Counted from the stretch's first letter, positions 1 through 64,000 are shown. The stretch: 64,000 bases of DNA from Enterobacterales bacterium (GCA_041556195.1 JBFFIY010000002.1:278-64277), one strand, 5' to 3'. Notes: a model not told the origin generated them from the letters alone. Numbers and translations: made by a program.

Positions 1-30
1 CAAAAAAAAGCCCTAAATTTAGGACTTTTT
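1..30 (-). terminator. intrinsic-terminator-like hairpin
   Basis: A8 run, 12-bp palindrome CCTAAATTTAGG, then T5. On the minus strand the stem is followed by a T8 run, just downstream of the small minus-strand ORF 89..238. The stem is short and AT-rich. Confidence 0.35.
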
Positions 31-88
31 ATGTCTATCCAAACCATCTAAAAATATATTTCAAGATGATTCAGTGTATCTGCTATGC

Positions 89-238
89 TTACCTAGTAAT
101 AGTTTGCGCAAAAGAAGCTGGTTTACCATGTTGGTTTTCTTCTTTTGCTGTCTTTCCTCCTGAAAGTAAGCTGCTGCCCAACATCCCTATTACTACGATT
201 ACTGCTAAAACAAGCATTGGGTCAGTTTTACGTTTCAT
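89..238 (-). CDS. small hypothetical membrane protein (49 aa)
   Basis: Own minus-strand translation: MKRKTDPMLVLAVIVVIGMLGSSLLSGGKTAKEENQHGKPASFAQTITR. ATG at 238 with AAGGG about 12 nt upstream, one hydrophobic helix, and the terminator-like hairpin at 1-30 downstream. It is shorter than any ORF listed in the track. No family recognised. Confidence 0.3.
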   Translation of the reverse strand: MKRKTDPMLVLAVIVVIGMLGSSLLSGGKTAKEENQHGKPASFAQTITR

Positions 239-475
239 GATTATTTCAACCCTTCGCTATTATTGCTTTTCTAAAGGATTCCTATCAAGGGATTCTCATC
301 CACTGAGGACGGATAACTCTACGCCTAAAATTCCGCAATTGCAAATAGTTTCCATTGTGCAACGCACTATTTTTATTCTAAATAATCAACAAGTTAGTAT
401 TATCCAGTATTCTGTAGTAAAACGCTTAAAAGGCTCAAAGCTATTCACTTGCATCTTGCAGGTGCTGTTTCAATT

Positions 476-655
476 CATCCGTGGAGGTAAGCACTTTTCT
501 GTTATTGCCATGGATGGCATGTATTCAGAAAAAGCAGGACAGGTAATGCTCCAGGCATTACTACTGCATACCCTCCATCCGTGGAGGTAAGCACTTTTCT
601 GTTATTGCCATGGATGGCATGTATTCAGAAAAAGCAGGAGCACTTTTCTGTTATT
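476..655. repeat. tandem duplication: perfect 64-bp unit at 476-539 and 576-639 (100-bp period), plus a 16-bp partial third copy at 640-655
   Basis: Direct comparison: CATCCGTGGAGGTAAGCACTTTTCTGTTATTGCCATGGATGGCATGTATTCAGAAAAAGCAGGA occurs twice without mismatch. GCACTTTTCTGTTATT recurs immediately after copy 2. Each unit can fold CCATCCGTGG / CCATGGATGG (10 bp, one G-U). Confidence 0.9.
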
Positions 656-737
656 CAATTGCAAAATTTAGGATGAAATTTCACAAAAAGACTTTTGAAC
701 GCTCTAATCTTAACTATTTCAGTTATAATTACCCTAC

Positions 738-749
738 TTAACCTGAACT
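738..749 (+). repeat. partial copy (12 nt, TTAACCTGAACT) of the dispersed CAGAC-TTAAAT-AACCTGA-CTCGGGATAAGAA repeat family
   Basis: Exact 12-mer shared with the reverse complement of the 50038-50070 copy. It lies 18 nt upstream of the rpiA start. Confidence 0.4.
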
Positions 750-766
750 TTTATTAGGCTTTTTAC

Positions 767-1423
767 ATGAATCAAAACCAGATGAAGCAAGCAGCCGCAG
801 AGGCTGCTATTAATTTTATTGAAGATAACAGCATTGTTGGTGTTGGCACAGGTTCTACAGCTAATTATTTCATTGATGCACTTGCTAAAATTAAACATCG
901 AATTGATGGGGTTGTTGCAAGTTCTGAAGCCACTGCTTCTCGCTTAAAAGCATATAATATTGAGGTTTTTGATCTCAACAGCGTTGATAGGTTGTCTGTT
1001 TATGTTGATGGTGCAGACGAATCCAACAAGGTGTTACATCTTATCAAGGGCGGCGGCGGTGCACTAACTCGTGAGAAAATTGTCGCAGCTGTCGCAGAAA
1101 AGTTCATCTGTATTGCCGATGAAACCAAACTCGTTAGCCAGCTAGGCCATTTCCCTCTTCCTGTTGAAGTCATTCCCATGGCTAGAAGTTATGTCGCCCG
1201 GCAACTGGTCAAGTTAGGAGGAGATCCCGTCTACAGACAAGGATTTGTGACTGATAATGGCAATTACATACTAGATGTTCACAACTTCAAAATCAGTGAG
1301 CCTGTCTCTATGGAAAAATCCATTAATAATATTGTAGGCGTAGTCACTAATGGTTTGTTTGCATCAAGGCATGCTGACATTTTGTTGCTTGGAACCAAAG
1401 AAGGTGTGAAAACATACAGTTAA
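767..1423 (+). CDS. rpiA: ribose-5-phosphate isomerase A
   Basis: 218 aa. Typical RpiA blocks: [44 protein letters not shown]. Confidence 0.93.
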
Positions 1424-1484
1424 GCCCATTGATGGATTGGTATACTTAAATTATCAGGATTGGTTATTATTTCTCCCTGAAAGG

Positions 1485-2087
1485 CTACCAGAACGGCCAC
1501 CAACTTTCTAAGTCACTACGGCATTTTTTGAGTTGCACTCCATACATAGCTGAACGTCGATCCACTTTATTCGCCACATCAATCAGCCATGCCTTAGATT
1601 TATAACTGGCTCTAGAATAACCTCCACGGCCTTCATGATAGGCTAAGTATTGATTTTTCGCGTCCCATTTTGAAATTTTCAAGCGCTTTTGTGTGCCATA
1701 GATATACCAACCAACAAAATCTATGGCATCCTCGAAATCGGTACGAGAAGCCCAGCGGCTGCCGGTTGCTGTTCGATATTCGTTCCAGACAGGATCTTTT
1801 GCTTGGGCATATCCATAGGCTGAAGAAGCTCTAGGCCCAGGTATAAAACCTAAGTAATATTTTCGAGAAGGTGCTGCACCTTGTTTAAAACGACTTTCCT
1901 GGTAGATAAAGGACATTAATACCTGAATAGGTACGCCCCAACGATCTTCAGCATCCTCTGCATCCTCAAACCAACCGCCTTTTTCTTTGAATATTTGACA
2001 AATATTGTCTTGTCTGGAGGGTGGCATTGTTGCACATGAGACTAACAACAATGCCATCAAACTGATTAATATTTTTTTCATCAACAT
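1485..2087 (-). CDS. lipoprotein with lytic transglycosylase (SLT-like) fold
   Basis: Signal peptide plus lipobox (LLLVSC). Block FIYQESRFKQ with a candidate catalytic Glu, and YGYAQA, as in SLT-domain proteins. Confidence 0.6.
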   Translation of the reverse strand: MLMKKILISLMALLLVSCATMPPSRQDNICQIFKEKGGWFEDAEDAEDRWGVPIQVLMSFIYQESRFKQGAAPSRKYYLGFIPGPRASSAYGYAQAKDPVWNEYRTATGSRWASRTDFEDAIDFVGWYIYGTQKRLKISKWDAKNQYLAYHEGRGGYSRASYKSKAWLIDVANKVDRRSAMYGVQLKKCRSDLESWWPFW

Positions 2088-2148
2088 TTAAAATAAAAGA
2101 CGATTGTGCTATACGATACCCTATTTTCTCTAAAATTAAATATCTATT

Positions 2149-2436
2149 TTAGTTGTCATTTTGTGGAAGTGTTCTGCCATCGTTAACAACCTGACGTAAA
2201 TCTTCCTGAGCACTTCTTTTTTCTTCTGCTGCCTGTGCTTTTGTTATACAACGCTTTTTACTCATATGGGAGCCAATACGTTTAACCTTAAAACAAACCA
2301 AATCAGAGTCTTTTTTATCTGCTGCAGCTAACTTAGCAGAATTATTTGAAAGCTTTTTTGCTGCTGGCTGACTTGAACAACCAACAAAAAAGACCATAGA
2401 TACTGCTAATGCCAAAAATATTTTAAACTTCTTCAT
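2149..2436 (-). CDS. small lipoprotein (95 aa), paralogue of 2603..2911
   Basis: Lipobox FFVGC. The C-terminal block CFKVKRIGSHMSKKRCITKAQAAEEKRSAQEDLRQV is shared with the neighbouring gene. Confidence 0.6.
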   Translation of the reverse strand: MKKFKIFLALAVSMVFFVGCSSQPAAKKLSNNSAKLAAADKKDSDLVCFKVKRIGSHMSKKRCITKAQAAEEKRSAQEDLRQVVNDGRTLPQNDN

Positions 2437-2602
2437 TCTATACTCCAGAATATTCGATTAAATTAATCAGTTAGTTACAATTTGTTTCTACATGGGGAAA
2501 ACTATCAGTCCCGTTTACATGCGTCTAGTTCTGTTAACCCTTTGTAACAATTAACCCTGGACTACAATTAAACCTACATTGACATGTGTTACAAGCTGAA
2601 TA

Positions 2603-2911
2603 CTATTCTGAAGAGCCTTGAAGAAGACCAGAGTGAAAATCTCTCAAATTCTCTTGAGCTCGTCTTTTTTCTTCTTCATTTTGCTTCTTTGAAATGCAGC
2701 GTTTGGAGGTAAGATGTGTACCCACTCTCTTTATTTCAGAACATACAATCTCTTTAACTTTAGAAAGATCCAGCGACTCATCCTGAACATCAGCCATTTG
2801 ATCGGCTTCTGCATCAGCTTTTTCCAATTGAGCTAAACTTGTTGATTTTTTCTGAGTAATACAACCTGAAACAAAACATAGGGATAATATCAATACTAAC
2901 CAGCTCTTCAT
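2603..2911 (-). CDS. small lipoprotein (102 aa from MKSW), paralogue of 2149..2436
   Basis: The ORF opens at 2953, but ATG 2911 (MKSWLVLILSLCFVSGC) has GGAGAA 6 nt upstream and gives a normal lipoprotein signal. It shares the block CSEIKRVGTHLTSKRCISKKQNEEEKRRAQENLRDF. Confidence 0.6.
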   Translation of the reverse strand: MKSWLVLILSLCFVSGCITQKKSTSLAQLEKADAEADQMADVQDESLDLSKVKEIVCSEIKRVGTHLTSKRCISKKQNEEEKRRAQENLRDFHSGLLQGSSE

Positions 2912-2956
2912 TGTTTTCTCCATTGACGCAATAAATAATAATACTCGGCACATCCA

Positions 2957-2990
2957 CTCAACTCAAATCAACTCAAATCAACTCAAAATA
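2957..2990. repeat. 10-bp tandem repeat (CAACTCAAAT, about 3 copies)
   Basis: Read directly: CTCAACTCAAATCAACTCAAATCAACTCAAAAT, immediately upstream of the minus-strand lipoprotein gene. Confidence 0.8.
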
Positions 2991-3081
2991 TCCATTGTGC
3001 TCTAATATCCATTGAATTTAAGCGTCTAATTCTACACTTTTTGATGGTCCGGGTATACAATTGCAAATCTCTGTGAGATCT

Positions 3082-3116
3082 CAGACATCATAATTAACCT
3101 CAACTCGGGATAGGAC
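3082..3116 (+). repeat. copy of the dispersed repeat family (CAGACATCATAATTAACCTCAACTCGGGATAGGAC)
   Basis: 22 of 25 core positions match the reverse complement of 50038-50065. Intergenic. Confidence 0.7.
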
Positions 3117-3326
3117 AGATCAATTAGTTATATTTAACATCTAATTTTCAATAAGTTGCAAGTATCTATGTTTTACATAGGCAAACATGTAGGCTCAATA
3201 CTGGGATTTTTGTACTTGGTGATATTCCAACTTACGTTGATGTAATTCATCCTGCTGATCGTTACTAAGCGCACTCTATTTACATGCGTTTATCTATACA
3301 AAAAATATCTTTAAACTGTTCTGACT

Positions 3327-4253
3327 ATGACAATATCAATAATTTGTACTAATAAAAATCCTGAACCCTGGTATCTCGCATTAAAAGAGATAGATCCTTC
3401 GTTAGATATTCAGATCTGGCCAGACGAAAACAACAAAAGTGTGATTGAATTTGCTTTATGCTGGAAACAACCTGAAGGAATTTTGCAAGATTACCCAAAC
3501 TTAAAATGTATCTGTTCAATGGGAGCTGGTATAGACCATTTACTTAGCGACAGTTTTTTTCCAAAAAACCTGCCCGTCATCAGGCTTATTGATCCTTCTC
3601 TGGCACAATCAATGTTTGAATATATTTATACAGCAGCAATGTATTACCTACGAGAATTCGATCTATATCAACGCCAAAAAAATCAAATCATTTGGGAACA
3701 GCACCAACCAAAAGCAATATCTCAAACCACTATTGGTATTATGGGGCTTGGAAAACTTGGAGAATACTGTGCTCGAAAGCTTTCACAAGCAGGATTTAAT
3801 ATTGTTGGTTGGGCACGTACTAAAAAACAAATAGAGGATGTGAAAACATACACTAGTGAGCAACTGGAAATATTTGTAAGTCAAACAGACATTCTTATTT
3901 GCCTTCTGCCTCTTACACCCCAAACAGTAGGAATTTTAAATTCAGAACTTTTTAATATAACACCAAAAAATTCTTATTTGATAAATGTTGCCAGAGGTGA
4001 GCATCTAGTCGAAAGTGATCTAATAACTGCTTTGAATACAGGTCAATTAAAAGGTGCTTGCCTTGATGTTTTCACCACTGAACCTTTGCCACAGGATCAT
4101 CCATTTTGGACTAATGATAAAATTGTTATAACGCCTCATTGTTCAAGTATTACAGATCCTGTTTCAGTCGCACCACAAATAGTTCAAAACTATCGACTTA
4201 TGCAAAGTTGCAAGCCTTTAATGAATGAAGTAGATTTACAGCGCGGATATTAG
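3327..4253 (+). CDS. ghrA: D-isomer-specific 2-hydroxyacid dehydrogenase, glyoxylate/hydroxypyruvate reductase A-like
   Basis: 308 aa. NAD-binding GIMGLGKLG, NVARGEHL, ITPH, and a C-terminal ..VDLQRGY resembling the E. coli GhrA C-terminus (..VDRARGY, from memory). Confidence 0.75.
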   Translation: MTISIICTNKNPEPWYLALKEIDPSLDIQIWPDENNKSVIEFALCWKQPEGILQDYPNLKCICSMGAGIDHLLSDSFFPKNLPVIRLIDPSLAQSMFEYIYTAAMYYLREFDLYQRQKNQIIWEQHQPKAISQTTIGIMGLGKLGEYCARKLSQAGFNIVGWARTKKQIEDVKTYTSEQLEIFVSQTDILICLLPLTPQTVGILNSELFNITPKNSYLINVARGEHLVESDLITALNTGQLKGACLDVFTTEPLPQDHPFWTNDKIVITPHCSSITDPVSVAPQIVQNYRLMQSCKPLMNEVDLQRGY

Positions 4254-4255
4254 AT

Positions 4256-4702
4256 ATGAATTTTGACTTTCACTTACAAATTGGACCTAAAGCGACAGAT
4301 CATGACAGAGCTTTCTTATTAACTCTTCGTAAATTAACCATGGTTGAACATCTGGAAAAGGCTGGTCTGTATTTATCAAATGAAGAACATGAATTTAGAC
4401 TCAATGATGCTTATGACTGTTGTCACCTGATCAGATATGCTGACAAAAACATAGGCCTGTTAAAATATCGAGAATATGACAATAAAATTGAAGTCATGCA
4501 AATACAAATTCATCCTGGGCAGCAGAACAAAGGCTTTGGCAAAATGGTTCTCAACAGAGTATTGCTCTGGTCAAAAGAAAAACACAAAAATATTGAATTA
4601 AGCGTTTTAAAAAATAATCCGGCCATACTATTATATGAAAAACTCGGATTCCTGATAACAGGTGAAGACAAGTATGAATTTCACATGCAACTAAGGCACT
4701 AA
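4256..4702 (+). CDS. GNAT family N-acetyltransferase
   Basis: 148 aa. Acetyl-CoA binding block QNKGFGKMVL and C-terminal YEKLGF. Confidence 0.7.
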   Translation: MNFDFHLQIGPKATDHDRAFLLTLRKLTMVEHLEKAGLYLSNEEHEFRLNDAYDCCHLIRYADKNIGLLKYREYDNKIEVMQIQIHPGQQNKGFGKMVLNRVLLWSKEKHKNIELSVLKNNPAILLYEKLGFLITGEDKYEFHMQLRH

Positions 4703-4806
4703 ACCTATCTTAAAAGATTAGCTAATTACCCGACTATTTCTAAAGTTTGTGAAATTGAAGGGATAAATATTGATGTATTTCAATAGGCATTTTTAACCCC
4801 ACTATT

Positions 4807-6177
4807 TTAACCATAAACCAACTGAGGTAGCCAGGTGGTTAACCGGGGGATCAGGGCTAACAATACCAGTAGTGATAATTGAATGAGAATAAACGGCAAA
4901 ACTCCACGATAAATCTCACCCGTGGTAACAGATTCAGGGGCAACTCCCCTCAGGTAAAAAAGGCTAAAACCAAAAGGCGGTGTAAGAAATGAGGTTTGTA
5001 GATTGACCGCAAACATGATGCCAAGCCACACTGGGTGAACGCCCATCACCAGAAGCACTGGAGCCACAATTGGCACTATAACAAAGGTGATTTCAATAAA
5101 ATCCAGAATAAAGCCAAGTAAAAAAGTAACCAGCATAACGACTAACATGGCACCAAAAATTCCACCTGGCATTTGAGTAAACAGGCTTTCTATTAATAGA
5201 TCTCCCTGATAAGCACGAAATACCAGTGAAAATATCGATGCCCCGATCAAAATCATAAATACCATGCTGGATGTCGATAATGTTAATTGACCGATTTCTT
5301 TGAGCTTGTGAATACTCAATGAGTTTTTAAACGATGCAAGTAGCAAAGCACCAATCGCTCCGACTGCTGCTGCTTCAGTTGAGGTTGCCCAGCCCAGTAA
5401 GATTGAACCTAATACCGATAATATAAGTAATAACGGGGCAAGCAGGCTTTTTATCAGATCAATCACGGAGCCCTGATCTTCTTCATCGGTAATCGCTGGA
5501 GCAGCTTCCGGGTCACGCCAGGCGACCCACAAGATATAAAGAATGTATGCCAACACCAATAATAACCCCGGAATGAGCGCTCCGAGAAACAAGTCTCCCA
5601 CAGATACCGTATCAGGCGGGTATTTACCTATTTTACTTTGTGCTTGTTGATAGGCGCTTGAGAGTACATCGCCAAGCAAGACCAAAACAATTGAAGGTGG
5701 AATAATTTGCCCTAATGTGCCTGATGCACAAATAATACCGCTCGCCAGGGCTGGCTGATAACCACGCTTTAACATGGCTGGAAGTGACAGTAAGCCCATG
5801 GTAACCACCGTTGCTCCAACAATACCGGTACTTGCCGCCAGCAACATACCGACAATTGCTACCGAAACTCCCAATCCCCCTCTTTTTTTGCCAAATAATC
5901 TGGCCATAGAATCAAGCAGATCTTCAGCAATTTTTGAACGTTCTAAAGTCACCCCCATAAACACAAACAAAGGCACAGCCAGCAATGTCTGATTGGTCAT
6001 AATGCCAAAAACTCTAAAGGGAATAGCCTCAATCATGCCTGGAACGATCCAGCCCTGCTGATCCCCGACAAAAGCAAAAACTAGTGCCGTACCCGCTAAT
6101 GAGAAAGCCACCGGATAACCCATGATCAGCACTAAACACACCACAACAAACATGAATAGAGGCATCCACTCAATCAT
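4807..6177 (-). CDS. dctM: TRAP transporter large permease subunit
   Basis: 456 aa, polytopic. Overlaps the small-subunit gene by 4 nt in the usual dctQ-dctM order. Confidence 0.85.
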   Translation of the reverse strand: MIEWMPLFMFVVVCLVLIMGYPVAFSLAGTALVFAFVGDQQGWIVPGMIEAIPFRVFGIMTNQTLLAVPLFVFMGVTLERSKIAEDLLDSMARLFGKKRGGLGVSVAIVGMLLAASTGIVGATVVTMGLLSLPAMLKRGYQPALASGIICASGTLGQIIPPSIVLVLLGDVLSSAYQQAQSKIGKYPPDTVSVGDLFLGALIPGLLLVLAYILYILWVAWRDPEAAPAITDEEDQGSVIDLIKSLLAPLLLILSVLGSILLGWATSTEAAAVGAIGALLLASFKNSLSIHKLKEIGQLTLSTSSMVFMILIGASIFSLVFRAYQGDLLIESLFTQMPGGIFGAMLVVMLVTFLLGFILDFIEITFVIVPIVAPVLLVMGVHPVWLGIMFAVNLQTSFLTPPFGFSLFYLRGVAPESVTTGEIYRGVLPFILIQLSLLVLLALIPRLTTWLPQLVYG

Positions 6178-6734
6178 ATTGACACCTCTTGCTTAGAGTT
6201 ACCTTTAACATGATCCAGCAGCAAACTTTCCATATTTTTGAGCAAGGTTGCTACGCCTTGCATGGCTAGCATTACCGGCATAACCAACATTAATGATTTG
6301 AGCAGGTATAATGCGGGTAATCCCCCTACTTCTCCTGAAGATTCATTAGCTCTCCAACTGGCAATAACAGTATCCAGGCTGAAAAAGAACAGATAAAAAC
6401 AAACAGGAAATAGTAGAAACAAAGTGCCAATGACATCAACCCAGGCTTGATAGTGCCAATTTTTCTTTCTATAAATAATATCTACTCTGACGTGTTCATC
6501 TCTCGTCAGAGTATAAGCAGCCCCCACCATAAAAATGATGCTATGGATCCAAAGCGCACTTTCTTGTAACTCAATAGAAGGGATCTTTAAAATATAGCGT
6601 AATACCACCACCAAAAACTCTAGCAAAACCAACAGTAACGTCAGCCAGGCCAATAGCTTTCCCGTGGTTGCCATAAACTTTTCTATAGGTTGATATAATC
6701 TTTGAAAGGGAATTTTATTGAGCGTTTTTAGCAC
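6174..6734 (-). CDS. dctQ: TRAP transporter small permease subunit
   Basis: 186 aa, 4 predicted TM helices, directly upstream of and overlapping dctM. Confidence 0.75.
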   Translation of the reverse strand: MLKTLNKIPFQRLYQPIEKFMATTGKLLAWLTLLLVLLEFLVVVLRYILKIPSIELQESALWIHSIIFMVGAAYTLTRDEHVRVDIIYRKKNWHYQAWVDVIGTLFLLFPVCFYLFFFSLDTVIASWRANESSGEVGGLPALYLLKSLMLVMPVMLAMQGVATLLKNMESLLLDHVKGNSKQEVSI

Positions 6735-7010
6735 AGTAATATTTTTTTATCCACAGTAACAAAATAAGCTCCGATTTTAGCATCAAAGGGTTAGAGTAAC
6801 GAATGTTTTTTACAGCTCAATGAAATAAGCACTCTTGCGGTTAGTGTGCACTCGCATACTTTAAAAAGATAATATTTCAACAATATTTTAAAGTTTTTTT
6901 CCACAAAGTTATCCACAAGCAAAAATAAAAGCATGATAATTGTTTGATTCCAATCACTTAGCTATGTTTATTCAAAAAACACATGAAGAAATTGATTTGT
7001 TTTGATACCC

Positions 7011-7343
7011 CTACCAACTAAATAAAATCCATCTAGGGGGTATAACATCATCGTTCATATCCGGGCCAAATTTTATAAAAACGCCCGTGGCATTTTCATC
7101 CACCAGATAGTAGGGTGGCATACCATTTTTGGGTGTTACTTTGATAGCTCTTAGTACGCCATTGATGCGATATTCTTTGAGATTGGCTTCTGGGGTTGAG
7201 CGTATCGTTACTGCAGGTTCCGGTATATTTCCCTTCTCAACTTTAGGTCGTTTCTCAACTGGCTCGGTTTGAGCAGCCTGTGCAGGGCCGACTGAGAGAA
7301 AAACAAATGTAGCTAATACCACTAAAATCCTTACTGTTTTCAT
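7011..7343 (-). CDS. secreted DUF2782-like protein
   Basis: 110 aa, signal peptide. Block YYLVDENATGVF...RWILFSW. Divergent from polA, a position I recall for DUF2782 genes in other gammaproteobacteria. Confidence 0.55.
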   Translation of the reverse strand: MKTVRILVVLATFVFLSVGPAQAAQTEPVEKRPKVEKGNIPEPAVTIRSTPEANLKEYRINGVLRAIKVTPKNGMPPYYLVDENATGVFIKFGPDMNDDVIPPRWILFSW

Positions 7344-7469
7344 AATGAAGTTCCGATTGTTATTAAGTACATGATTTCTAATAACAGCATAGCAAAGAAA
7401 GATGACGAAAAAAGCCTATTAGCTTACAATCGTATCAGTTTTTTCACTATTCTGAGTCTAATAGATTAT

Positions 7470-10244
7470 ATGCCATCATCTTCTGCTTCATCTAGCACTA
7501 AGCCACCCGTTATTTTAGTGGATGCTTCTTCTTATCTTTTTCGCGCATTTCATGCCCTACCACCTCTAATAAACTCCAAAGGACAGGCTACTGGCGCCAT
7601 CTATGGTGTCATTAATATGATGAAAAAGTTGCTAGATCAGTATCAACCCACCTATTTAGCCATGATTTTTGATGCCAAAGGCAAAACATTCAGAAGTGAA
7701 ATTTATCCAGAATATAAGGCTCACCGTCCACCCATGCCTGACGAGCTACGTTCACAGATTGAACCTTTGCATAACATGATCAAAAGTATGGGTGTTCCCC
7801 TCATTGCCGAAATGGGCGTAGAAGCCGATGATGTTATTGGTACATTAGCCACCTCTCTTGGAGAAAAGGGGTATGAAGTACTTATTTCTACAGGTGATAA
7901 AGATCTGACACAGCTGGTAACCAAACACATCACATTGATCAATACCATGAATCAACAATTCATGACACCTGAAAGTGTCGAAGAAAAATTTGGGGTTCGG
8001 CCGGATCAAATCATCGATTATCTGGCTCTGGTTGGCGATACCTCGGATAACGTGCCTGGTGTGCCTAAGGTAGGCCCTAAGACCGCCTCAAGGTGGTTAC
8101 AACAATACCAGACTCTGGATAATCTGCTGCAAAATGCTGAGCAAATAAAAGGGAAAGTTGGGGAGAATCTACGCAATAACCTTGAGCAACTAGCCATTTC
8201 AAAAGATTTGGTAACCATTCGCCACCAACTTGACCTTCCAGAAACTTTAGATGATCTCAAATTAGGATCAGCACAAACCGAACAACTTATTGATTACTGC
8301 AAAATTCTTGAGTTTAAAAGCTGGTTAAAAGAACTATCCTCTTCGTCCTCTATTGCTGGAACAAACAACACTAACAGCAATAGTCAAACAACCCACACAA
8401 CAGACGAGAAATTCTCGAACCACCCTGAAATCGATAGAAGCCAATATGAGATTGTTTTGGATGAAAACAGTTTTAATCAATGGTTAGAATGTATTAGATC
8501 TGCAAAGATCTCCGCGTTTGATACCGAAACCACCGATTTAGATGCCATGAAAGCCCGGCTCGTTGGTTTATCTCTTTGCGTTGAAGCAGGCAAGGCTTGT
8601 TATATTCCGTTAGCTCATCAGTACCTGGATGCCCCTGAACAGCTCGATAAACAATGGGTATTACAACAACTCAAACCCTGGTTAGAAAGTTCAGAGCATC
8701 GTAAAGTCGGCCAAAATCTTAAATATGATATGAAGGTTTTAGCTAATGAAGGGATCAGCCTGAATGGGATCTATGAAGATACCATGCTTGAATCCTATGT
8801 AGTGAACAGCATCATTGGACGTCATGATATGAATAGCCTGGCGTTAAGACATCTTAATCATGTTTGTATTTCATTTGAAGATGTTGCTGGCAAAGGCAAA
8901 AAACAGCTGAGATTTGATGAAATTGCTTTGGAACAGGCGGGCCCATACGCTGCCGAAGATGCTGACATCACCCTGCGCTTACATCATGTTCTTCAACCTC
9001 TGGTAGAAGAACATGCAAGCATCCAAAAGCTTTATCGAACCATAGAAATGCCTCTTGTTCCTCTATTAGCACAAATTGAGCGTAATGGCGTTTTGATTGA
9101 TGCCAATGCCCTGGGTCTACAAAGCCAGCAAATAGGTAAAAGACTTACCGAATTAGAGCGAGAAGCTTATGAAATTGCAGGCAAAGAATTTAATTTAGGT
9201 TCCCCCAAACAACTTCAACAAATTTTATTTGAAGAACTGGGGATCCCCGTTATTAAAAAAACCCCCAAGGGTCAGCCATCTACCGCCGAAGAAGTATTAC
9301 ATGAATTAGCATTGGATTACCCTTTGCCAAAGCTCCTCCTGGAATATCGCAGCTTAAGTAAATTAAAATCGACCTATACCGATAAACTGCCTCTTCAAAT
9401 CAACCCTGCTACAGGAAGAGTGCACACGTCTTACCATCAGGCAATAACAGCAACAGGACGACTCTCCTCCTCTGATCCTAATTTACAAAATATTCCCATT
9501 CGTACCGAAGAAGGCCGCCGTATTCGCCATGCCTTTATTGCCCCTCAGGGCTATAAGCTAATTGCAGCTGATTACTCACAGGTTGAGCTAAGAATTATGG
9601 CACACCTGTCACAAGATGAGGGCTTACTCACAGCTTTTTCAAAAGGCGAAGATGTACACACAGCCACGGCTGCTGAAGTTTTTGATATACCGCCCGAAGA
9701 GGTATCCACCGAACAAAGGAGACATGCTAAAGCGATTAACTTCGGTCTGATTTATGGCATGTCGGCATTTGGACTTGCCAAGCAATTAGGCATTCAAAGA
9801 GATGAAGCACAACATTATATCCATCGCTATTTTGCCCGCTATCCCGGTGTAGAGGCTTATATGGAGAATATTAAAATCCAGGCCAGAGAACAGGGTTTTG
9901 TTGAAACACTCATGGGTAGACGGCTTTATTTACCACAAATTAATGCCCGAAATGGCCTACATCGCCAGGCCGCCGAACGAACAGCTATCAATGCTCCAAT
10001 GCAAGGAACAGCAGCGGATATTATCAAACTGGCCATGCTCAATATTGATAATTGGATAAAACAGGAAAAATTACCTTTAAAAGTAATTATGCAGGTACAC
10101 GATGAACTGGTTTTTGAAGTGCCAGAATCACAGGCAAATGAGCTGGCCGAGCAGATCAAGACTAAAATGTCACAAGCGGTTGAGCTTTCCGTGCCATTAA
10201 TTGTTGAAGCTGGCATTGGCGACAACTGGCAGGAAGCGCATTAA
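7470..10244 (+). CDS. polA: DNA polymerase I
   Basis: 5'-3' exonuclease N-terminus (VILVDASSYLFRAFHA), 3'-5' exonuclease (FDTETT), polymerase motifs (DYSQVELR, RRHAKAINFGLIYG, QVHDELVFE). The ORF opens at 7371; ATG 7470 (MPSSSASS..) fits the conserved N-terminus better. Confidence 0.95.
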   Translation: MPSSSASSSTKPPVILVDASSYLFRAFHALPPLINSKGQATGAIYGVINMMKKLLDQYQPTYLAMIFDAKGKTFRSEIYPEYKAHRPPMPDELRSQIEPLHNMIKSMGVPLIAEMGVEADDVIGTLATSLGEKGYEVLISTGDKDLTQLVTKHITLINTMNQQFMTPESVEEKFGVRPDQIIDYLALVGDTSDNVPGVPKVGPKTASRWLQQYQTLDNLLQNAEQIKGKVGENLRNNLEQLAISKDLVTIRHQLDLPETLDDLKLGSAQTEQLIDYCKILEFKSWLKELSSSSSIAGTNNTNSNSQTTHTTDEKFSNHPEIDRSQYEIVLDENSFNQWLECIRSAKISAFDTETTDLDAMKARLVGLSLCVEAGKACYIPLAHQYLDAPEQLDKQWVLQQLKPWLESSEHRKVGQNLKYDMKVLANEGISLNGIYEDTMLESYVVNSIIGRHDMNSLALRHLNHVCISFEDVAGKGKKQLRFDEIALEQAGPYAAEDADITLRLHHVLQPLVEEHASIQKLYRTIEMPLVPLLAQIERNGVLIDANALGLQSQQIGKRLTELEREAYEIAGKEFNLGSPKQLQQILFEELGIPVIKKTPKGQPSTAEEVLHELALDYPLPKLLLEYRSLSKLKSTYTDKLPLQINPATGRVHTSYHQAITATGRLSSSDPNLQNIPIRTEEGRRIRHAFIAPQGYKLIAADYSQVELRIMAHLSQDEGLLTAFSKGEDVHTATAAEVFDIPPEEVSTEQRRHAKAINFGLIYGMSAFGLAKQLGIQRDEAQHYIHRYFARYPGVEAYMENIKIQAREQGFVETLMGRRLYLPQINARNGLHRQAAERTAINAPMQGTAADIIKLAMLNIDNWIKQEKLPLKVIMQVHDELVFEVPESQANELAEQIKTKMSQAVELSVPLIVEAGIGDNWQEAH

Positions 10245-10368
10245 ACAAAACCGTAACTCATTGATTATAAAAAAAACATAGCACTCGAAACAATTTGTTA
10301 CATTTGTTTGTTATTTATTTGTAATTTAAGCCGTAACTTTTCCTGATTACTGCTGTCTATAATTCCGT

Positions 10369-10485
10369 AAGCACTACATTAGTGCTTCCCGCAATCCCCT
10401 CCTAAATTTGCGGGACATCGGTTCGGCTTCCCCAGGCTTAACCGATACTATGCCCCGACAGCCCCCCAGCATCGGGGCTTTTTTT
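10369..10485 (+). ncRNA. candidate small RNA (about 117 nt) with its own -10 box and intrinsic terminator
   Basis: TATAAT at 10358-10363. Three stem-loops: 10369-10387 AAGCACTA/TAGTGCTT, 10388-10414 CCCGCAA/TTGCGGG, 10417-10446 ATCGGTT/AACCGAT. Terminator at 10452-10485 (GCCCCGA..TCGGGGC followed by T7). Loops are C-rich. No convincing ORF. The -35 box is weak. Confidence 0.5.
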
Positions 10486-10500
10486 ATGGCTGATTATTTT

Positions 10501-11256
10501 TTAACCCCTCTGCCGAACAACCTCAAACAGAGCAACACCAGTCGCCACAGAAACATTCAAACTACTAACCTGCCCTGCCATAGGAATAAATATCAATTCA
10601 TCACAATGCTCCTGAGTTAGCCGGCGTATGCCCTTGCCTTCTGCGCCCATTACCATGGCCATGGGACCGGTTAATCTGGTTTGATACAAAGATTGAGTGG
10701 CATCTCCAGACATGCCAATGATCCACACCCCCGCTTGTTGCAACGAGCGAAGTGTCCTCGACAGGTTGGTGACTTGAACTAATGGAATGGTCTCCGCAGC
10801 GCCACAGGCAACTTTACTGACAACAGCGGTCATACCTACTGCTTTATCTTTGGGAACTATCACAGCCATAACACCCGTTGCATCACAGGTTCTCAGGCAG
10901 GCACCTAAATTATGGGGATCCGTGACCCCATCCAGCACCAGTAATAAGGGCGCATGTCCGGCATTCTCAACTGCAATCATCAATTGATTTTCTGACCAGC
11001 TTTTACCGCCAGAAACCGCTTCACCACACTGAGCAATGATACCCTGATGACTGCCTCCTTGAGCCAATTCATTCAGTTTTTCTTTTTTACCATATTCTCT
11101 ATCAATGCCTTTAGAATCATCTATGACCTGTTGTAATCGATGATCATGGCGGCCTTTGAGTACTATCAATTTTTGAATGCGTTCAGGATGGTTTTTAACC
11201 AGGGAATGAACCGCATGAAGCCCATAAACCAATGATGGGATATTTTTTTCAGTCAC
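10501..11256 (-). CDS. rlmB: 23S rRNA (guanosine-2'-O)-methyltransferase, SpoU/TrmH family
   Basis: 251 aa. SpoU motifs ([38 protein letters not shown]). Immediately downstream of rnr, as in the enterobacterial rnr-rlmB operon. Confidence 0.9.
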
Positions 11257-11277
11257 AATTTAAGTTTCCAAATGAGT

Positions 11278-13716
11278 TTATTTTTTAGCCCTGGCATTTT
11301 TTTTACCGGTTAGTTTTTTTGACAGAGTCTTTTTAGTTCGAGTTTTCTTACGCACAACATTATCTTTTTTTCCTGAACCTTTTTTAGCTGAAGGCTTTTT
11401 TGCTGCTTTTATTTTGCCCGATTCTTTTCGGCTTGAATCAGTTTTATTGCTTGGGCGGCCTTTAGATTTATTGGCCTTTTCAGGACGTCGTAAACTGTTA
11501 TCCAGCGACACTAAATCAAAGTCAATTTTACGATCTTCCAAACTTACTTTCGCCACCTTAATAGTCATTTCATCGCCAACACCAAAACTTTGACCCGTTC
11601 TTTCACCTACCAGTGTCTGAGTAGTTGGCTCAAATCTATAATAATCTCGGCTTAATGCACTTATGTGAAGTAATCCTTCTACATAGACTTCATCCAGTCT
11701 GACAAATAATCCAAAACCCGTTACTGTGACCACTTTTCCGGTAAATTTCTGCCCCAGTTTATCTTGCATAAATTCACATTTAAGCCAATCCGACACATCT
11801 CTGGTTGCTTCATCAGCCCGACGCTCTGTTATTGAACATTGATCGGCCAATCGGCTTAATGCAGCTTCTTCATACTCATGCCCTGATGCAACACCTTTAT
11901 CTTTACTACCATTCTTTTTCAATCTGGCTTTTATCAGACGATGCAACATCAAATCAGGGTAACGCCGAATGGGACTGGTAAAATGACTATAACCTGCCAA
12001 AGCAAGTCCAAAATGGCCGTCGTTATTCACCGCATAAATGGCCTGAGACAGACTACGTAACATCATGATCTGAATTTGTTCGACATCAGTTCGATCTTTA
12101 ATTGATTCGAGCAAATAAGAAAAATCCGCAGGAGAGGGATCATCACCACCCGTCAGCGTTAGCCCATGCTGACCTAAATAACCTCGAAGGGTTTCCAGTT
12201 TTTTCTGAGTTGGGCCGCTATGACTTCGATAGATCCCGGTAGGGTTTGTTTTTAGCAAAAATCTGGCAGAAGCGACATTAGCCATAATCATACATTCTTC
12301 AATTAATTTATGAGCATGGTTGCGCTGCGTGGGAACAATCCGTTCTATTTTTCTTTGTTGATTAAAAAGAAACTGTGTTTCGGTAGTTTCAAATTCAATA
12401 CAGCCTCTTTGACTTCTGGCTTTTGCCAACACTTTATACAGTGCATAAATTTCATTTAATGGCCCAGCTAATTTTTGATTACCCTCTCCCAGAACCTGTT
12501 CAATCGTTTGTTCGCCCGACTCTTGGTTAGACAGGTATTGCCAGACCTGATCATAAATTAAACGAGCATGAGAACGGATCACTGCGGGATAAAATTGATA
12601 ACCGGATAACTTGCCTTTGGCACTAATGGTCATTTCACAAACCATAGCCAATCGTGGAACATCTGGATTTAGCGAACATAAGCCGTTGGATAAAACTTCT
12701 GGCAACATCGGGATCACTTCACCAGGAAAGTAAATCGAATTACCCCGATTCTGTGCCTCAAGATCCAAAGCGGAGTCAGGTTTTACATAATGACTCACAT
12801 CGGCAATTGCCACCCATAAACGCCAACCACCACTGACTTTGGCTTCACAATACACAGCATCGTCAAAATCACGCGCATCAGCACCATCAATAGTCACTAA
12901 AGGCAGGTGAGATAAATCTATTCTACCCTTAATATCTTTTGTGCTAACCACTGTTTTAAAAGCCGCTACTTCTTTGGTAACCTGCTCTGGCCAGGCAAAG
13001 GGTAGATCAAATGCACGCAGTGCTATGGCGATTTCCATACCGGGTGCCATTGGTTGTCCCAGCACCTCAACCAAATGCCCCATAGCGGGCTCATGACGAC
13101 CCGGTCTCCGGGTTAGTTCCATCAAAACCAATTCACCTTTTTTAGCTTTTAAGGTGGAGGCTTCATCTATCTGAATATCAAAACTGATACGTTTATCTTC
13201 TGGTACCACATATCTTAATCCATCCTTATGATGATATTGGCCTACGATGGTTTTTGTGCCTTCTTCAACAATTCGCGCAACCGCTGCTTCAATCCGCCCC
13301 TTACGATTAATACCTTTAACCGTCACCAGAACCGTATCGTTGGGTAACAGAAAACGCATTTCTCTGGGTGTTAAAAACCAGTCTTCGCCCCCCTTATCAA
13401 GCTTAACAAAACCAAAACCATCGGGATGGCCAATAACCTTACCTCGTTGCACATTCATATGCTCAATCAGACCATAACGAGCACGGCGATCCCGGATGAT
13501 CTGACCTTGACGTTCCATCGCCCGTAAACGAAAACCCAATTTTTGAATGGCTTCTTCATCTGTAATTGCAAAACATTGGCAAAGCTCATCCAACTCAGCA
13601 GGTTTTGCTAACTGCTCCAACACTTGCAAGATATAGTTCCTGCTGGCAGTAGGCGAATCATACTTTTCCAGTTCTTGTTGGCGTTCTGGATCTTGTTCTA
13701 GGGGAAATTGACTCAT
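11278..13716 (-). CDS. rnr: ribonuclease R
   Basis: 812 aa. N-terminal cold-shock-like region (GHPDGFGFV), RNB catalytic domain (DGADARDFDDAV), S1 domain (GKVVTVTGFGLFVRL), Lys-rich C-terminal tail. Confidence 0.95.
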   Translation of the reverse strand: MSQFPLEQDPERQQELEKYDSPTASRNYILQVLEQLAKPAELDELCQCFAITDEEAIQKLGFRLRAMERQGQIIRDRRARYGLIEHMNVQRGKVIGHPDGFGFVKLDKGGEDWFLTPREMRFLLPNDTVLVTVKGINRKGRIEAAVARIVEEGTKTIVGQYHHKDGLRYVVPEDKRISFDIQIDEASTLKAKKGELVLMELTRRPGRHEPAMGHLVEVLGQPMAPGMEIAIALRAFDLPFAWPEQVTKEVAAFKTVVSTKDIKGRIDLSHLPLVTIDGADARDFDDAVYCEAKVSGGWRLWVAIADVSHYVKPDSALDLEAQNRGNSIYFPGEVIPMLPEVLSNGLCSLNPDVPRLAMVCEMTISAKGKLSGYQFYPAVIRSHARLIYDQVWQYLSNQESGEQTIEQVLGEGNQKLAGPLNEIYALYKVLAKARSQRGCIEFETTETQFLFNQQRKIERIVPTQRNHAHKLIEECMIMANVASARFLLKTNPTGIYRSHSGPTQKKLETLRGYLGQHGLTLTGGDDPSPADFSYLLESIKDRTDVEQIQIMMLRSLSQAIYAVNNDGHFGLALAGYSHFTSPIRRYPDLMLHRLIKARLKKNGSKDKGVASGHEYEEAALSRLADQCSITERRADEATRDVSDWLKCEFMQDKLGQKFTGKVVTVTGFGLFVRLDEVYVEGLLHISALSRDYYRFEPTTQTLVGERTGQSFGVGDEMTIKVAKVSLEDRKIDFDLVSLDNSLRRPEKANKSKGRPSNKTDSSRKESGKIKAAKKPSAKKGSGKKDNVVRKKTRTKKTLSKKLTGKKNARAKK

Positions 13717-13843
13717 AAGAACTCAAGGTTGTGAAAGAATACAAGATCATCATAGCTGATAATCCTGAAAAAATCAGTTGGGCACGAAGCTGATCGTATA
13801 TTATCTGTAGCTATTCACGAGTTGCCAAATGCACCCGTAACTA

Positions 13844-14485
13844 TTATCTCTTCAATAATACCTGCAGATCCCAACCTATTTGTTGTGCCGGGTATGCCGT
13901 GGCCGGAGGCATAATTTGACCATCAAAAATACCCGCCCTCATACCCTTGGGATTAATCACAAAAACCTTGCTGGTATGATCAATTAGATATTGCCCATGC
14001 TCATCGGTTTTATTTTGATAATAAATTGCGCCTAATGCCTTTGCAAAGCCTTGTAGTTGATCATGTGAACCCGTAGCTGCTTTGAAATTTTTATTAAAAT
14101 ATTTCACATATTGTTGCAAATGATCCGGCGTGTCTCTTTCAGGATCAACACTAACAAGAACGACCTGTAGATTATTTTTAAGTTCAGGTTTAATAAAACC
14201 AACCACCTTTGCCAAATTTGCCATGGTCGTTGGACACACATCCGGACAATGAGTGTAACCAAAAAATAGCACCGTCCATTTCCCATTAATTGACCCATTG
14301 TTAAACGAACCTCCTCCACCTAAGTTTAGAGAGAAATCTGAAAGTGTTTTTTCCGATGGATACAACTTAATGATTTTTGGGTTTTGTGACTGATTGTTTT
14401 CATTAATTACTTTCAGCATAAATCCAACGGCAACCATAATAGGCATAATAGCCACCAACAAAGCCGTTCGAGTATTTTTTTTCAT
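13844..14485 (-). CDS. SCO1/SenC family copper chaperone
   Basis: 213 aa, N-terminal TM. CPDVCP (CxxxC) motif and a downstream His (LIDHT). Last gene of the cox cluster. Confidence 0.85.
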   Translation of the reverse strand: MKKNTRTALLVAIMPIMVAVGFMLKVINENNQSQNPKIIKLYPSEKTLSDFSLNLGGGGSFNNGSINGKWTVLFFGYTHCPDVCPTTMANLAKVVGFIKPELKNNLQVVLVSVDPERDTPDHLQQYVKYFNKNFKAATGSHDQLQGFAKALGAIYYQNKTDEHGQYLIDHTSKVFVINPKGMRAGIFDGQIMPPATAYPAQQIGWDLQVLLKR

Positions 14486-14514
14486 GTATTAAGTCGCCTT
14501 TATCTGTTCAAAAG

Positions 14515-15429
14515 TTAGAGTGCAATTGGACTGAAGAATAAATAATGATCAGTTAGCAGAACTACAAATAATGCCATCAAATAAGCGATGGAATATCCGA
14601 ATGTTTTCATCGCGGAATTTGCTTGTGGATTAAACTTTAGCTCCCATGCATGATATAAAAATCCAAGTCCCAGAAACAAAGCTCCGACTAAATAGATGAC
14701 ACCACTCATACCAGTAAGATAGGGCAACATCGTTGTCAATATCAATAAAACGGTATAAAGCAAAGTCGCTGTTTTAGTGAACTCAATTCCATGCGTCACA
14801 GGTAACATGGGAATATTTGCTTTAGCATAATCATCGCGTCGATGGATGGCTAATGCCCAGAAATGGGGAGGAGTCCATGTATAAATAATCAACACCAATA
14901 GCAACCCAGAGGGATCGATGGAATTTGTCATGGCAGTCCAGCCAAGTAGTGGTGGAATGGCACCCGAGACACCACCAATAACAATGTTTTGTGGCGTAGC
15001 TCTTTTTAGATACATGGTATACACAAAAGCATAACCGACCAGACCAGCAAAAGTTAAAATTGCCGTCAACCAATTAATAAAGAACCCTAAAATCAACATT
15101 GAAAACACAGATAACGTAAACGCAAATATTATGGCCTTTCTGGGGGGTATTTTTCCCGTAGGAATTGGTCTGGAATCTGTTCTTGCCATGATGGCATCAA
15201 TTCTTGCATCTACTACATGATTAACTACTGCGGCACCACTTGCCGCAAAACCAATACCCAGATTTGCCAGTATTAATATATCCAAAGGAACCCATGGATT
15301 AATGGCAGGATCCGTAGACAAATACATACCTATCACAGAGGTTAACAGTAACATTGCGACCACTTTTGGCTTGGTCATCTCATAGTAGTCACGCCAGCCT
15401 AATGATTGTTGGTTCTGTTGCGGATCCAT
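14515..15429 (-). CDS. cyoE: protoheme IX farnesyltransferase (heme O synthase)
   Basis: 304 aa, polytopic UbiA-family prenyltransferase. Adjacent to the heme A synthase gene. Confidence 0.9.
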   Translation of the reverse strand: MDPQQNQQSLGWRDYYEMTKPKVVAMLLLTSVIGMYLSTDPAINPWVPLDILILANLGIGFAASGAAVVNHVVDARIDAIMARTDSRPIPTGKIPPRKAIIFAFTLSVFSMLILGFFINWLTAILTFAGLVGYAFVYTMYLKRATPQNIVIGGVSGAIPPLLGWTAMTNSIDPSGLLLVLIIYTWTPPHFWALAIHRRDDYAKANIPMLPVTHGIEFTKTATLLYTVLLILTTMLPYLTGMSGVIYLVGALFLGLGFLYHAWELKFNPQANSAMKTFGYSIAYLMALFVVLLTDHYLFFSPIAL

Positions 15430-15431
15430 AA

Positions 15432-16487
15432 TTAACTCTTATCCTGATCTTGCGAGCTGCTATTGAGCCTGAGCGTTACATTGATCATCACCAATAGAGC
15501 CAGCAACAAAGCACCACCGCCATTATGAGCCACAGCAATGGCTAGCGGTAAGTGGAAAAAGACGTTTGACACACCTAAGGCAAATTGCAGTAATACCAAT
15601 ACCAACAATATTTTACCCAGGGATTTAATCATGGGAGATCCACTGGTGATTAACTTCCAACTGGCCCAAAACACTGCCATCATTGTAAACAATGCCCATA
15701 ATCGATGGGTGATATGTATGGTGCTTCGAGCTTCCAGGGATTTTACGCCGAACTCATAATTGTCAGCCCCATGTCCCCATAATTTAAAAGCTTCAACAGG
15801 ACGAAGATTTTGCCACCAATCACCTTGGCATATGGGTAAATCAACACAAACCTGCGCTGCATAGTTGGCACTTGTCCATGCACCAAGTGCTATTTGAAGC
15901 ACCACAAAAATCAATGCGATAGCTGCAGAACGGCGGTTATTTGCAGAATCATTGGCTGAAATATTAAATGAACGAACCTTATTTTGGTTAATTAAAGCCC
16001 AAGTACTTAACAGAGAAAATGTTGTCATGCCGCCTAATAAGTGACTCATAACAACAGCAGGATTAAGTTTCATGGTAACAGTCCACATACCTAGCATGCC
16101 TTGAAAAATCACCAAAACAACTAAAAATAATGGAAGTTTTATCCCGGAAAAGCCTGTAGATTCAGACAATTGAGGTTGCCTGGATTTTTTTTGCCTCCAA
16201 GCCAGAAAAGCAATTATTAATATAGTTAAACCCAGAGAACTGGCAAAATAGCGATGAATCATCTCAGCCCAGGCTTTTTCAGCTTCAACCGGCCTTTCCG
16301 GGAATGCCTGTTCAGCCTGTTCAATATGCTCAACCTCACTAGGTACGGTTAAAGAGCCATAACAACCCGGCCAATCAGGACAACCAAGTCCAGCATCTTT
16401 TAAACGTGTATAAGCACCCAGTAGAACGACCACCAAAGCCAATGTAGTAGCAAATAACGCCAAATTTCTATTGATACGATACATCAT
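15432..16487 (-). CDS. ctaA: heme A synthase (COX15/CtaA)
   Basis: Polytopic, with the CPDWPGCYG motif. The ORF opens at 16589, but ATG 16487 (MMYRINRN..) avoids overlapping the upstream gene, which ends at 16495. Confidence 0.85.
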   Translation of the reverse strand: MMYRINRNLALFATTLALVVVLLGAYTRLKDAGLGCPDWPGCYGSLTVPSEVEHIEQAEQAFPERPVEAEKAWAEMIHRYFASSLGLTILIIAFLAWRQKKSRQPQLSESTGFSGIKLPLFLVVLVIFQGMLGMWTVTMKLNPAVVMSHLLGGMTTFSLLSTWALINQNKVRSFNISANDSANNRRSAAIALIFVVLQIALGAWTSANYAAQVCVDLPICQGDWWQNLRPVEAFKLWGHGADNYEFGVKSLEARSTIHITHRLWALFTMMAVFWASWKLITSGSPMIKSLGKILLVLVLLQFALGVSNVFFHLPLAIAVAHNGGGALLLALLVMINVTLRLNSSSQDQDKS

Positions 16488-16494
16488 GACGCGC

Positions 16495-17112
16495 TTAGCC
16501 CAACCTTGAAAATTTAAGCAATTTTTTAAGATCAAATAATATTTCTTTGCCGCGGAAACTGGCTTCCCGATCCGTATTAACCGCCTCATAACGCAACATA
16601 ATGTTACCCAATGGATCCATCAGGTACACATAACCAGGCTTTAATCGTTCAGATCTCTTAATCCAGTTGAATCTGGGGTTAGAAAAATGTTTGGCCACAT
16701 ATAATTTGGACTCTTCGCTAAATCCTTCTCCATAATTCACCATTAATTTCTCAACTCGATCCATTTCTTTAGCGAGAGCCACACGAGTTTGATTAATCAG
16801 ATAGGCATTAACCTGACACTTGTGCTGACAATTTTTATCTTCTGCTACGTATAAGAGCCACCAGTGGTGATTCAGATCTTTCTCTAACAGATCTCTCCCC
16901 TGATATTGTAAACCGGTATCTTCAAGTAAAATTACAGGCTTAAGTAACTCACCCTTATTTACCGTTGAAAGATCCTTAAACCAGCCAAGCCACCATCCAC
17001 TGTAGGCAATGATGATGGGCAAAGCAAACACCAGCAATAATGCCACCATGGTAGATCGATTTTGAGTCGTAGGTTTTTCTGTAGAGGGGGTATTTTGATT
17101 TTCTGCTGTCAT
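16495..17112 (-). CDS. membrane-anchored cox-cluster protein with CxxxC motif (SCO-like?)
   Basis: 205 aa, one N-terminal TM. CQHKC motif in ..YVAEDKNCQHKCQ... Overlaps the SURF1 gene by 4 nt. Confidence 0.5.
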   Translation of the reverse strand: MTAENQNTPSTEKPTTQNRSTMVALLLVFALPIIIAYSGWWLGWFKDLSTVNKGELLKPVILLEDTGLQYQGRDLLEKDLNHHWWLLYVAEDKNCQHKCQVNAYLINQTRVALAKEMDRVEKLMVNYGEGFSEESKLYVAKHFSNPRFNWIKRSERLKPGYVYLMDPLGNIMLRYEAVNTDREASFRGKEILFDLKKLLKFSRLG

Positions 17113-17852
17113 ATTTTTTTAGCACTCTTTAATGCTCGATTTCTTACAAGCTCTCGATTTCTAACTATCAGGGCTAACACCAACAATGCCGTTGCCAGAG
17201 CAAACCATTGAATAGCATAACCAATGTGTCGATCAGGTGTCATGATGGCAATCGCCCACTCTCTTAACAAACCCTGTTCAGACTCTGGAAAAGTTTGTCT
17301 CACCACTAACGGCATCAATTGGATGCCTTTTGTTTGAAAAAATGCTTGAAACTGCGTGAGATTCAAACCCGGTAAAGGTATAGCTTTATTCAATTCAATT
17401 TCAGGCAAATCTACCACCCGATAATCACCGGGCAGATAAACGTAACCCATTACCCTGTTTTGTAAATTTGATGGTTTTGGAGCTGCAAATTGCCTTGGAC
17501 CATTAGTGAAAGGAAGCCAGCCTCTATCAACTAACACTGCCAAATTTTGATCGCTCATAAATAAGCTGAATACATTATACCCCAGACGACCCTGGCGAAT
17601 ACGGTTGTCTAAAAAAAATGTCCACTCATCTTGCCAGTGGCCCTGTACAACTACAGGCATAAACTGTGATCTGGATGGATCAATCAAAGTTTCAAGTGAT
17701 ACCGGTTCCGCCGAACCTTGTTCTGCTCTGACATCGAGCAACTGTTGTTTTTGTCGGGCTCTATCCAGCTGCCAAAACCCTAATGACATCAAACTGGAAA
17801 ATACTGCTATCAATAACAACCCTGTGAGCCATCTATTAATAATTTTCATCAA
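17109..17852 (-). CDS. SURF1 family cytochrome oxidase assembly protein
   Basis: 247 aa. N- and C-terminal TM helices, GFWQLDR near the N-terminus, HIGYAIQWF near the C-terminus. Confidence 0.85.
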   Translation of the reverse strand: MMKIINRWLTGLLLIAVFSSLMSLGFWQLDRARQKQQLLDVRAEQGSAEPVSLETLIDPSRSQFMPVVVQGHWQDEWTFFLDNRIRQGRLGYNVFSLFMSDQNLAVLVDRGWLPFTNGPRQFAAPKPSNLQNRVMGYVYLPGDYRVVDLPEIELNKAIPLPGLNLTQFQAFFQTKGIQLMPLVVRQTFPESEQGLLREWAIAIMTPDRHIGYAIQWFALATALLVLALIVRNRELVRNRALKSAKKI

Positions 17853-18024
17853 TACTCAATTTAGCCTATACTTTCTTGTTGTTACACTTGTTAGCCAATA
17901 CACTCTAATTAGCCAATTTCCTCTAAAATACGGTTTTTTAAACTCATAAATCCAAAACTGGTATACTAACTAACTTGAGTTCAGATTAACAAACTTTAAG
18001 CATTTAACCGGAGCACACACTCCT

Positions 18025-18237
18025 ATGATTATTAAAACTCTAATTTTTATCACTCTTGCGGTAATGCTAGTCAGTCTATTTAGAGGATTATTTTTTCTAT
18101 CAAAAAAGGAGCCAGACAATAAAAAGAGTCTGGTTAATTCCCTGACCGTTCGTGTTGTTTCAGCTGCTGCGCTCGTAGCATTAATAATAATAGGAATTAA
18201 AACCGGCGACTTACAACCTCATGGGCTCATCCCGTAA
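18025..18237 (+). CDS. twin-transmembrane small protein (DUF2909-like)
   Basis: 70 aa, two hydrophobic helices. Lies between coxC and SURF1 on the opposite strand, as I recall for DUF2909 genes in other cox clusters. Confidence 0.5.
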   Translation: MIIKTLIFITLAVMLVSLFRGLFFLSKKEPDNKKSLVNSLTVRVVSAAALVALIIIGIKTGDLQPHGLIP

Positions 18238-18274
18238 CTGCAAATTCAAAAATACAACTCACCCTAAAACAAAC

Positions 18275-18296
18275 AAACCGAGGATATCCTCGGTTT
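18275..18296. terminator. bidirectional terminator-like perfect palindrome
   Basis: AAACCGAGGATATCCTCGGTTT (16-bp perfect palindrome flanked by A and T runs), between the convergent 18025..18237 and coxC genes. Confidence 0.6.
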
Positions 18297-18323
18297 GAAA
18301 GTGTTTATTTTATTTGTGGAAAA

Positions 18324-19211
18324 TTAGAGAATATATACAAATATAAACAATCCTAACCAGACCACATCAACAAAATGCCAATACCAGGCTGCAGCTTCAA
18401 AGGCAAAATGATTTTCATTGGTAAAATGGCTTTTAGCGCAGCGGATCAACATAACAATCAACATGATTGTACCTAGTGTTACGTGCATACCATGAAAGCC
18501 GGTTAGCAGAAAGAACGTTGAACCATAAATACCTGAATCAAGTGTTAATCCCATTTCTGTATAAGCTTCTACATATTCTTCTACCTGGAAAAATAAGAAC
18601 GCTACACCTAAAAGTACCGTCAGGATCATGCCCCAAATTAATTTTTTTTGCTCACCCGCTTTCAGTGCATGATGTGCCCAGGTAAGAGTGAAGCTACTGG
18701 TTACCAATAAAATAGTGTTAATCAGAGGTAATCCCCAAGGGCTCATGGCTTCAGTTGTACCGCCACCTGGTGTCATGATCATTGGCCAGTTAGGAATGAA
18801 ATCAGGCCAAAGATGCAAATGTGTCATAGCGTTATTGCCCGCTCCGCCCAACCAGGGCATAACAATGGCTCTGGCATAATATAAAGCACCAAAGAATCCA
18901 GCAAAAAACATCACTTCTGAACCAATAAACCACATCATACCCTGACGATAAGACATACCCAACTGCTTACTAAACAGTCCACTCATTGACTCATTGATCT
19001 GATCTCTGAACCAGCCCCATACAAAGTAAATAACAATAGCCAAGCCAGAAAAAAGGATCCATTTTCCATAACCCGGTTCACCCGATCTTAAATCTCCCAT
19101 TAGCGTACCGGCACCAAATGCTATCAGGAATAAAGCAATTGAACCTACTATAGGCCAATGACTCTGTGCAGGAACATAGTAACTTTCGTATTTATTTTCA
19201 TTATCTGTCAT
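18324..19211 (-). CDS. coxC: cytochrome c oxidase subunit III
   Basis: 295 aa, 7 TM. Blocks GFHGMHVTLGT and WYWHFVDVVWL. Confidence 0.93.
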   Translation of the reverse strand: MTDNENKYESYYVPAQSHWPIVGSIALFLIAFGAGTLMGDLRSGEPGYGKWILFSGLAIVIYFVWGWFRDQINESMSGLFSKQLGMSYRQGMMWFIGSEVMFFAGFFGALYYARAIVMPWLGGAGNNAMTHLHLWPDFIPNWPMIMTPGGGTTEAMSPWGLPLINTILLVTSSFTLTWAHHALKAGEQKKLIWGMILTVLLGVAFLFFQVEEYVEAYTEMGLTLDSGIYGSTFFLLTGFHGMHVTLGTIMLIVMLIRCAKSHFTNENHFAFEAAAWYWHFVDVVWLGLFIFVYIL

Positions 19212-19272
19212 TTTTTATTCTCCTAAGAGGCTCCAAACATTCAGGTTTATTCTGTTTACCGGATTATTCTAT

Positions 19273-19839
19273 TTAATTAGCGGCAACAGCTCCTGTTTCC
19301 CCTTTACCTGTAATATCGTACAGGGTGTATTGCAAGGTCAAATTATGAATATCTTCTGGAAACTCAGTATCCAGAAAAAAGCGTAATGTCATCCATTTTT
19401 CTTCACCAGCAGCCAAGGGCTGCTGGTTAAAACAAAAGCATTCTGTTTTATGTAACATTAAGGCCGCTAATCCAGGTGATACACTGGGAACAGCCTGTAG
19501 AATAACGGGGTTATCTGTATCATTTTTAACAAAAAAATCGGTTAAATATACTTTGCCGGGATGAACTACCATCTTGGACTGACGCGGATGAAAACTTGCT
19601 TTAATATCACTTGATTTCATCGCAATAAAATCTAAAGAAATCTCTCTGGATCCGTCAATTTGCATGTCCGTAGCAGCCTCTTCCTGGCCACCTGTTTTGC
19701 CATTAATCCCGGTATAATCACAAAAAACATCATAGATAGGCACTAATGCAAAAGCGAAAAGCGTCATGCCCGCTACTACGCTAAGTAAGCGTAGTAGTAG
19801 TTTTCGATTTTTAGCCTTTAGCTCTGTTCTATCATTCAT
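19273..19839 (-). CDS. ctaG: cytochrome c oxidase assembly protein CtaG/Cox11
   Basis: 188 aa, N-terminal TM, copper-binding CFCF motif (TECFCFNQQ). Confidence 0.9.
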   Translation of the reverse strand: MNDRTELKAKNRKLLLRLLSVVAGMTLFAFALVPIYDVFCDYTGINGKTGGQEEAATDMQIDGSREISLDFIAMKSSDIKASFHPRQSKMVVHPGKVYLTDFFVKNDTDNPVILQAVPSVSPGLAALMLHKTECFCFNQQPLAAGEEKWMTLRFFLDTEFPEDIHNLTLQYTLYDITGKGETGAVAAN

Positions 19840-19869
19840 GTGAATAATTCACTATTAACTCAAAATATC

Positions 19870-21459
19870 TCAATCAATTTTTGGTGGTGTAGAGAATGAA
19901 TGATAGGGTGCTGGTGAAGGCAATGTCCATTCCAAACCTTCGGCACCATCCCAAGGTTTTGCCGGGGCTTTTTCTCCACCTCTGGCAGTCTTAATCAGCA
20001 TCCAGACAAATATTAACTGGCTTAGACCTAAGCCAAATGCACCAATGCTTGACCACATATTAAAGTCAGCAAATTGCTGAGAGTAATCAGGAATACGACG
20101 AGGCATCCCCGCTAATCCAGAAAAATGCATAGGGAAAAAGGTCATATTAACAAAAATCATTGATGTCCAGAAATGCGCTTTACCCAGTCCTTCTGAATAC
20201 ATATGTCCAGTCCACTTAGGTAACCAATAATAGGCACCTGCGAATCCGCCAAAGATGGCTCCAGGGAATAGTACATAGTGAAAATGCGCCACAATAAAGT
20301 AAGTATCGTGGTATTGAGTATCAAGAGGTGCTATGGCCATCATCACGCCAGACAAACCACCTATGGTAAACAAAATCACAAATGCAATAGCAAATAACAT
20401 AGGCGTTTCAAAAGTCATTGATCCCTGCCACATGGTAGCAACCCAGTTAAATACCTTTACACCCGTTGGCACAGCAATAAGCATAGTGGCATACATAAAG
20501 AAAAGTTCTGCAGCAAGGGGCATTCCGGTTGTGAACATGTGATGCGCCCAAACGATAAAAGACAAACCTGCGATTGAACCTGTTGCATAAACCATTGAAG
20601 AATAACCAAACAGTTTTTTACGAGCAAAGGTCGGAATAATGGCTGAAGCTAATCCAAAAGAAGGCAAGATCATAATATACACTTCAGGATGACCAAAGAA
20701 CCAGAAAATATGCTGGAACATCACCGGATCACCACCACCAGCAGCATCAAAAAAGCTGGTTCCAAAGTTTCTATCGGTTAACATCATGGTTACTACCGAA
20801 GCCAAAACAGGCATAACAGCAATCAACAGGAAAGCCGTAATAAACCATGTCCATACAAACAAAGGCATTTTCATGTATGTCATGCCAGGGGCACGCATGT
20901 TCATGATGGTAACAATGACATTGATGGCTCCCATAATGGAAGACATTCCCATAATATGTACCGCAAAGATAAAAAAGTCAGTACTGGGCGGAGCATAAGT
21001 TGTGGATAATGGAGCATAGAAGGTCCAACCAAAAGCTGGGCCACCACCATCCATAAAGGGTGTCAGGATCATGATGGTAAATGCTGCGGGCAATAGCCAG
21101 AATGACCAGTTGTTCATTCTGGGTAGAGCCATATCAGGTGCACCAATCATCATCGGGATCATCCAGTTGGCAAAACCAACCATACCCGGCATAACGGCAC
21201 CAAATACCATAATCAAACCATGCATTGTGGTCATTTGATTGAAAAAGGCCGGATCTACAATTTGTAGGCCTGGCTGAAAAAGCTCCATACGAATAACCAT
21301 GGCCATGCCACCACCGACAAAAAACATCAGTAATGAAAAAATCAGATACATGGTGCCAATATCTTTGTGATTGGTAGTAAATAACCAACGAGTTATACCT
21401 GTCGGTTTGTGATCATGATGATCGTGGTCTGCTGTATGTTCGATTGTACTCATGACCAT
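19870..21459 (-). CDS. coxA: cytochrome c oxidase subunit I
   Basis: 529 aa, 12 TM. Blocks FFGHPEVYIMILP, WAHHMFTTG, HFHYVL. Confidence 0.97.
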   Translation of the reverse strand: MVMSTIEHTADHDHHDHKPTGITRWLFTTNHKDIGTMYLIFSLLMFFVGGGMAMVIRMELFQPGLQIVDPAFFNQMTTMHGLIMVFGAVMPGMVGFANWMIPMMIGAPDMALPRMNNWSFWLLPAAFTIMILTPFMDGGGPAFGWTFYAPLSTTYAPPSTDFFIFAVHIMGMSSIMGAINVIVTIMNMRAPGMTYMKMPLFVWTWFITAFLLIAVMPVLASVVTMMLTDRNFGTSFFDAAGGGDPVMFQHIFWFFGHPEVYIMILPSFGLASAIIPTFARKKLFGYSSMVYATGSIAGLSFIVWAHHMFTTGMPLAAELFFMYATMLIAVPTGVKVFNWVATMWQGSMTFETPMLFAIAFVILFTIGGLSGVMMAIAPLDTQYHDTYFIVAHFHYVLFPGAIFGGFAGAYYWLPKWTGHMYSEGLGKAHFWTSMIFVNMTFFPMHFSGLAGMPRRIPDYSQQFADFNMWSSIGAFGLGLSQLIFVWMLIKTARGGEKAPAKPWDGAEGLEWTLPSPAPYHSFSTPPKID

Positions 21460-21463
21460 CCTC

Positions 21464-22651
21464 CTATTGTTTAGCCGTAGAAGCCACTTGGGCAGGTTGA
21501 ACTAAATCGCCAGCCTTATTAGACCAGGCATTACGTTCGAATGTGATAACTGCTGCGATTTCAGCATCGGTTAACTGGCCTTTCCAGGCTGGCATCATAT
21601 TGTTACTGCTACCATTAACAACAACATTGATATGAGGATCTGCAGGACCATTTGCTATTTTACTGCCATCAAGCGCAGGGAAAGGACCAGCACCTTTACC
21701 ATCCACACCATGACAAGCGGCACACTTAGCATTATAAATTTCTTCACCTTTAGCCATGAGGTCTTCTCTTGACCAGCTTGTGGCTGAGGCGGCAGCGGCA
21801 GCAATTTTAGCCTGCTCCTGTAAAACTTTTTGCTCTGCAATCCAACTGGCATAGTCTTCAGCGGACTTAACTTCAACCACTACTGGCATGAAACCATGAT
21901 CTTTACCGCAAAGCTCTGTACATTGACCACGGTAAATACCCGGTTTATCCACCCGCGTCCAGGCTTCATTGATAAAACCGGGAACTCCATCTTGTTTAAC
22001 GGAAAATGCTGGAACAAACCAGGAATGGATAACATCTTTAGAGGTTACTAAAAAGCGGATTTTCTTACCTACAGGGATAACTAATGGTTTATCTACTTCT
22101 AACAGATAATGCTCACCTTTTGGAGCTTCACCATTAATCTGTTCAGAAGGAGTAGACAGATTACTGAAAAATGAAATGTCTTCTTCTAGATATTTGTATT
22201 CCCATTTCCACTGATAACCAGTAATTAATATATCAATATCTGACTTGCTATTATCTTCGATACTAATGAGTGTTTTGGTTGCAGGGACCGCCAATGAAAT
22301 TAGAATCACGAAAGGGATCGTGGTCCAGATAATTTCCATCAGCGTAGAGTGAGAAAACTTCGCCGGAACAGGATTTCTTGATTTACTATGTAAAAACATA
22401 GAAAGAAACATTATTCCAAACACCACCACCCCAATAACCACACAGACCCAAGTCACGATCATGTGTAAGTCGTATACCTCTTGGCTGGTTTCAGTTACCC
22501 CCTTTGTCAGGTTGTACTGAATATCCGCCAAGGCAGCTTGACTCATTAATGACGCCAAAAGCGTCACTAACGTCAATTTTATTTTTTTGCCTATAGCCAT
22601 CCCCATAAGTCCCCAAATTAGAATCATATTGAAAGCGATTTTTATTTTCAT
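21464..22651 (-). CDS. coxB: cytochrome c oxidase subunit II with fused C-terminal cytochrome c domain
   Basis: CuA site CTELCGKDHGFM and C-terminal heme-c motif CAACHG. The true start may be ATG 22600 (MAIGKKIKLTLV.. signal peptide). Confidence 0.93.
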   Translation of the reverse strand: MKIKIAFNMILIWGLMGMAIGKKIKLTLVTLLASLMSQAALADIQYNLTKGVTETSQEVYDLHMIVTWVCVVIGVVVFGIMFLSMFLHSKSRNPVPAKFSHSTLMEIIWTTIPFVILISLAVPATKTLISIEDNSKSDIDILITGYQWKWEYKYLEEDISFFSNLSTPSEQINGEAPKGEHYLLEVDKPLVIPVGKKIRFLVTSKDVIHSWFVPAFSVKQDGVPGFINEAWTRVDKPGIYRGQCTELCGKDHGFMPVVVEVKSAEDYASWIAEQKVLQEQAKIAAAAASATSWSREDLMAKGEEIYNAKCAACHGVDGKGAGPFPALDGSKIANGPADPHINVVVNGSSNNMMPAWKGQLTDAEIAAVITFERNAWSNKAGDLVQPAQVASTAKQ

Positions 22652-22926
22652 AAACCATTTGTATCAGATCTGGGTTTATGAGTTTATTTAGCTGTAATTT
22701 TTCATTCTTAGTGATCAAATTGACATAGATCATATTCAGCGGCCCTTGAAAAAAGGTAATATTTCGCTCAAATGGCGAAAACTGTTCTTTTTTTAGGAAT
22801 ACATCAATAATACGAAACAATTTGTTACAGCGCATTGGGCGAGGATTGTACTTGAGACAATATAAAAACACCAGTGGCTAAAGAGAAAAAACCTCTATTT
22901 TTCATAGGATAAGAAGTAAGTATCTT

Positions 22927-23715
22927 TCAGTTTTTTATAATAAAAGCCTCTGCATCTTTCAAAAATGGCAATTGTTCTCTGGATTGTTTGAGAGTATCTA
23001 AACTGATTGAATAACAGCTAACACCTTGTTTATCCCCAAGATTTATAAGGGTATCGCCTAAAGGATCGAGTAATTGGCTGCTTCCTGCGTAAACTAAATC
23101 TCGAGCATCTGCCCCCACTCGGTTAACGGCAGCAACATAGGCCTGATTTTCGATAGCGCGAGCTGGTAATAATTTATTCCATGCCGAAGCACGAGCATCT
23201 GGCCAGTTGGCAACTAACAGCATCAAATCATAATCATCACCCTGTTGAGCACACCATACTGGAAACCTCAAGTCATAACAGACTTGCAGTAAAATGCGCC
23301 AACCCTTGTACTGCACAACCACACGCTCCGTGCCAGCCCGATACCTTTCATGTTCTCCCGCCATAGCAAAAAGGTGTTTTTTATCATAATACTGATATTT
23401 TGCCGATGGGGGCATCCAGATCATACGATTATAACAATCCCCATCTTCTCTGATGGCCAAACTACCAACAATGACTGTATCCAGCTTTTTAGCCATGGCA
23501 GCCATCCATTGTACGGTTTCATCATGCATGGATTCTGCCACTTGATCCGGTCGCATCGAAAAACCACTATTGAACATTTCAGGTAGCAAAATAATATCTG
23601 AATGTTCAGTTTGGCTAAGCAAACGCTCCTCTAATTGGGAGCAATTAGCCCTGGCATCATGCCAGTATATTTCCATTTGTACTAATTGAATGCTGAGTGC
23701 ATCTTGATTGTGCAT
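22927..23715 (-). CDS. yafV: carbon-nitrogen hydrolase family amidase (YafV-like omega-amidase)
   Basis: 262 aa. Close block-wise resemblance to E. coli YafV from memory (LPEMFNSGF, YDKKHLF, CYDLRFPVW, ANWP, ARAIENQAYVA). Confidence 0.75.
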   Translation of the reverse strand: MHNQDALSIQLVQMEIYWHDARANCSQLEERLLSQTEHSDIILLPEMFNSGFSMRPDQVAESMHDETVQWMAAMAKKLDTVIVGSLAIREDGDCYNRMIWMPPSAKYQYYDKKHLFAMAGEHERYRAGTERVVVQYKGWRILLQVCYDLRFPVWCAQQGDDYDLMLLVANWPDARASAWNKLLPARAIENQAYVAAVNRVGADARDLVYAGSSQLLDPLGDTLINLGDKQGVSCYSISLDTLKQSREQLPFLKDAEAFIIKN

Positions 23716-23759
23716 GTTTCTATTTTCCTTTATCTTGCAATTGATCTGATGGTTCTGCC

Positions 23760-25436
23760 TCAGTCCAAATCTGGACGAGCTCGTTCTATAATTTTGTGGC
23801 AGTCAATTCCTCCTGGAAGCATGCCATAAACCAGACCAGACTGTTTACCTAATCGTGCCTGACAGAATGCATCGGATACTACTGGATCACCGCTCTGAAT
23901 TAAACAGGAAGCCTGTAATGCTAATGCCATTTTTTCAACCAGAGAGCGCGCATTATATTCCAAATCTTTTTTATCAGATAATGCCTTTTTTAATTTAAGC
24001 AGGTAATTATCAAATAACATATTCTGATCTTGAGACGATTCCAGTTCTGCCAGATATGCATCTACCGAGCCCGGTGCTTTATTCATAGCGCGTAACACAT
24101 CCAGACATTGTACATTTCCGCTACCTTCCCAAATGGTGTTAATAGGGGCTTCTCGATATAAACGAGGCATAATACTGTTCTCCATGACCCCGGAACCACC
24201 AATACATTCCATCGCCTCGTAGGCGTGGGCAGGGGAGCGTTTGCAGATCCAGTATTTTCCAATGGCCGTTGCTAAACGAACAAAATGTTGTGCCTGTTCA
24301 TTTGATCCCGCCTCATCAAGTCTTCTGGCAACGCGCATGGACATAGCGACTGAAGCCTCGGCTTCCAGTGTTAGATCTGTTAATACATTTTGCATGAGTG
24401 GTTGTTGATCAAGTTTTTTCCCAAAAGCTGCTCGATAATGGCAATGATGGGTAATTTGACTCACAGCCTGGCGCATCATGCCAGCTGAGGCCACCATACA
24501 ATCGAATCGAGTAAGCGAAACCATTTCCAGAATGTTGGCAACTCCCCGCCCTTCATCTCCGATTAACCAACCATAGGCACCGCGTAATTCAGTTTCACTG
24601 GAGGCATTGGAAACATTGCCCATCTTGTCTTTTAATCGCAAGATCTGGAACGGGTTTTTGCTGCCATCGGGACGCCATCGTGGCACCAGAAAACAAGAGA
24701 TTCCGCCATCAGCTTGAGCTAGCACCAAAAAAGCATCACACATGGGGGCTGAAACAAAATATTTGTGGCCGACTAATTCATAAGCTTTCCCTGATCCTTT
24801 TTTCGAAATGGGAATGGCGCGAGTGCTGTTACTACGAACATCGCTTCCCCCCTGTTTTTCTGTCATAGCCATGCCAATGGTCAGACCGTTTTTTTCATAC
24901 CAGGGAATATTTCCTGGATCATATTGGTCAGATAAAATCTTTGGGAGCCAGTCTTTTGCAATATCAGGTTGTTTCTGTAATGTTGGAAAACTGGCGAAAG
25001 TCATGGTGATAGGGCATCCATGCCCGGCGTCTACCTGTGTTTGTAAATAGCTTGCCGCCGCACGAGCCACATGAGCACCTGGCCTGGGATTTATCCATGG
25101 ACTACCATGTAAACCCTGTTTTACAGAGGATTGCATCAATTTATGATAGGCAGGATGGTACTCAATTTGGTCAATTCGATGACCAAAGCGATCATGTGTG
25201 TGCAAAACAGGCTTATTTTGATTAGCCTGCATCCCCCAAAGTATTCGATCACCAGAACCACAGAGCTGACCAAAATTTTCAAGTTCAGAAACAGCCCACT
25301 CAGCACCTTCTCGGATCACAGCCTCTTTTAAAGCAAGATCTTGAGAAAATAAATTATAATTTTCCAAAGCGTGAGAGGTATTTTCCACAACATGGGTATT
25401 GGCAGAACATGCTTGTGCCTGTGGGTATATATTCAT
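23760..25436 (-). CDS. acyl-CoA dehydrogenase family protein, AidB-like
   Basis: 558 aa. N-terminal extension plus ACAD core (GMAMTEKQGGSDV, IWEGSGNV), an AidB-type architecture. Confidence 0.75.
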   Translation of the reverse strand: MNIYPQAQACSANTHVVENTSHALENYNLFSQDLALKEAVIREGAEWAVSELENFGQLCGSGDRILWGMQANQNKPVLHTHDRFGHRIDQIEYHPAYHKLMQSSVKQGLHGSPWINPRPGAHVARAAASYLQTQVDAGHGCPITMTFASFPTLQKQPDIAKDWLPKILSDQYDPGNIPWYEKNGLTIGMAMTEKQGGSDVRSNSTRAIPISKKGSGKAYELVGHKYFVSAPMCDAFLVLAQADGGISCFLVPRWRPDGSKNPFQILRLKDKMGNVSNASSETELRGAYGWLIGDEGRGVANILEMVSLTRFDCMVASAGMMRQAVSQITHHCHYRAAFGKKLDQQPLMQNVLTDLTLEAEASVAMSMRVARRLDEAGSNEQAQHFVRLATAIGKYWICKRSPAHAYEAMECIGGSGVMENSIMPRLYREAPINTIWEGSGNVQCLDVLRAMNKAPGSVDAYLAELESSQDQNMLFDNYLLKLKKALSDKKDLEYNARSLVEKMALALQASCLIQSGDPVVSDAFCQARLGKQSGLVYGMLPGGIDCHKIIERARPDLD

Positions 25437-25680
25437 ATTTGGACCCTCTCTTCATTATTCTATACTTTGTGTTAACTCAGTTTAGCCTAAAAACCAATCA
25501 TTAATTGCTTTATACTTTACCCGTATTTTATTATTGAATTTAGAAATACTGAATGAATTGAGTTATACCCGTGATATTTTTGCGAGTTTACTCACAGCAT
25601 CCATGTTGTTCGCTCTTCGAGCCAGCTAAAGCTGTTCAAAAATTGGTCCTGGCATTTTTGTCAAGGATTAGGTCAAAATT

Positions 25681-26586
25681 ATGGCAAGAAAACTACCTCC
25701 CTTACATTTACTACACTTATTTGAAGTCGCCGGTAGGCATTCCAGCTTTAAAAAGGCAGGAGAAGAGTTACATTTAACCCCTTCGGCCATTAGTCATCAG
25801 ATCAAAGCTTTAGAAGAAAACCTGGGTATTTCTTTATTTAACCGGTTAACTCGAGGTGTAGGGCTTACATCGGCGGGACAACATTATCTTCTGGTAGTAC
25901 AGGATGTGTTTCAAAGACTCGATCATGGCACAGCCTCTTTAAAACAAAAGTTCTCATCCCCCGCATTAAGAATTTCAACCTTTCCCAGCATTTCCAGCAA
26001 TATGATTATCCCAAGATTGAGTTTATTTCAGGCTGAGTTTCCTGAAATCGAACTAAGACTTGAAACTGGCTTGAATCTGGTCGATCTGCGTTATGATGAA
26101 ATTGACCTGGCCATCCGATTAGGAGATGGGAACTGGGAAGGTGTGATCTCTGAAAAATTATTTGATATTGAAGTTACGCCTGTCTGTTCACCGGAGTTTG
26201 CAGAAAAACACCAACTGCACAACATCAGGCAAATCCTTGAAGTTCCTCTATTACACCTGTCCACTATGGGAGATAGCTGGTCAAAATTTGCCATGGCATT
26301 TGGAATGAATGGTGTTGAGTCAAATACACATCTAAGCCTGAGTAGTTATGATGGAGTTATTCAGGCCGCACATCAGGGTTTAGGACTCGCTCTTGGAGCT
26401 TTACCCATTGAATCTCCAGCCATAAATCAGGGGCAATTAATTAGACCATTTGACGAGAAAGTGTTTTTCCCTCATGCTTGTTATGCGGTTTATCGACCTC
26501 ATGATAAACAAAGGCAGGATATTTGCGACTTTCTCAATTGGTTCAAAAAATTGAATGGATTCAGTTTCCCTGACATTCGCTCATAG
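25681..26586 (+). CDS. LysR family transcriptional regulator (GcvA-like)
   Basis: 301 aa. N-terminal HTH (FEVAGRHSSFKKAGEELHLTPSAISHQIKALE). Divergent from the aidB-like gene. Confidence 0.88.
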   Translation: MARKLPPLHLLHLFEVAGRHSSFKKAGEELHLTPSAISHQIKALEENLGISLFNRLTRGVGLTSAGQHYLLVVQDVFQRLDHGTASLKQKFSSPALRISTFPSISSNMIIPRLSLFQAEFPEIELRLETGLNLVDLRYDEIDLAIRLGDGNWEGVISEKLFDIEVTPVCSPEFAEKHQLHNIRQILEVPLLHLSTMGDSWSKFAMAFGMNGVESNTHLSLSSYDGVIQAAHQGLGLALGALPIESPAINQGQLIRPFDEKVFFPHACYAVYRPHDKQRQDICDFLNWFKKLNGFSFPDIRS

Positions 26587-26698
26587 GTCAGAATAACAGG
26601 TGAATCAAATTCACCCATAGAGCTAAGTATTTTCCGTTTGTTAAACCTCGATTCCAGGCATATAGTAATAACATCAGCTTAACTAAAGAGTTACTATC

Positions 26699-26956
26699 AT
26701 GACCATAAACGCTACGACTTTAAAAATTTTTCGCAACTTAGGTTTCGTAACTATGGCTATCATCGTTATTGCAGGATTCATATTACCTGTAACCATAGTT
26801 AACGCCCTAATCATCAGCCCAAGTGCTTTATTGCTACTTATGGGTATAAATGCCTATATCAATAAAAAACTGGAAACTAATACTGTATCAGCAGAGATCC
26901 ATATGTTTCCTCATTGCTCAAATCATCATAACCATACGGGAGAAAAAGCTGCTTAA
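26699..26956 (+). CDS. small hypothetical membrane protein
   Basis: 85 aa, two hydrophobic segments, His-rich tail. No family recognised. Confidence 0.35.
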   Translation: MTINATTLKIFRNLGFVTMAIIVIAGFILPVTIVNALIISPSALLLLMGINAYINKKLETNTVSAEIHMFPHCSNHHNHTGEKAA

Positions 26957-27143
26957 GCATCTGGTTTTATCATTAAATAATACGGCATACATCCATATTT
27001 GCATTATTTAATTAGGCTCGTGTATAATTGATCGAAATCAAAGCTTCTCTTTACATGCTTTGAGATAACGATCTGTTATATCGCGAGCGATACGATCCAC
27101 TGGATCTTCACTCCTCGCATATCTAAGTTTTAAGAGAGCTTTT

Positions 27144-28352
27144 GTGATGAGTACCTACAATCATATCGAAACAAACAGCATCCATGCAGGAAAGCTCAAA
27201 GATGAGCAGTTCGGCGCATTAAGTACCCCTATTTATCAAACCTCCACTTATTTATTTGATGATGTCGCTCAAGGTGCAGCCCGGTTTATGGGTGAAGAGC
27301 CTGGATTTATTTACGGAAGATTGGGAAATCCCACTGTTCGAGAGCTTGAACGTCGTATGGCAGTACTTGAATCAACCGAAGATGCTGCAGCCTTTGGTTC
27401 AGGCATGGGAGCTATTTCCGCTACTTTACTGGCTAATGTTAAAGCAGGAGATCATTTAATCGCCTCTTCAGCCCTATATGGTTGTACCTTTTCTCTACTG
27501 AACCATCAATTTCCACAATTTGGGATTGAAGTCAGTTTTGTTGATATGACTAACGAACTGGAAATACGGGGTGCCATAAAAAGTAACACCAAAGTCATCT
27601 ATCTTGAAACACCTGTCAATCCTAATCTAGTCGTCATTGATTTGGAAAAAGTAGCTTCTATCGCCAAAAAACACCAGCTTATTAGCATTGTTGACAATAC
27701 TTTTTTATCTCCAGTTCTACAAAATCCTGCTAAATTTGGCATTGATCTCATCATTCATAGTGCCACTAAATACCTCAATGGTCATGGAGATGTTATAGCC
27801 GGTGTCACTTGTGGCAGTTTTGAACAGATCGAAAATATCAAACTCACAACACTTAAAGACATGGGTGCAGTATTAAGCCCAAATGATGCATGGCTTATTA
27901 TTCGTGGCCTTAAAACACTCATAGTAAGAGTCGAACGTCATTGCTCAAATGCTCAAATTGTGGCAGAGTTTCTTGAATCTCATCCAAGAGTGAAAGCAGT
28001 GAACTATCCCGGGCTAAGCTCTCACCCGGGACATAAACTTCTAAAAAAACAAATGAAAGCCGCCGGAGGTGTACTTGCTTTCGAAATAGAAGGTTCTTTT
28101 GATGATGCCGTCTGTTTTATGAACAACTTAAGCATGTGTGGTATTGCAGTGAGTCTGGGTGATGCTGAAACTTTGATACAACACCCGGCCTCAATGACCC
28201 ATTCACCCTATGAAGCAGATGAAAGAAAAGCTGCCGGGATCAGCGATAGTCTGATCCGTTTATCAGTAGGGCTTGAACATGTGGACGATATCATTGCCGA
28301 TCTTTCACAAGCACTTGTGCTGATGGACAACAGGCTTTCTCAGGCAGTTTAA
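27144..28352 (+). CDS. PLP-dependent Cys/Met-metabolism enzyme, methionine gamma-lyase-like
   Basis: 402 aa. PLP-lysine block SATKYLNGHGDV and C-terminal IRLSVGLE. GTG 27144 or ATG 27147 as start. Confidence 0.8.
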   Translation: MMSTYNHIETNSIHAGKLKDEQFGALSTPIYQTSTYLFDDVAQGAARFMGEEPGFIYGRLGNPTVRELERRMAVLESTEDAAAFGSGMGAISATLLANVKAGDHLIASSALYGCTFSLLNHQFPQFGIEVSFVDMTNELEIRGAIKSNTKVIYLETPVNPNLVVIDLEKVASIAKKHQLISIVDNTFLSPVLQNPAKFGIDLIIHSATKYLNGHGDVIAGVTCGSFEQIENIKLTTLKDMGAVLSPNDAWLIIRGLKTLIVRVERHCSNAQIVAEFLESHPRVKAVNYPGLSSHPGHKLLKKQMKAAGGVLAFEIEGSFDDAVCFMNNLSMCGIAVSLGDAETLIQHPASMTHSPYEADERKAAGISDSLIRLSVGLEHVDDIIADLSQALVLMDNRLSQAV

Positions 28353-28378
28353 ATCTGATCTCGGGATAATATAATAGT
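28345..28378 (+). repeat. copy of the dispersed repeat family (CAGTTTAAATCTGATCTCGGGATAATATAATAGT)
   Basis: Aligns with 49802-49836 with small indels. Overlaps the stop codon of the gamma-lyase gene. Confidence 0.55.
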
Positions 28379-28405
28379 GCTTATTCTCTCTCAATAACTA
28401 GCCAT

Positions 28406-28458
28406 AGCACTCAATTAGTCTATATTTGTATTATTAGAGTTAAAATTAATTGAGTGCT
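28406..28458 (+). promoter_or_regulatory. 12-bp perfect inverted repeat (AGCACTCAATTA / TAATTGAGTGCT), 29-nt loop, ending 5 nt before ATG 28464
   Basis: Read directly. The position suggests a 5'-UTR hairpin or an operator for ORF 28464..28775. Confidence 0.4.
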
Positions 28459-28463
28459 TCTTC

Positions 28464-28775
28464 ATGATTGAATCAAGTTTAACTTATAATCTGGCACCGG
28501 GAGTTGATGAAGAAATATATTGGAGTCTCATCAAGCGCATAGTCACGGCATTAATAAAAGATAAAAAAATTATAGAATTTAGAGCCAGTCGAAATATGCT
28601 GGGAGAGCCAGCCCACAAAATTGCCATTAGTTGGGATCTCATGACACACTGGGCTGCTTTTACTCAGTCAGAAGAGTGGCAACTTCTTGAAAAACAACTT
28701 CGCAGTCTAACTACAGGCTTGAAAGTCGAAGTATGGACAGGATCAGACTACATGCCGGAACCTGTTCATCCTTGA
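28464..28775 (+). CDS. hypothetical protein (103 aa)
   Basis: ORF only. No motif recognised. Confidence 0.4.
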   Translation: MIESSLTYNLAPGVDEEIYWSLIKRIVTALIKDKKIIEFRASRNMLGEPAHKIAISWDLMTHWAAFTQSEEWQLLEKQLRSLTTGLKVEVWTGSDYMPEPVHP

Positions 28776-28780
28776 ATTTA

Positions 28781-30172
28781 TCACTTCCTCTTAGTTAACC
28801 TTACCTTGCACTGAAATTTAGTTTGGTTACATGGGAAGCTGATCTCCTCACTTTCTGAATTAAACAACATGGGTTCTTCAGTGTAAGGATTGGTGTATTT
28901 AGAATGTTTAATAACTTCTTCGACTGTTTTTTGTGGGTATTGCTTGATCTCTAATTGTAATTTTACCAAATTCAACAACCCTTTTAGATCATGCGTTCTT
29001 GCAATATACTTATCTCCATCAAACATTACTGCCCCAATAAGCCAATTGCCGTACATATTATAAGGATTTAGAAAATGCTTAAAAGACTCCCCGTCCCAGC
29101 CAAAACATGCAAGAGTAGAGTCTGCACCCTGTTTTTTGCAAGCTTGCATTTGCTTATAAAATTCCGTGGAGGATAACTGGCTCAGTTCAAGCATAACCTG
29201 AGTAAAATATTTATAATGATTGTTTTGTGTGGCATTTTTCTGCCAAAAGAACTGACTTAGCTGTACCTTCCAATCGGAGTTTTCAATACTGGAAGCAATC
29301 ATTCGATGTTCAGAGACAAAGGCTTCAGCAATACTCCACTTCTCATTCATTAATAAACTTAAATCCTCTGCTACTTGTATTTGCTCTACATGGCTTAGCT
29401 CCTCCTTAGCAATAACTTCTGAAAGAATTTGTAAATGATTCCTGATAGCACTTATGGCAATTAATTTGCTAATTAACATTTTTCCATCAATGAACATCAT
29501 ACGCCAAAAGTCTATATTGGTTTTAATCTGACTTAAGAATTCTGTCCTGTCGTTTTGATGATATGCGAGCGCTAATTTCAACCGACTTAATTTCATTAAT
29601 CCACCAAGAGGTGGAAGAGGTATCTCTGCACGTTGTTCTGTAGTTTCGACATAACGTGTTTTTTGCATAATTTCATCATAACGTTTCAATAATAATTGTA
29701 GGCGTTTATCCTGCACGGGATAAAGTGACAGTTGTTTATCCATTTTTTCTAAACAAGCTATTTCAAAACGTGAATCACAGCTAAGTGAGGTGTAAGTATT
29801 CCTCCAAGGTTCATCCAATCCTTTATTGTCCAATAATCCATCAATAAACCTGACCATTTTTGCGTAGGTTATTGGTTTTTTTGAATTTCGTTCTAAATTT
29901 AAACGATATCTCTCTGTTAAAGTTAGCCCCACTTCATGTGGTTGCACATTTTCTGCGGCAAAAAAGCCTGTCAGATAAAAATAAGCATTAGTTTCATCCT
30001 CTGGCACCTTCCATGGTTGTATTGTAGTAGTAATTTCTGGATTCAAGGTTTCATCAAAAATGGATAAATTGACAAGAACAGGAATAACAACAATGCCGCA
30101 GAACAATATAAGAAAAATAATACCAATGGTTTTAAAAGTTAATTTAATTGTCTTCATAATTTTTACCTGCAC
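28781..30172 (-). CDS. hypothetical membrane-anchored protein (463 aa)
   Basis: One N-terminal TM (IGIIFLILFCGIVVIPVLV), then a large helical-looking domain. Divergent from the ToxR/CadC-like regulator. Confidence 0.55.
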   Translation of the reverse strand: MQVKIMKTIKLTFKTIGIIFLILFCGIVVIPVLVNLSIFDETLNPEITTTIQPWKVPEDETNAYFYLTGFFAAENVQPHEVGLTLTERYRLNLERNSKKPITYAKMVRFIDGLLDNKGLDEPWRNTYTSLSCDSRFEIACLEKMDKQLSLYPVQDKRLQLLLKRYDEIMQKTRYVETTEQRAEIPLPPLGGLMKLSRLKLALAYHQNDRTEFLSQIKTNIDFWRMMFIDGKMLISKLIAISAIRNHLQILSEVIAKEELSHVEQIQVAEDLSLLMNEKWSIAEAFVSEHRMIASSIENSDWKVQLSQFFWQKNATQNNHYKYFTQVMLELSQLSSTEFYKQMQACKKQGADSTLACFGWDGESFKHFLNPYNMYGNWLIGAVMFDGDKYIARTHDLKGLLNLVKLQLEIKQYPQKTVEEVIKHSKYTNPYTEEPMLFNSESEEISFPCNQTKFQCKVRLTKRK

Positions 30173-30306
30173 AGATTTACCTAAACATATTCACAGCTTA
30201 GATTATCGTTCTAAAGATTAATTTTGACCTGAGGAAAACCTCGGGAAAACCTGAAAGGGCGGTTTTACCCCTTTTTTTGAGAGGTTTCAATGATAAACTC
30301 AGGCAC

Positions 30307-31221
30307 ATGAAATCAGCATCATCTTATAAAATCTATCTCTGTGGTGACCTCTACATCTATCCAGAACTGGGTCAGGCCAAAAGAGAAGAAGATACAATCC
30401 GGTTAGGCCCTGTTAATATGAAGGTGCTGACCACTTTACTTGATCGTTCAGGGGAACTTGTCAGTCGAACAGAGCTTTTTGAAACTGTCTGGAAAAATCA
30501 GATTGTCAATGACGACACTCTAACCCGCAGCATTTCTGACTTACGCAGCCAACTTGGAAAACTATCTAAACACTGTCAATTAATAGAAACCATTCCTAAG
30601 CGTGGTTATCGTTGGGTGACAGAGATTGAAATATTATCAGACAAACCTGAACAAAAATCATTATCTGAAAATCTTCCAAAAACCAGAAAACCCTCTATCC
30701 TACCAAGTACAAAAACCAAACAACGTCTACCAAAAAATCTATGGAACAAATTAAAAACTACCCTACAACTGTTATTGTTATTATTTATCTCTGTTTTGAC
30801 TGGTTCCTGGATTTTCAATCAACTGTTACAACCTGATTTACCTCAAATTGCCATCTTGCCCATACAAATCAGTACTGTGCCTTCATCCCTGACTGAGGCT
30901 GAAAATCGCATATCAACCATTATTGACGAAACCTTGCAAAATCAACTATTAAAAAATAAAACACTTAAAATACTCGCTAAAAGTCTCACTGCAGAAAAAG
31001 GCATTAAACCCTACCCCTACCTTTATCGTGAATATGGCATTCGCTGGATCATTGAAGGAAGAACAAAAATAAATGATGATGAAGTATACATCTACCTGGC
31101 TGTAGTAGATGCTCATACCGCTATGGTGCATCACGCCAAAATAAAACACATGAAAAACCACCCAGAGCAAATACAGAGATTTTGCTTAGAGTTTATCAAG
31201 GAAGTTATTACGCTAATTTAA
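30307..31221 (+). CDS. membrane-bound winged-helix transcriptional regulator (ToxR/CadC-like)
   Basis: OmpR/PhoB-type DNA-binding domain with no receiver (TRSISDLRSQLG..IETIPKRGYRW), central TM (LLLLFISVLTGSWIF), C-terminal periplasmic part. ATG 30307 preferred over TTG 30277. Confidence 0.7.
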   Translation: MKSASSYKIYLCGDLYIYPELGQAKREEDTIRLGPVNMKVLTTLLDRSGELVSRTELFETVWKNQIVNDDTLTRSISDLRSQLGKLSKHCQLIETIPKRGYRWVTEIEILSDKPEQKSLSENLPKTRKPSILPSTKTKQRLPKNLWNKLKTTLQLLLLLFISVLTGSWIFNQLLQPDLPQIAILPIQISTVPSSLTEAENRISTIIDETLQNQLLKNKTLKILAKSLTAEKGIKPYPYLYREYGIRWIIEGRTKINDDEVYIYLAVVDAHTAMVHHAKIKHMKNHPEQIQRFCLEFIKEVITLI

Positions 31222-31287
31222 CCTGGAAAAAGCTGTGAGTTACATACTTCAGAATGTGTGAAAATTTAAATACCTGGTTTCAACGGA

Positions 31288-31530
31288 TTACATTTCTTCA
31301 ACCCAATTTTCAAGCCGTAATCCACTTACCCGACTAAATTCATTCATATTATTTGATAATAAGATTAAACCCTGGCTTCTGGCATGTCCTGCGATCATCA
31401 TGTCGTACGCTCCAATTTTTTGACCAGCAGATTCAAGCTCAGCTTTAATTTGTCCAAATTGTCTGGCAGCACCATCGTCAAATGCAAGAATTTCAGTTAG
31501 ATACGATGGCAGGAAAAATACCCCTGCCAT
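31288..31530 (-). pseudogene. C-terminal remnant of a PIN-domain (VapC-type) toxin
   Basis: 80-aa ORF matches only the C-terminal half of VapC proteins (..FDDGAARQFGQIKAELESAGQKIGAYDMMIAGHARSQGLILLSNNMNEF..). The N-terminal acidic residues and the antitoxin gene are absent. Confidence 0.6.
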
Positions 31531-31541
31531 CCAGATCGTTG

Positions 31542-32921
31542 CTAGGCAATCGGCGCAAACCGTCCCTGAAAGAAGCGTAACATTTTGGGTTCATAGGTAA
31601 ACTTCAGGCCTTTCACCTTATCAGCATCTTTCATCACTTCAATCACACTCTCAGCCGTCACATCCATATGTGCCTGGGTGTAAACACGCCTTGGAATGGT
31701 TAGCCTAACCAGCTCGAGTTCAGGCATATAGTTTTCACCGGTTTCCTTATTTCTTCCTGCTGAGACTACACCTCGTTCCATGGCTCGAATACCAGATTCA
31801 ACATAAAGTGCTGCAGCCAGTGCCTGAGCAGGTAAATGTTCTTGTGGAATGTGAGGTAACATGACTTTGGCATCTAAGAAAATAGCATGACCACCAAAGG
31901 GTCTTACAATGGGAATTCCTCCGGTTACAAGCTGTTCTCCCAAATAAGCGATCTGGCCGATTCTTGCACGCATATGTTCATCTTGCACACTCTCAGTAAT
32001 ACCAATAGCCAATGCTTCCATATCTCTGCCGGCCATTCCACCGTAAGTATGCAACCCTTCATATACCACCACCAACTCACAGGCTTTCTCATAAAGACTT
32101 TCGTCATTCATTGCAAGAAAACCACCAATATTTACCATGGCATCTTTTTTGGACGACATGGTTGCCGCATGGGTTAATGCACAAAGTTCATAAACAATTT
32201 CTTTAACAGACTTATCTTGATATCCTGCTTCTCTTTCCTGAATAAAAAACGCATTTTCAGCAACACGAGTCATATCATGTACCAACAAAATCCCATGTTT
32301 ATCACACCAACTTCGTAGCTCCCTTAAATTTCCCATAGAAATCGGCTGACCGCCCGCCATGTTGACACAGGTGGCAATACAAATATAAGGAATTTTGCTG
32401 GCGCCAACTTTTTCAACCAACTGATTGAGTTTATTAAAATCTACATTGCCTTTAAAAGGATGTGTAGAGGCAGGATCATGTGCTTCATCAATAATAATAT
32501 CAACAAAGGTGCCGCCGGCTAATTCCTGATGAAGTCTGGTGGTGGTGAAATACATATTTCCCGGCACATAATCACCATCACTGATCAGGATCTTACTTAA
32601 AATATTTTCCGCACCACGACCCTGGTGTGTGGGTACCGTGTATTTGTAACTATAATACTCCTCAATGGTATCTCTTAAATGATAATAATTTCGGCTACCA
32701 GCATAGGATTCATCCCCCATCATAATACCAGCCCATTGACGATCACTCATTGCACCCACGCCAGAATCCGTGAGTAAATCAATATAAACATCTTCAGACT
32801 TTAGTAAAAAGGTATTGTAACCTGCTTCAACAATAGCAGCTTCTCGTTCCTCCTTTGTTGTCATTTTCAGGAGTTCAACCATTTTAATTTTATAGGGCTC
32901 TGCCCATGAACGCTTTACCAC
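31542..32921 (-). CDS. beta-eliminating lyase, tyrosine phenol-lyase/tryptophanase family (closer to Tpl by my recollection)
   Basis: 459 aa. Blocks DLLTDSGVGAMSDRQWAGIMMGDESYAGS, PTHQGRGAEN, GNMYFTTTR, SSKKDAMVNIGG (PLP Lys), RDMEALAIG, LRFF. GTG start with GAGGTG 5 nt upstream. Confidence 0.85.
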   Translation of the reverse strand: MVKRSWAEPYKIKMVELLKMTTKEEREAAIVEAGYNTFLLKSEDVYIDLLTDSGVGAMSDRQWAGIMMGDESYAGSRNYYHLRDTIEEYYSYKYTVPTHQGRGAENILSKILISDGDYVPGNMYFTTTRLHQELAGGTFVDIIIDEAHDPASTHPFKGNVDFNKLNQLVEKVGASKIPYICIATCVNMAGGQPISMGNLRELRSWCDKHGILLVHDMTRVAENAFFIQEREAGYQDKSVKEIVYELCALTHAATMSSKKDAMVNIGGFLAMNDESLYEKACELVVVYEGLHTYGGMAGRDMEALAIGITESVQDEHMRARIGQIAYLGEQLVTGGIPIVRPFGGHAIFLDAKVMLPHIPQEHLPAQALAAALYVESGIRAMERGVVSAGRNKETGENYMPELELVRLTIPRRVYTQAHMDVTAESVIEVMKDADKVKGLKFTYEPKMLRFFQGRFAPIA

Positions 32922-33019
32922 GTTATCACCTCATTCTTGATCATTGTTAAAATTGGATCATTGCTAAACCGGAAAATCTAAAGGGTCATGTGATCACAAG
33001 ACAATTTCCAGGTTGAAAA

Positions 33020-33079
33020 GTTAACTGTGGTAATTGATAACGGATTAGGGTGTTTCCAATACCACAGTGTTAACTGTGG
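33020..33079. promoter_or_regulatory. repeated GTTAACTGTGG motif (33020-33030 and 33069-33079); the second sits in the hairpin CCACAGTGTTAACTGTGG
   Basis: Read directly. 100-160 bp upstream of the lyase start codon (minus strand). Confidence 0.35.
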
Positions 33080-33355
33080 CATTTCATCCCTTATTGTTCA
33101 CTTAGAACAAAGAAGTGGCCAAGACTCATCTTTAGTTAACCTAAAAACGAGATTTCTATTAAAACAGATTTTATATTTTTATAAATGATCTGGATCAAAC
33201 CTGTGCAGATTTTCATCATCGTCTCCCAGATCACTCAAGAGTGATAATTGAAAAATTGTGATATACGTCACCTGAAGCATGTTCACTGCATCACCGCTTT
33301 TGAAGATGATAACCGTTATCATTGAATCAGGAATTTTTAATGTAAGGCGACTCCA

Positions 33356-33937
33356 ATGACAACGACACAATCAAATACTGCTAAAGATTTATGTTGGTCT
33401 TTAAAAGATCATCAAGCACCAGATCGCGCCTTTGCATTAATGAAAGCCATTGAAAATAAATTGGCAGTTTATTCAAGGAATGTCAATAAAATTTACACCA
33501 ATTACTCAGTACATCGTCCTGAATCAAAAGCTTCAGCCGGAATAGTTATACTTCCAAATTTTTCACAATATCATGACATGATGCATAATATTCCCGCAAA
33601 CGCTATCGAACCCACTGGTGTCAGAATTGTACCAGGGGCGGCTTTAGCAAGAGATGGTTTATATCTTACCGGTAAATTAAAAGGACATCATTCATCAAGT
33701 GCTCTACCCCTAAAAACTGGCGTTAAAGCTATGAAAATGGGCGCCTTTTGCGACGGACCTTTTTTACCTATTTTGCAATATGGAGATTTAAGAGAAATGG
33801 GTAAAAAACAAATTCCTTATTTACACCTTAATCGAATTCGATTAGATAAATTAAACGGTTTATCTCAGTTTGAATGTAAAGGAATTGCTCGAAACATTTT
33901 AGATAGTTTATCAACTCTGGCTACAGCTTCGTTTTAA
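33356..33937 (+). CDS. hypothetical protein (193 aa)
   Basis: ORF only. No motif recognised. Confidence 0.4.
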   Translation: MTTTQSNTAKDLCWSLKDHQAPDRAFALMKAIENKLAVYSRNVNKIYTNYSVHRPESKASAGIVILPNFSQYHDMMHNIPANAIEPTGVRIVPGAALARDGLYLTGKLKGHHSSSALPLKTGVKAMKMGAFCDGPFLPILQYGDLREMGKKQIPYLHLNRIRLDKLNGLSQFECKGIARNILDSLSTLATASF

Positions 33938-33969
33938 ATTTTTGACTGGCTATTTGATTAATGCTTAGA

Positions 33970-36021
33970 TTATCCAACGACTAAGGGTGGCATAGGGCAG
34001 TCTAAATAATCACACACCGTTCTTAATAATTCATACTCATTCACATCAATTTTTCCATCCATAATAACTGCATCAGCCAAGGCCTCTATTACAGATCTTT
34101 TTAACATAGGTTGCAATCGTGATAAACGTAATAATGCATTATGTACTTTCGGCGCATCAAAAGAATTTGTGTCTGTTTTTGGAATATCTCCAAGCGCAAA
34201 ACGGTTCATAATATTTTGATAATGAAGATTGGTTGACACTACATCTTGTTGTGAGGCATACAACATCGCAGATAATAAATAAGCGATATCCTGCTTAACT
34301 TTTTTAAGTTGTTTTATCTCCGCTGATCGCGAGGGTGTATTTAAACGAAGTTTTAGAAGTGCATAAATAATATATTCACTGATGTGGATCTGTTTATTAA
34401 ATTTAATAATAAACATAACCTCATCCCAAAACATTTTAGAATCTTTTTCTGCAACAGGTTGCAAGATAGGAATAACATGATTGAGCAAAGCAAGCCTGAT
34501 ATAACCTTTTAAAGGCAGTAACTGCGCCACCCAGGACTCTAGTTTATCCATTTCTTCATTTGAGAATTTTGCTCTTAGAGAATTTTTCAATTGTGGCCAA
34601 AATTCTGGCTCCGCATGGATCAACAAAGCAAAAATCATTAACTGTGCCGAACGAATTGAAGATTGGCTTTGTTGCCAAATTCCAGCGGGAATTTGTTTTA
34701 TTGTATTAGAGGCGCTTTGAACACTTTCAGCAGTGGGGTGACCAATAGAATTGATGAGCTCTTTCGCATGTAAATCTGCAGTTTGATAAGCCGAAGTCGA
34801 TTCGACTCGCGTTACTTCGATTGCACCATTTGTTTTATTAACGGCTGGTTTAAACCTGCCTGCGTTCTGCTCAGTCTGAACTCTATTTCCCTGAGATCCT
34901 CCCCCGGCAGAAAAGCCCACTGCCTGCTCTTTTCCCTGAATTAACTCCGTGACAGATTGCGAGTCAACAGAGCTGCTTGCCTTTGAGGGACGATAACTCG
35001 GCTTAAGGGCTCTAATTCGCTCATCTAGAGGCGGATGAGTTGCTAACCAACCACTTAATGATATTTTTACCGGTTGCTCAAAACACATATGACTGGTTTC
35101 TTCAGCATGAGCATTTGACAACAAACCATGAACCGTATTTTTTTTAATTTGAAGAAGCGCGTCAACAATACCATCTTTATTTCTGGTAAATTGCACTGAA
35201 GATGCGTCAGCTAAAAATTCTCGCTGGCGAGAAATTCCCGCTTTAATTAAACGCGCAAAAAACAATCCGACATAACCAATGACAAATAAACTGGCGCCCA
35301 GGATCATGATGACAAAAACAAATTGTCCTCCTTTTCCTTTAGAACCAGATGAACGCGAAAAGCTTCTGCTATGTCGACCATGATGAGAATAGGTAGTTAA
35401 GCGTAAGAAAAAGCCGCCCAATTGACCAACGGCTAATATACCAGCCAAAATACCAATCAGTTTGACATTAATACGCATATCCGCATTAAAAATATGGCTG
35501 AATTCATGGGCAACCACCCCTTGTAACTCATCTCGTGAGAATGTATCTAATGCACCCTTCGTCACCACCATAACCGTTTGAGATGGTTTTAATCCAGCAA
35601 CAAAAGCGTTAATACCCGATTCATTATCCATAATATATACAGCAGGAATTGGCATGCCAGAGGCAATGGACATTTCTTCAACCACATTAAGCAGCTGCCT
35701 CTCCTGTGTATTAGTAGTATCGAATTTTATTCTTCTTCCATTCATCATTTTAGCAACAGCATGACCACCATTACCCAGCTGAATAATACGGATCAGACTG
35801 ACACCACCAATCAGTAATACGATAGCTAATGTTGAAAACCAACTGTATTGATGTAACGGCCATTGTTGTAGTGGTATTTCAAACTGACCTGTTAAATTTC
35901 CAGCAAACCAAATCGCCAAATTTAACAAAATGATAATACAGAGAAAAGCCATAAAAAAATAAAACACCAATAATGAAGTATGGCGTTTGGCTTTATCCTG
36001 TAGTTCAAAAAAATCGGCCAT
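33970..36021 (-). CDS. M48 family zinc metalloprotease with long C-terminal extension
   Basis: 683 aa. N-terminal TM helices, HEFSH zinc motif (VAHEFSHIFN), further TM helices, then about 330 aa of unassigned helical domain. Downstream of lemA. Confidence 0.8.
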   Translation of the reverse strand: MADFFELQDKAKRHTSLLVFYFFMAFLCIIILLNLAIWFAGNLTGQFEIPLQQWPLHQYSWFSTLAIVLLIGGVSLIRIIQLGNGGHAVAKMMNGRRIKFDTTNTQERQLLNVVEEMSIASGMPIPAVYIMDNESGINAFVAGLKPSQTVMVVTKGALDTFSRDELQGVVAHEFSHIFNADMRINVKLIGILAGILAVGQLGGFFLRLTTYSHHGRHSRSFSRSSGSKGKGGQFVFVIMILGASLFVIGYVGLFFARLIKAGISRQREFLADASSVQFTRNKDGIVDALLQIKKNTVHGLLSNAHAEETSHMCFEQPVKISLSGWLATHPPLDERIRALKPSYRPSKASSSVDSQSVTELIQGKEQAVGFSAGGGSQGNRVQTEQNAGRFKPAVNKTNGAIEVTRVESTSAYQTADLHAKELINSIGHPTAESVQSASNTIKQIPAGIWQQSQSSIRSAQLMIFALLIHAEPEFWPQLKNSLRAKFSNEEMDKLESWVAQLLPLKGYIRLALLNHVIPILQPVAEKDSKMFWDEVMFIIKFNKQIHISEYIIYALLKLRLNTPSRSAEIKQLKKVKQDIAYLLSAMLYASQQDVVSTNLHYQNIMNRFALGDIPKTDTNSFDAPKVHNALLRLSRLQPMLKRSVIEALADAVIMDGKIDVNEYELLRTVCDYLDCPMPPLVVG

Positions 36022-36114
36022 AAAATTACTCTGAAGCTCCGGTTAAATCTATCCATTCATGAGCATTCAACCGGATTTTTAGCTAGTATAATAATGAAAG
36101 GAACATATCCCTAA

Positions 36115-36702
36115 TCAATCAAAAGAAACCTTAACAGGCTTGCGTACTTCCGGTTCCTCAATTTCAAATAACTCAGCTTCTTTAAATTGATAAGTATTGG
36201 CAATAAAACTATTAGGGAATTGTTCCCGGTAGGTATTATAAGTCATCACCGCATCATTAAATGCCTGACGGGAAAAAGCCACTTTATTTTCAGTAGAGGT
36301 TAATTGCTCCATCATCTGACTCATAGTTTCATTGGCTTTTAAGTCGGGATAACTTTCTGATAAAGCCATAAATTTTGTCATGGCTCCAGTTAATAAACCC
36401 TCCGCACCGGCAAGTGCCAATATCGCGTCAGGATCATCTGGATGGGCAGATGCAGCTTTGGTTGCAGTAACAGCCTGGTTACGAGCCTGTATTACCGCCT
36501 CAAGGGTTCCTTTTTCATGTTTCATATAAGCTTTTGCCGTCTCGATCAAATTAGGGATCAGATCGTGTCGGCGTGTCAGCTGTACATCAATTTGTGAAAA
36601 AGCATTTTTAAAACGATTTTTATAAGATACCAGCTTATTATAGATGGCTATAAAATAAAAAATAACCAGTAAAATAATACCCAGTGGAATTAAAAAGCCC
36701 AT
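36115..36702 (-). CDS. lemA: LemA family protein
   Basis: 195 aa, N-terminal TM. LemA-type blocks (QIDVQLTRRHDLIPNL, ENKVAFSRQAFNDAV, YN..REQFPN). Confidence 0.85.
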   Translation of the reverse strand: MGFLIPLGIILLVIFYFIAIYNKLVSYKNRFKNAFSQIDVQLTRRHDLIPNLIETAKAYMKHEKGTLEAVIQARNQAVTATKAASAHPDDPDAILALAGAEGLLTGAMTKFMALSESYPDLKANETMSQMMEQLTSTENKVAFSRQAFNDAVMTYNTYREQFPNSFIANTYQFKEAELFEIEEPEVRKPVKVSFD

Positions 36703-36935
36703 TAACTAGCCTCCTTTTTTAATGCATCAAACTCCTGATTTAAACTAAACTTTTTATCAGTAACGATCGCTTCCAAAACCTTTACTCTGGCTTCCAGATC
36801 GTCAACACGAGCTTGTTGATCTTCATGAGTTTCCTGGTTGGATTCCTGGTTAGTTTTTAGGCTAAGCCATTGTTTAACAACACCTGCACAAACCGAAATT
36901 AAAACAACTAGTACCACCATTTCAAAGACTTGCAT
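36702..36935 (-). CDS. small membrane protein with coiled-coil tail (PspB-like architecture)
   Basis: 77 aa, one TM then a charged helix (ARVDDLEARVKVLEAIV). Its stop overlaps the lemA start by 1 nt. Confidence 0.45.
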   Translation of the reverse strand: MQVFEMVVLVVLISVCAGVVKQWLSLKTNQESNQETHEDQQARVDDLEARVKVLEAIVTDKKFSLNQEFDALKKEAS

Positions 36936-37035
36936 AGTAAAAACCCCCTTAAGTTAAGTAATCAATATAGCATAGTTGAGCTTTGATGTCGTTTCTGCTC
37001 TTGTTAAAAATTGTGTAGTTATTTACAAATAACCA

Positions 37036-37065
37036 AATAAAAGCAGCTAATTCTAGCTGCCTTTT
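37036..37065 (-). terminator. intrinsic terminator after the M16 peptidase genes
   Basis: GCAGCTA-ATTC-TAGCTGC stem-loop. On the minus strand it is followed by a T-rich tract (TTTTATTT), 25 nt downstream of the stop at 37090. Confidence 0.6.
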
Positions 37066-37089
37066 TAAGGTGATTACACTATTTTAGAG

Positions 37090-38589
37090 TTAATCCAATG
37101 GCAAATTTTTCAACGTTAAAGGATCCCTCAGAGGTAGTCGTTTAAGTTTCAAACCAGCTACTTCCTCCAATGTTCCATGGGTTCCATCACCTTTTGCCAC
37201 TTCATCTAAGGCACCCACTACCAGAATTCTTAACTCTTCAGGTTTAAGATATTTTTTTGCCGCAGCTAAAATATCATCACTGGTTAAAGCATTAACTTTA
37301 GCTTCATAGGTCTGCCAATATTGATTATCTCTATGGTTTAATTTATCACTGGCAAAACGCTTCACATTGTTTTCAGCGCTACTAAATATATTACCCAGTG
37401 ATGAAATCACTCCCTGTTTAGCAATATCCAGTTCTTTTTCTGTTACTGGCTCCTGGCGAATTCGGTTAATTTCATCCAACACCAACTTCAAAGCATAGGC
37501 TACAGAACCATTTTTTGACTGATAATAAGCTCTCATCTGTCCATCGTAAAAAGCGGGTGTGGAAAAATAGCTTCCAGCTGAATACGCCAGGCCTTCATCA
37601 CTTCTTACTCGACTGGTTATGCGACTGGTAAAACCTCCACCACCAAGAATGTAGTTCATGACTTTTATCGCCAATTCGTCTTCTGAGCCCAGCCTTACGC
37701 TTGGGTGTCCAATGCTGACTCGGGATTGTGTCACGTCATCCTTTTTAATACCGTATAAACCAGGAGCTATAGGAGATATATCATCAGGTATAGCAGGCAA
37801 TTTTGATGCTGTTGGCAACTTGGCAATCAACTGATTTAATTTACTTACCATCGAATCGGTATCCACATCTCCGCTCACTGTAAAAATAAGATGCCCTGAT
37901 GCAAAAACCTGCCTGGTAAATTGATGTAACATCTCAGGAGAAATATTTTTAATTTGTTCTGCTGTAGCCATGCTTTCGGTAAAGAAATTTTCACCTCGTA
38001 TCATTCGGTCCCACACCCTTGGCTCAATAGTTCGAGTATCATCATTACGTCTTTTAATACGCTCTAATGCCTTGTTTTTCTGCACTTCAAGACGTTCTTT
38101 GTCAAAACTGGATTCTGTTAACATCTGAGTAAAAATATTTAAACTCTCATCAAGATTGGAAGTTAATGTGTCAATATAACCACCGCTGCTTACATCCTCT
38201 ATTTCAAAAGAAATATTGGTCGATATAAATGCCAGTTTTTCATCAACCTGCTCAGGCGTCATTGACCTGGTTCCACCGTCTCTTAACAAACTACTTAAAA
38301 CATAGGGAACAGCTAAATTTTCATCATTAGTTAAATACCAACCTGCTTTTGAGGTTACACCTATTTGAACCAATGGAAGACTGTGATCTTCTTGAATATA
38401 AAGTAGGTTACCACCGTCTAACTGTCTAAGAGATTTTTCATCAACAGGAATAGTTACGTGAAAAGGTTGGAATTTAAGGGCTTCCGGTCGAGCGGGAATA
38501 TTAGCGCTTTTTGTGATTGAACCAGGTATGTTTGCACAACCCGCCAACACTGCGACAGATAAGACACTTATTATTAATTTAATTTTCAT
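37090..38589 (-). CDS. M16 family peptidase-like lipoprotein (no HxxEH seen; probably the non-catalytic partner)
   Basis: 499 aa, lipobox VLAGC. Insulinase-like fold inferred from its pairing with the upstream M16 gene and from its length. Confidence 0.65.
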   Translation of the reverse strand: MKIKLIISVLSVAVLAGCANIPGSITKSANIPARPEALKFQPFHVTIPVDEKSLRQLDGGNLLYIQEDHSLPLVQIGVTSKAGWYLTNDENLAVPYVLSSLLRDGGTRSMTPEQVDEKLAFISTNISFEIEDVSSGGYIDTLTSNLDESLNIFTQMLTESSFDKERLEVQKNKALERIKRRNDDTRTIEPRVWDRMIRGENFFTESMATAEQIKNISPEMLHQFTRQVFASGHLIFTVSGDVDTDSMVSKLNQLIAKLPTASKLPAIPDDISPIAPGLYGIKKDDVTQSRVSIGHPSVRLGSEDELAIKVMNYILGGGGFTSRITSRVRSDEGLAYSAGSYFSTPAFYDGQMRAYYQSKNGSVAYALKLVLDEINRIRQEPVTEKELDIAKQGVISSLGNIFSSAENNVKRFASDKLNHRDNQYWQTYEAKVNALTSDDILAAAKKYLKPEELRILVVGALDEVAKGDGTHGTLEEVAGLKLKRLPLRDPLTLKNLPLD

Positions 38590-38609
38590 GATTTTTATTT
38601 CCTTATCCG

Positions 38610-40337
38610 TTACTGACTAACTTTTAGTTGCAATTTTTTAATGATGTATAACATGGCATTTTTAGCTTTTTCTGGAGCCTGCCCCATTGCACTTTGCAAC
38701 TGCGTGATAACTGTATTTATTTTATCTACAGGAACAGTTTTAACTCTCGTCATCATTTGCTTAATCATCTGCTTTTGTTGATCATCAAACTTACTCAGTT
38801 CAGGATCCTCAGGTGTGGCATCTTTTTTTCTGGAATATAATTTATTGCCGCGATTATCAGCCGTTAAATAATCTTTTGCCACCTGTTGTACCTGTGCTTC
38901 AGTGACATTCAGGATGTTTTCAAAATAATCATCCATAATATTCCAGTTTCTAAGACCATCAAAATACAACAACTGGATCAAGAACTGAAAGTTTTCTCTT
39001 ACTCTTCTAAATTTACTGGCGCTAAGATTATTTTTTACACGTTGTAACTCTGTAGCAGTAATACCATCCACTTTTATTTTTTCAACTTCTTCCAGAATAA
39101 TTTCTCGCAAAGTTTCTGCATCTGTTTCTGAAGAACCATTAGCTACAATTTCAAACATTCCATCATATTTACGACCATCTGCACTGGCATAAGTTGAAGT
39201 TGCAACTTTGTCTTTTAACACCAATCTTTTGTATAAACGACCGGTTTTTCCACTTAGAACGGAAGCTAATACCTGTAGAGCAGGATCATCTTTTGCCGCA
39301 AAAGCCGTGGTATGATATGCAACGCTAGCAGATGGTGGCGCATCAACTTCTGCTTTATAAAAAATCTCTCCGCTTTGTGAAGTGCGATCAGTGATCACTT
39401 CTGGTGGAAGTTCTTTACCTGCAGGAATACGGCCAAAATATTTTTTGGCTAATTCTTCAGCCTGACTCAAATCTATCTCACCAACAATTCCCACAGTAAT
39501 ATTATTGGGCGCATAAAAAACATCAAAATAATTTTCCGCCTGTTCTCTGGTAATTGCTGCGATATCACTCGGCCATCCAACCACAGGCCAGGCATAAGAA
39601 CTACCTCTCCAAAACAAAGACTCAAATACTTCATTCTGCACGCCAGATGGTGTAGATTCCGTTCTCATACGACGCTCTTCAAATACTACGTCGCGCTCAC
39701 TATAAAATTCCCTGAAAACTGGCTGAAATAATCTTTCACTCTCCATCCAGAACCAGAACTCTAATTTATTTTTTGGAACCTGAATAAAATAAACCGTCAT
39801 ATCCTGATTAGTAAAAGCGTTCATACCTGAAGCACCGGCTTCGGTATAAACTGAAGCAAATTCATCTTTAACCATATTTTCACGTTGCAATTTTATCAAT
39901 TTCTCAAATTCAACTTTGAGTGCTTTCATTGCATCGGTTTCAAGTGCAGGATCGGAAATCGATTTTCCTACGCCATGACGAAACTGATCGCGATAGTTTT
40001 TTTCTTCATCAAACATTTTTTGGCGAATATCATCTAACTGTTGGCGAATTTGTGAATCCAGCTGATTATCTTTGGTGCCAATAACAGGTGAGCCTTTAAA
40101 CATCATATGTTCAAACAAATGAGAGATCCCTGTAATTCCAGGGCGTTCATTGGCAGAACCCACATGAGCCACCCAGCCAGCGGCTATATTCGGTGCACCA
40201 GGTTTATTAACCAACAAAACACGCATACCATTATCAAGTACAACTTCTTTGACTTGATCTTTCATGTTGCTAGAGCCTGCTTCGCTCAATGTTGACGCCA
40301 ACACTATCAGCACGCCATAAAAAAGGGTTTTAAACAT
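38610..40337 (-). CDS. M16 family zinc peptidase (insulinase-like)
   Basis: 575 aa, signal peptide, inverted zinc motif HLFEHMMFKG (HxxEH). Confidence 0.8.
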   Translation of the reverse strand: MFKTLFYGVLIVLASTLSEAGSSNMKDQVKEVVLDNGMRVLLVNKPGAPNIAAGWVAHVGSANERPGITGISHLFEHMMFKGSPVIGTKDNQLDSQIRQQLDDIRQKMFDEEKNYRDQFRHGVGKSISDPALETDAMKALKVEFEKLIKLQRENMVKDEFASVYTEAGASGMNAFTNQDMTVYFIQVPKNKLEFWFWMESERLFQPVFREFYSERDVVFEERRMRTESTPSGVQNEVFESLFWRGSSYAWPVVGWPSDIAAITREQAENYFDVFYAPNNITVGIVGEIDLSQAEELAKKYFGRIPAGKELPPEVITDRTSQSGEIFYKAEVDAPPSASVAYHTTAFAAKDDPALQVLASVLSGKTGRLYKRLVLKDKVATSTYASADGRKYDGMFEIVANGSSETDAETLREIILEEVEKIKVDGITATELQRVKNNLSASKFRRVRENFQFLIQLLYFDGLRNWNIMDDYFENILNVTEAQVQQVAKDYLTADNRGNKLYSRKKDATPEDPELSKFDDQQKQMIKQMMTRVKTVPVDKINTVITQLQSAMGQAPEKAKNAMLYIIKKLQLKVSQ

Positions 40338-40628
40338 AGGTTCTCCTTGATATTAGTTTCTTGTAATTGTGTAACTGGAAAAATACATCAGAATCGCGAA
40401 AAATGCAGTCTACCATGCTCTTATCAATTTTGAAGGTTACAAGGCTCCAAATTTTGTTAAAGAATATTAACCTAAATCACAACTATCTGTTTTTATTATA
40501 TATTATAAATTCTGTGACATGTTCACAGTTTAATTTTTCATTGATAATTTCAATACTTTTGTACTTTCCTGTTCATGCTATAATTCACCAAAATTAATCA
40601 GATAACTCCAAGACGAAGGACTTAACGC

Positions 40629-41948
40629 TTGTACCGATTCTTTTATACCCTTCTTTTTTACCTGTTAATTCCACTCATTTTTTGTCGTTTATGGCTTAGA
40701 GGGAAAAAGGCACCGAATTACCGTCTTCGCTGGGCTGAAAGACTGGGTTACAAGCTTCCCAGAACAAAAACCGTCCCTATCATCTGGATCCATTCTGTTT
40801 CTGTGGGTGAAACCCTGGCTGCAGTCCCTTTGGTTAGAGCCTTATTAGAACAATATCCTACTCATCAACTATTAATCACTACAACAACCCCTACAGGTTC
40901 AGAACGAGTGAAAGCCGCCTTTGCCGATTCTGTGCTCCATTGTTATCTGCCCTATGATATTCCCACTGCCAACAAACGTTTTATAAAACACTTTAAACCT
41001 GACATTTTAATCATCATGGAAACGGAGTTATGGCCAAATTTATTGACTTACTGCCATAAACAACAAATCCCTACTTTATTGGCAAATGCCAGGCTCTCAG
41101 AAAAATCAGCCGCTGGATACCATAAATTTTCGGCTCTAACCAAACCCATGCTCCAGATCATTGACAAAATTGCCGCCCAAACTCGGGATGATGCCAATAG
41201 ATTTACAGAATTAGGCGCTAAATTAAATCAGGTTTGTGTCTCTGGCAATATTAAATATGATCTCAAACTGCCTGATGGCATTCTTGAAAATAGTCTTTTT
41301 ATGCGAGAAAAGGTATTTGGCTCCCATGCAAAAGTCTGGATAGCAGCAAGCACTCATCAACATGAAGATGAGAAAATATTAAATATCCACCGACAAATCT
41401 TAAGAGATTGTCCTGATACCAGGCTAATACTGGTACCCAGACACCCGGAAAGATTTGATGCCGTTGCAGAACTCTGCCTTGCCAGCAACCTCAAACTATT
41501 AAGAAGAAGCACTCTCGAACAGGCCGATGGCACTGCTGATATCTTCTTAGGGGATAGCATGGGGGAATTATTACAGTTTTTTGCTATGGCTGACTGTGCT
41601 TTTTTAGGTGGAAGCCTGGTTAACATTGGAGGGCACAATTTATTGGAGCCCGCCGCGCTGGGACTACCCTGTGTGGTGGGTTTACACACCTATAATTTTA
41701 GGGAAGCAACTGCCGCACTGGTGAATGTCGGTGCCGCATTACAAACGGATGAAGGCGAGATGCCAAGAGCTATTTGCATCTGGCTAAAAGATGATGAGGC
41801 TCGAAAAAAAGCCGGACAAGCCGGACAAGCCCTGGTCATAAAAAATCGTGGCACACTGCAAACATTACTGCAACTCATTGAAGAGTTGTTAGCCAAAACG
41901 GATCCCACAACAATCTCAAAGGATAACCCGGACCGAAACCAGGACTGA
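40629..41948 (+). CDS. waaA: 3-deoxy-D-manno-octulosonic acid (Kdo) transferase
   Basis: 439 aa, TTG start. The N-terminus MYRFFYTLLFYLLIPLIFCRLWLRGKKAPNYRLRWAERLGY is typical of WaaA. Also WIHSVSVGE and LVPRHPERF. Confidence 0.9.
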   Translation: MYRFFYTLLFYLLIPLIFCRLWLRGKKAPNYRLRWAERLGYKLPRTKTVPIIWIHSVSVGETLAAVPLVRALLEQYPTHQLLITTTTPTGSERVKAAFADSVLHCYLPYDIPTANKRFIKHFKPDILIIMETELWPNLLTYCHKQQIPTLLANARLSEKSAAGYHKFSALTKPMLQIIDKIAAQTRDDANRFTELGAKLNQVCVSGNIKYDLKLPDGILENSLFMREKVFGSHAKVWIAASTHQHEDEKILNIHRQILRDCPDTRLILVPRHPERFDAVAELCLASNLKLLRRSTLEQADGTADIFLGDSMGELLQFFAMADCAFLGGSLVNIGGHNLLEPAALGLPCVVGLHTYNFREATAALVNVGAALQTDEGEMPRAICIWLKDDEARKKAGQAGQALVIKNRGTLQTLLQLIEELLAKTDPTTISKDNPDRNQD

Positions 41949-41956
41949 ATCAAAAT

Positions 41957-43321
41957 ATGAATAAAAAGAATATCATCCTGTTTTCAGGCCCAGCTGGTTT
42001 TGTTAGTTGTTGGTTGTTATTACCTTTAATTGGCTGGTCAGTAGATGAATCCCTGACACTTGGCGTCGCTTTTTGGTGTGCGACATGGTGGTCAACAGAA
42101 GTTATTCCAATTCCGGCAACCTCACTAATTCCTTTATCGGTGTTACCTTTTTCAGGGGTACTAACTGCAACTGAAACAGCGGAATCCTACGGCCATCACC
42201 TCATTCTTTTATTGCTGGGTGGTTTTATTATTTCACGCTCCATGGAAAAAAGCGGTGCTCATCGACGTGTTGCTTTAGGCTTGGTCAACCTGCTTGGTGG
42301 AGATAACCCAAGACGTTTGATTTTTGGTTTTATGTTGGCCTCTGCTTTACTCAGCATGTGGATTTCTAATACGGCCACCACGCTGATGTTGTTGCCCGTA
42401 GCTCTGGCTATTCTGGAAAAAATGCCCGATGATCGACTGGCACTTCCTTTACTTTTAGGGATTGCTTATGCCGCTAATTTAGGCGGAATAGGCACACCAG
42501 TCGGGACGCCTCCAAATTTAATTTTTATGAACGTCTATCTTGAAACCACTGGCGAAGAGTTAGGATTTGCCCAGTGGATGACCTGGGGAATTCCTGTAGT
42601 GCTATTGTTTCTACCCATAATGGGCTGGTGGTTAACCAGAAACCTTACCGCTCCACCAGTTAAAGTTCCAGCAGTTGGTACATGGCAAGCCGCAGAAATC
42701 CGGGTATTTATTGTATTTGCTATCACCGCGACACTCTGGGTAACACGAACCCCGGAATGGGGCTGGGCGCATCAACTGGGAATGACCTGGGTAAAAGATG
42801 GCCAAATTGCACTTCTCGCTGCAATCACTTTATTTATCATTCCAGATGGAAAACAGGGGCGATTATTAGACTGGGAACACGCCAGCAAAATTCCCTGGGG
42901 AGTACTATTATTGTTTGCTGGAGGTATTGCATTAGCCAGGGCATTTGTGGTGTCAGGTTTAAGCGTAAGGCTGGCTGAACAATTGTCCTTATTAAGTCAC
43001 TGGCCGGTCTTATTAATGATAGCCATCATTGCATTAGTGGTAACTTTTTTAACCGAACTTACCAGTAATACAGCAACAACTACCTTATTAATGCCCATTC
43101 TGGCAGCTGCAGGAATTGCCGCTAATATGGAGCCCGCTCTACTTATGGTGCCAGCAGCTATGAGCGCCAGCTGTGCCTTCATGTTGCCAGTGGCAACCGC
43201 ACCTAATGCCATTGTTTTTGGTAGCAACCTTATTCACATTAACAAGATGATTAAACTGGGATTTGTGCTTAACCTGGTAGGGGCTGTAGTGATCACGCTA
43301 GTATCATTTACCATCATTTGA
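41957..43321 (+). CDS. DASS/SLC13 family anion:sodium symporter
   Basis: 454 aa, polytopic. Two SNT hairpin motifs (WISNTATTLML, LTSNTATTTLL). Confidence 0.8.
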   Translation: MNKKNIILFSGPAGFVSCWLLLPLIGWSVDESLTLGVAFWCATWWSTEVIPIPATSLIPLSVLPFSGVLTATETAESYGHHLILLLLGGFIISRSMEKSGAHRRVALGLVNLLGGDNPRRLIFGFMLASALLSMWISNTATTLMLLPVALAILEKMPDDRLALPLLLGIAYAANLGGIGTPVGTPPNLIFMNVYLETTGEELGFAQWMTWGIPVVLLFLPIMGWWLTRNLTAPPVKVPAVGTWQAAEIRVFIVFAITATLWVTRTPEWGWAHQLGMTWVKDGQIALLAAITLFIIPDGKQGRLLDWEHASKIPWGVLLLFAGGIALARAFVVSGLSVRLAEQLSLLSHWPVLLMIAIIALVVTFLTELTSNTATTTLLMPILAAAGIAANMEPALLMVPAAMSASCAFMLPVATAPNAIVFGSNLIHINKMIKLGFVLNLVGAVVITLVSFTII

Positions 43322-43443
43322 TCTGTCGATTAGCCAAATAACCAAGTTTTAAATTTAGAAAGTATCGCTTGCATAATACTACTTGTTTATATAGTATAAA
43401 CCACAGCAATAAAGTAGAAAAAACGGTTACATAAATCCTTTAA

Positions 43444-43484
43444 CCTGGATCTAATCAGTTGAGCGCTCAACTGATGGATCCAGG
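43444..43484. promoter_or_regulatory. 41-bp near-perfect palindrome upstream of yebG
   Basis: CCTGGATCTAATCAGTTGAGC / GCTCAACTGATGGATCCAGG (20-bp arms, one small bulge), ending 23 nt before the yebG ATG. No T-run follows, so it is not a typical terminator. Confidence 0.5.
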
Positions 43485-43507
43485 ATTATTCAACGAGAGA
43501 TATTCCT

Positions 43508-43804
43508 ATGGCAGTGGTGACTTTATATATGTCCGATCGTAATACAGATAAAACCTTTACCGATAAAAAATTGGCTGATAACTACGATAAAATGTTAGAA
43601 CTGGCTGAAAATGTTAGCTTCTGGATGGAGAAAAAAATTCCTGGTTTAAATGAAGCACAAATAGAAGCTATTGGGTTGTTAATTGCACACAACAAAGATC
43701 TTCTGGCCAAAGCCATGAAAAGCAAACCGGAGATATTACTCGAAGATCCTGTAACAACACAAACACAAGATGAGAACGTTGTTGAGATCTCCGCCACAGC
43801 ATAA
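43508..43804 (+). CDS. yebG: YebG family DNA damage-inducible protein
   Basis: 98 aa. Resembles E. coli YebG from memory (MAV.., F..KK.AD.YDKML). Confidence 0.7.
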   Translation: MAVVTLYMSDRNTDKTFTDKKLADNYDKMLELAENVSFWMEKKIPGLNEAQIEAIGLLIAHNKDLLAKAMKSKPEILLEDPVTTQTQDENVVEISATA

Positions 43805-43813
43805 TCATAAATC

Positions 43814-44515
43814 ATGAAAAAAATTGTTGTCTTATCAGGCGCTGGAGTAAGCGCTGAAAGCGGTATAAAAACCTTCCGTGATGCTGGAGGATTATGGGAG
43901 GGCTATGATGTAATGGAGGTTGCATCCCCTCAAGGTTGGGCCAGAGATAGTAAACTGGTTTTGAACTTTTATAACCAACGCAGAAAAGATGCACTCTCGG
44001 CTAAACCGAATGAAGCCCATCAAATCATAGCAGAATTAGAAAACTATTTTGACGTAACAGTTATCACTCAAAATGTTGATAATCTTCATGAAAAAGCTGG
44101 CTCCTCTCATGTCATTCATCTTCATGGCGAATTATTTAAATCTCGTAGCACTCTCGATCCCAGCTTAATTTATGATATTAAAGGCGTAGATCTGAATCTT
44201 GGGGATCTTTGTGAAAAAGGCTCCCAATTACGTCCAAATATTGTCTGGTTTGGTGAAAGTGTGCCAATGATGGATTTTGCCGTTAAAGAAACACTTTCTG
44301 CTGATATTTTTGTTGTGGTAGGAACCTCACTGCAGGTTTATCCTGCAGCAGGATTAATAGAATTTGTACATCCCTCAAAACCATTATTTATTATTGATCC
44401 TAATATGCCAGATGTTCCTCAAAGAGGAAACCAGACACTCATAGCAGAAGTTGCCAGTATCGGTATGCAACAGGTTAAAGATTATCTTTTTGAAAAACAT
44501 TCACCTTACATCTAA
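43814..44515 (+). CDS. cobB: Sir2-family NAD-dependent protein deacylase (short form lacking the 4-Cys zinc ribbon)
   Basis: 233 aa. GAGVSAESGIKTFRD, QNVDNLHEKAG, HLHGE (catalytic His), VVGTSLQVYPAA. Only one Cys where the CxxC..CxxC motif normally sits. Confidence 0.85.
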   Translation: MKKIVVLSGAGVSAESGIKTFRDAGGLWEGYDVMEVASPQGWARDSKLVLNFYNQRRKDALSAKPNEAHQIIAELENYFDVTVITQNVDNLHEKAGSSHVIHLHGELFKSRSTLDPSLIYDIKGVDLNLGDLCEKGSQLRPNIVWFGESVPMMDFAVKETLSADIFVVVGTSLQVYPAAGLIEFVHPSKPLFIIDPNMPDVPQRGNQTLIAEVASIGMQQVKDYLFEKHSPYI

Positions 44516-44574
44516 AATACACATTATACTTTTGTTCCTTAGTCCTTTATACCCATTTTTATAAGGCACTTTAT

Positions 44575-46410
44575 ATGCTCACTAAAACCAGTGACCAGTC
44601 TGATATCCAGTGGAATCAAATATTAAAATCTGGCAATCGAATTTTTATTGGCTCCAATGCTGCGGTGCCCAATGCGCTAATTGATAACCTTATTGCAAAT
44701 AGTGATAATTTACATGACATCGAAGTTGTACATATTTTAACGCTCTCAGAAAATGTCTGGGTAGAACCAGAACATAAAAACTTGTTTAAAGTAAATGCGT
44801 TGTTTATTGGTGGAAAAAACGTTCGAGAGGCTATTTCTGAAGGGAGAGCAGATTACACACCTTGTTTTTTATCAGAAGTTCCAAAGTTATTTGAAAAAAA
44901 TATTCTACCACTTGATGCCGCTTTCATCATGGTGAGTCCCCCAGATGAATACGGCTACTGCTCTTTAGGTGTAAGTGTCGATGTAGTTTCCGCTGCAGTG
45001 AAACATGCCAAATATGTAATAGCACAAATCAATCCAGAAATGCCACGTACCAATGGCCACAGCTTCGTTCATATGAAACAGATACATGCCTGGATGGAAA
45101 TGTCTCAACCTCTTCCAACGATTCCTCTGCCTAAGCTTGATCGTGTTACTGAACAGATTGGACAACATGTTTCTATGTTGGTTGAAAATGGAGCGACTCT
45201 GCAATTAGGTATAGGAAAAATTCCCGATGCCGTATTACATTATTTGGGCAACCATAAAGATCTGGGTGTACATAGTGAAATGATTTCTGATGGCATCATT
45301 GACTTAATGCTCAAAGGCGTTATCAATAATCGTAAAAAGACCTTTCATCGTGGAAAATCTATTGTCACTTTTTGCATGGGAACACAAGCGCTTTATGATT
45401 TTGTTGATGGCAATCCGCACATAGAATTTTACCCTTCAGAACATGTAAACTCTCCTGTCAATATTGCACGAAATGACAACATGGTTGCCATTAACAGCGC
45501 CATAGAAGTTGATCTGACGGGCCAGGTTGTTTCAGATTCCATAGGTTATAAATTTTTTAGCGGTATTGGAGGGCAAGTTGATTTCATTCGCGGGGCATCC
45601 TTAAGCAAAAACGGTATTCCAATTATTGCATTGCCTTCAACGACTAAAGATGGAAAAATTTCAAAAATTGTTCCACACGTTACCGAAGGTGCTGGTGTAG
45701 TCACCTCTCGCGGTGATGTGCATTATGTTGTAACTGAATATGGTATAGCCTCATTACAAGGCAAAAGTATTCGAGAACGTAGTTTAGAATTAATACGAAT
45801 AGCCCACCCAAAATTTAGAAGCCTCTTATTAAAAGAAGTAAGAAAAAATTATTGGGTTCCTGAATATCAAACTAACACACCAACATCATTAACTGAATTT
45901 GGCTCTGTTGAATTTAAAGAATTTAATTTTATTAATAATAAATATAGACTTCGCCCACTCTGTCCCGCTGACGAAAGAAAACTTCAGGAGTTTTTTTATT
46001 CACATAATAAAGAAACCTTAATGATGCGATATAACCATCACAGATCACAAATGACAAGAGAAAGCTCCTGTCAATTGGTTAGCATTAATCAACAACAGGA
46101 TCTGGCCTTATGTTTTACTGAAAATGATCAACTTGGTGAAGTCATCCTGGCAGTTGGGCGATACTACTTCATTGAGCAAAATAATAGCTGCGAAGTAGCA
46201 TTTGTTATAAACGAAAGTAAACGTGACATTGGCATGGCAAGCACTTTGTTACAAGAAATGATAGTTATAGCAAAATCGCGTTCGCTAACTAAAATGATAG
46301 CTCTGGTTAATTGTAAAAATTTACCCATGATAGCTGTTTTCAGAAAAGCTAATTTTAAACAAATCTTCGATTACGAAGATAAAGAAATTAAATTTGAATT
46401 TACACTTTAA
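44575..46410 (+). CDS. fusion protein: acetyl-CoA hydrolase/transferase family domain + C-terminal Pat-type GNAT acetyltransferase domain
   Basis: 611 aa. N-terminal ~430 aa carry CoA-transferase blocks (HSEMISDG, GIGGQVDFIRGA). C-terminal ~150 aa look like a GNAT domain (YRLRPLCPADERKLQEFFYSHNKETLMMRY.., ..RDIGMASTLL). Confidence 0.75.
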   Translation: MLTKTSDQSDIQWNQILKSGNRIFIGSNAAVPNALIDNLIANSDNLHDIEVVHILTLSENVWVEPEHKNLFKVNALFIGGKNVREAISEGRADYTPCFLSEVPKLFEKNILPLDAAFIMVSPPDEYGYCSLGVSVDVVSAAVKHAKYVIAQINPEMPRTNGHSFVHMKQIHAWMEMSQPLPTIPLPKLDRVTEQIGQHVSMLVENGATLQLGIGKIPDAVLHYLGNHKDLGVHSEMISDGIIDLMLKGVINNRKKTFHRGKSIVTFCMGTQALYDFVDGNPHIEFYPSEHVNSPVNIARNDNMVAINSAIEVDLTGQVVSDSIGYKFFSGIGGQVDFIRGASLSKNGIPIIALPSTTKDGKISKIVPHVTEGAGVVTSRGDVHYVVTEYGIASLQGKSIRERSLELIRIAHPKFRSLLLKEVRKNYWVPEYQTNTPTSLTEFGSVEFKEFNFINNKYRLRPLCPADERKLQEFFYSHNKETLMMRYNHHRSQMTRESSCQLVSINQQQDLALCFTENDQLGEVILAVGRYYFIEQNNSCEVAFVINESKRDIGMASTLLQEMIVIAKSRSLTKMIALVNCKNLPMIAVFRKANFKQIFDYEDKEIKFEFTL

Positions 46411-46430
46411 TTCCCTACTCAGGTGTATTT

Positions 46431-46967
46431 ATGACTTTTTCGATCAAAACAAAATCTTCAACCATTCGCGAATTTTGGAAAGATGATCTTCATACTTTCA
46501 CCATATATCGAAATGATCCATCCATTTCTAAATATCAAAGTTGGTCTGACTATAGCTATGAAGATGCGGTTGAGCTATTTAACACGATGAAACAGGTTCC
46601 ATTTGCCACTATAGGACATTGGTTTCAACTTGCAATCATTGAAAACAAATCCCAACAACTAATCGGAGATCTGGCTGTCCACTTTATTGATATTGAACAA
46701 ATTGAAATTGGTTTTACCATTGCTCCGGAATTTCAACAAAAAGGATATGCCTCTGAAGCACTTAGTGCTTTTCTTGATTATGTATTTATGCAACTGCGCA
46801 AACACCGGGTGGTTGCTACTACCGACGCATTAAACATCGCATCCTGTCGATTACTGGAAAAAGCCGGTTTCAGGCGTGAAGCTCACTTTATTGAAAACAT
46901 CTTCTTTAAAGGTTCATGGGGAAGTGAATATCAATATGCCTTACTGCGATCCGAATGGAACAAATAG
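46431..46967 (+). CDS. GNAT family N-acetyltransferase (RimJ/RimL-like)
   Basis: 178 aa. QQKGYASEAL acetyl-CoA block and N..S..LLEKAGFRRE. Confidence 0.75.
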   Translation: MTFSIKTKSSTIREFWKDDLHTFTIYRNDPSISKYQSWSDYSYEDAVELFNTMKQVPFATIGHWFQLAIIENKSQQLIGDLAVHFIDIEQIEIGFTIAPEFQQKGYASEALSAFLDYVFMQLRKHRVVATTDALNIASCRLLEKAGFRREAHFIENIFFKGSWGSEYQYALLRSEWNK

Positions 46968-46988
46968 CTTGCCCCTGCAAAGTGATAA

Positions 46989-47452
46989 ACAATTATTCCT
47001 GAACCACTAAAATATTTATATAACAAAAACCTTATTTCATCGCTTAGTCAGTCCATAAATAAGGCCTATCCAAAGTTTGACAGTACAACTTTTCAGGAAC
47101 TGATTTTTTGTTCTGAATGGGAATCAATAGAACTCAAACAAAGGATGAGACATGTTACTGAAACACTGCATAAATTATTGCCAGATGATTACATAATCTC
47201 GGTTAACATTTTAAAATCTATTTCTTCAAATTTTAACGGATTCGAATACGCCATAGATTTTTTTAAAAAAGAGCGGTAAACAAAATAGAAAGGTTTTAAG
47301 CATCTCTGAACAAAACAATAACAACCAACACAAAAACGTCTCAAAAGCACATTCATTCTAACTTATTTCAACTAGAAAATACTATCCTGGTGAACATGGT
47401 TTGGCGGTTATTATAAATGGCCATGAAATGGCAAATGGTCAGTTTCATTTAA
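46989..47452 (+). pseudogene. decayed DNA alkylation repair protein (AlkD-like HEAT-repeat family) gene
   Basis: Own translation. 46989-47279 gives ..LISSLSQSINKAYPKFDSTTFQELIFCSEWESIELKQRMRHVTETLHKLLPDDYIISVNILKSISSNFNGFEY.., with no start codon and a premature stop. About 47390-47452 gives YPGEHGLAVIINGHEMANGQFHL, resembling the family C-terminus. The middle of the gene is missing. Family assignment is from memory. Confidence 0.45.
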
Positions 47453-48654
47453 CTCAACCATTGAATCCCCAGTAACGACAGACAAAAAACCAGTGATATT
47501 ACAGGAATAAAAGCAGGAACCGTAAAACCTGCATGTGGATCTTTGCGGCGTTTAATAACCCATAAGCTTACGCTAATAACAGAAAACACAATGAGAATTA
47601 AACTACTGGTTAACTTAGCCAGGGTGAGCATGGGTAACGTCCAGGCAACCAATAAAGTGATAATTGCAATGGTTATGGTTGCTAACACGGGGGTTTGTGT
47701 TTTGGCATTAATTCGCTTAAAAACCGCAGGAGCCATTTTCTTTTCGGCTAATCCATAAAGCACCCTTGAACCCATAATAAGTTGCACCAGAGCACCATTT
47801 ATAATCGCAATTAACCCAATAACGGTAATAACAGACACCGGGATCTGACTATTCCTTTTTACAATTTCAACAAATGGCGCCTGATGCCCTGAAAGCTCCT
47901 CCAGAGAGAGACTACTTAAAGCTGCCAATGCTGTTACTAAATAAAGTAAAGTAGTTACCCCAATCGCTATTAATATTGCTTTAGGTATATTGCGTTCAGG
48001 TTCTATCACTTCCTCGGCAATATTAACAATATCTTCAAATCCAATATAAGCGTAAAAAGCAATAAAAGCCCCCAAAAAAATCGCTTTCCATATTGGCCAT
48101 TCAAATTCCGGAATAAATTGCAGTTGTTGGAAATCCAATTGAGAAATTTTGTCTGTTGACACCCAGATAATTAACAACACACCTGCAATTTCAATCAGGG
48201 TTACAACCATGGCGAAACCTACAGATTGCATAATTCCCCAGATAGCAATCAACATGATGAGGAAAATAACAACAAAAACTCCAACATGAATATCTACCGG
48301 GAAAAAAATTGAAAAATAACCCATAAAACCACGAGCTAATACCCCCATTGATACAATGCCAGTTGCAATAATACTCCATCCTATAAAACTGGAAATAAGG
48401 TTAGAATTAAACGCATTCAACACATAAGTGGCTTCGCCGGCACTTTCCGGGAAACGGCTGGCCAATTCTGAATAACATAAACCTACAAGTAGTGCGATAA
48501 CGAAAGCTACCATGAAAGCAGTAACAGTAAAGCCTGAACTAACAGCTGCTACTTTTCCAACCAAAACATAGATCCCGGCACCCAGAATAGTGCCAATTCC
48601 GTAAAAACTTAATAACGGAAGTGTAACTACTCTCTTTAATACGGGGGGAGACAT
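47449..48654 (-). CDS. APC superfamily amino acid permease
   Basis: 401 aa, about 11-12 TM. N-terminal GIGTILGAGIYVLVG motif. Confidence 0.8.
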   Translation of the reverse strand: MSPPVLKRVVTLPLLSFYGIGTILGAGIYVLVGKVAAVSSGFTVTAFMVAFVIALLVGLCYSELASRFPESAGEATYVLNAFNSNLISSFIGWSIIATGIVSMGVLARGFMGYFSIFFPVDIHVGVFVVIFLIMLIAIWGIMQSVGFAMVVTLIEIAGVLLIIWVSTDKISQLDFQQLQFIPEFEWPIWKAIFLGAFIAFYAYIGFEDIVNIAEEVIEPERNIPKAILIAIGVTTLLYLVTALAALSSLSLEELSGHQAPFVEIVKRNSQIPVSVITVIGLIAIINGALVQLIMGSRVLYGLAEKKMAPAVFKRINAKTQTPVLATITIAIITLLVAWTLPMLTLAKLTSSLILIVFSVISVSLWVIKRRKDPHAGFTVPAFIPVISLVFCLSLLGIQWLS

Positions 48655-48819
48655 AATAGCAACAAGTCATATAGAGAATACCCTAAGTGTAGACTCTAAA
48701 TACCAAACAAACGAGAACATTTACTCAATAACTGAATCAAAATACTGATTGCAATTGTTCTACAAATACACCCAATAAATTAGTCCGAAAGTTTGGCGCA
48801 TAAACAACGACAACTGTTT

Positions 48820-49563
48820 TTACCTTGATGGAAAACTATGACGACGGGTCACTTTAGGTAACAGTTCAAAAAACGCATTAAACACCTGCAAACTGAGTTG
48901 TTTTGATTTTTCTATATACTGAATTGTATCATTTTGAATTTGTTCTATTGCAACCTGACGATCAGATCCAGGCAGATAACGCATTGATTCTGCTGTAGTA
49001 AACCAACGTTGTATTAAATGCTCAGTAATTTCCAAGTGAAATTGAAACCCATAGACATTATCACGATAAAGAAAAGCCTGATTAGGACATATTTTACTGG
49101 CTAATAACCGATGGCTACTATCGGGTAAGTCAAACGTATGTTCATGCCATTGAAAAATTCGCTGATTATCTTCAAAAAAATGACAGATTGAATCCTGACA
49201 TTTATCTGTTTTCTTTAATTCGAACCATCCAACTTCTTTCTCAGTCGCAGAATAAACTTTACTACCTAAGGCTTTAGCGATTAATTGTGCACCAAGACAA
49301 ATTCCCAAAATCGGCATTCCTGTTTTTATCGCTTGTTGGATCAGATTGATTTCCTGTAATAGAAATGGAAATTGTTCAGTATCATCAACATTCATAGGCC
49401 CACCCAACACAATCAGAGCATCATAGTCCTCTATTGTTGTAGATACATCAGGCGTTCTTACAAAATTGATATGTTTAATACGATGACGTTGTTCTCTCAA
49501 TAATGAAACAATGGTGCCGAGAGGTTCATAGGGTACATGCTGGATCACAATAACTTTTGCCAC
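48820..49563 (-). CDS. class I glutamine amidotransferase-like protein
   Basis: 247 aa. Nucleophile elbow GICLGAQL and His/Glu block GFQFHLE. Confidence 0.75.
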   Translation of the reverse strand: MAKVIVIQHVPYEPLGTIVSLLREQRHRIKHINFVRTPDVSTTIEDYDALIVLGGPMNVDDTEQFPFLLQEINLIQQAIKTGMPILGICLGAQLIAKALGSKVYSATEKEVGWFELKKTDKCQDSICHFFEDNQRIFQWHEHTFDLPDSSHRLLASKICPNQAFLYRDNVYGFQFHLEITEHLIQRWFTTAESMRYLPGSDRQVAIEQIQNDTIQYIEKSKQLSLQVFNAFFELLPKVTRRHSFPSR

Positions 49564-49689
49564 GAATACTCCTCAGTTTATGAATTCACTCTATGACGAG
49601 TTGGAAATGTTTACAACTAAACAATATACCCGTTATCAATTTGAAGCAATCCACCTCAAAACTGTTGAGCTATCTCTAAATATTGTTTC

Positions 49690-49719
49690 TGAGCCGAATA
49701 ATAGTAACTATTCGGCTCA
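49690..49719. other. orphan 11-bp perfect hairpin (TGAGCCGAATA - 8 nt - TATTCGGCTCA)
   Basis: Read directly. Lies in the 610-bp non-coding junction between core genes and the defence island. No T-run follows on either strand. Confidence 0.5.
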
Positions 49720-49801
49720 TACATAAGTTTCGCTCTATTTAAACCGAATACATAAAATGAGCCTGGATAATAATAAGAATACAATTCATAAACACAAAAA
49801 C

Positions 49802-50070
49802 CAGACTTAAATAACCTGAGCTCGGGATAAGAATAGTCAAAATACTATTAAATATTAGTAAGTTATAAATACTTTATAGCAAACGGTTATCACAGGGTTA
49901 TAATCTGTCCAGTGCAAATACTTTAGTGGTTATCACCAAAAGTAGGCGCTTTAGGCGAGGCGGACTAGCGTAGTAATCCCGCTATTGCTAGCTAGTTCAA
50001 CGCAGAGAACCGCTAAAATAGTTGTGTCGGGTGATTGTTCTTATCCCGAGTTCAGGTTAATTTAAGACTG
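49802..50070. mobile_element. MITE-like 269-bp non-coding element bounded by ~30-bp imperfect terminal inverted repeats
   Basis: Left end 49802-49836: CAGACTTAAATAACCTGAGCTCGGGATAAGAATAG. Right end 50038-50070, reverse-complemented: CAGTCTTAAATTAACCTGAACTCGGGATAAGAA. The 27/28-nt TTAAAT..GGATAAGAA cores differ by one substitution and one 1-nt indel; the 5-nt CAGAC/CAGTC extension adds one more substitution. The interior has no ORF, contains GGTTATCAC twice, and has a GC-richer stem-rich stretch at 49941-50020. Confidence 0.4.
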
Positions 50071-50172
50071 GTAAATGGATTTGACAGAAATGCCAGCATA
50101 ATTGAAGTACAATGTTGTTTTGATTAAAGTATAGGCAATTACACCGCTAATTTTATAGATCTCGGATAACCA

Positions 50173-52065
50173 ATGAAAGATAACACTTTAGACGATCAAT
50201 CTTTTGATCTTATCATTATGTATTTTACCAATATCGCGACAAATACATCAGATCCGTTGACTTGTTGCAACAATGTTAAAGCAACATTTCCCCTTGTGAT
50301 GGAAGAGCTGTTTGGTCCTCCTCAAGGAGAATTATTGTCTTTTTGGCTTGGCGTGCAACTATGGAATATTTTTCCTCATCCTGATAATAATTTTCAACCC
50401 ATAAAGATTGAACTACCTAAACGTAACCAGAGTTGTTTGTGTGGTTCAGGTAAAAGATTTAAACAATGTTGTATCAATGTCCCAATGATTGATAGTTTTT
50501 CTTCAGAGATGTTCTGGCCCTATCTGGTTGATATGTTATCTCATAAAGACCTGGTTGAAGCTGCAAAGCAACGCCAACTACCAGTGGATGGATTGAGAAT
50601 AGTGGCGGAGATATACTTAAATAATGATGAACCAAAAAAAGCGATAGCTTTGCTAGAACCTTCTTTTGCTGATGAAGGTAAACATTTGAGCAAACAACAC
50701 AGCGGATTAACTGACTTACTCTGTGATGCATACAATGAACACTATCAGACCGACAAAAAGAAGGTCAAGCTTTTGGAGCAATTAAAGCATCACCCTGTAA
50801 AACGGATCCGCTGTGAAGCCTGGCAGCGGATAGCCAGTGTAAATGCTGAGAAAGGGAATCATAAGCAGGCTATAGAGGCACTATATGAAGCGATGAAAGC
50901 TGATCCAAAGGACTTGAGCAATGCGATCTTAGAAATTAAATTACTGGTTTCTTCCAACAATATCGAAATGGCTAAGCAACGAGCGAATTTTTGGTACACG
51001 AAAATAGTTAAATTCCCGGATGTTTTCAAAAAATTAGGTGACTTCCTGGAGACAGCCAAAACAGATCCTGTCGAGGCTCTTTCTCAAATGCAAATAGATC
51101 GATTTAATGATCCTCAACTCGAAGTTTTACAGCACTGGTTTGATACAAATCATCAATCGATCCCCTTGCCTGATTATCAATTGGATTCTATGGGAGTAGA
51201 TGAAGAATCCATAGAAAATTTTATTCTTAAATCACCCAAATCCTGTAGTAAAACCTTTGAGATGTGGCAAGATGATTTTTCTCCTTGTGATAAGCCATTT
51301 TCAACTCAATGGATAAATGAAGTAGATACCTGGTTTGATCCCTACGATACTGATTGGATTGAGTTCTTAGAAAAACATCCAGACTCTGTACATAATATCG
51401 ACTTACTCGATGATGTTATCAACTGTTTAATGGCACACCCGGGAAATGAATTGCCTGTTAGTCCTGCGAAACAGTTGGCAAAAAAAATCGCTGACCATGT
51501 ACTAAATATCCTTTTACCACTGTCAACAGAAATTTTAGAAAATTCAACTCAAAGATTCAGTTGGCTGATTCTTGATAATCGGCCAGCACTGAGAATTCTG
51601 GCAAACAGAATCCTGTTGACCGAAGACAATAGCCCTGAAGCCTTCACTTTGATAAATACTTATATCAAGCTCAATCCAACAGATAACCATGGTTTTAGAT
51701 CTCTGCTTATGAACCAGATGATCCGTCAACGTGAGTATAAACCAGCCAAAGAACTCGCATCCCAATACCCTGATGATTGTTTGGTCGACATGATGATGGG
51801 AAAAGCATTGGCTGATTTCGCCGAAGGAGACAAAGTAGCTGCAGGGGAAAACCTGAGATCTAGCCTGCAATATCACCCCTTTTTGATTCCGTATTTAACA
51901 AGAACTCGAGTGGCTAAACCAACATTTAGCGAATTCGGCATTGCCATGGGCGGCAAGGATGAAGCATGGATTTATCGAGAAGAAATGCGTGATGTCTGGT
52001 TACAGATGCCGGGAGCCTTAGAATGGTTAAAAGAACAACATAAATTAATTGACTATAAAAAATGA
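50173..52065 (+). CDS. SEC-C motif protein with TPR-like helical repeats (630 aa)
   Basis: CLCGSGKRFKQCC metal-binding SEC-C motif near residue 100. The rest is helical-repeat-like. No enzymatic motif recognised. Confidence 0.6.
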   Translation: MKDNTLDDQSFDLIIMYFTNIATNTSDPLTCCNNVKATFPLVMEELFGPPQGELLSFWLGVQLWNIFPHPDNNFQPIKIELPKRNQSCLCGSGKRFKQCCINVPMIDSFSSEMFWPYLVDMLSHKDLVEAAKQRQLPVDGLRIVAEIYLNNDEPKKAIALLEPSFADEGKHLSKQHSGLTDLLCDAYNEHYQTDKKKVKLLEQLKHHPVKRIRCEAWQRIASVNAEKGNHKQAIEALYEAMKADPKDLSNAILEIKLLVSSNNIEMAKQRANFWYTKIVKFPDVFKKLGDFLETAKTDPVEALSQMQIDRFNDPQLEVLQHWFDTNHQSIPLPDYQLDSMGVDEESIENFILKSPKSCSKTFEMWQDDFSPCDKPFSTQWINEVDTWFDPYDTDWIEFLEKHPDSVHNIDLLDDVINCLMAHPGNELPVSPAKQLAKKIADHVLNILLPLSTEILENSTQRFSWLILDNRPALRILANRILLTEDNSPEAFTLINTYIKLNPTDNHGFRSLLMNQMIRQREYKPAKELASQYPDDCLVDMMMGKALADFAEGDKVAAGENLRSSLQYHPFLIPYLTRTRVAKPTFSEFGIAMGGKDEAWIYREEMRDVWLQMPGALEWLKEQHKLIDYKK

Positions 52066-52478
52066 AAATCTGGTTGTTTAAAAAATAATGATGGTGAATG
52101 AGCTTTCAACAAAGCGCCTCGAAAGTTTTTATTCTTCGCAAAAAGATATGTATGAAGGTGAAATCTGAGTGACAACTCTTGACTATGCCTTTAAAAGGTC
52201 TTAAGTAGACAGTCTGATCTTGGCTGGTCGAGGACCCAAAATTGTAACCACGGGATACTCAGAGAGAAGGAGCTGGAGTTCATCTATTATTTGTCTAGCA
52301 ATCATACCCATATTATAGTTATGTAAATATGGAATTCAACTCCAATATTACATAACTTTAAGAAAAAAACTCTCAGCCTCATCTAAAGCGGCCCCTAACT
52401 ACCAGCACAAGAAACTCGTTTTAGAGTTAAAAACTCTCTCGTAACTCGCAACTATCTCTTTTTCACTCACTCCCTCAT

Positions 52479-52507
52479 GTTAACAAAACCACGCAATATC
52501 GACACAT
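52479..52507 (+). promoter_or_regulatory. conserved motif upstream of Fic gene 1 (GTTAACAAAACCACGCAATATCGACACAT)
   Basis: Shares GTTAACAAAACC..AATATCGA.A.CAT with 53949-53976 upstream of Fic gene 2. Ends 66 nt before its start codon. Confidence 0.4.
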
Positions 52508-52573
52508 TATCTTTACATATTTATGGGTTCGGCTTATCCTTACAACGTGTCGACATAATACAGAACATTTAAC

Positions 52574-53686
52574 ATGACATGGCAACCAGATCAACCATAC
52601 AATGATTTACCACTCTTGCCTCCAAAGTTCGATTTGGATTCAGTTGCTATTTTAAAGGCTTGCATTCCAGCACGTGTCGCTTTGGCTGAGCTTAAAAAAA
52701 CCGGGGAATTGCTACCAAATCAAAGGGTATTAATAAATTTACTACCTTTGTTAGAAGCGAAAAACAGCTCTGAAGTCGAAAATATACTGATCACCACAGA
52801 TCAATTATTCCAATTTGCGCATGAAGACGGCCTTGCCGATGCAAAAACCAAAGAAGTACTTCGCTATAGATCGGCGTTGCACCGTGGATCTCAAGAACTA
52901 GCCAATAAACCGTTGTCTGGCAAAATCGTAATGGAAATATGCAGCACAATCAAAGGCATTCAGATGAATGTTCGCAAAATACCAAGAATCACTCTGGCAA
53001 ATCCCCTCACAGGTAAAGTGATCTATACACCACCATCAGGTGAAAATCACATCAGAGATCTTTTGGCTAATTGGCAAGCTTTTTTACATCAAGATGATGA
53101 AATTGATCCACTCGTTAAAATGGCAATCGCTCATTATCAATTTGAAGCCATCCACCCGTTTCTTGATGGTAACGGTCGAACGGCTCGAGTACTGAATATA
53201 TTGTACTTAACCGGATCGGGCTTATTGAGTTTACCCATTTTACAATTGAGTCGATTTATCCTTCAAAACAAACAGGATTATTATCATCTGCTTCATGAAG
53301 TAACAAAAAATGGAGACTGGCAAGGCTGGATCCTTTATATATTAAAAGCTGTGGAACAGACTGCAACCTGGACAACTCAAAAAATAACCGCCGTAAGGCA
53401 ACTTATTGAACATACCACAGAGTTCATTAAAACCAACTTACCCAAAATCTACAGCCATGAACTGGTTCAAGCCATTTTTGAACAACCCTGTTGTCGAATT
53501 ACTAACCTGGTTGAACAAAATATTGCCAAAAGACAAACTGCCTCTGTGTATTTAAAACAACTATGTGAGATCGGTGTTTTACAGGAAATAACCACTGGCA
53601 AAGAAAAACTTTTTATTCATTCAAAATTGATTCAATTGATAACTGAGGGTAAGCATGAGTTTGATTATTACTTAGCTAAACAATGA
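52574..53686 (+). CDS. Fic family protein (class II, N-terminal inhibitory helix)
   Basis: 370 aa. Active-site motif HPFLDGNGRTAR (HxFx[D/E]GNGRxxR), inhibitory-helix motif SSEVEN (SxxxEN), C-terminal wHTH-like region. Confidence 0.85.
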   Translation: MTWQPDQPYNDLPLLPPKFDLDSVAILKACIPARVALAELKKTGELLPNQRVLINLLPLLEAKNSSEVENILITTDQLFQFAHEDGLADAKTKEVLRYRSALHRGSQELANKPLSGKIVMEICSTIKGIQMNVRKIPRITLANPLTGKVIYTPPSGENHIRDLLANWQAFLHQDDEIDPLVKMAIAHYQFEAIHPFLDGNGRTARVLNILYLTGSGLLSLPILQLSRFILQNKQDYYHLLHEVTKNGDWQGWILYILKAVEQTATWTTQKITAVRQLIEHTTEFIKTNLPKIYSHELVQAIFEQPCCRITNLVEQNIAKRQTASVYLKQLCEIGVLQEITTGKEKLFIHSKLIQLITEGKHEFDYYLAKQ

Positions 53687-53948
53687 GGCCAACAACAATA
53701 TTGTACAAAAAATGCTATTCTTGGTGAGGTATTCTTTTTTAGAATCGTAAGATTGCTGTATGGAAAAGGATTAAGGAGGGTTTTGATGAGTTTGTAATTA
53801 TAGTCCGACCCCGCAGTTTATCTGTAAGGCAACAAGGAAAGCCTGGAACCGACTTTAGGTTATTGTTTTAATTCAAAGCAGACAGTACAGTTTAGGTAAT
53901 GAACGACTCAATTACTAATTTTTAATAATTGACCAGGTACATTTTCGA

Positions 53949-53976
53949 GTTAACAAAACCGTAATATCGAAAACAT
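53949..53976 (+). promoter_or_regulatory. conserved motif upstream of Fic gene 2 (GTTAACAAAACCGTAATATCGAAAACAT)
   Basis: See 52479-52507. Ends 94 nt before its start codon. Confidence 0.4.
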
Positions 53977-54070
53977 GGGGGGAATTTGACATTTGCAAAC
54001 AGATAGCTTATGTTTCATGTATTAACTATTATTAATAATAACATCTGAAAATAGAGCTAATTTTATTTAT

Positions 54071-55570
54071 ATGGATATTTCCAAATATAAAGCTGGTACT
54101 TACAAACAGAGCTATCAATATAAGTATTTTCTACCCAGCAAGATAAACCATTCTTGGATATTTTCAGATCCCCAAGTCCAGCAACTGCTTAGTGAAGCCG
54201 ATAGAGCTTTAGGAGCGTTGGATGCTTTTTCCGAATATTTGCCCGATGTAGATTACTTTGTTCAAATGCACCTTAGTAAAGAAGCTACTCAATCTAGCCG
54301 TATAGAGGGGACTCGAACAAATATAGAAGAAGTATTTATTGATGCGCAGAATATTGAACCAGAGAAAAGGGACGATTGGGAGGAGGTGCAAAATTACCTG
54401 ATAGCCATTAATACCGCTATAAAACAGTTACATGTTTTACCCTTCTCCAATCGCCTTTTAAAAGATACTCACAGAACCTTGATGCGAGGTGTTCGAGGCG
54501 AACATAAGAGACCCGGAGAGTTTCGGCTTAGCCAAAACTGGATCGGCGTAAGCCTGAAAAATGCTATATTTGTTCCACCTCATCAAGATCACATCGAAGA
54601 GTTGATGAGTGATCTCGAAAAATTCATCAATAATGAATTGAATGTCCCACATTTAATAAAAATTGCAATTGCCCATTATCAATTTGAAACCATTCACCCA
54701 TTTCTAGATGGAAACGGTAGGCTGGGTAGATTGATGATAGTACTTTATTTAGCGAGCTTTAATCAATTACATAAACCCGCTCTTTATCTATCTGATTACT
54801 TTGAGAGAAACAAGGTGGAGTACGTTAACAGGATGATGGCTGTCCGCTTGGCGGATGACATGAAGTCATGGCTGATTTTCTTTCTACATGGGGTATTAGA
54901 GACTTCAAAAAATTCAATTCAGGTATTTAAGGATATTATTGCGCTTAAATCGAAGCTGGAGCGTGAAGTGTTACCCTATTTTAGTACACGAAGGCAGCAG
55001 AATGCTCAGAACATAATGCGTCATCTGTATCAAGCCCCTGTGGTGAGTATAAAGGAGATCGCTGATCTGCTAGGTATCAACCTCAATACAGCATCTGCTT
55101 TAATCAATGACTTTGAAAAATATGGTGTGCTTACTAAATTAACGGCAAAAAAACGTAGTCGTTTATATGGCTTTAGTGAATATATGATGATATTTAAAAG
55201 ACAATATGATATTAGAGAATATGAGGATGAAGTAAATACCCAGGAGGATACCCAGGAGGATACCCAGGAGGACACCCAGGAGGATACCCAGGAGGATATC
55301 ATTACCAACAGTTCTCATGACATTGACTGGAAGATAAAACAGCTAATATCAAAATTTGATGGTGTGCTTAGTCGAGCTGAAATTCAGACTCTACTTGATT
55401 TGAAAGATGCCGAATATGTTAGGCAGCAATATATTTTGCCTGCGCTTAAAATGGGGGTTATTGAAATGACTCTACCTGATAAACCCTCGAGTAAGTTGCA
55501 GAAATACAGATTAACAACCAGAGGTGAGAAGATGCAGCAATATATAAGGACAGCTTCTAATGAAAACTAG
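54071..55570 (+). CDS. Fic family protein (class II) with repeat linker and extra C-terminal winged-helix-like module
   Basis: 499 aa. HPFLDGNGRLGR active site, SSRIEG inhibitory motif, (TQED)x5 linker, C-terminal ..LPDKPSSKLQKYRLTTRG.. block. Its stop overlaps the next gene's start by 11 nt. Confidence 0.85.
   Translation: MDISKYKAGTYKQSYQYKYFLPSKINHSWIFSDPQVQQLLSEADRALGALDAFSEYLPDVDYFVQMHLSKEATQSSRIEGTRTNIEEVFIDAQNIEPEKRDDWEEVQNYLIAINTAIKQLHVLPFSNRLLKDTHRTLMRGVRGEHKRPGEFRLSQNWIGVSLKNAIFVPPHQDHIEELMSDLEKFINNELNVPHLIKIAIAHYQFETIHPFLDGNGRLGRLMIVLYLASFNQLHKPALYLSDYFERNKVEYVNRMMAVRLADDMKSWLIFFLHGVLETSKNSIQVFKDIIALKSKLEREVLPYFSTRRQQNAQNIMRHLYQAPVVSIKEIADLLGINLNTASALINDFEKYGVLTKLTAKKRSRLYGFSEYMMIFKRQYDIREYEDEVNTQEDTQEDTQEDTQEDTQEDIITNSSHDIDWKIKQLISKFDGVLSRAEIQTLLDLKDAEYVRQQYILPALKMGVIEMTLPDKPSSKLQKYRLTTRGEKMQQYIRTASNEN
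55238..55297 (+). repeat. 12-bp in-frame tandem repeat x5 (ACCCAGGAGGAT; one copy ends C)
   Basis: Read directly. Encodes TQEDTQEDTQEDTQEDTQED inside Fic gene 2. Confidence 0.95.
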
Positions 55571-57737
55571 TGGTGAATACAAGATTAGACCTGCTGGACG
55601 GCACATATTAACTATCGGTAGAGATCTGATACAAGACTCATATGCGGCAGTTGTAGAGATTGTGAAAAATTCATTTGATGCAGATGCAAGTGAAGTTCTA
55701 ATCGAATTCAATGGTTTTACTGATAAAAAAGAATATACAATTGTAATACAAGATACTGGACATGGTATGTCTCATGAGGTGGTAATTAACAAATGGATGG
55801 TACCTTCAACCGAGGACAAACTAAAACGTAAAACGAGTCCTAACGGACGAGTTATGCAAGGAAAAAAAGGGGTGGGCCGCTATGCTGCTTCTATTCTTGG
55901 CGAAGACTTACTACTGGAAACGGTTGAAGAGTGTGGCAAAAGAACAATTGCATATTTAGATTGGAAAGACTTTGAAAATGCAGATTATCTAGATGATGTA
56001 GAAATATTAATAGAAACTGAATCTATTAATAGTACTAGCGGCACTAGACTAACCATCATGGGGGGAGAAGAACGTTATATTGAATGGAATAAGAATCAAT
56101 TTAATAAACTTAGATTTGAATTAAAAAAATTAATGCCTCCATCTAACATTGCTGAAGATGAAGAGCCCCAAAATAGTGATTTCTCAATTAGGTTATCAGT
56201 TGTTGGATTTGAAGGGGTTGAACCAATTGATGAGGTTATAGAACCATACCCAATTGCTGATTTATTTGATTATAAAATATCAGGAAAATTAAACTCTAAA
56301 GGAAAAGGTAAGCTAAATTACAGCTCGCAAAAAACAAAAAGTACATCTGATGAATCAATAGAATTCGATGCCGAAATTATTGGGACTGGTTGTGGAGAAA
56401 TTGAGTTTAATATTATGGTGTATGATCGTGAAAAAGAAGCTATTGAGGCTCTTATTAAACGAGGTTTGAAAGATGAACACGGTAAATATTTGGGTAAACT
56501 TGAAGCTAAGCAGTTATTAAATGTGAACAACGGGGTTGGTGTATACCGTAATGGTTTTAGAATCAGGCCGCTTGGTGATCCTGATTTCGATTGGCTTAAA
56601 CTAAATGAACAAAGAATACAAAATCCATCTTTGAGAATTGGTAGTAATCAAGTAATTGGGTTCGTTCACATTCAGTCTGAAGAATCATCGAATTTAATTG
56701 AAAAAAGTGCTCGAGATGGGCTAAAAGAAAATGAATCGTTTGACGTCCTAAAAAAAGTCACTTCGAAAGTTATTCAAGAACTCGAAAATAGACGTTTTCA
56801 ATTTCGAAGAGCCCTATCATTGAGTAATCCGAAGGCAAAAATAGAGCGCGAATTAAAAAAAATATTTTCAGTTGATAATGTTAAAAATAACATATCAAGA
56901 AAACTTAGAAAGTCAGGTGTAAGGACTGATGTTTTATCAGAAGTTCTTCAAATAATAGAACGAGATGCTAATGAAAAAAATGCAGCAGCTGAAGATATTC
57001 GACAAACTGTGGCTATTTATCAAGGTCAAGCTACGCTTGGAAAAATCATAAACGTAATTCTTCATGAAGGACGTCGGCCTTTGAATTTCTTTAAGAATCA
57101 AGTCCCAAATATAGAATATTGGCATGAAGAATATGTAAAATCTCCAACTCCTGAAATATTAAGTAAGATTATTCCTATTGCATTAAATCTTGGAGATAAT
57201 GCGGATATTTTTGCTAGACTTTTTAGTCGCTTAGATCCTCTTGCTGCAGGAAAAAGAGGTGCAAAGGTATCTGTGCCTTTTTCAGAAGCGCTTCAAGGCG
57301 TATTTTCCGTCTTTGAAGAAGAGATGGTATCTCAAAATGTAAAGATAAATATTACCGGACCAGATGACTTTATGTTTATTGGCTGGGTACAAGACTTATA
57401 CGCAATATTTACTAATTTAATTGATAACAGTCTTTATTGGATGGAAGAAAAAAACATATCAAATAGAGAGATTAATATCGACTTTTCGATTGATGGTAAA
57501 CAAATTCAATATATTGACTATCGTGATACCGGTCCCGGAATATCTCCTAGCCTACTAATAGCAGATCTTATTTTTGAACCGGAATTTACTACGAAAAATG
57601 AAGGGACAGGCCTAGGGCTAGCTATAGCTGGTGAATCAGCCGCTAGAAATGGACTTGACTTGAAGGTGTTCGACTCAAAACTCGGTGCATATTTTAGAAT
57701 GCAACCCAAATTGGACGGAAGCAATGCAGACATTTAA
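55560..57737 (+). CDS. dual-GHKL protein: N-terminal MORC/Hsp90/MutL-like ATPase domain + C-terminal histidine kinase (H-box + HATPase_c)
   Basis: 725 aa. N-terminal Bergerat-fold motifs EIVKNSFDA (N-box), DTGHGM (G1), GKKGVGR (G2). Candidate phospho-His in VILHEGRRPLNFF (His502, codon 57063-57065). Second ATPase domain: NLIDNSLYW, DTGPGI, GTGLGLAIA. No TM segment seen. Confidence 0.8.
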   Translation: MKTSGEYKIRPAGRHILTIGRDLIQDSYAAVVEIVKNSFDADASEVLIEFNGFTDKKEYTIVIQDTGHGMSHEVVINKWMVPSTEDKLKRKTSPNGRVMQGKKGVGRYAASILGEDLLLETVEECGKRTIAYLDWKDFENADYLDDVEILIETESINSTSGTRLTIMGGEERYIEWNKNQFNKLRFELKKLMPPSNIAEDEEPQNSDFSIRLSVVGFEGVEPIDEVIEPYPIADLFDYKISGKLNSKGKGKLNYSSQKTKSTSDESIEFDAEIIGTGCGEIEFNIMVYDREKEAIEALIKRGLKDEHGKYLGKLEAKQLLNVNNGVGVYRNGFRIRPLGDPDFDWLKLNEQRIQNPSLRIGSNQVIGFVHIQSEESSNLIEKSARDGLKENESFDVLKKVTSKVIQELENRRFQFRRALSLSNPKAKIERELKKIFSVDNVKNNISRKLRKSGVRTDVLSEVLQIIERDANEKNAAAEDIRQTVAIYQGQATLGKIINVILHEGRRPLNFFKNQVPNIEYWHEEYVKSPTPEILSKIIPIALNLGDNADIFARLFSRLDPLAAGKRGAKVSVPFSEALQGVFSVFEEEMVSQNVKINITGPDDFMFIGWVQDLYAIFTNLIDNSLYWMEEKNISNREINIDFSIDGKQIQYIDYRDTGPGISPSLLIADLIFEPEFTTKNEGTGLGLAIAGESAARNGLDLKVFDSKLGAYFRMQPKLDGSNADI

Positions 57738-58809
57738 ACTACTCATGGTTGAAGATAATCAGAGCGACTTACAAACAAGTATAGATACGCTTGAACGATA
57801 TAAGAGTCAGAAAAACAGAAATATAGAAATGATCTCTTCCAAGAGCATTGAAGAAGCTTTTTCTCTACTCGACAATACATTTGATGGTGCAATTATCGAT
57901 ATGAAACTGTCTGATAAAGGAGGTGAAGGTAATCAGGTTATACGGAAAATAGCAGAATCTAATATTAGAATTCCAATTGTAGTGTTTACAGGTACGCCGT
58001 CAGTTGCTGATGCAGGTAATGCTTATATAGAAGTATGCAAAAAAGGAGAAAATACTTATGAGGAGATATTTGATCGTTTATGGGGTATACATTGTTCAGG
58101 TTTAACTAGAATTATGGGGGGAAGAGGAATTATTGAAAGCACCCTTAATCAAGTCTACAAAGAAAATATACTGTCTCAGAAGGACGCATGGGTAAACTAT
58201 GGTGTAGTTGATTCGGAAAAGACTGAAAAATCACTTTTAAGATATACACTAAATCACCTTCTAGAACTAATTGATGAGAATGAAAAATCCTACCCTGAAG
58301 AATATTTTATTAACCCACCTGTAAGGAAAGGATTGACAACAGGTAGTCTAGTACTAAATGTAAAAGATAATAAGTGGTTTGTTGTACTTAATCCCGCTTG
58401 TGATTTAGTGCTGCGTCCTGATGGTAAATTCAAAACGGATAAGCTTTTTCTAGTCGAAATTGAAAACGAAGAAAATGTAATCGCTACTGCTTTAGGGGAT
58501 AATAATAATAATCCAACTAGCAACAAAGCGATAAAATCCCATAATAAAAAATTATCTGATATCTTTAAAAACAACCACACTCCCTATAATCATTGGGTTC
58601 CTAAAACCACCTTTTTTTCTGGTGGATTTTTAAATTTTAGGTCTGTTTTGACTTGTGACACTGTCACATTTATAGAGAAATTTTCAGACCCCAAATCACA
58701 AATTTCACAACCATTTATCAAAGATGTAGTATCTAGATTCTCGTCCTATTATGCGCGTCAAGGTCAACCTGATATTGATTTTTACAGCCGATTAAAGTCA
58801 GCTGATTAA
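57724..58809 (+). CDS. response-regulator receiver domain protein with unassigned ~240-aa C-terminal domain
   Basis: ATG 57724 (MQTFKLLMVEDN..) overlaps the kinase stop by 14 nt. REC signatures: E10-D11, acceptor Asp59 (AIIDMKL), VVFTGT, CKKG. The C-terminal part (..VVLNPACDLVLRPDGKFKTDKLFLVEI.., ..SRFSSYYARQGQPDIDF) matches no family I can name and has no HTH. Confidence 0.75.
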   Translation: MQTFKLLMVEDNQSDLQTSIDTLERYKSQKNRNIEMISSKSIEEAFSLLDNTFDGAIIDMKLSDKGGEGNQVIRKIAESNIRIPIVVFTGTPSVADAGNAYIEVCKKGENTYEEIFDRLWGIHCSGLTRIMGGRGIIESTLNQVYKENILSQKDAWVNYGVVDSEKTEKSLLRYTLNHLLELIDENEKSYPEEYFINPPVRKGLTTGSLVLNVKDNKWFVVLNPACDLVLRPDGKFKTDKLFLVEIENEENVIATALGDNNNNPTSNKAIKSHNKKLSDIFKNNHTPYNHWVPKTTFFSGGFLNFRSVLTCDTVTFIEKFSDPKSQISQPFIKDVVSRFSSYYARQGQPDIDFYSRLKSAD

Positions 58810-58815
58810 TATGTA

Positions 58816-60387
58816 TTAAAGAATTGAATGTACGATTTTTGCAATTTTATTAGCCAAATATGGAGGGACAGCATTACCAACTTGTACATATTGCTGAGTT
58901 CGAGTGCCGACAAAAAAATAATTGTCAGAAAATGTTTGAATTCTAGCCGCTTCGCGTACAGTTAAACTACGACATTGTGAAGGATCTGGATGAATGAAAT
59001 AGTGTCCATCTTTTGAAATATGGCACGTAACAGTTGTGGCTGAAATGTTCCAAGGTTGAACTCTAAATCGATCAGCAAATTTACCTGACTTAAAATTTTT
59101 ATGATTAGGCATTAATTCATCTGGATAATCTGGTGATTTTGGTGTTAGTGAACTCCAATTGTTTTTTGCTCCAATTTGTGCCCAAACACTACAAAACAAA
59201 TATCTCTGTAAATCTGACGACATATGTCCTCTGGTATCGTGATTACAAACATGATTACCCAAATTCTTATCGTAATACCATTTCCGTAAATCGGCATTAT
59301 CGATTTTTTTGTTTCGTCTTAATCCAAAAATTTTCCCCTGACCTAAACTGGGGGTAGTAAGATTATCTATAATATTTTTTAGTTCGTTCGCTATATCCTT
59401 TTTTGAGTTTAGTTTCAAAGATTTTATAGTATTAATTGATTGTGTTTTTATTGTGTGAATCCAATTGGCATCAGTGTTTTCTTCTTTAGATAAACCGCTT
59501 CTTAATGCCGGCAAGTCTTTAATCACTTCAGAAAGTGTTATCTGTGTATCTTTTTTATCGAGAATTAATTTGTTATCCCATTTGTGTGCTAGATCCTCTC
59601 TAATACCAAGTAGAATAACTCGATGGCGGCGCTGTGGAATTCCATAGTGTTCGCATTTAACAATGAAATCCTGAGGTTTAACAAGTCCATCTTCAACAAT
59701 TGGAGTTGTCAGAGAGAATATTTTATACTGGTGTTTTGAGAAACCTCGCTTTGGATTAACATTTACTGCTTTGCAAGGATTATGCAGATCCTTGAAGATA
59801 GTTTCGTAAATAGACTTTCCATCTACTTTGGCCGATAGCATTCCTTTTACGTTTTCCATCACAAATGCCATTGGTTGGAACTGTGCGATTATTTTTAAAT
59901 ATTCTTTGTATAAGAAATTACGATGGTCTTCCTCTGCCTTATATTCGTCATTTGCTTTATTTTTTGACCTGCCCACAAGTGAATAAGCTTGGCACGGAGG
60001 CCCTCCAATAAGTATGCATTCATCCAAACCTAGAGCTTCTTTTATTCTTTTATTAATTGCTCTATTATCTTTCCCCAGTTCGAGGCATAAAGCTTCTCTA
60101 TCTGCAGCCTCAAGTTCTGCTGAAACTTCGGGTATTTTATAAAGCTCATCTTCAGGGCTTTTCCCTAACTCTCCTTTTAAAAAGTTGTAATAGGCCTCAG
60201 GAACGTCATTAGCAAATTGCCGATAAAACGAACGAAGCTTTAAAGTCCTATGGGCACTTTGTTCTTTTTCAATTGAAATAGCAATCTTGAAAGGATGTTT
60301 GTCTTCATCATCCTTATATGTGGAGAAGCCTTCACCAAGCCCTCCTGGGCCGGAAAAAATGTCAATTATTTTGACTGGTTTGCTCAT
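58816..60387 (-). CDS. dcm: DNA (cytosine-5)-methyltransferase
   Basis: 523 aa. Motif I DIFSGPGGLGEGF, motif IV GGPPCQAYS, motif VI MENVKGM, QRRHRV, motif X GNAVPP. Long variable region. Confidence 0.92.
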   Translation of the reverse strand: MSKPVKIIDIFSGPGGLGEGFSTYKDDEDKHPFKIAISIEKEQSAHRTLKLRSFYRQFANDVPEAYYNFLKGELGKSPEDELYKIPEVSAELEAADREALCLELGKDNRAINKRIKEALGLDECILIGGPPCQAYSLVGRSKNKANDEYKAEEDHRNFLYKEYLKIIAQFQPMAFVMENVKGMLSAKVDGKSIYETIFKDLHNPCKAVNVNPKRGFSKHQYKIFSLTTPIVEDGLVKPQDFIVKCEHYGIPQRRHRVILLGIREDLAHKWDNKLILDKKDTQITLSEVIKDLPALRSGLSKEENTDANWIHTIKTQSINTIKSLKLNSKKDIANELKNIIDNLTTPSLGQGKIFGLRRNKKIDNADLRKWYYDKNLGNHVCNHDTRGHMSSDLQRYLFCSVWAQIGAKNNWSSLTPKSPDYPDELMPNHKNFKSGKFADRFRVQPWNISATTVTCHISKDGHYFIHPDPSQCRSLTVREAARIQTFSDNYFFVGTRTQQYVQVGNAVPPYLANKIAKIVHSIL

Positions 60388-60453
60388 AAATTTGACGGTT
60401 GGGTTATTATGGGATGTATTTTACTAGGAAACAACACATAAACCAGAGCTAAA

Positions 60454-60900
60454 ATGGATATAGTTAATAAAAAACATCGTTCTCGTATGATGGCTAATAT
60501 TCGTTCTAAGGATACAAAACCTGAGGTACTTGTTAGAAAAGCTATACACAAAGCAGGTTACAGGTATAGGTTGAACACAAAAATTGGGCGAATAAGACCA
60601 GATATCGTCTTAACCAAACTGAAAGTAGCAATATTTGTACACGGTTGTTACTGGCATCGTCACGCCGAATGTAAGCTATGTTACATGCCAAAAACCAGAA
60701 TTGAGTTCTGGAATAAAAAATTTACTGAAAATATGGAAAGAGATAAAAGAGTAGAATTGACACTTAAATCGCAAGGATGGAGAGTTGCCGTATTCTGGGA
60801 ATGTGCTACGAGAAATGAAGAACGCCTTAAAACGGAAATTAACAACCTTGTAAGTTGGCTGGAATCAAAAGAACAGAGTTTTGAAACCGCCCTGATTTAA
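60454..60900 (+). CDS. vsr: very short patch repair endonuclease
   Basis: 148 aa. Blocks SRMMANIRSKDTKPE, YRYRLN, PDIVL, AIFVHGCYWHRH. Divergent from dcm. Confidence 0.9.
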   Translation: MDIVNKKHRSRMMANIRSKDTKPEVLVRKAIHKAGYRYRLNTKIGRIRPDIVLTKLKVAIFVHGCYWHRHAECKLCYMPKTRIEFWNKKFTENMERDKRVELTLKSQGWRVAVFWECATRNEERLKTEINNLVSWLESKEQSFETALI

Positions 60901-61052
60901 TGGCGTTCAAAGCTAAAAGTGTTTTTTGCAGACTGTCTGTTAAATAGTTTGCAATTGATTGCGTTGGAAAACGGTTTTCAATAGACTGTCCGCTTAATCG
61001 ACTATATTATGTACTGGAACGGAAATTCAATATAGTAAAATAGACATGACCC

Positions 61053-61802
61053 TTGTTATTTCAAGATCCGAATGATGAACCTGCATTGGTTTTGTTGAAA
61101 AAAATAGCGAAAGAAAAAGAAAGGTTGATTGCGGAGAAGAAGATAAAGAAACAGAAGGCGTTACCTGAGATTAGGGAGGATGAGAAGCCGTTTGAGTTGT
61201 CGGAGGGATGGGAGTGGTGTCGAATAGGAAACGCAGCGATTTCAACGGATTATGGATTGTCAGATAAATCGACAGTAGGAGATAAGGGAGTTCCTGTCCT
61301 TGCAATGGGACATATACAAGGAGGTGAAATACTTCTGGGAAATCAAAAGGTTGTTCCTGAGTCGGTTGAATCACTCCCTGAGCTATACCTTAAAAATAGA
61401 GATTTACTTTATAACAGAACAAATAGTGCAGAATTAGTTGGTAAAACTGGTATATACCGCGGTGATGACCAAGAGTATACATTTGCTTCTTACTTAATAA
61501 GAATTAGAACAGATAAAGAGTCATTGCTTCCTGAATTTATAAATCTAAATATGTTGGCACCTGAGTTTAGGGTTACGCAGATTAATCCACACCTGAAACA
61601 ACAATGTGGACAAGCGAATGTAAATGGAACGATAATGAAGCATATGATAGTTGCTATTGCTCCTGAATTTGAGATAGCGCGTATAGTTTCTAAAATTGAT
61701 GAACTAATGGCATTGTGTGACCAACTAAAAGCGCAACTCAGTGATGCCCAAACCACTCAACGCCATCTTGCTGACGCGATTGTTGAACAAGCTGTTAGTT
61801 AA
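61053..61802 (+). pseudogene. hsdS: type I restriction-modification specificity subunit (HsdS) remnant: central conserved region + second target-recognition domain
   Basis: Begins inside the HsdS central coiled-coil (FQDPNDEPALVLLKKIAKEKERLIAEKKIKK), then a TRD and the C-terminal conserved helix (KIDELMALCDQLKAQL). In-frame stops lie upstream. No hsdM or hsdR gene was identified in the window. Confidence 0.7.
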
Positions 61803-61850
61803 TAGTTTATGAGCTATTTTAGGTGAAATTGATAACTAAAGAGTTTATAC

Positions 61851-62438
61851 ATGGATAGAATCACAGAATTTCATAATATTATGCCAATATCGAATATGAC
61901 TTCGGTGATGCAACATGGCCTGTTATCCCATGCTCGAGCCTCACAACTTAACCATGCTGATATCTCATTGGCCGAAATCCAAGATCGCCGTGATACAAAG
62001 TCTATTCCTCAAGGTAGGAAGTTACATGAATACGCCAATGTGTATTTCCATGCCCGAAATCCCATGATGTCCAAACGTAGAGATGAAGCTCAGAACCTTT
62101 GTGTTCTAAGGGTTTCCAACGAAATACTGAATATCCCTAATGTAGTAGTAACCGATCAAAATGCGGCTAGTGACTATGCTCGCTTTTTAGCTCCTGATCA
62201 AATGAACCGATTTACATTAGATCTGGATCTGATCTATGCTAGTGACTGGAGACACAATGATAAGATCTCCTATTGGAGGCATAAATCCAGGAAGTGTGCT
62301 GAGGTACTGGTTCCTGATATGATCCCAGTTGAGTATATTTTTGGTGTCTATGTGGTGAACCCACAGTCCGCAGCATTACTGCATCAAGTAGGTTGTCACT
62401 TACCTGCTGAAATTAATTCTGATTTGTTTTTTGGGTAA
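61851..62438 (+). CDS. darT: DarT ssDNA thymidine ADP-ribosyltransferase toxin (DUF4433)
   Basis: 195 aa. N-terminal FHNIMPISNMTSVMQHGLLS block, central NVYFHARNPM, C-terminal KCAEVLVPD (catalytic Glu context). Followed 6 nt later by a macrodomain gene. Confidence 0.8.
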   Translation: MDRITEFHNIMPISNMTSVMQHGLLSHARASQLNHADISLAEIQDRRDTKSIPQGRKLHEYANVYFHARNPMMSKRRDEAQNLCVLRVSNEILNIPNVVVTDQNAASDYARFLAPDQMNRFTLDLDLIYASDWRHNDKISYWRHKSRKCAEVLVPDMIPVEYIFGVYVVNPQSAALLHQVGCHLPAEINSDLFFG

Positions 62439-62444
62439 ACGATT

Positions 62445-63554
62445 ATGATGAAAGTGCTAATAGGTAATATGTTTGAGACGTCTATGCAGACATTGGTGAA
62501 CACCGTGAACTGTGTCGGTGTGATGGGTAAAGGAGTCGCAAAAACCTTTAAAGATCAATACCCTACAATGTTTGAAGATTATAAGCAACGCTGCGATCAC
62601 AAACAGGTGAAGCCTGGAGTTCCTTATTATTACCATGATATGTTAGGAGTCTCTGTTTTAAACTTCCCAACCAAAGATCATTGGCGCTCAGCCTCTAAAC
62701 TTGCAGATGTGATTAATGGTTTAGATATATTCGTTCAGAACTACAAGAAATGGGGAATTACATCAATTGCATTCCCTCCATTAGGTTGTGGAAATGGTGG
62801 ACTTGAATGGGAGTTAGTTGGTCCATTAATGTATCAACGCTTAAAACCTTTGGATATTGATATTGAAATATACGCACCTTTCGGAACATCAAAGACACAG
62901 CTAAAAAAAGAGTTTTTTGAGAAAACTGTTGAAGTTGATTTCTCAGAAAAAGGTAAAAAATCCAAAGCTTTTAATCCCGAATGGCTGGCTTTAATCGAAG
63001 TGGTAAAACAATTAGGCTTACAGCCATATACCAGTCCAATAGGAAGAACTATCTTTCAGAAAATTTGTTATATCATGACAGAACTTGGTACAGAAACAGG
63101 ATTTAAATTTAAACAAGGCAGTTATGGACCTTTTTCTGACAATATCAAAGACGCTTTGAACTATTTTTCAAATAGTAATCTCATTCAGGAAGAGCAACTG
63201 GGGAAAATGACAGCATTAAAAGTTGATGTTGCATATGATAGTTATTTAGTTAAATATTCGACAGTAATTGAGAAACGCTATAAATCAATTGTTAAAACAG
63301 TTGATCTCTTTAGTCGAATCAAAAGCACCGATCAAGCAGAAGAAGTCACTACCGTTCTTTTTGCTTCTAGAAGAGTTAAAGAAAAAAATGGAACTGCAAC
63401 TGAGCAAGAACTTTTTGATTATATTTTGGATTGGAAAAAATCCTGGAACAAACAAGACAAGAAAGAATCTGTATCATCGACAATTAGAAATCTTGAAATG
63501 CTTGATTGGCTTAAGCTAAATTCTAGTGATAGTTTTTCTCAGCAAATTAATTAA
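62445..63554 (+). CDS. darG: DarG antitoxin (N-terminal macrodomain + C-terminal DarT-binding domain)
   Basis: 369 aa. Macrodomain blocks LVNTVNCVGVMGKGVA, NFPTKDHWR, IAFPPLGCGNGGL. About 200 aa of C-terminal domain. Confidence 0.8.
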   Translation: MMKVLIGNMFETSMQTLVNTVNCVGVMGKGVAKTFKDQYPTMFEDYKQRCDHKQVKPGVPYYYHDMLGVSVLNFPTKDHWRSASKLADVINGLDIFVQNYKKWGITSIAFPPLGCGNGGLEWELVGPLMYQRLKPLDIDIEIYAPFGTSKTQLKKEFFEKTVEVDFSEKGKKSKAFNPEWLALIEVVKQLGLQPYTSPIGRTIFQKICYIMTELGTETGFKFKQGSYGPFSDNIKDALNYFSNSNLIQEEQLGKMTALKVDVAYDSYLVKYSTVIEKRYKSIVKTVDLFSRIKSTDQAEEVTTVLFASRRVKEKNGTATEQELFDYILDWKKSWNKQDKKESVSSTIRNLEMLDWLKLNSSDSFSQQIN

Positions 63555-63730
63555 CCTCACCTCAGGATAAGCTACACCCCTCAATACAGTGATTTTTGCA
63601 CTTTTCAGCGTTACCTTAAAATGATATAGGACATCCAAGAAACATTTTGATGCACTCACAAAAATCATTTAATAATGGTGGTCAACTAAAATTGAAAGGA
63701 TTGAGTTGTGCATTAAAGTGGAATAACTCC

Positions 63731-63765
63731 TCTAGTTTATCCAGAGTTGAGGTTATTTAACGACT
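63731..63765 (-). repeat. copy of the dispersed repeat family, inverted relative to 49802-49836
   Basis: Reverse complement reads AGTCGTTAAATAACCTCAACTCTGGATAAACTAGA. 20 of 24 core positions match the 49807-49830 copy. Lies 177 nt downstream of darG. Confidence 0.6.
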
Positions 63766-63795
63766 AATCTTTTTTTTACAATGCCGTCGTGTTAA

Positions 63796-63999
63796 CTACA
63801 AATAACTCAGTATTTCAGCAGGTGTTTTAACTCTCTTTTGTGTTTCTATAAGTTGTTCCTTCTTTTTCTCCCATTTCTGATGTAAAGACTGCAAATTATT
63901 CAACCGAGTCTCAATGGTAAAGTATTTCGTTTCATCGCCTTGGTGTCGCCCAAGCTGATAGCGAATAGAATCTTCTATCTCCTGAAAAAATGCATCTAT
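63796..63999 (-). CDS. 3' end of an unidentified gene running off the window (68 codons)
   Basis: Own minus-strand translation: IDAFFQEIEDSIRYQLGRHQGDETKYFTIETRLNNLQSLHQKWEKKKEQLIETQKRVKTPAEILSYL, stop at 63796-63798. No family recognised. Confidence 0.35.
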   Translation of the reverse strand: MDAFFQEIEDSIRYQLGRHQGDETKYFTIETRLNNLQSLHQKWEKKKEQLIETQKRVKTPAEILSYL

Positions 64000-64000
64000 A

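Follow-up and report, generated by a model that had tools for sequence, protein, structure and literature searches.

The kinase and receiver genes described below, which lie in the 64,000-nucleotide stretch of DNA analysed here (the window), are supported by a survey of related loci as an obligatory, horizontally mobile pair, and its regular companions are a C5 cytosine methylase and a very-short-patch (Vsr) endonuclease. We lean, with moderate confidence, to the view that the functional unit is a four-gene restriction-modification-linked cassette (kinase, receiver-effector, inverted C5 methylase and Vsr) that would work by a sensor-phosphorelay-toxin mechanism, with the methylase supplying the self mark. 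The Fic gene that overlaps the kinase gene in the window is a SoFic-like neighbour and not a conserved member of the module.

Genes of the window

Table 1. Features of the window considered in this study, with positions counted from its first nucleotide
Feature	Coordinates	Strand	Length or detail	Basis
Second Fic gene (SoFic orthologue)	52574-53686	+	370 aa	NCBIfam
Promoter-like site 5' of Fic	53986-54014	+	TTGACA-17-TATGTT	consensus scan
Fic gene	54071-55570	+	499 aa	ORF call
Kinase gene	55560-57737	+	725 aa	ORF call
Receiver gene	57724-58809	+	361 aa, ATG at 57724	ORF call
dcm (C5 cytosine DNA methyltransferase)	58816-60387	-	523 aa	Pfam, PADLOC, motifs
vsr (very-short-patch endonuclease)	60454-60900	+	148 aa	Pfam, PADLOC
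Half Type I hsdS gene	61053-61802	+		PADLOC Specificity_I
DarT-DarG toxin-antitoxin defence pair	61851-63554	+		Pfam, PADLOC

An earlier note on this DNA had described three overlapping same-strand genes, Fic, kinase and receiver, and both the ORF coordinates and direct reading of the junctions bear this out. The Fic stop codon (TAG, 55568-55570) lies beyond the kinase ATG at 55560, an overlap of 11 nt, with AAGGA about 10 nt upstream of that ATG; the kinase stop codon (TAA, 57735-57737) lies beyond the receiver ATG at 57724, an overlap of 14 nt. Only 6 bp separate the receiver stop codon (58807-58809) from dcm, which is convergent and ends at 58816. The promoter-like site upstream of Fic, known from a consensus scan only and fitting at 10 of 12 positions, is probably the start of a Fic-kinase-receiver transcript in the window. 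This site, together with the lack of any terminator-like site in the scanned Fic-kinase interval, makes it plausible that Fic is co-transcribed with the kinase and receiver genes here.

The note's designation of the kinase as a dual-GHKL histidine kinase likewise holds. Pfam places HATPase_c_3 at residues 29-142 and HATPase_c at residues 612-718, the translation contains the H-box LHEGRRPL with His502, and profile searches of the PDB align residues 28-190 to HtpG, MORC3 and MutL and residues 491-714 to the DHp+CA structures of histidine kinases (E 6e-14). The N-terminus also resembles that of the BbrUII/HgiDII restriction enzymes (NF050001, E 5e-13); the REase_II and BbrUII models match the kinase over this GHKL N-terminus only. 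By its sequence matches the N-terminal domain is a GHKL ATPase of the paraMORC/Hsp90/MutL type. Domain searches of the kinase found no transmembrane or sensor input domain; its middle region is conserved (YRNGFRIRPLGD..DW, EKSARDGL). In an alignment of 70 kinase homologues the Bergerat motifs, the N, G1 and G2 boxes and the His502-Glu503 of the DHp are invariant.

The receiver protein consists of a receiver domain (residues 1 to about 125, with E10, D11, D59, T89 and K107), a helical hairpin (about 136-186) and a beta-rich C-terminal domain (about 196-361). The receiver assignment made in the earlier note, which had pointed to E10-D11 and Asp59, is upheld by these motifs and by Foldseek, in which the N-terminal part of the predicted model matches receiver domains; Pfam Response_reg matches weakly, at residues 7-100. 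Among 32 and 112 aligned receiver proteins the acidic pocket and the Asp, Thr and Lys are invariant or nearly so, and the phosphorelay residues are thus intact across the kinase and receiver alignments, as had been claimed. The pair has the canonical two-component features throughout (H-box His, N/G1/G2 boxes, receiver residues). Given two intact GHKL ATP-binding domains, an invariant His502 and the full D/E10-D11-D59-T89-K107 set, phosphotransfer from His502 to Asp59 would be expected.

Downstream, the dcm product matches Pfam DNA_methylase (E 4e-45) and the PADLOC DrmMII and MTase_II models, and its translation contains the motifs FSGPGG, GGPPCQ, ENV, QRR and GNAVPP; the vsr product matches the Vsr models of Pfam (E 2e-26) and PADLOC (E 6e-28). 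This is not a Type II restriction-modification system in the usual sense: there is a methylase but no recognisable restriction endonuclease, and Vsr is the only recognisable nuclease. The hsdS remnant and DarTG reported in the earlier note are both present, the former aligning to positions 345-588 of the 589 in the PADLOC Specificity_I profile and the latter matching at E 2e-38 for DarT (Pfam) and E 9e-91 for DarG (PADLOC), and the pair does sit in the restriction-modification and defence surroundings that the note had described. Since half of an hsdS gene is kept just downstream, we suggest that the cassette occupies a decayed Type I restriction-modification locus.

Survey of related loci

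We surveyed 80 loci from many phyla, each encoding a relative of the receiver protein; the set is rich in metagenome-assembled genomes (MAGs) of sponge symbionts, and the loci are not independent samples. The gene for the dual-GHKL kinase lies directly upstream of the receiver gene in 77 of the 80, and this adjacency spans more than 15 phyla. Overlapping gene ends are ordinary in operons; unlike such overlaps alone, pairing at this frequency exceeds chance. Of the 80 loci, 57 have a C5 cytosine methylase gene (dcm) and 41 have vsr, usually directly 3' of the receiver gene; the commonest operon order is dcm-kinase-receiver-vsr. Some DNA methylase is encoded at 49 of the 53 loci with full flanks. 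The composition of the cassette is not fixed, because vsr is missing from 39 of the 80 loci and dcm from some, and in at least one (L015) the surroundings of the pair contain no restriction-modification gene.

The association persists over long distances. A DNA_methylase gene adjoins the pair in all four of the relatives examined at 27-30% identity, and the same four genes are found in relatives only 27% identical. The window layout is repeated at one locus, L080, where dcm is convergent and vsr adjoins; its methylase is orthologous to the 523-aa window methylase in the same position (56% identity). Convergent dcm genes also occur on Campylobacter plasmids. Judged from this gene context, dcm and vsr are parts of the same module as the kinase-receiver pair, and the term "orphan" that the earlier note had applied to them is not sustained.

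The pair occurs patchily among phyla, at about 50% identity, and its flanking genes are variable except for methylases and nucleases. Plasmids of Hymenobacter and Campylobacter carry the four-gene cassette, as does a predicted prophage. Clustering of the protein family gives more than 1,200 clusters at a threshold of 90% identity and 872 at one of 50%. As a whole, the cassette family reaches many phyla, conjugative Campylobacter plasmids and prophages.

The receiver C-terminal domain

Residues from about 125 to 361 of the receiver protein have no sequence match in Pfam, NCBIfam or the PDB. We modelled the protein with AF2 (pLDDT 75.7) and the C-terminus separately (pLDDT 75.5, pTM 0.66), in the latter case with a barrel core at pLDDT 86-94. 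The earlier note had proposed a structural comparison of this domain; MazF, Kid and PemK came out as top matches of the C-terminal model in both the PDB and BFVD, with Foldseek E values of only 0.02-0.15. Against the PDB the Foldseek probability was mostly 0.9-1.0 and the TM score, normalised to target, 0.51-0.70; the top 50 PDB matches were MazF/Kid-family toxins plus one CptN toxin, and the BFVD list was headed by PemK/MazF-like proteins. Pfam PemK_toxin (PF02452) did not match the receiver protein, and hhalign of its C-terminal domain against a small MazF alignment gave a probability of 0.1. The MazF/PemK-like fold that we predict for the domain is new here and comes from Foldseek, not from sequence profiles.

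Alignments of 32 and 112 homologues reveal invariant C-terminal motifs, P224-x-C226-D227, H290 and R345-Q-G-Q-P349; the PxCD and RQGQP motifs sit in loops predicted with low confidence. The many invariant polar residues of the protein suggest catalysis or a fixed protein contact. The domain, which counts 872 clusters at 50% identity, occurs almost only fused to a receiver domain: among 150 clusters listed, most are 340-390 aa long with the C-terminal domain at about 195-355, and the shorter entries look like fragments.

Proposed mechanism

In the four-gene cassette that we favour, the N-terminal GHKL domain would use ATP to sense either DNA or the condition of the methylation/restriction machinery, standing in for the ligand-binding input domain of ordinary kinases. 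His502 would pass phosphate to Asp59 of the receiver, and phosphorylation would switch the predicted C-terminal barrel. A MazF/PemK-like barrel with invariant Cys, Asp, His and Arg loop motifs points to an output that is toxin-like (cleavage of RNA or another nucleic acid, or growth arrest) and not transcriptional. The methylase would mark self DNA and so keep the sensor silent; Vsr may repair the T:G mismatches created by 5-methylcytosine or may, on the model of the MutL-Vsr interaction, be the nuclease that makes the nick. Fic would be a SoFic-like defence gene that now occupies the usual slot of dcm, 5' of the kinase, and is co-transcribed there.

More tentatively, and as a possibility that we would not yet call probable, the receiver C-terminus could be a phosphorylation-gated toxin of MazF/CcdB fold and the cassette a methylation-gated, abortive-infection analogue of restriction, in which a paraMORC-type ATPase reads methylation or restriction status and, in some genomes, guards Type I or Type III systems. 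The ATPase would then cut no DNA, acting through a His-Asp relay on a cell-arresting toxin, and in the window the SoFic-like Fic would additionally be wired into the same transcript.

If the mechanism is true, this widespread cassette ties epigenetic self-marking to a phosphorelay-controlled toxin, a third logic beside DNA-cutting restriction and nucleotide-second-messenger immunity, and gives a function to an unannotated domain missed by current Pfam, NCBIfam and PADLOC models. For annotation, a dcm-vsr pair beside a "sensor histidine kinase" and a "hypothetical protein" or "response regulator" should not be taken for an orphan methylase.

Alternative explanations

A possible objection to a toxin output is that the pair is a regulatory switch controlling methylase and nuclease expression on infection, with the receiver protein as a transcription factor, as in the proposal of Bellieny-Rabelo et al. 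(2021) and the working model for the Ambrosia system. [quoted passage not shown] Some relatives of the window pair, moreover, lie next to a complete Type II-like pair accompanied by an XRE C-protein, as at L097 (XRE, MutH-like gene, dcm, kinase, receiver). However, Pfam detected no HTH or other output domain in the window receiver protein, which agrees with the failure of the earlier note to recognise any output motif there, and no HTH recurs among 112 receiver representatives (one weak HTH_56 match, E 0.007). The predicted MazF-like barrel and the invariant polar residues also argue against a transcription factor, the commonest cassette offers such a switch no classical restriction endonuclease as a target, and the Ambrosia and window proteins have been compared by description, not by sequence-level homology. 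We therefore regard a regulatory switch as somewhat unlikely.

The pair might instead monitor the integrity of restriction-modification systems and fire its toxin upon phage anti-restriction, in which case the methylase or restriction complex would be what is guarded instead of supplying a self mark. In 11 of the 80 loci the cassette has hsdM/hsdS on one side and hsdR on the other (one of these loci, L020, additionally encodes DarG), and in 13 it is collinear with Type III-like mod/res genes; the half hsdS just 3' of it in the window and the resemblance of the predicted effector fold to an endoribonuclease toxin fit the same idea. The position within Type I operons is that of prrC, whose product guards EcoprrI. 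Yet most loci have only dcm, with or without vsr, and lack both Type I and Type III genes. Inserted defence genes are, moreover, frequent in Type I operons generally, so that the nesting may reflect only insertion preference. Such a guard is, in our judgement, unlikely.

Still less likely is the proposal of the earlier note that the three genes Fic, kinase and receiver make up a single defence system, with Fic as obligatory effector or regulator and dcm-vsr unrelated. All the motifs that the note quoted are present in the translations of Fic, kinase and receiver, including in Fic the active site HPFLDGNGRLGR and S-SRI-EG. In the 499-aa Fic protein the HxFxDGNGRxxR motif is intact and is joined by the inhibitory motif S/TxxxEG; the domains are Fic_N, Fic, wHTH and Fic-like_C. 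The 11-nt overlap with the kinase gene, a promoter-like site found only 5' of Fic and the lack of a terminator from Fic to the kinase gene speak for the proposal. An effector swap is also conceivable, since the slot 5' of the kinase is modular elsewhere (dcm, an HNH_2 or a TIR protein), and L080 has a different Fic-domain gene about 3.5 kb downstream. Against it, none of the 80 related loci has Fic directly 5' of the kinase, and only nine have a Fic gene within 10 kb, on either strand and at varying distance. The three closest homologues of this Fic (81, 65 and 60% identity) stand alone or beside unrelated genes, and the kinase/receiver pair is absent from beside them. The PADLOC model for SoFic, a single-gene system, matches residues 13-377 (E 6e-114), and the kinase-receiver pair co-varies with dcm and vsr, not with Fic. 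Of the co-conserved trio that the note had put forward, the kinase and receiver thus hold together and Fic drops out, a pattern that the note itself had named as counting against its proposal.

The second Fic gene that the note had reported is indeed there, and is a SoFic orthologue: the 370-aa protein scores 595 bits against the NCBIfam SoFic equivalog (cut-off 550 bits), whereas the 499-aa Fic scores 158, and the two are only 26% identical. We consider the 370-aa protein a separate single-gene defence candidate.

Finally, an ordinary housekeeping two-component system regulating a nearby metabolic or envelope operon is almost certainly wrong: the H-box, CA domain and receiver residues are canonical and L015 lacks restriction-modification neighbours, but gene-context data contradict it, given a patchily distributed pair that travels on plasmids and in a prophage, has flanks constant only in methylases and nucleases, and carries neither a sensor or transmembrane input nor a DNA-binding output.

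Comparison with known systems

No PADLOC model covers the kinase-receiver pair, and Detocs is absent from the PADLOC matches of the window. The earlier note was right to separate the module from Detocs, a three-gene defensive two-component system with which it shares the theme of a defence phosphorelay in which the receiver domain is joined to an effector that does not bind DNA. The window module has no TPR sensor, buffer receiver or PNP effector, while methylase, Vsr and a GHKL sensor domain are all missing from Detocs.

The window kinase resembles both the paraMORC GHKL ATPases encoded in restriction-modification operons (Iyer, Abhiman & Aravind 2008, PMC2292703) and the BbrUII/HgiDII-family restriction enzymes: all have at the N-terminus a GHKL domain of HATPase_c_3 type whose ATP-binding motifs are intact, and all are laterally mobile and linked to cytosine methylases and Vsr-type endonucleases. 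In those other proteins GHKL(+S5) precedes a nuclease or helicase or has one as its partner, whereas in the window kinase it is followed by a DHp-CA core, with output to a separate receiver protein.

Residues 196-361, approximately, of the receiver protein are predicted to resemble in fold the MazF/PemK/Kid toxins that head the matches in two structure libraries; they differ in lacking sequence similarity and an antitoxin gene, in having extra helices and other invariant motifs (PxCD, H290, RQGQP), and in being fused to a receiver domain. The 499-aa Fic, for its part, shares Fic_N and the Fic core with SoFic but falls under the NCBIfam equivalog cut-off and has an additional (EDTQ)n linker and Fic-like_C winged helix.

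The earlier note had called the system undescribed, which can no longer be said: in 2021 a sequence analysis described the kinase/receiver architecture and associated it with a C5 methylase and Vsr (Bellieny-Rabelo et al., PMC8011034), and a system on the same theme, Ambrosia, has since been validated, which limits the discovery value of the present finding. The 2021 study is purely computational, proposes regulation of restriction-modification and gives the receiver C-terminus no fold. Its HEF_HK/Response_reg_2 pair likewise comprises a soluble HATPase_c_3 + DHp + HATPase_c kinase and an adjoining receiver-like protein with an unassigned C-terminus, typically with a C5 methylase upstream, Vsr directly downstream and in some loci HNH_2 nearby, in similar taxa (Chlorobi, Geobacter relatives, Bacteroidota and enterobacteria). 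Relative to that order, the window dcm is inverted and downstream, and Fic fills its usual place. The Pfam models PF19191 (HEF_HK) and PF19192 (Response_reg_2) match neither the window proteins nor the more than 120 relatives scanned. For PF19191 the window kinase gave no match even at E<=10, nor did any of eight homologous kinases; the positive control, the pSWIT01 plasmid kinase, scored 22.8 bits, a sub-threshold match to a model of only 67 positions. PF19192, run without a positive control, gave no match among the window protein and 112 representatives. The window kinase is nevertheless homologous to the pSWIT01 kinase over its full length, H-box included (E 1e-26). By Pfam models, the window pair would at best be a sister branch of HEF_HK/Response_reg_2.

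Ambrosia has five genes, for an XRE regulator, an N6-adenine methylase, a HATPase kinase, a receiver and a Type IV HNH nuclease, whereas the window has a C5 methylase and Vsr and no XRE, N6 methylase or HNH beside the pair. By domain description the two are alike in clustering a methylase, a histidine-kinase/HSP90-like ATPase, a receiver and a small nuclease, and the acceptor Asp is D60 in Ambrosia and D59 in the window receiver. Anti-phage activity of Ambrosia was validated in a 2025 preprint, in which the methylase, kinase, receiver (D60) and nuclease were each required for defence (10.1101/2025.09.30.679545).

The conserved module and its boundaries

ORF calls place the Fic, kinase and receiver genes where the earlier note had put them, the motifs it quoted are all present in the translations, and the overlapping gene ends it claimed can be read directly in the DNA at both junctions. 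The Fic stop codon TAG (55568-55570) falls within the first codons of the kinase gene (ATG 55560), the kinase stop codon TAA (57735-57737) lies beyond the receiver ATG, and 6 bp separate the receiver stop from the end of the convergent dcm gene. Alignment with homologues shows that the receiver start is this ATG and not an upstream GTG. A promoter-like site lies 57 bp 5' of Fic, and no terminator-like site was found in the Fic/kinase interval. The neighbours of the three genes in the window are an orthologue of SoFic, dcm, vsr, half an hsdS gene and DarT/DarG.

Coordinates of features in the window and in comparison loci
Feature	Location	Strand	Basis or content
630-aa protein	window 50173-52065		Just 5' of the SoFic gene
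Fic (499 aa)	window 54071-55570	+	ORF call; Pfam Fic_N, Fic, Fic-like_C
12-bp tandem repeat in Fic	window 55236-55298		5.2 copies, 96% matches
Kinase (725 aa)	window 55560-57737	+	ORF call; Pfam HATPase_c_3 (residues 29-142), HATPase_c (residues 612-718)
Receiver protein (361 aa)	window ATG 57724 to 58809	+	Weak Pfam Response_reg (residues 7-100)
Half hsdS	window 61053-61802		
Prophage cassette	L093/L094 (IMG/VR contigs) 4582-9562		dcm-kinase-receiver-vsr
TIR/SEFIR variants	L009, L013, L034, L060, L067, L077, ~4400-7700 in each		TIR/SEFIR proteins 5' of kinase
Tandem MazF/PemK-like ORF	L029 16757-17455	-	232 aa
Distant branch	L101 (Rhizorhabdus wittichii pSWIT01) 3825-8081		Kinase and ~630-aa partner
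Distant branch	L103 (Bacillus cereus plasmid) 4962-11160		Kinase and ~630-aa partner

Relatives of the receiver protein number more than 1,259, at about 50% identity across unrelated phyla. A scan with one genome per species yielded 80 loci (L001-L080), whose ORFs were called and searched with the window proteins. Of the 80, 77 have the kinase gene directly 5' of the receiver gene, 57 carry a C5 methylase and 41 Vsr. Full 10-kb flanks exist for 53 loci: dcm occurs in 40 of these, vsr in 25, some DNA methylase in 49 and Fic in 7. These neighbour counts are minima, as the search missed a methylase or methylase remnant in two or more further loci. The kinase and receiver thus form a conserved pair linked to DNA methylases. 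Usually the cassette reads dcm-kinase-receiver-vsr on a single strand with overlapping ends. The earlier note was right that there is a real, defence-linked module, and misdrew its boundaries: across the 80 loci dcm and vsr belong to it and Fic does not.

Other arrangements recur. Locus L080 matches the window layout, with kinase-receiver, a convergent dcm of the 523-aa type (56% identity to that of the window) and then vsr; Campylobacter conjugative plasmids likewise carry kinase-receiver and a convergent dcm, and on a Hymenobacter plasmid the order is vsr-dcm-kinase-receiver. All four relatives examined at 27-30% identity to the window protein adjoin a dual-GHKL kinase gene and a DNA_methylase gene, and the nuclease beside them differs (Vsr, Mrr or MutH-like). 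The cassette was found in only two viral contigs out of 2.9 million, on a predicted prophage, where it is flanked by a large serine recombinase on one side and a tyrosine integrase/terminase region on the other. Metagenome-assembled genomes (MAGs) of sponge symbionts (Poribacteria, Latescibacterota, Dehalococcoidia, Caldilineaceae) are strikingly common among the titles of L001-L080, so this sample is phylogenetically uneven; these lineages have large defence repertoires.

Kinase, receiver domain and output domain

Across 70 kinases the N-terminal Bergerat motifs (E33/N37/D40, DxGxG, GxxGxG), His502-Glu503 and the C-terminal N, G1 and G2 boxes are invariant. In profile searches against the PDB, kinase residues 491-714 align with the DHp and CA domains of histidine kinase structures (E 6e-14) and residues 28-190 with HtpG, MORC3 and MutL; the N-terminus also matches the BbrUII/HgiDII restriction-enzyme family of NCBIfam. 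The receiver protein retains D/E10, D11, D59, T89 and K107 in the homologue alignment, and an AF2 model searched with Foldseek confirmed the receiver fold of its N-terminal part. By these residues, the His-to-Asp relay is intact.

Past residue ~125 the receiver protein matched no Pfam domain, and its C-terminus had no sequence match in NCBIfam, PADLOC or the PDB either. Foldseek with the full-length model returned receiver domains only, so a model of the C-terminus alone was needed (pLDDT 75.5, core 86-94). All 50 of its top 50 PDB matches were toxins, namely MazF, Kid and relatives plus one CptN (E 0.02-0.15, probability mostly 0.9-1.0, target-normalised TM 0.51-0.70), and PemK/MazF-like proteins also topped the list in a viral structure library. 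Sequence-level support for MazF was absent in Pfam, in the PDB sequence search and in hhalign, where comparison of the C-terminal profile with a small MazF alignment scored a probability of 0.1 (eight sequences, five real and three typed in, these being Kid and two MazF that had served as search bait; the last homologue search returned 15 MazF relatives). On these structural matches, we regard a MazF-like fold as a lead of moderate strength.

Searched against 1.84 billion representatives, a profile of the domain hit 872 clusters. Of the 150 listed, most span 340-390 aa and carry the domain at ~195-355, and the domain therefore occurs essentially only fused to a receiver. D59, G69, G207, P224, C226, R345, G347 and P349 are invariant across 112 representatives (27-49% identity), and D227, H290, K333 and R338 nearly so. 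In one 571-aa protein of the representative library (P0314), a single ORF joins an N-terminal portion of a C5 DNA methylase (Pfam, 105-244) to the receiver C-terminal domain (418-566); this is either a gene-fusion clue tying methylase to effector or an assembly or frameshift artefact. Separately, the Dehalococcoidia MAG locus L029 has, ~6 kb from its cassette, an ORF with two tandem MazF/PemK-like domains.

We propose that a paraMORC-type N-terminal ATPase replaces the conventional sensor and would read DNA or the state of the methylation/restriction machinery, that phosphorylation of Asp59 would switch a toxin-like C-terminal domain, that Dcm would mark self, and that Vsr might repair 5-methylcytosine damage or nick DNA. 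Beside the toxin matches of the output domain, the reading in which the pair regulates transcription, as proposed for Ambrosia, seems to us rather unlikely.

Restriction-modification context

We annotated recurrent neighbours in the 80 loci with Pfam and counted their positions. The cassette lies inside Type I operons in 11 loci (hsdM-hsdS-[cassette]-hsdR) and in line with Type III-like mod/res genes in 13, and in three loci an HNH_2 endonuclease gene is directly 5' of the kinase gene. With the cassette so placed, the module could be a PrrC-like guard of restriction-modification systems; we consider this improbable. In dcm-less, Type I-embedded Poribacteria variants, one or two TIR/SEFIR-domain proteins are encoded 5' of the kinase, adjoining it in all but L034, in which two short unannotated ORFs lie between; three of these variants (L009, L060, L077) have an AAA_21 ATPase gene 3' of the receiver gene. 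The TIR/SEFIR and AAA_21 proteins may be alternative effector partners.

Locus L020 has the order hsdM-vsr-dcm-kinase-receiver-hsdS ... DarG-hsdR, and the window resembles it in having half an hsdS and then DarTG just downstream. The window island may represent a Type I restriction-modification locus that has decayed and holds embedded defence genes, and an hsdR gene could lie beyond the window end. No integration-site tRNA turned up when the window was scanned for tRNA genes. GC skew over window 1-64000 is negative at ~1-41 kb and positive from ~53 kb on, tracking the main coding-strand switch, and the cumulative minimum near 52-54 kb lies at the left edge of the defence island. The 630-aa protein encoded just 5' of the SoFic gene combines a SEC-C/SWIM-like metal-binding motif (aa 84-100) with TPR repeats; its PADLOC matches are weak only (E2-like, ~20 residues).

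The Fic gene

The earlier note had treated Fic, kinase and receiver as one system. The Fic/kinase overlap probably couples Fic expression to the kinase in the window, a single case; a Fic gene lies within 10 kb, on either strand, in only 9 of the 80 loci and directly 5' of the kinase in none, and the closest homologues of the 499-aa Fic (81, 65 and 60% identity) have no kinase-receiver pair alongside, so that a Fic-containing trio is very improbable. Fic is thus not co-conserved with the pair, an outcome the earlier note had listed as refuting its claim. In the window Fic occupies the usual dcm slot, and dcm is inverted on the far side. The PADLOC SoFic model covers residues 13-377 of the protein (E 6e-114). 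Small ORFs, with an HNH gene, lie downstream of the homologue at 81% identity; that at 65% is set among toxin-antitoxin genes; and that at 60% (P0124, L087-L090) is convergent with a different methylase-linked GHKL system comprising a HATPase_c_3 protein, DNA_methylase, AIPR and DUF4420. Genes for Fic proteins of the P0124 type recur beside paraMORC-type restriction-modification loci, not in the same operon. Within the window gene, the tandem repeat ATACCCAGGAGG encodes an (EDTQ)n linker that joins the Fic core/wHTH to the Fic-like_C domain; the length of this linker may be variable.

Comparison with known systems

On domain content and context, we reject Detocs, a classical Type II restriction-modification system and a housekeeping two-component system. 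The earlier note offered a candidate undescribed system, but the kind to which the module belongs has been reported: Bellieny-Rabelo et al. (PMC8011034) described a kinase-like protein (HATPase_c_3, HEF_HK and HATPase_c) 91.6% linked to a receiver-like partner (Response_reg_2), with C5 methylase genes upstream, Vsr directly downstream and HNH_2 often near. They connected the pair with the paraMORC ATPases (Iyer et al., PMC2292703) and proposed it as a regulator of restriction-modification systems, making no assignment for the receiver C-terminus. The window pair is alike in architecture and context.

The Pfam models of that study (PF19191, PF19192) matched neither the window proteins nor any relative scanned. 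PF19191 did score a Rhizorhabdus plasmid kinase, at a sub-threshold 22.8 bits; PF19192 never matched any protein scanned and so has no positive control. A blastn search of E. coli genomes with an Enterobacter homologue found nothing. Because the window kinase is homologous to the Rhizorhabdus kinase over the GHKL, middle, H-box and CA regions (E 1e-26), we place the window pair in a branch of the same superfamily beyond the reach of the short Pfam models. In a more distant branch, a dual-GHKL kinase of 783-818 aa goes with a ~630-aa partner lacking any Pfam match; in Bacillus cereus the next gene is for an N6/N4-type methylase, and in the Rhizorhabdus partner the stretch around the would-be acceptor Asp resembles a receiver only faintly.

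Among the systems predicted by DefensePredictor (PMC13092281) is one, unvalidated, that has HATPase and REC domains. The points of interest left in the window are how the module works, its unannotated toxin-like output domain and the one-off coupling to Fic. Ambrosia, validated as anti-phage in a 2025 preprint (10.1101/2025.09.30.679545) and set beside the window here by published description, not sequence, comprises an XRE regulator, an N6 methylase, a histidine-kinase/HSP90-like ATPase, a receiver protein (D60 essential) and a Type IV HNH nuclease; defence needs all five genes, and its authors favour transcriptional control.

Follow-up and report, generated by a model that had tools for sequence, protein, structure and literature searches.

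A double-GHKL kinase and its receiver partner as the core of a candidate methylation-linked conflict cassette in an Enterobacterales bacterium

Introduction

Detocs is reportedly a three-gene system: its kinase senses through a TPR-type domain, one receiver acts as a buffer, and a second receiver is joined to a PNP nucleosidase. It was described as a defensive two-component system by Rousset et al. (bioRxiv 10.1101/2023.01.24.525353). The paraMORC GHKL ATPases of restriction-modification operons were described by Iyer, Abhiman & Aravind in 2008 (PMC2292703). In the case of VcSduA, a paraMORC3-Shedu nuclease protein, anti-phage defence has been validated, and the GHKL domain is proposed to control the output domain (PMC12137116). 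Detocs and VcSduA are counted here as literature precedents for a defence reading (bioRxiv 10.1101/2023.01.24.525353; PMC12137116). The HEF_HK/Response_reg_2 architecture (PF19191, PF19192) was described computationally by Bellieny-Rabelo, Pretorius & Moleleki in 2021; HEF_HK elements were linked to restriction-modification and to paraMORC ATPases, and the N-terminal GHKL domain of this related family was proposed to act as the input (PMC8011034).

The window analysed here is a 64,000-nucleotide stretch from an Enterobacterales bacterium (GCA_041556195.1, JBFFIY010000002.1:278-64277). Our favoured reading, which we judge about evenly balanced between right and wrong, is that it holds a conflict cassette of four genes, linked to methylation and built around a cytoplasmic two-component pair that serves a phosphorelay-gated defence. 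Like the paraMORC ATPases, the window kinase has an N-terminal GHKL domain with intact ATP motifs followed by what is read as an S5-type domain, and shares their cytosine methylase and Vsr linkage and their sporadic, laterally mobile distribution (PMC2292703); DNA methylases and Vsr, the neighbours typical of paraMORCs, are found in the window and at related loci. Whereas paraMORCs carry a nuclease, a TIR or no extra domain after S5, the window protein carries a fused histidine kinase and would act through a separate receiver protein. The resemblance to Detocs lies in a predicted cytoplasmic His-Asp phosphorelay, in a putative non-transcriptional effector joined to the receiver and in a location in defence islands (bioRxiv 10.1101/2023.01.24.525353); the window system differs in its putative GHKL ATPase sensor, the lack of a buffer receiver, a different effector and its methylase linkage. 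No second receiver gene occurs in the window or in related loci, and no Detocs model is among the PADLOC matches to the window, the presence of such models in the PADLOC version being unconfirmed.

Overall architecture of the kinase

55560..57737, + strand: double-GHKL protein of 725 aa, paraMORC-type ATPase plus histidine-kinase core (ORF call, Pfam, family alignment, fold matches)

The start codon of the kinase gene overlaps the stop of an upstream SoFic-like gene by 11 nt. An earlier note on this DNA had proposed that a single polypeptide here carries two Bergerat-fold ATPase domains and no membrane sensor. The ORF is exact, both domains score above their Pfam cut-offs, and the motifs quoted in that note all lie where it placed them (EIVKNSFD, DTGHGM, GKKGVGR, INVILHEGRRPLN, TNLIDNSL, DTGPGI and GTGLGLAIAG), the H-box sequence INVILHEGRRPLN containing His502 (nt 57063-57065). 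Its view that PAS, GAF and TPR signatures and hydrophobic segments are missing also holds: Pfam found none of the three, and there is no membrane segment, since no 19-residue Kyte-Doolittle mean exceeds 1.6 (the peak is 1.06).

Database matches to the kinase number more than 2,600, and the best 120 all have the same length and the same two-domain architecture, which, together with the invariance of the motifs, puts this architecture far beyond chance. The motifs are invariant in 47 relatives at 58-62 % identity and also in plasmid relatives at 39-43 % identity. Judged from these alignments, all the predicted ATP-binding residues (in both GHKL domains), His-phosphorylation residues and Asp-acceptor residues are under strong purifying selection.

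The N-terminal ATPase and middle domain

55644..55985, + strand: N-terminal GHKL ATP-binding domain (HATPase_c_3, residues 29-142; Pfam E 5.5e-20)
56157..56729, + strand: middle domain rich in beta strands (about residues 200-390), interpreted as an S5-type transducer (fold alignments, conserved motifs)

The proposal that the N-terminus is a GHKL domain is borne out by a profile search, in which residues 29-142 match HATPase_c_3 at 72 bits against a cut-off of 25. The GHKL motifs follow in order, and their residues are invariant (E33-x3-N37-x2-D40; D65-x-G67-x-G69; G101-x-K103-G104-x-G106). A likeness to MORC and MutL is seen in the predicted fold, which matches MORC3, MORC4, MORC2, SMCHD1, Hsp90 and MutL-LN40, all at probability 1.00; these Foldseek alignments cover 450-500 columns, with high rmsd and a model that is only moderately confident there. 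The middle domain holds two invariant motifs, GVYRNGFRIRPLGD and EKSARDGL, the latter including the invariant K382, which may be the basic residue supplied to the ATP site.

The BbrUII/HgiDII restriction-enzyme family (NF050001) has a related N-terminal GHKL domain and is likewise linked to cytosine methylases. Kinase residues 20-166 resemble its model (E 5e-13), but the similarity is confined to the first ~150 residues and scores 48.5 bits, far below the full-length cut-off of 550 bits, and the rest of the architecture differs. A PADLOC REase_II match (2.3e-7) covers the first ~110 residues only. The earlier suggestion that the N-terminal GHKL domain is an input that gates autophosphorylation is plausible and accords with the position of the domain.

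The linker and kinase core

56733..56996, + strand: long helical linker from the ATPase module to the kinase core (about residues 392-479; AF2 helices)
56997..57233, + strand: DHp-like helical hairpin (about residues 480-558) with the H-box LHEGRRPL (AF2 helices, invariant H-box residues)
57267..57713, + strand: kinase catalytic (CA) GHKL domain (about residues 570-718; Pfam HATPase_c; N, G1, F and G2 boxes)

The linker region is predicted as helices at residues 392-418, 425-435, 438-451 and 456-502. The last of these, with helices 505-527 and 531-558, precedes the CA domain, which agrees with the expected DHp-like hairpin at the H-box, pLDDT being below 50 at residues 476-504 around it. Profile searches of residues 480-725 against HisKA and HATPase_c had been proposed as a check. 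The second was found, at residues 612-718 (E 3.8e-16, 59.9 bits, cut-off 26.4); the first was not, as neither HisKA nor HEF_HK matches the H-box region in Pfam, and no HisKA-type model matches residues 441-610 even at E <= 10. The proposed C-terminal kinase core is recovered at the level of the fold, with HK853 and FixL chimeras matching DHp plus CA at TM about 0.57 on target (0.56-0.58 for HK853). PDB histidine kinases match the CA domain with E as low as 6.5e-8, the AtoS model spans residues 480-692, and a sequence alignment with ZraS places His502 on the ZraS H-box. Invariant residues comprise H502, E503, G504, R505 and P507 in the H-box and N619, N623, D656, G658, G660, F672, P674, F676, K679, G682, G684 and G686 in the CA boxes.

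Like the class I kinases ZraS, AtoS and HK853, the window protein thus has an H-E-x-R-x-P-L H-box, a helical hairpin and, in its CA domain, the N, G1, F and G2 boxes. Unlike them, it has no membrane, PAS, HAMP or GAF input, gives no Pfam HisKA score and carries Arg at H+4, where Thr or Asn otherwise stands. The E/DxxT/N sequence is the phosphatase motif of HisKA kinases. The Arg at H+4 suggests that phosphatase activity is weak, so that the switch may be hard to reverse.

The receiver partner and its output module

57724..58809, + strand: partner protein of 361 aa, with receiver, helical linker and 'PACD' output module, adjoining the kinase gene
57724..58056, + strand: receiver (REC) domain, residues 1-111, with E10-D11, D59, T89 and K107 (fold matches, invariant residues)
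58057..58278, + strand: helical linker, residues 112-185 (AF2 helices 112-185)
58279..58806, + strand: output module, residues 186-361 (conserved residues, PACD core comparison)

The ATG of the partner gene overlaps the 3′ end of the kinase gene by 14 nt. The Response_reg score is weak (20.5 bits, below the Pfam cut-off of 30.2); the N-terminus matches receiver domains in fold at probability 1.00, and 41 relatives all keep the canonical receiver residues D11, D59 (nt 57898-57900), T89 and K107.

The missing Pfam HisKA or HEF_HK match at the H-box and the sub-threshold receiver score would both fit a system without phosphotransfer, in which a paraMORC ATPase uses its second nucleotide-binding domain for dimerisation or as an allosteric ATP sensor and the receiver-like partner binds unphosphorylated; NTP sensing was also speculated upon in 2021 (PMC8011034). 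We consider this very improbable. His502-Glu503, the N, G1, F and G2 boxes and Asp59, Thr89 and Lys107 of the partner are invariant even at 39 % identity, an invariance that has no obvious explanation other than phosphotransfer, and the fold matches the DHp and CA domains of real kinases.

In divergent members of the family, the linker of the partner retains an invariant TGxTxIxGGxG motif (G126/G135) and W156. The invariant residues of the output module are E193, P224-x-C226-D227 (58399-58404), P293 and R345-Q346-G347-x-P349. The module has no match in Pfam, PHROGs or PDB sequences, and is found in 619 clusters (50 % identity), nearly always behind a REC domain. A comparison with Vsr and HNH proteins showed no relation of the module to either. 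Because no nuclease or other catalytic fold was recognised in it by Pfam, PHROGs, PDB sequences or fold search, the word 'effector' is owed to its conservation alone. Of the two parts that make up a type II restriction-modification system, the methylase is present; a nuclease fold was sought in kinase and partner alike and none was found.

The pair could instead be an ordinary regulatory two-component system that controls the methylase, Vsr or other genes, with the C-terminus of the partner as a novel DNA-binding output and a purpose comparable to that of the C-proteins that time the expression of restriction-modification genes. An intact kinase and receiver, the tight linkage to Dcm and Vsr and the 2021 description of the sister family as no more than a new two-component system (PMC8011034) agree with this alternative. 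We nevertheless think it unlikely: Pfam detects no HTH or other DNA-binding signature in the partner, its invariants (Glu, Cys-Asp and Arg-Gln-Gly) are not those of a basic recognition helix, and in Deinococcus an HNH nuclease follows the REC protein.

A compact sister of the HEF_HK family

The HEF_HK proteins and the window kinase are both soluble and share HATPase_c_3, a His-containing helical hairpin and HATPase_c; in the loci of both, a receiver-type gene follows immediately, Dcm is close by and Vsr lies downstream (PMC8011034). At the level of architecture, the window pair with its methylase and Vsr neighbours therefore has what defines a HEF_HK/Response_reg_2-type system. However, PF19191 matches neither the window kinase nor its homologues from Yersinia, Aeromonas, Geobacter, Chlorobaculum and Campylobacter, and PF19192 matches neither the window partner nor any of 37 divergent relatives. 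The same models score the pair of Rhizobium TAL182, at 18.9 bits for PF19191 and 63.4 bits for PF19192 (cut-off 27), and among the 120 relatives listed for the TAL182 partner, all carry PF19192 except one truncated 341-aa entry. The failure of the window proteins against models that score the Rhizobium pair marks them as a compact sister family.

The two families differ in the size of the pair (about 720 + 360 aa in the window against about 990 + 600 aa), in the H-box (a HisKA-like LHEGRRPL against IAAHDLQ) and in the receiver (of canonical size against a 180-aa Response_reg_2). Two modules are nonetheless homologous between them, as judged by profile comparison: the paraMORC+S5 module, whose middle/paraMORC+S5 region aligns with the PF19191-type Rhizobium protein at 98.6 % in hhalign, and, within the output module, its PACD core, which aligns with PF19192-type partners at 93.5 % over 37 columns. 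The output module was outside the analysis of the 2021 paper (PMC8011034).

The methylase, Vsr and conservation of the cassette

58816..60387, - strand: C5-cytosine DNA methyltransferase of 523 aa (Pfam DNA_methylase E 4.2e-45; PADLOC DrmMII/MTase_II)
60454..60900, + strand: Vsr very-short-patch-repair endonuclease of 148 aa (Pfam Vsr E 2.4e-26)

In the window, the methylase gene converges on the partner gene with a 6-nt gap, and the Vsr is 43 % identical to that of a Desulfovibrio cassette. Neighbourhoods were counted in 80 related loci. The partner lies directly downstream of the kinase on the same strand in 78 of them, and Vsr is encoded in 45; about half of the loci have it immediately behind the partner gene. 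The Dcm linkage asserted in the earlier note is general, with a cytosine methylase (Dcm) in 67 loci, abutting upstream in 57, and an adjacent one in the window. Divergence is correlated between kinase and partner (Spearman 0.80) and between kinase and Dcm (0.71). Kinase, partner, methylase and often Vsr are thus one co-inherited cassette; neither this grouping nor the conserved output module of the partner was pointed out in the earlier note. Dcm is in most loci an upstream member of the same operon, and codons of the neighbouring genes overlap; a regulated promoter would hardly fit in between, which argues against a role in gene regulation.

Could the pair be a repair accessory, in which a MutL-like module and Vsr manage the mismatches that arise from a mobile Dcm while the phosphorelay tunes repair or the damage response? 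The model would be E. coli MutL, which stimulates Vsr (the MutL-Vsr interaction is cited in PMC2292703), and both the MutL-LN40 fold likeness and the frequent position of Vsr right behind the partner gene suit it. Yet 35 of the 80 loci lack Vsr, whereas kinase and partner are almost always both intact, some loci pair the kinase with N6/N4 methylases or with no methylase, Dcm alone explains a neighbouring Vsr, and island and plasmid settings are typical of conflict systems. We regard such a role as quite improbable.

In a few of the 80 loci, no methylase lies within 6 kb, a poor fit to a simple scheme of restricting unmethylated DNA. The window Dcm shares only about 29 % identity with the ~420-aa Dcm that is usual in the cassette, whereas the kinase is still about 60 % identical, so that the kinase-partner pair probably reads no methylase-specific sequence. 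The gene order of the window recurs in Aeromonas bestiarum L067 and on Campylobacter plasmids. In a Deinococcus variant, the kinase occurs with an Eco57I-type N6 methylase, a short REC protein and an HNH endonuclease; as their predicted gene content indicates, distant variants swap methylase and output and keep the kinase-REC core.

The settings of the cassette are mobile or defence-related, which speaks for the favoured reading. SoFic and DarTG flank it in the window. Elsewhere, it is also carried by Campylobacter conjugative plasmids and by Bacillus, Hymenobacter and Enterobacter plasmids, and a Tateyamaria copy adjoins prophage genes. The family is present in at least 267 species-representative genomes and on many Campylobacter conjugative plasmids. 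PADLOC has no model for the kinase-partner system, and the pair is currently annotated as 'sensor histidine kinase' and 'hypothetical protein'.

Proposed mechanism

According to the favoured reading of a phosphorelay-gated defence, the paraMORC module would be the input, dimerising on ATP and engaging DNA or a DNA-bound protein as MORC and MutL do, and would report foreign or unmodified DNA or another signal of invasion. The resulting change would run down the helical linker to the DHp, where the CA domain would phosphorylate His502. Transfer of the phosphoryl group from His502 to Asp59 of the partner would release the PACD output module, which may act on DNA or some other essential target. 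Dcm would mark self DNA, and Vsr would repair the T:G mismatches left by deamination of 5-methylcytosine.

A bolder form of this proposal, which we hold to be possible but doubtful, would make the cassette a new class of immunity tied to methylation: a MORC-like, ATP-driven clamp would read whether DNA is unmodified or invading and switch on its fused kinase, and the His-Asp phosphorelay, rather than direct sequence recognition, would license the destructive step of a receiver-gated PACD enzyme of undescribed fold, a module that would be common to the compact and HEF_HK families.

Significance

The family is common, yet it was missed by both sister-family Pfam models and by PADLOC. If the defence reading is true, the cassette would be a second example of a defensive two-component system after Detocs and the first tied to DNA methylation, and it would add an uncharacterised effector domain that hundreds of sequence clusters share. 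In eukaryotes, MORC ATPases have a central part in gene silencing, and there is still debate over how they turn the engagement of DNA into a downstream signal. A bacterial MORC relative wired to a histidine kinase would offer, in phosphorylation, a simple and assayable read-out of MORC-type ATPase activity.

The double-GHKL kinase

The kinase is the product of a 725-aa ORF at 55560..57737 on the plus strand, whose translation carries at the expected places all the motifs quoted in the earlier note. Both of the GHKL domains proposed there are recognised by Pfam, as HATPase_c_3 at residues 29-142 (E 5.5e-20, 72 bits, cut-off 25) and HATPase_c at residues 612-718 (E 3.8e-16, 59.9 bits, cut-off 26.4). 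PAS, GAF, TPR and HisKA have no Pfam match anywhere in the protein, in agreement with the reported lack of the first three; the C-terminal part, for which both HisKA and HATPase_c had been envisaged, matches the latter model and not the former. Kyte-Doolittle means over 19 residues never exceed 1.06, so the protein is soluble, as had been noted from the lack of a membrane segment.

An AlphaFold2 model of the kinase, built on an alignment of 47 relatives and of moderate confidence (mean pLDDT 67.7), matches two classes of PDB structures, each at probability 1.00. The first, over 450-500 columns, comprises the GHKL and transducer modules of MORC3, MORC4, MORC2, SMCHD1, Hsp90 and MutL-LN40, in keeping with the MORC/MutL-like character ascribed to the N-terminus. 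The second, over ~245 columns, comprises the DHp and CA kinase cores of HK853, FixL chimeras and LvrB, with TM values of 0.56-0.58 on the target. The ZraS structure 9jfj aligns by sequence to residues 493-704 and places His502 (vilHEgrrPL) on the ZraS H-box (gvaHEirnPL). Predicted helices at 456-502, 505-527 and 531-558 precede the CA domain; they fit a DHp hairpin kinked near Pro507, in a model where residues 476-504 have pLDDT <50, and they agree with the helical hairpin anticipated around the H-box. An AtoS model spans residues 480-692, and the stretch at 20-166 is similar to the BbrUII/HgiDII restriction-enzyme model; because both scores are far under the full-length cut-offs, these matches reflect shared domains only.

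The H-box of the kinase reads H-E-G-R-R-P-L. In HisKA proteins, E/DxxT/N is the phosphatase motif, and the Arg at H+4 of the kinase would predict poor phosphatase activity.

Searches with the kinase give more than 2,600 matching proteins; the top 120 all have lengths of 712-730 aa, identities of 58-62 % and the same two Pfam domains, and come from many phyla. In the N-terminal GHKL domain, E33, N37, D40, D65, G67, G69, G101, K103, G104 and G106 are invariant in 47 of these, as is K382. The same holds in the kinase core for H502, E503, R505, P507, N619, N623, D656, G658, G660, F672, P674, F676, K679, G682, G684 and G686. Plasmid-borne relatives in Campylobacter, Bacillus and Hymenobacter keep all these residues even at 39-43 % identity, from which it follows that purifying selection acts on both nucleotide sites and on the phospho-acceptor. 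It could be argued that the kinase part serves only as an ATP sensor; we consider this less probable than signalling through His502 to the partner.

The partner and its output module

The partner is encoded by the next gene (57724-58809, plus strand, 361 aa). Its start is most likely ATG 57724, which gives a canonical KLLMVEDN first strand, and the gene overlaps that of the kinase by 14 nt. Residues 1-111 form a receiver domain: the fold search returns receivers at probability 1.00, with a sub-threshold Pfam score, and 41 relatives all keep E10-D11, D59, T89 and K107. For residues 112-361, profile searches of Pfam, PHROGs and PDB sequences give nothing, and fold searches of PDB and viral structures, made with the model of the whole partner, return receiver domains only. 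Among 1.84 billion representative proteins searched, this region is found in 619 clusters, nearly always behind a receiver domain of ~110 residues.

Outside the receiver, members that are 28-46 % identical share G126, G135, W156, E193, P224, C226, D227, P293, R345, Q346, G347 and P349, among them the P-x-C-D (PACD) motif that marks the output module (residues 186-361). A Cys-His protease dyad of C226 and H290 is rejected, since H290 varies in divergent members and no His at all is invariant. Nor does a classical PD-(D/E)xK fold find support, as the strand following PACD has no conserved (D/E)xK and the comparison with Vsr profiles is empty; a relationship to HNH likewise finds nothing in profile comparison. 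The pair could also be a transcriptional regulator, a reading to which we give a lower probability than to a phosphorelay that frees the PACD module.

One exception to the usual architecture is a 571-aa database protein (P0283), in which the receiver is missing and an N-terminal C5-methylase (Dcm) fragment is joined to the partner linker and PACD module. It may be a true fusion, or an assembly or frameshift artefact.

Gene neighbourhood and spread of the cassette

In three long contigs, from Desulfovibrio desulfuricans, Tateyamaria armeniaca and one metagenome genome, the gene order is Dcm, kinase, partner, and in the two named species Vsr comes next. Start and stop codons of the three genes overlap or abut in two of the three contigs, while Tateyamaria has a gap before the partner. 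Among the 80 best loci of the alignment-based scan, 78 have the partner immediately behind the kinase in the same orientation, 67 include a Dcm-like gene (abutting upstream in 57 of these) and 45 include Vsr. These gene orders and the frequency of Dcm substantiate the link to Dcm methyltransferases drawn earlier. Given the Vsr association, and the MutL-like fold of the N-terminus, the pair has to be considered as a MutL-like helper of Vsr repair, although this too ranks below the main reading in probability. Loci without Vsr have no consistent third gene behind the partner. Some loci that lack Dcm have a DPPY-type N6/N4 methylase instead; one has type I HsdS/HsdR genes as neighbours, and in a few there is no methylase inside 6 kb.

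Where all three genes are present (57 loci), the pairwise identities of kinase and partner correlate at 0.80 and those of kinase and Dcm at 0.71. Mutually unrelated methylases had been expected, and would have argued against a single unit; this expectation is refuted, most cassettes sharing one ~420-aa Dcm clade that co-diverges with the kinase. The Dcm of the window is an outlier: it is 523 aa long, shares ~29 % identity with that clade and lies behind the partner in convergent orientation, an arrangement also seen in Aeromonas bestiarum and in Campylobacter plasmids.

According to the alignment-based scan, at least 267 species-representative genomes encode the kinase, one of them from a Methanoperedenaceae archaeon; a genome scan with the window kinase as single-protein query gave no match. 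Complete E. coli genomes hold no DNA-level match, and phage genomes two short fragments only.

Several carriers deserve mention in their own right. The Methanoperedenaceae copy (locus L048, 6001-8148, in a MAG) is 59 % identical and accompanied by Dcm, partner and Vsr; it reflects either inter-domain transfer or a binning error. On conjugative plasmids of Campylobacter jejuni/coli (50-75 kb, MOBP/MPF_T; L006 and ~40 others), kinase, partner and Dcm are a regular passenger beside vapD and hicB. Candidatus Poribacteria, which are sponge symbionts (L043-L088), are strikingly over-represented; there the adjacent Dcm is often missing, and a DPPY-type N6/N4 methylase or remnants lie downstream of the partner instead. 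Plasmid P2 of Deinococcus gobiensis (L091, 3544-8511) encodes an Eco57I-type N6-adenine methylase, a double-GHKL kinase of 750 aa, a 215-aa receiver protein and a stand-alone HNH endonuclease. More distant variants such as this one keep the kinase-receiver core and exchange other parts.

The defence island in the window

The cassette of the window is accompanied by the following genes.

50173-52065, plus strand: 630-aa protein with SEC-C metal-binding motif and TPR repeats, at the island edge (weak PADLOC 'E2' matches, via SEC-C only)
52574-53686, plus strand: second SoFic-type Fic gene, directly upstream of the SoFic-like gene (PADLOC SoFic E 7.6e-114)
54071-55570, plus strand: SoFic-like Fic protein with extra winged-helix and Fic-like_C tail
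61053-61802, plus strand: orphan half-size type I specificity (HsdS) fragment, TTG start
61851-62438 and 62445-63554, plus strand: complete DarT/DarG toxin-antitoxin defence pair (DarT E 1.7e-38; DarG E 8.5e-91)

The two Fic genes are a tandem pair of paralogous defence candidates. The SoFic-like gene contains five tandem TQED copies (12-nt unit) near 55235-55295. An 11-nt overlap joins its stop to the kinase ATG, and the one strong promoter-like site, at 53986-54014, precedes the SoFic-like gene; in this window it may therefore be co-transcribed with kinase and partner, in the place that is usually taken by Dcm. DarT/DarG lies just downstream of Vsr. The HsdS fragment is probably a remnant, since the window has neither HsdM nor HsdR. 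GC skew turns from negative to positive at about 48000-52000 and GC falls to ~0.34-0.38 from roughly 50 kb on, at the point where housekeeping genes, mostly on the minus strand, give way to the plus-strand island; the remainder of the window is ordinary chromosome of a low-GC gammaproteobacterium.

Relation to known systems

Soluble proteins composed of HATPase_c_3, a new His-containing domain, HEF_HK (PF19191), and HATPase_c have been described in a purely computational study, adjoining a Response_reg_2 (PF19192) protein with Dcm and Vsr nearby, and related to paraMORC ATPases (Bellieny-Rabelo et al. 2021, PMC8011034). The window pair is not a plain member of that family, whose own models reject it. 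Neither PF19191 nor PF19192 matches the window proteins, 37 divergent partners, or kinases from Yersinia, Aeromonas, Geobacter, Chlorobaculum and Campylobacter. Because both models do score a larger Rhizobium plasmid pair (992 aa and 601 aa, with Dcm and Vsr behind it), the window family lies truly outside them; PF19192 is present in all but one of 120 listed relatives of the Rhizobium partner, the exception being a truncated 341-aa entry. On sequence grounds the two families are nevertheless related: hhalign scores the paraMORC+S5 region at 98.6 % and, in the output module, a 37-column core centred on PACD at 93.5 %, and both partners end in an R-x-G motif. Being outside both models yet homologous in these regions, the window type constitutes a compact sister family, whose H-box is HisKA-like and whose receiver has the canonical size. 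A literature search turned up no experiments with members of either family; the validated relatives closest in concept are VcSduA, a paraMORC3-nuclease defence protein (PMC12137116), and the defensive two-component system Detocs.

A model for the cassette

Both GHKL sites and the His-Asp pair of the cassette are intact, its output module is conserved and its genes are translationally coupled; it is co-inherited with a methylase and occurs in mobile or defence-island settings. In the model that we favour, the paraMORC module would be the input, acting as an ATP-driven clamp that engages DNA or a protein bound to it, and would drive autophosphorylation of His502. Phosphotransfer to Asp59 of the partner would then release the PACD module to act, while self DNA would be marked by Dcm and deamination damage repaired by Vsr. 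For the whole chain, from paraMORC input through His502 and Asp59 to the PACD module, we see about an even chance of being correct, and the loci without a methylase are a main weakness. The interpretation of the kinase-MORC fusion given in the earlier note is reasonable but not new in outline. To a kind of system already known from computation, the window contributes a compact variant that is abundant and poorly annotated and whose output domain is unexplained.

What the first reader, a model, noticed from the sequence alone, without database searches (positions are those of the whole stretch)
57724..58809. Receiver domain fused to an unassigned ~240-aa output domain (possible effector)
Seen in sequence: a canonical REC (acidic pair, Asp59, Thr in VVFTGT, Lys in CKKG) is followed by a domain without a DNA-binding helix-turn-helix or any GGDEF, EAL, HD or nuclease motif I can recognise. 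Notable blocks are LNPACDLVLRPDGKFKTDKLFLVEI and RFSSYYARQGQPDIDF, plus a low-complexity N-rich insert (GDNNNNPTSN). Inference: in a defence context, REC-controlled output domains are usually the toxic effector.
Basis: partly seen in the sequence, partly recalled or inferred. Interest (0 to 1): 0.7.

Follow-up and report, generated by a model that had tools for sequence, protein, structure and literature searches.

The report
Receiver domain fused to toxin-like fold
This gene encodes a phosphorylation-switched protein whose unannotated output half is predicted to fold like the MazF/PemK RNA-cutting toxins, and it sits with its own sensor kinase beside a DNA methylase, so it is probably the effector arm of a widespread, untested defence module.

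Summary
Window 57724-58809 (+) encodes a 361-aa protein with an intact receiver (E10/D11, D59, T89, K107). Its ~240-aa C-terminal domain matches nothing in Pfam, NCBIfam, PADLOC or PDB sequences.

The protein is the second gene of a conserved pair. The upstream gene (55560-57737) overlaps it by 14 nt. It encodes a soluble kinase: paraMORC-type GHKL ATPase, H-box (His502) and HATPase_c.

In 92 related loci the kinase was adjacent in 91. A C5 DNA methylase lay nearby in 72 and Vsr in 46. No other nuclease recurs, though this was not screened systematically.

An AlphaFold model of the C-terminal domain (pLDDT 85) shows a helical hairpin followed by a beta-barrel. All 50 best PDB fold matches are MazF/Kid/PemK toxins. 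Profile comparison gives no sequence support, and the MazF catalytic Arg/Thr are not kept. The family has its own invariant residues: C226-D227, K333-D334 and R345-Q346-G347.

Best reading (~0.45): a phospho-activated toxin-fold effector in a methylation-linked two-component defence module.

Main rival (~0.3): a non-toxic regulatory or adaptor domain, as proposed for related modules.

The module class was described by computation in 2021, and a related system (Ambrosia) was validated in 2025. I found no prior description of this output-domain fold. I rate it a new variant of a known kind.

The parts
55560..57737 (+). Cognate soluble sensor kinase, 725 aa. N-terminal paraMORC-type GHKL ATPase (HATPase_c_3), a conserved middle region, a DHp H-box ILHEGRRPL with His502, and a C-terminal HATPase_c.
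   Evidence: Pfam HATPase_c_3 5.5e-20 (residues 29-142) and HATPase_c 3.8e-16 (612-718). NCBIfam gives partial matches to AtoS/ZraS-type kinases and to the N-terminus of BbrUII/HgiDII restriction enzymes. PDB histidine-kinase hits cover residues 467-714. The H-box position was verified. Family conservation over 100 sequences is. The kinase is adjacent to the response regulator in 91 of 92 loci.
57724..58809 (+). The finding itself: a 361-aa response regulator (REC plus unassigned output domain) and its stop codon. It overlaps the kinase gene by 14 nt.
57724..58083 (+). Receiver (REC) domain, residues 1-120, with E10/D11, phospho-acceptor D59, T89 and K107.
   Evidence: Pfam Response_reg E 5e-4, below the gathering score.
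58084..58320 (+). Linker and helical hairpin, residues 121-199. It contains the conserved motifs TGLTRIMGGRGxIE, W156, TEKALLRxTLNHL and PEE (E193 invariant).
   Evidence: AlphaFold helices at residues 136-162 and 164-185 in full-length numbering. The first 13 residues of the C-terminal-domain model have pLDDT below 50.
58321..58806 (+). Barrel with MazF/PemK-like topology, residues 200-361. The order of elements is b1, b2, b3, helical insert, b4, b5, helix, b6, C-terminal helix, then a conserved tail.
   Evidence: The AlphaFold model has block pLDDT of 86-97 over most of the barrel. The Foldseek PDB top 50 are all MazF/Kid/PemK, with TM on target 0.56-0.73. The BFVD top hits are PemK/MazF.
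58393..58407 (+). PACDL motif (P224, C226 and D227 invariant), directly after barrel strand b2.
   Evidence: The same A-C-D motif is invariant in the ~450-aa sister family.
58468..58566 (+). Variable helical insert between b3 and b4. It includes the lineage-specific N-rich stretch GDNNNNPTSN (58495-58524).
   Evidence: These alignment columns are full of indels and unconserved. Translation was checked.
58720..58782 (+). C-terminal helix and tail with K333-D334 and RFSSYYARQGQPDIDF (F339, Y343, R345, Q346, G347 and P349 invariant).
   Evidence: A Y-x-A-R-P-G tail is conserved in the sister family.
58816..60387 (-). C5 cytosine DNA methyltransferase, 523 aa. It is convergent with the response regulator, with 6 nt between the stop codons.
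   Evidence: Pfam DNA_methylase 4.2e-45. PADLOC MTase_II/DrmMII-type models hit. A C5 methylase lies within 6.5 kb in 72 of 92 related loci. The same convergent layout occurs on Campylobacter plasmids.
60454..60900 (+). Vsr very-short-patch-repair endonuclease, 148 aa.
   Evidence: Pfam Vsr 2.4e-26. PADLOC Vsr. Vsr is present in 46 of 92 related loci, usually directly downstream of the response regulator.

Best explanation
The protein is the output half of a two-gene sensor-effector module.

Proposed chain of events:
1. The upstream soluble kinase uses its paraMORC-type GHKL ATPase as an intracellular sensor. The likely signal is DNA, plausibly DNA lacking the methylation written by the linked C5 methylase, or some other infection cue. 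This step is inferred.
2. The kinase autophosphorylates on His502 and transfers the phosphoryl group to Asp59 of this protein. The motifs are shown; the chemistry is inferred.
3. Receiver phosphorylation changes the oligomeric or packing state of the C-terminal domain. This could be dimerisation, or release of the helical hairpin from the barrel. This step is inferred.
4. The switch turns on a barrel with the MazF/PemK toxin fold. The barrel then acts on nucleic acid, most likely RNA, and stops phage or plasmid propagation or host growth. This step is inferred.

The chemistry is not that of classical MazF. The conserved residues here are C226-D227, K333-D334 and R345-Q346-G347, with E193.

The methylase marks self DNA. 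Vsr repairs the T:G mismatches that 5-methylcytosine deamination creates.
For: - Intact receiver: phospho-acceptor and all accessory residues are present, and the REC fold is predicted.
- Intact partner kinase: H, N, G1, F and G2 boxes and both ATPase domains are present, and the genes overlap by 14 nt.
- Conserved pairing: kinase and response regulator are adjacent in 91 of 92 unique loci. A C5 methylase is nearby in 72 and upstream on the same strand in 69. Vsr is present in 46 (examples).
- Fixed architecture: 614 cluster representatives carry the C-terminal domain, nearly always as REC plus this domain in proteins of 350-380 aa.
- Fold: the C-terminal domain model has pLDDT 85.2 and pTM 0.78. 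All 50 listed PDB matches are MazF/Kid/PemK-family toxins, with E 1e-3 to 8e-2, probability 0.97-1.0 and TM on target 0.56-0.73. The independent viral library also puts PemK/MazF first.
- No other effector seen: the locus screen covered only the kinase, C5 methylase and Vsr. I saw no recognisable nuclease motif among the kinase's conserved residues.
- Standalone module: some loci have the pair with no nearby C5 methylase, inside other defence islands (TIR proteins, AAA_21, type I R-M). This fits a module that can work on its own.
- Precedents: Detocs passes a signal from a kinase to a REC-effector and needs both the His and the Asp (10.1101/2023.01.24.525353). GHKL/paraMORC3 fused to a nuclease (VcSduA) is a validated defence (PMC12137116).
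- Setting: a defence island with SoFic x2 and DarTG.
Against: - No sequence or profile similarity to MazF/PemK. Pfam gives no hit in 40 members. hhalign finds only an 11-column local match at 2% probability.
- By hand threading, the MazF catalytic Arg (start of b2) and Thr (end of b3) are not conserved.
- Foldseek E-values are modest and rmsd is 3.4-7.4 A. The fold assignment rests on one predicted model.
- There is no antitoxin and no toxicity data for this family.
- In Ambrosia, a methylase plus HATPase kinase plus REC system, the authors propose that the response regulator controls expression of a separate HNH nuclease. The 2021 description proposes a regulatory role.
- What the kinase senses is unknown.
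- About one fifth of loci lack a nearby C5 methylase, so methylation sensing may not be general.
Confidence: 0.45

Rival explanations
1. Regulatory or adaptor output. The C-terminal domain is non-catalytic. After phosphorylation it would bind DNA or a partner protein (the methylase, Vsr, the kinase or a host factor). It would tune expression or activity of the linked restriction-modification functions, as proposed for RM-linked two-component-like modules and for Ambrosia.
For: - The 2021 description of RM-linked kinase-like and regulator-like pairs proposes signalling that controls R-M systems (PMC8011034).
- In Ambrosia, D60 of the REC protein is required for defence and reporter expression in the cluster rises on infection. 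The authors propose that the response regulator controls expression of the RM-like genes, with a separate HNH as the nuclease.
- Classical MazF catalytic residues are absent, and there is no sequence similarity to any enzyme family.
- The most conserved element is a C-terminal tail (YYARQGQPD). This could be a protein-interaction motif, as in CcdB-type proteins (own knowledge).
Against: - No HTH or other DNA-binding domain is detected or predicted. The region between REC and the barrel is a two-helix hairpin.
- The conserved cassette would then have no effector among the genes screened. Vsr is missing in half of the loci and the methylase in a fifth.
- All structural neighbours of the barrel are toxins.
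- Invariant Cys-Asp, Lys-Asp and Arg-Gln residues across 26%-identity relatives look more like an active site than a scaffold.
Confidence: 0.3
2. DNA-directed restriction subunit. The C-terminal domain is a new DNA-binding or DNA-cleaving module. It would work with the paraMORC ATPase of the kinase as the R component of a classical methylation-sensitive restriction system. Phosphotransfer would serve as a licensing step.
For: - Gene order is methylase, kinase, response regulator, Vsr in most loci. A convergent M/R layout occurs here and on Campylobacter plasmids.
- The kinase N-terminus resembles the ATPase of BbrUII/HgiDII-family type II restriction enzymes (NCBIfam E 5e-13) and PADLOC REase_II models.
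- paraMORC ATPases typically partner nucleases in R-M systems (PMC2292703).
- Three of 40 family members gave weak Pfam hits to RE_XamI and four to YaeQ.
Against: - The predicted fold is not PD-(D/E)XK, HNH, GIY-YIG or PLD.
- The candidate D227...E245-x-E247 motif lacks a Lys. E245 and E247 are not conserved in Dehalococcoidia, Campylobacter and other members.
- The weak RE_XamI and YaeQ hits are at chance level for 40 searches.
- As far as I know, CcdB is the only non-RNase member of the MazF fold (a gyrase poison), and no DNase with this fold is known.
Confidence: 0.17
3. Not a functional feature: a decayed or mis-called ORF whose C-terminal half carries no function.
For: Occasional damaged copies exist. 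The L076 gene has an in-frame stop. P0175 is a deletion fusion of the methylase to the C-terminal domain.
Against: Full-length conservation across more than ten phyla, with invariant motifs at 26% identity. There are 1259 homologues and a fixed architecture.
Confidence: 0.01

Closest known systems
RM-linked two-component-like module of Bellieny-Rabelo et al. 2021 (HEF_HK PF19191 plus Response_reg_2 PF19192; PMC8011034)
   Same: - A soluble kinase-like protein with HATPase_c_3, a DHp histidine and HATPase_c, directly followed by a receiver-containing protein with no other known domain.
- C5 methylase upstream and Vsr downstream.
- Wide, patchy distribution across phyla.
- A ~450-aa partner family from Burkholderia, Rhizobium, Sphingomonas and Acinetobacter is probably that published family. 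One member carries the UniRef name 'Response receiver domain-containing protein'. It shares collinear motifs with this protein: the DD pair, the phospho-Asp, A-C-D, W-x-x-P, R-F, and Y-x-A-R-x-G.
   Different: - Neither Pfam model hit any of the roughly 30 distinct kinase and partner proteins scanned here, counting the 40-member alignment once.
- This family's receiver is closer to canonical Response_reg, and it lacks about 90 aa found between REC and the output domain in the sister family.
- Profile-profile support for homology is weak (P 0.014).
- The paper did not analyse the C-terminal domain and proposed a regulatory role.
Ambrosia defence system (AbrR/A/B/C/D; bioRxiv 10.1101/2025.09.30.679545)
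   Same: A methyltransferase, a HATPase-type sensor kinase and a REC protein in one cluster. Defence needs the phospho-acceptor Asp (D60 there, D59 here). It behaves as an unconventional RM-like system.
   Different: Ambrosia has five genes: an XRE regulator, an N6-adenine methylase and a type IV HNH nuclease as well as the kinase and REC protein. Its REC protein is reported to carry a wHTH. Here there is no XRE and no HNH, the methylase is C5 with Vsr, and the output domain is a helical hairpin plus a MazF-like barrel. Homology to AbrB and AbrC could not be tested because no sequences were available.
Detocs (DtcA/DtcB/DtcC; bioRxiv 10.1101/2023.01.24.525353)
   Same: The working principle: a sensor kinase phosphorylates a REC-effector fusion that replaces the usual DNA-binding output. 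Effector domains are swappable, and both the His and the Asp are required.
   Different: Detocs has a TPR-containing kinase, a third REC-only buffer protein and usually a PNP ATP-nucleosidase effector, with no methylase link. There was no Detocs model among the PADLOC matches, though I did not check whether that release includes Detocs.
MazF/Kid/PemK type II toxins (Pfam PF02452; for example PDB 5hk0, 5co7, 1m1f)
   Same: The predicted barrel topology is b1-b2-b3-b4-b5-helix-b6-helix, with TM on target 0.56-0.73. The only local profile match (FVVLNPA to PAVVLSP) falls on the structurally equivalent strand b2.
   Different: There is no detectable sequence homology and no antitoxin gene. A roughly 35-aa helical insert sits between b3 and b4, and an N-terminal helical hairpin and a REC domain are fused. 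The catalytic Arg and Thr are not conserved. Different invariant residues are present (C226-D227, K333-D334, R345-Q346-G347).
paraMORC-associated restriction and defence proteins (paraMORC1-5, PMC2292703; VcSduA/Shedu with a GHKL N-domain, PMC12137116; BbrUII/HgiDII-family enzymes, NCBIfam NF050001)
   Same: An N-terminal MORC-like GHKL ATPase acts as the sensing or driving module of an R-M or defence system and is linked to C5 methylases and Vsr.
   Different: In those proteins the ATPase is fused to, or directly paired with, a nuclease (PD-(D/E)XK, HNH or TIR). Here it is fused to a histidine-kinase core, and the signal passes by phosphotransfer to a separate protein.

Membership tests
Response regulator receiver (CheY-like REC, Pfam PF00072) | Acidic pair after beta1, phospho-acceptor Asp after beta3, Thr/Ser after beta4, Lys after beta5 | tested here: met
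   E10/D11, D59, T89 and K107 were verified by translation. D11, D59, T89 and K107 are invariant in 40 homologues. D11 and D59 are invariant in the divergent set.
Response regulator receiver (CheY-like REC, Pfam PF00072) | (beta-alpha)5 fold | tested here: met
   The AlphaFold model shows alternating strands and helices over residues 4-125. Foldseek matches solved REC domains with E 1e-4 to 2e-3.
Response regulator receiver (CheY-like REC, Pfam PF00072) | Score above the Pfam gathering threshold | tested here: not met
   20.6 bits against a threshold of 30.2. In alignment A1, 34 of 40 members hit the model, with a best E-value of 1.1e-5. This is a divergent but recognisable REC.
Response regulator receiver (CheY-like REC, Pfam PF00072) | Cognate histidine kinase with an H-box encoded alongside | tested here: met
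   The upstream gene overlaps by 14 nt. The H-box is LHEGRRPL with His502, followed by HATPase_c. The kinase is adjacent in 91 of 92 loci.
MazF/Kid/PemK toxin superfamily | SH3-like barrel with C-terminal helix (CcdB/MazF fold) | tested here: met
   This rests on a predicted structure only. The model has pLDDT 85. All 50 listed PDB matches are MazF/Kid/PemK, with TM on target 0.56-0.73. The BFVD top hits are PemK/MazF.
MazF/Kid/PemK toxin superfamily | Sequence or profile similarity to PF02452 | tested here: not met
   No PemK_toxin hit was found in 40 members at E up to 10. hhalign against a 111-sequence MazF alignment gave 1.5-2% probability over 11 columns. That MazF profile was shallow (Neff 2.6), so sensitivity was limited.
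MazF/Kid/PemK toxin superfamily | Catalytic Arg at the start of b2 and Thr/Ser at the end of b3 (E. coli R29 and T52) | tested here: inconclusive
   By hand threading on secondary-structure elements, the equivalent positions (about K217 and E247/N248) are variable in the family. No coordinate-level superposition was available.
MazF/Kid/PemK toxin superfamily | Adjacent cognate antitoxin gene (MazE/PemI/Kis) | tested here: not met
   The flanking genes are the kinase and the convergent methylase. There is no small antitoxin ORF, and none appeared in the related loci whose gene lists I read.
MazF/Kid/PemK toxin superfamily | Sequence-specific endoribonuclease activity and toxicity | not testable with these tools
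   This needs expression and cleavage assays.
RM-linked TCS-like module (PF19191 HEF_HK + PF19192 Response_reg_2; PMC8011034) | Kinase-like protein with HATPase_c_3 + DHp His + HATPase_c, next to a REC-like protein that has no other known domain | tested here: met
RM-linked TCS-like module (PF19191 HEF_HK + PF19192 Response_reg_2; PMC8011034) | Neighbourhood enriched in C5 methylase and Vsr | tested here: met
   In the window, Dcm is at 58816-60387 and Vsr at 60454-60900. Of 92 loci, 72 have a C5 methylase and 46 have Vsr.
RM-linked TCS-like module (PF19191 HEF_HK + PF19192 Response_reg_2; PMC8011034) | Match to the Pfam models PF19192 and PF19191 | tested here: inconclusive
   No hit was found for this protein, its kinase or any relative. 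That includes the Burkholderia and Rhizobium proteins that probably are PF19192 members. I had no positive control to show that the models are usable in the library at hand.
RM-linked TCS-like module (PF19191 HEF_HK + PF19192 Response_reg_2; PMC8011034) | Homology of the whole response-regulator-like protein to the ~450-aa family | tested here: inconclusive
   hhalign gave P 0.014 and probability 3%. The relaxed alignment is collinear over 314 columns and aligns the DD pair, phospho-Asp, ACD, WxxP, RF and YxARxG motifs.
Ambrosia | Five-gene set: XRE regulator, N6-adenine methylase, HATPase kinase, REC-wHTH protein, type IV HNH nuclease | tested here: not met
   There is no XRE gene, no HNH gene and no N6 methylase in the cassette. 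The output domain is not a wHTH.
Detocs | DtcA kinase, DtcB REC-only buffer, DtcC REC-PNP (or swapped effector) | tested here: not met
   There was no Detocs model among the PADLOC matches, and I did not check whether that release includes Detocs. There is no third REC-only gene and no PNP domain.
PD-(D/E)XK nucleases (considered because of 'PACD...VEIE') | An alpha-beta-beta-beta-alpha-beta core with a D...(D/E)xK catalytic motif | tested here: not met
   E245 and E247 are not conserved and no Lys follows. The predicted fold is a barrel, not the restriction-endonuclease fold.

The most novel reading that the evidence does not exclude
This could be a restriction-like immune system with no DNase.

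A MORC-type ATPase clamp would read the methylation state of DNA, with self marked by the linked C5 methylase. It would convert that reading into a His-to-Asp phosphorelay. The relay would unlock a MazF-fold nuclease whose own N-terminal helical hairpin acts as a built-in antitoxin. Epigenetic self/non-self discrimination would then be coupled to an abortive-infection RNase.

The same output domain, marked by the ACD and ARxG signatures, would be the hidden common effector of all RM-linked two-component-like modules, including the published Response_reg_2 family.
Probability: 0.2. Interest if true: 0.85.

Novelty: new variant of a known kind. Interest (0 to 1): 0.62.

Why it matters
The module is common and unstudied.
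- At least 614 protein clusters at 50% identity carry the domain.
- 187 loci were found by a single motif scan of species-representative genomes.
- Members occur on Campylobacter conjugative plasmids and in Haemophilus, Neisseria, Yersinia, Poribacteria, Chloroflexota and one archaeal genome.

If the output domain is a phospho-switched toxin, three things follow.
- The set of two-component immune systems would extend beyond Detocs.
- There would be an explanation for why thousands of 'orphan' Dcm-Vsr pairs travel with a kinase and a response regulator.
- MORC-type ATPases, whose bacterial roles are poorly understood, would be tied to phosphorelay signalling.

The finding also points to concrete, cheap experiments on a handful of invariant residues.

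If the domain is instead regulatory, it would be a new non-HTH output domain controlling restriction-modification.

Tried and rejected
- **PD-(D/E)XK reading of 'PACD...VEIE'.** Rejected. The acidic residues of VEIE are not conserved, no Lys follows, and the predicted fold is different. Weak Pfam hits to RE_XamI (3 of 40 members) and YaeQ (4 of 40) are at chance level.
- **Cys-His-Asp triad (C226, H290 or H178, D227).** Rejected. Both His residues are lost in divergent members and in the sister family.
- **Phosphatase-like C-X-R loop (C226...R231).** Rejected. The spacing is C-X4-R, and R231 is not conserved.
- **Sequence-level link to MazF.** hhalign against 111 MazF sequences was not significant.
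- **Pfam PF19192 and PF19191 membership.** No hits anywhere, and no positive control.
- **P0175 as a meaningful methylase-effector fusion.** The junction lies inside REC beta5/alpha5. It therefore looks like a deletion that removed the kinase and most of REC.
- **Short proteins starting at 'MGGRG' as stand-alone effector domains.** They start at the internal Met of RIMGGRG, so they are most likely truncated gene calls.
- **Searches that found nothing.** There were no phage homologues and no E. coli DNA-level match. The exact-sequence contig look-up failed, and the 2021 paper's supplementary tables were not held.
- **Promoter and terminator scan.** Nothing above the shuffled background.
- **PADLOC PDC-M60B hit.** It covers only the REC region (E 1.7e-5) and is uninformative.
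- **A nuclease hidden in the kinase.** No recognisable nuclease motif appeared in a 100-sequence conservation profile.

Full report
**1. The observation**

The ORF at 57724-58809 (+) exists as described.

The ATG at 57724 is the right start. It yields MQTFKLLMVED, matching the N-terminus MxxF[KR]LLxVED shared by 40 aligned homologues. The database copy of this protein (P0001, 354 aa) starts seven codons later and would cut into receiver strand beta1.

E10/D11, D59, T89 and K107 were checked by translation. D11, D59, T89 and K107 are invariant in the family.

Pfam's Response_reg model scores 20.6 bits, below its gathering score of 30.2. The full-length AlphaFold model (pLDDT 73) still matches solved receiver domains.

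The remaining ~240 residues have no hit in Pfam, NCBIfam or PADLOC, or among PDB sequences by single-sequence or profile search.

The N-rich stretch lies in a variable insert and is lineage-specific.

**2. The gene is half of a conserved pair**

The gene upstream (55560-57737) overlaps by 14 nt and encodes a 725-aa soluble protein. It has these parts:
- an N-terminal MORC-like GHKL ATPase (HATPase_c_3, 5.5e-20), with its N-box and glycine-rich ATP-binding motifs present in the sequence;
- a strongly conserved middle region;
- an H-box, ILHEGRRPL, with His502;
- a C-terminal HATPase_c (3.8e-16).

Its N-terminus also resembles the ATPase part of BbrUII/HgiDII-family restriction enzymes (NCBIfam E 5e-13) and PADLOC REase_II models.

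Directly downstream, convergent and only 6 nt away, is a C5 cytosine methylase (58816-60387). Vsr follows at 60454-60900.

The first ~50 kb of the window that I scanned (genes from about 34 kb onward) holds housekeeping genes. From about 50.1 kb the window is a lower-GC defence island. It carries two SoFic genes, this cassette, a truncated HsdS and DarT/DarG.

**3. Relatives**

- The full protein has 1259 homologues at E<=1e-3.
- The C-terminal domain alone finds 614 representatives of 50%-identity clusters. In nearly all of them it occupies residues ~120-350 of a 350-380-aa protein, so the architecture is fixed as REC plus this domain.
- Two scans of species-representative genomes gave loci from many lineages. 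These include Poribacteria, Latescibacterota, Chloroflexota, Desulfobacterota, Chlorobiaceae, Bacteroidota, Spirochaetes, Firmicutes, Yersinia, Haemophilus, Neisseria, Rodentibacter and one Methanoperedenaceae archaeon.
- Plasmid copies occur in Enterobacter, Bacillus and many Campylobacter conjugative plasmids. The Campylobacter layout (kinase, response regulator, convergent dcm) is the same as in the window.
- No phage record carries it.

Among 92 unique loci with enough flanking DNA:

| Feature | Loci |
|---|---|
| Kinase adjacent to the response regulator | 91 |
| C5 methylase within 6.5 kb | 72 |
| C5 methylase upstream on the same strand | 69 |
| Vsr present | 46 |

The commonest order is methylase, kinase, response regulator, Vsr.

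About 20 loci have no nearby C5 methylase and sit next to other defence genes. Examples are TIR proteins with an AAA_21 ATPase and HsdR, or HsdS with HsdR. The kinase-regulator pair is therefore the core. No other nuclease gene recurred, though the locus screen covered only kinase, methylase and Vsr. I saw no recognisable nuclease motif in a 100-sequence conservation profile of the kinase.

**4. The C-terminal domain**

Modelled alone with 119 sequences, the domain gave pLDDT 85.2 and pTM 0.78. It consists of:
- a two-helix hairpin (full-length residues 136-162 and 164-185);
- a barrel with the order b1 (208-212), b2 (217-221), a short helix carrying C226-D227, and b3 (240-247);
- a variable helical insert (249-281, holding the N-rich stretch);
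- b4 (289-292), b5 (301-312), a helix, b6, and a C-terminal helix (329-344) followed by the conserved tail.

Foldseek against the PDB returned only MazF/Kid/PemK-family toxins among the 50 listed matches. E-values ran from 1e-3 to 8e-2, probability from 0.97 to 1.0, and TM normalised to the target from 0.56 to 0.73. The independent viral library also put PemK/MazF proteins first.

Sequence methods do not confirm this. No PemK_toxin hit appeared in 40 members. hhalign against 111 MazF sequences found only an 11-column match (FVVLNPA to PAVVLSP, probability 2%), although it falls on the structurally equivalent strand b2. By hand threading, the MazF catalytic Arg and Thr positions are variable here.

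The residues that survive down to 26% identity are E193, G207, P224, C226, D227, P293, K333, D334, F339, Y343, R345, Q346, G347 and P349. Several alternatives were considered and rejected: a PD-(D/E)XK nuclease, a Cys-His-Asp triad and a phosphatase-like loop. In each case the required partner residues are not conserved.

**5. Literature**

- Bellieny-Rabelo et al. 2021 (PMC8011034) described, by computation, kinase-like (HATPase_c_3 + HEF_HK + HATPase_c) and regulator-like (Response_reg_2) gene pairs. They are linked to C5 methylases and Vsr and related to paraMORC ATPases. The authors noted that the regulator-like proteins contain no other known domain and proposed a regulatory role.
- Neither Pfam model hit any protein I tested. 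I had no positive control for those models.
- A ~450-aa partner family occurs next to the same kind of kinase plus Vsr and Dcm in Burkholderia, Rhizobium, Sphingomonas and Acinetobacter. It is probably that published family, since one member carries the UniRef name 'Response receiver domain-containing protein'.
- That family's invariant motifs are collinear with those of this protein: the DD pair, phospho-Asp, A-C-D, W-x-x-P, R-F and Y-x-A-R-P-G. Profile-profile statistics are weak (P 0.014, probability 3%). I consider the two families probably homologous, but this is not shown.
- Ambrosia is a 2025 preprint system with an XRE regulator, an N6 methylase, a HATPase kinase, a REC-wHTH protein and an HNH nuclease. 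It protects Pseudomonas and needs the receiver Asp. Its authors propose that the two-component part controls expression of the RM-like genes.
- Detocs shows that a kinase can drive a REC-effector fusion in defence.
- GHKL/paraMORC3-nuclease fusions (VcSduA) are validated defence proteins.
- paraMORCs were linked to R-M systems in 2008.
- My literature searches found no description of a REC-MazF-fold protein.

**6. Interpretation**

The best-supported reading is a phospho-switched effector.
- *Shown:* an intact receiver, an intact cognate kinase, a tight and widespread gene pairing, linkage to C5 methylation and Vsr, and a confident predicted barrel whose only structural neighbours are toxins.
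- *Inferred:* what the kinase senses, that phosphorylation activates the domain, and that the target is RNA.

I put this at about 0.45. A non-toxic regulatory or adaptor role is at about 0.3. That view is favoured by the published work on related modules and by the lack of MazF catalytic residues. A DNA-directed restriction subunit is at about 0.17.

**7. Novelty and verdict**

The kind of system is known, both as an RM-linked two-component-like module and as a two-component defence with a REC-effector. I found no prior description of this output domain or its toxin-like fold, and the family is large and untested. I rate it a new variant of a known kind, with interest 0.62.

Noticed in passing
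window 54071-55570 (+), tandem repeat at 55236-55298: The second SoFic-type Fic gene (Fic_N, Fic, wHTH, Fic-like_C) contains a 12-nt unit repeated 5.2 times, encoding TQED repeats. Its stop overlaps the start of the sensor kinase by 11 nt, so it may be co-transcribed with the kinase-regulator pair. In most related loci that position is held by the C5 methylase.
   Followed up: partly
window 52574-53686 (+) and 54071-55570 (+): Two paralogous SoFic-like genes lie in tandem (PADLOC SoFic, E about 1e-114 each). A SEC-C/TPR protein sits at 50173-52065 at the island's left edge.
   Followed up: no
window 61053-61802 (+): A 249-aa type I specificity-subunit fragment matches only the C-terminal half of S-subunit profiles. 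No HsdM or HsdR lies within the part of the window examined (50-64 kb), so it is probably a remnant.
   Followed up: no
window 61851-62438 and 62445-63554 (+): A complete DarT/DarG toxin-antitoxin pair (Pfam DarT 1.7e-38; PADLOC DarG 8.5e-91) lies just downstream of the cassette.
   Followed up: no
window ~50.1 kb to the end: GC content is roughly 0.36-0.43 in the rest of the window and 0.34-0.39 in the island. No tRNA gene was found in the window, so the integration site is not defined here.
   Followed up: partly
window 57724 versus 57745: The public copy of this protein (P0001, 354 aa) starts 7 codons downstream of the family-consensus start. The annotated start is probably too short and hides the 14-nt overlap with the kinase gene.
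   Followed up: yes
P0175 (571 aa, metagenomic); L076 7361-8035: Damaged copies exist. P0175 joins the N-terminal half of a C5 methylase to REC beta5/alpha5 plus the output domain, consistent with a deletion of the kinase and most of REC. The L076 gene has an in-frame stop.
   Followed up: partly
L141 4737-10183 (Burkholderia glumae plasmid); L140 4518-11326 (Rhizobium plasmid): A sister system has a paraMORC-type ATPase/kinase plus a ~450-aa REC-like partner, followed by vsr and dcm. In Rhizobium an annotated type II restriction enzyme follows as well. The Burkholderia partner is annotated as 397 aa, but its homologues are ~452 aa.
   Followed up: partly
L137 4962-11160 (Bacillus cereus plasmid); L138 4998-9774 (Pseudanabaena plasmid): Distant full-length relatives of the kinase are followed by different unannotated partners. 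One is a 630-aa protein followed by an N6/N4 methylase. The other is a 226-aa protein followed by an IS-interrupted MBL-fold gene. This hints at swapping of the output protein.
   Followed up: no
L019/L094 and L142 (same Chlorobiaceae MAG, W9_Combined_metabat2_105): One genome carries both the ~360-aa family studied here and the ~450-aa sister family.
   Followed up: no
L011 1437-12495: In a Poribacteria genome the kinase-regulator pair has no nearby C5 methylase. It is flanked by two TIR-domain proteins, an AAA_21 (AbiEii-like) ATPase and a type I HsdR.
   Followed up: partly
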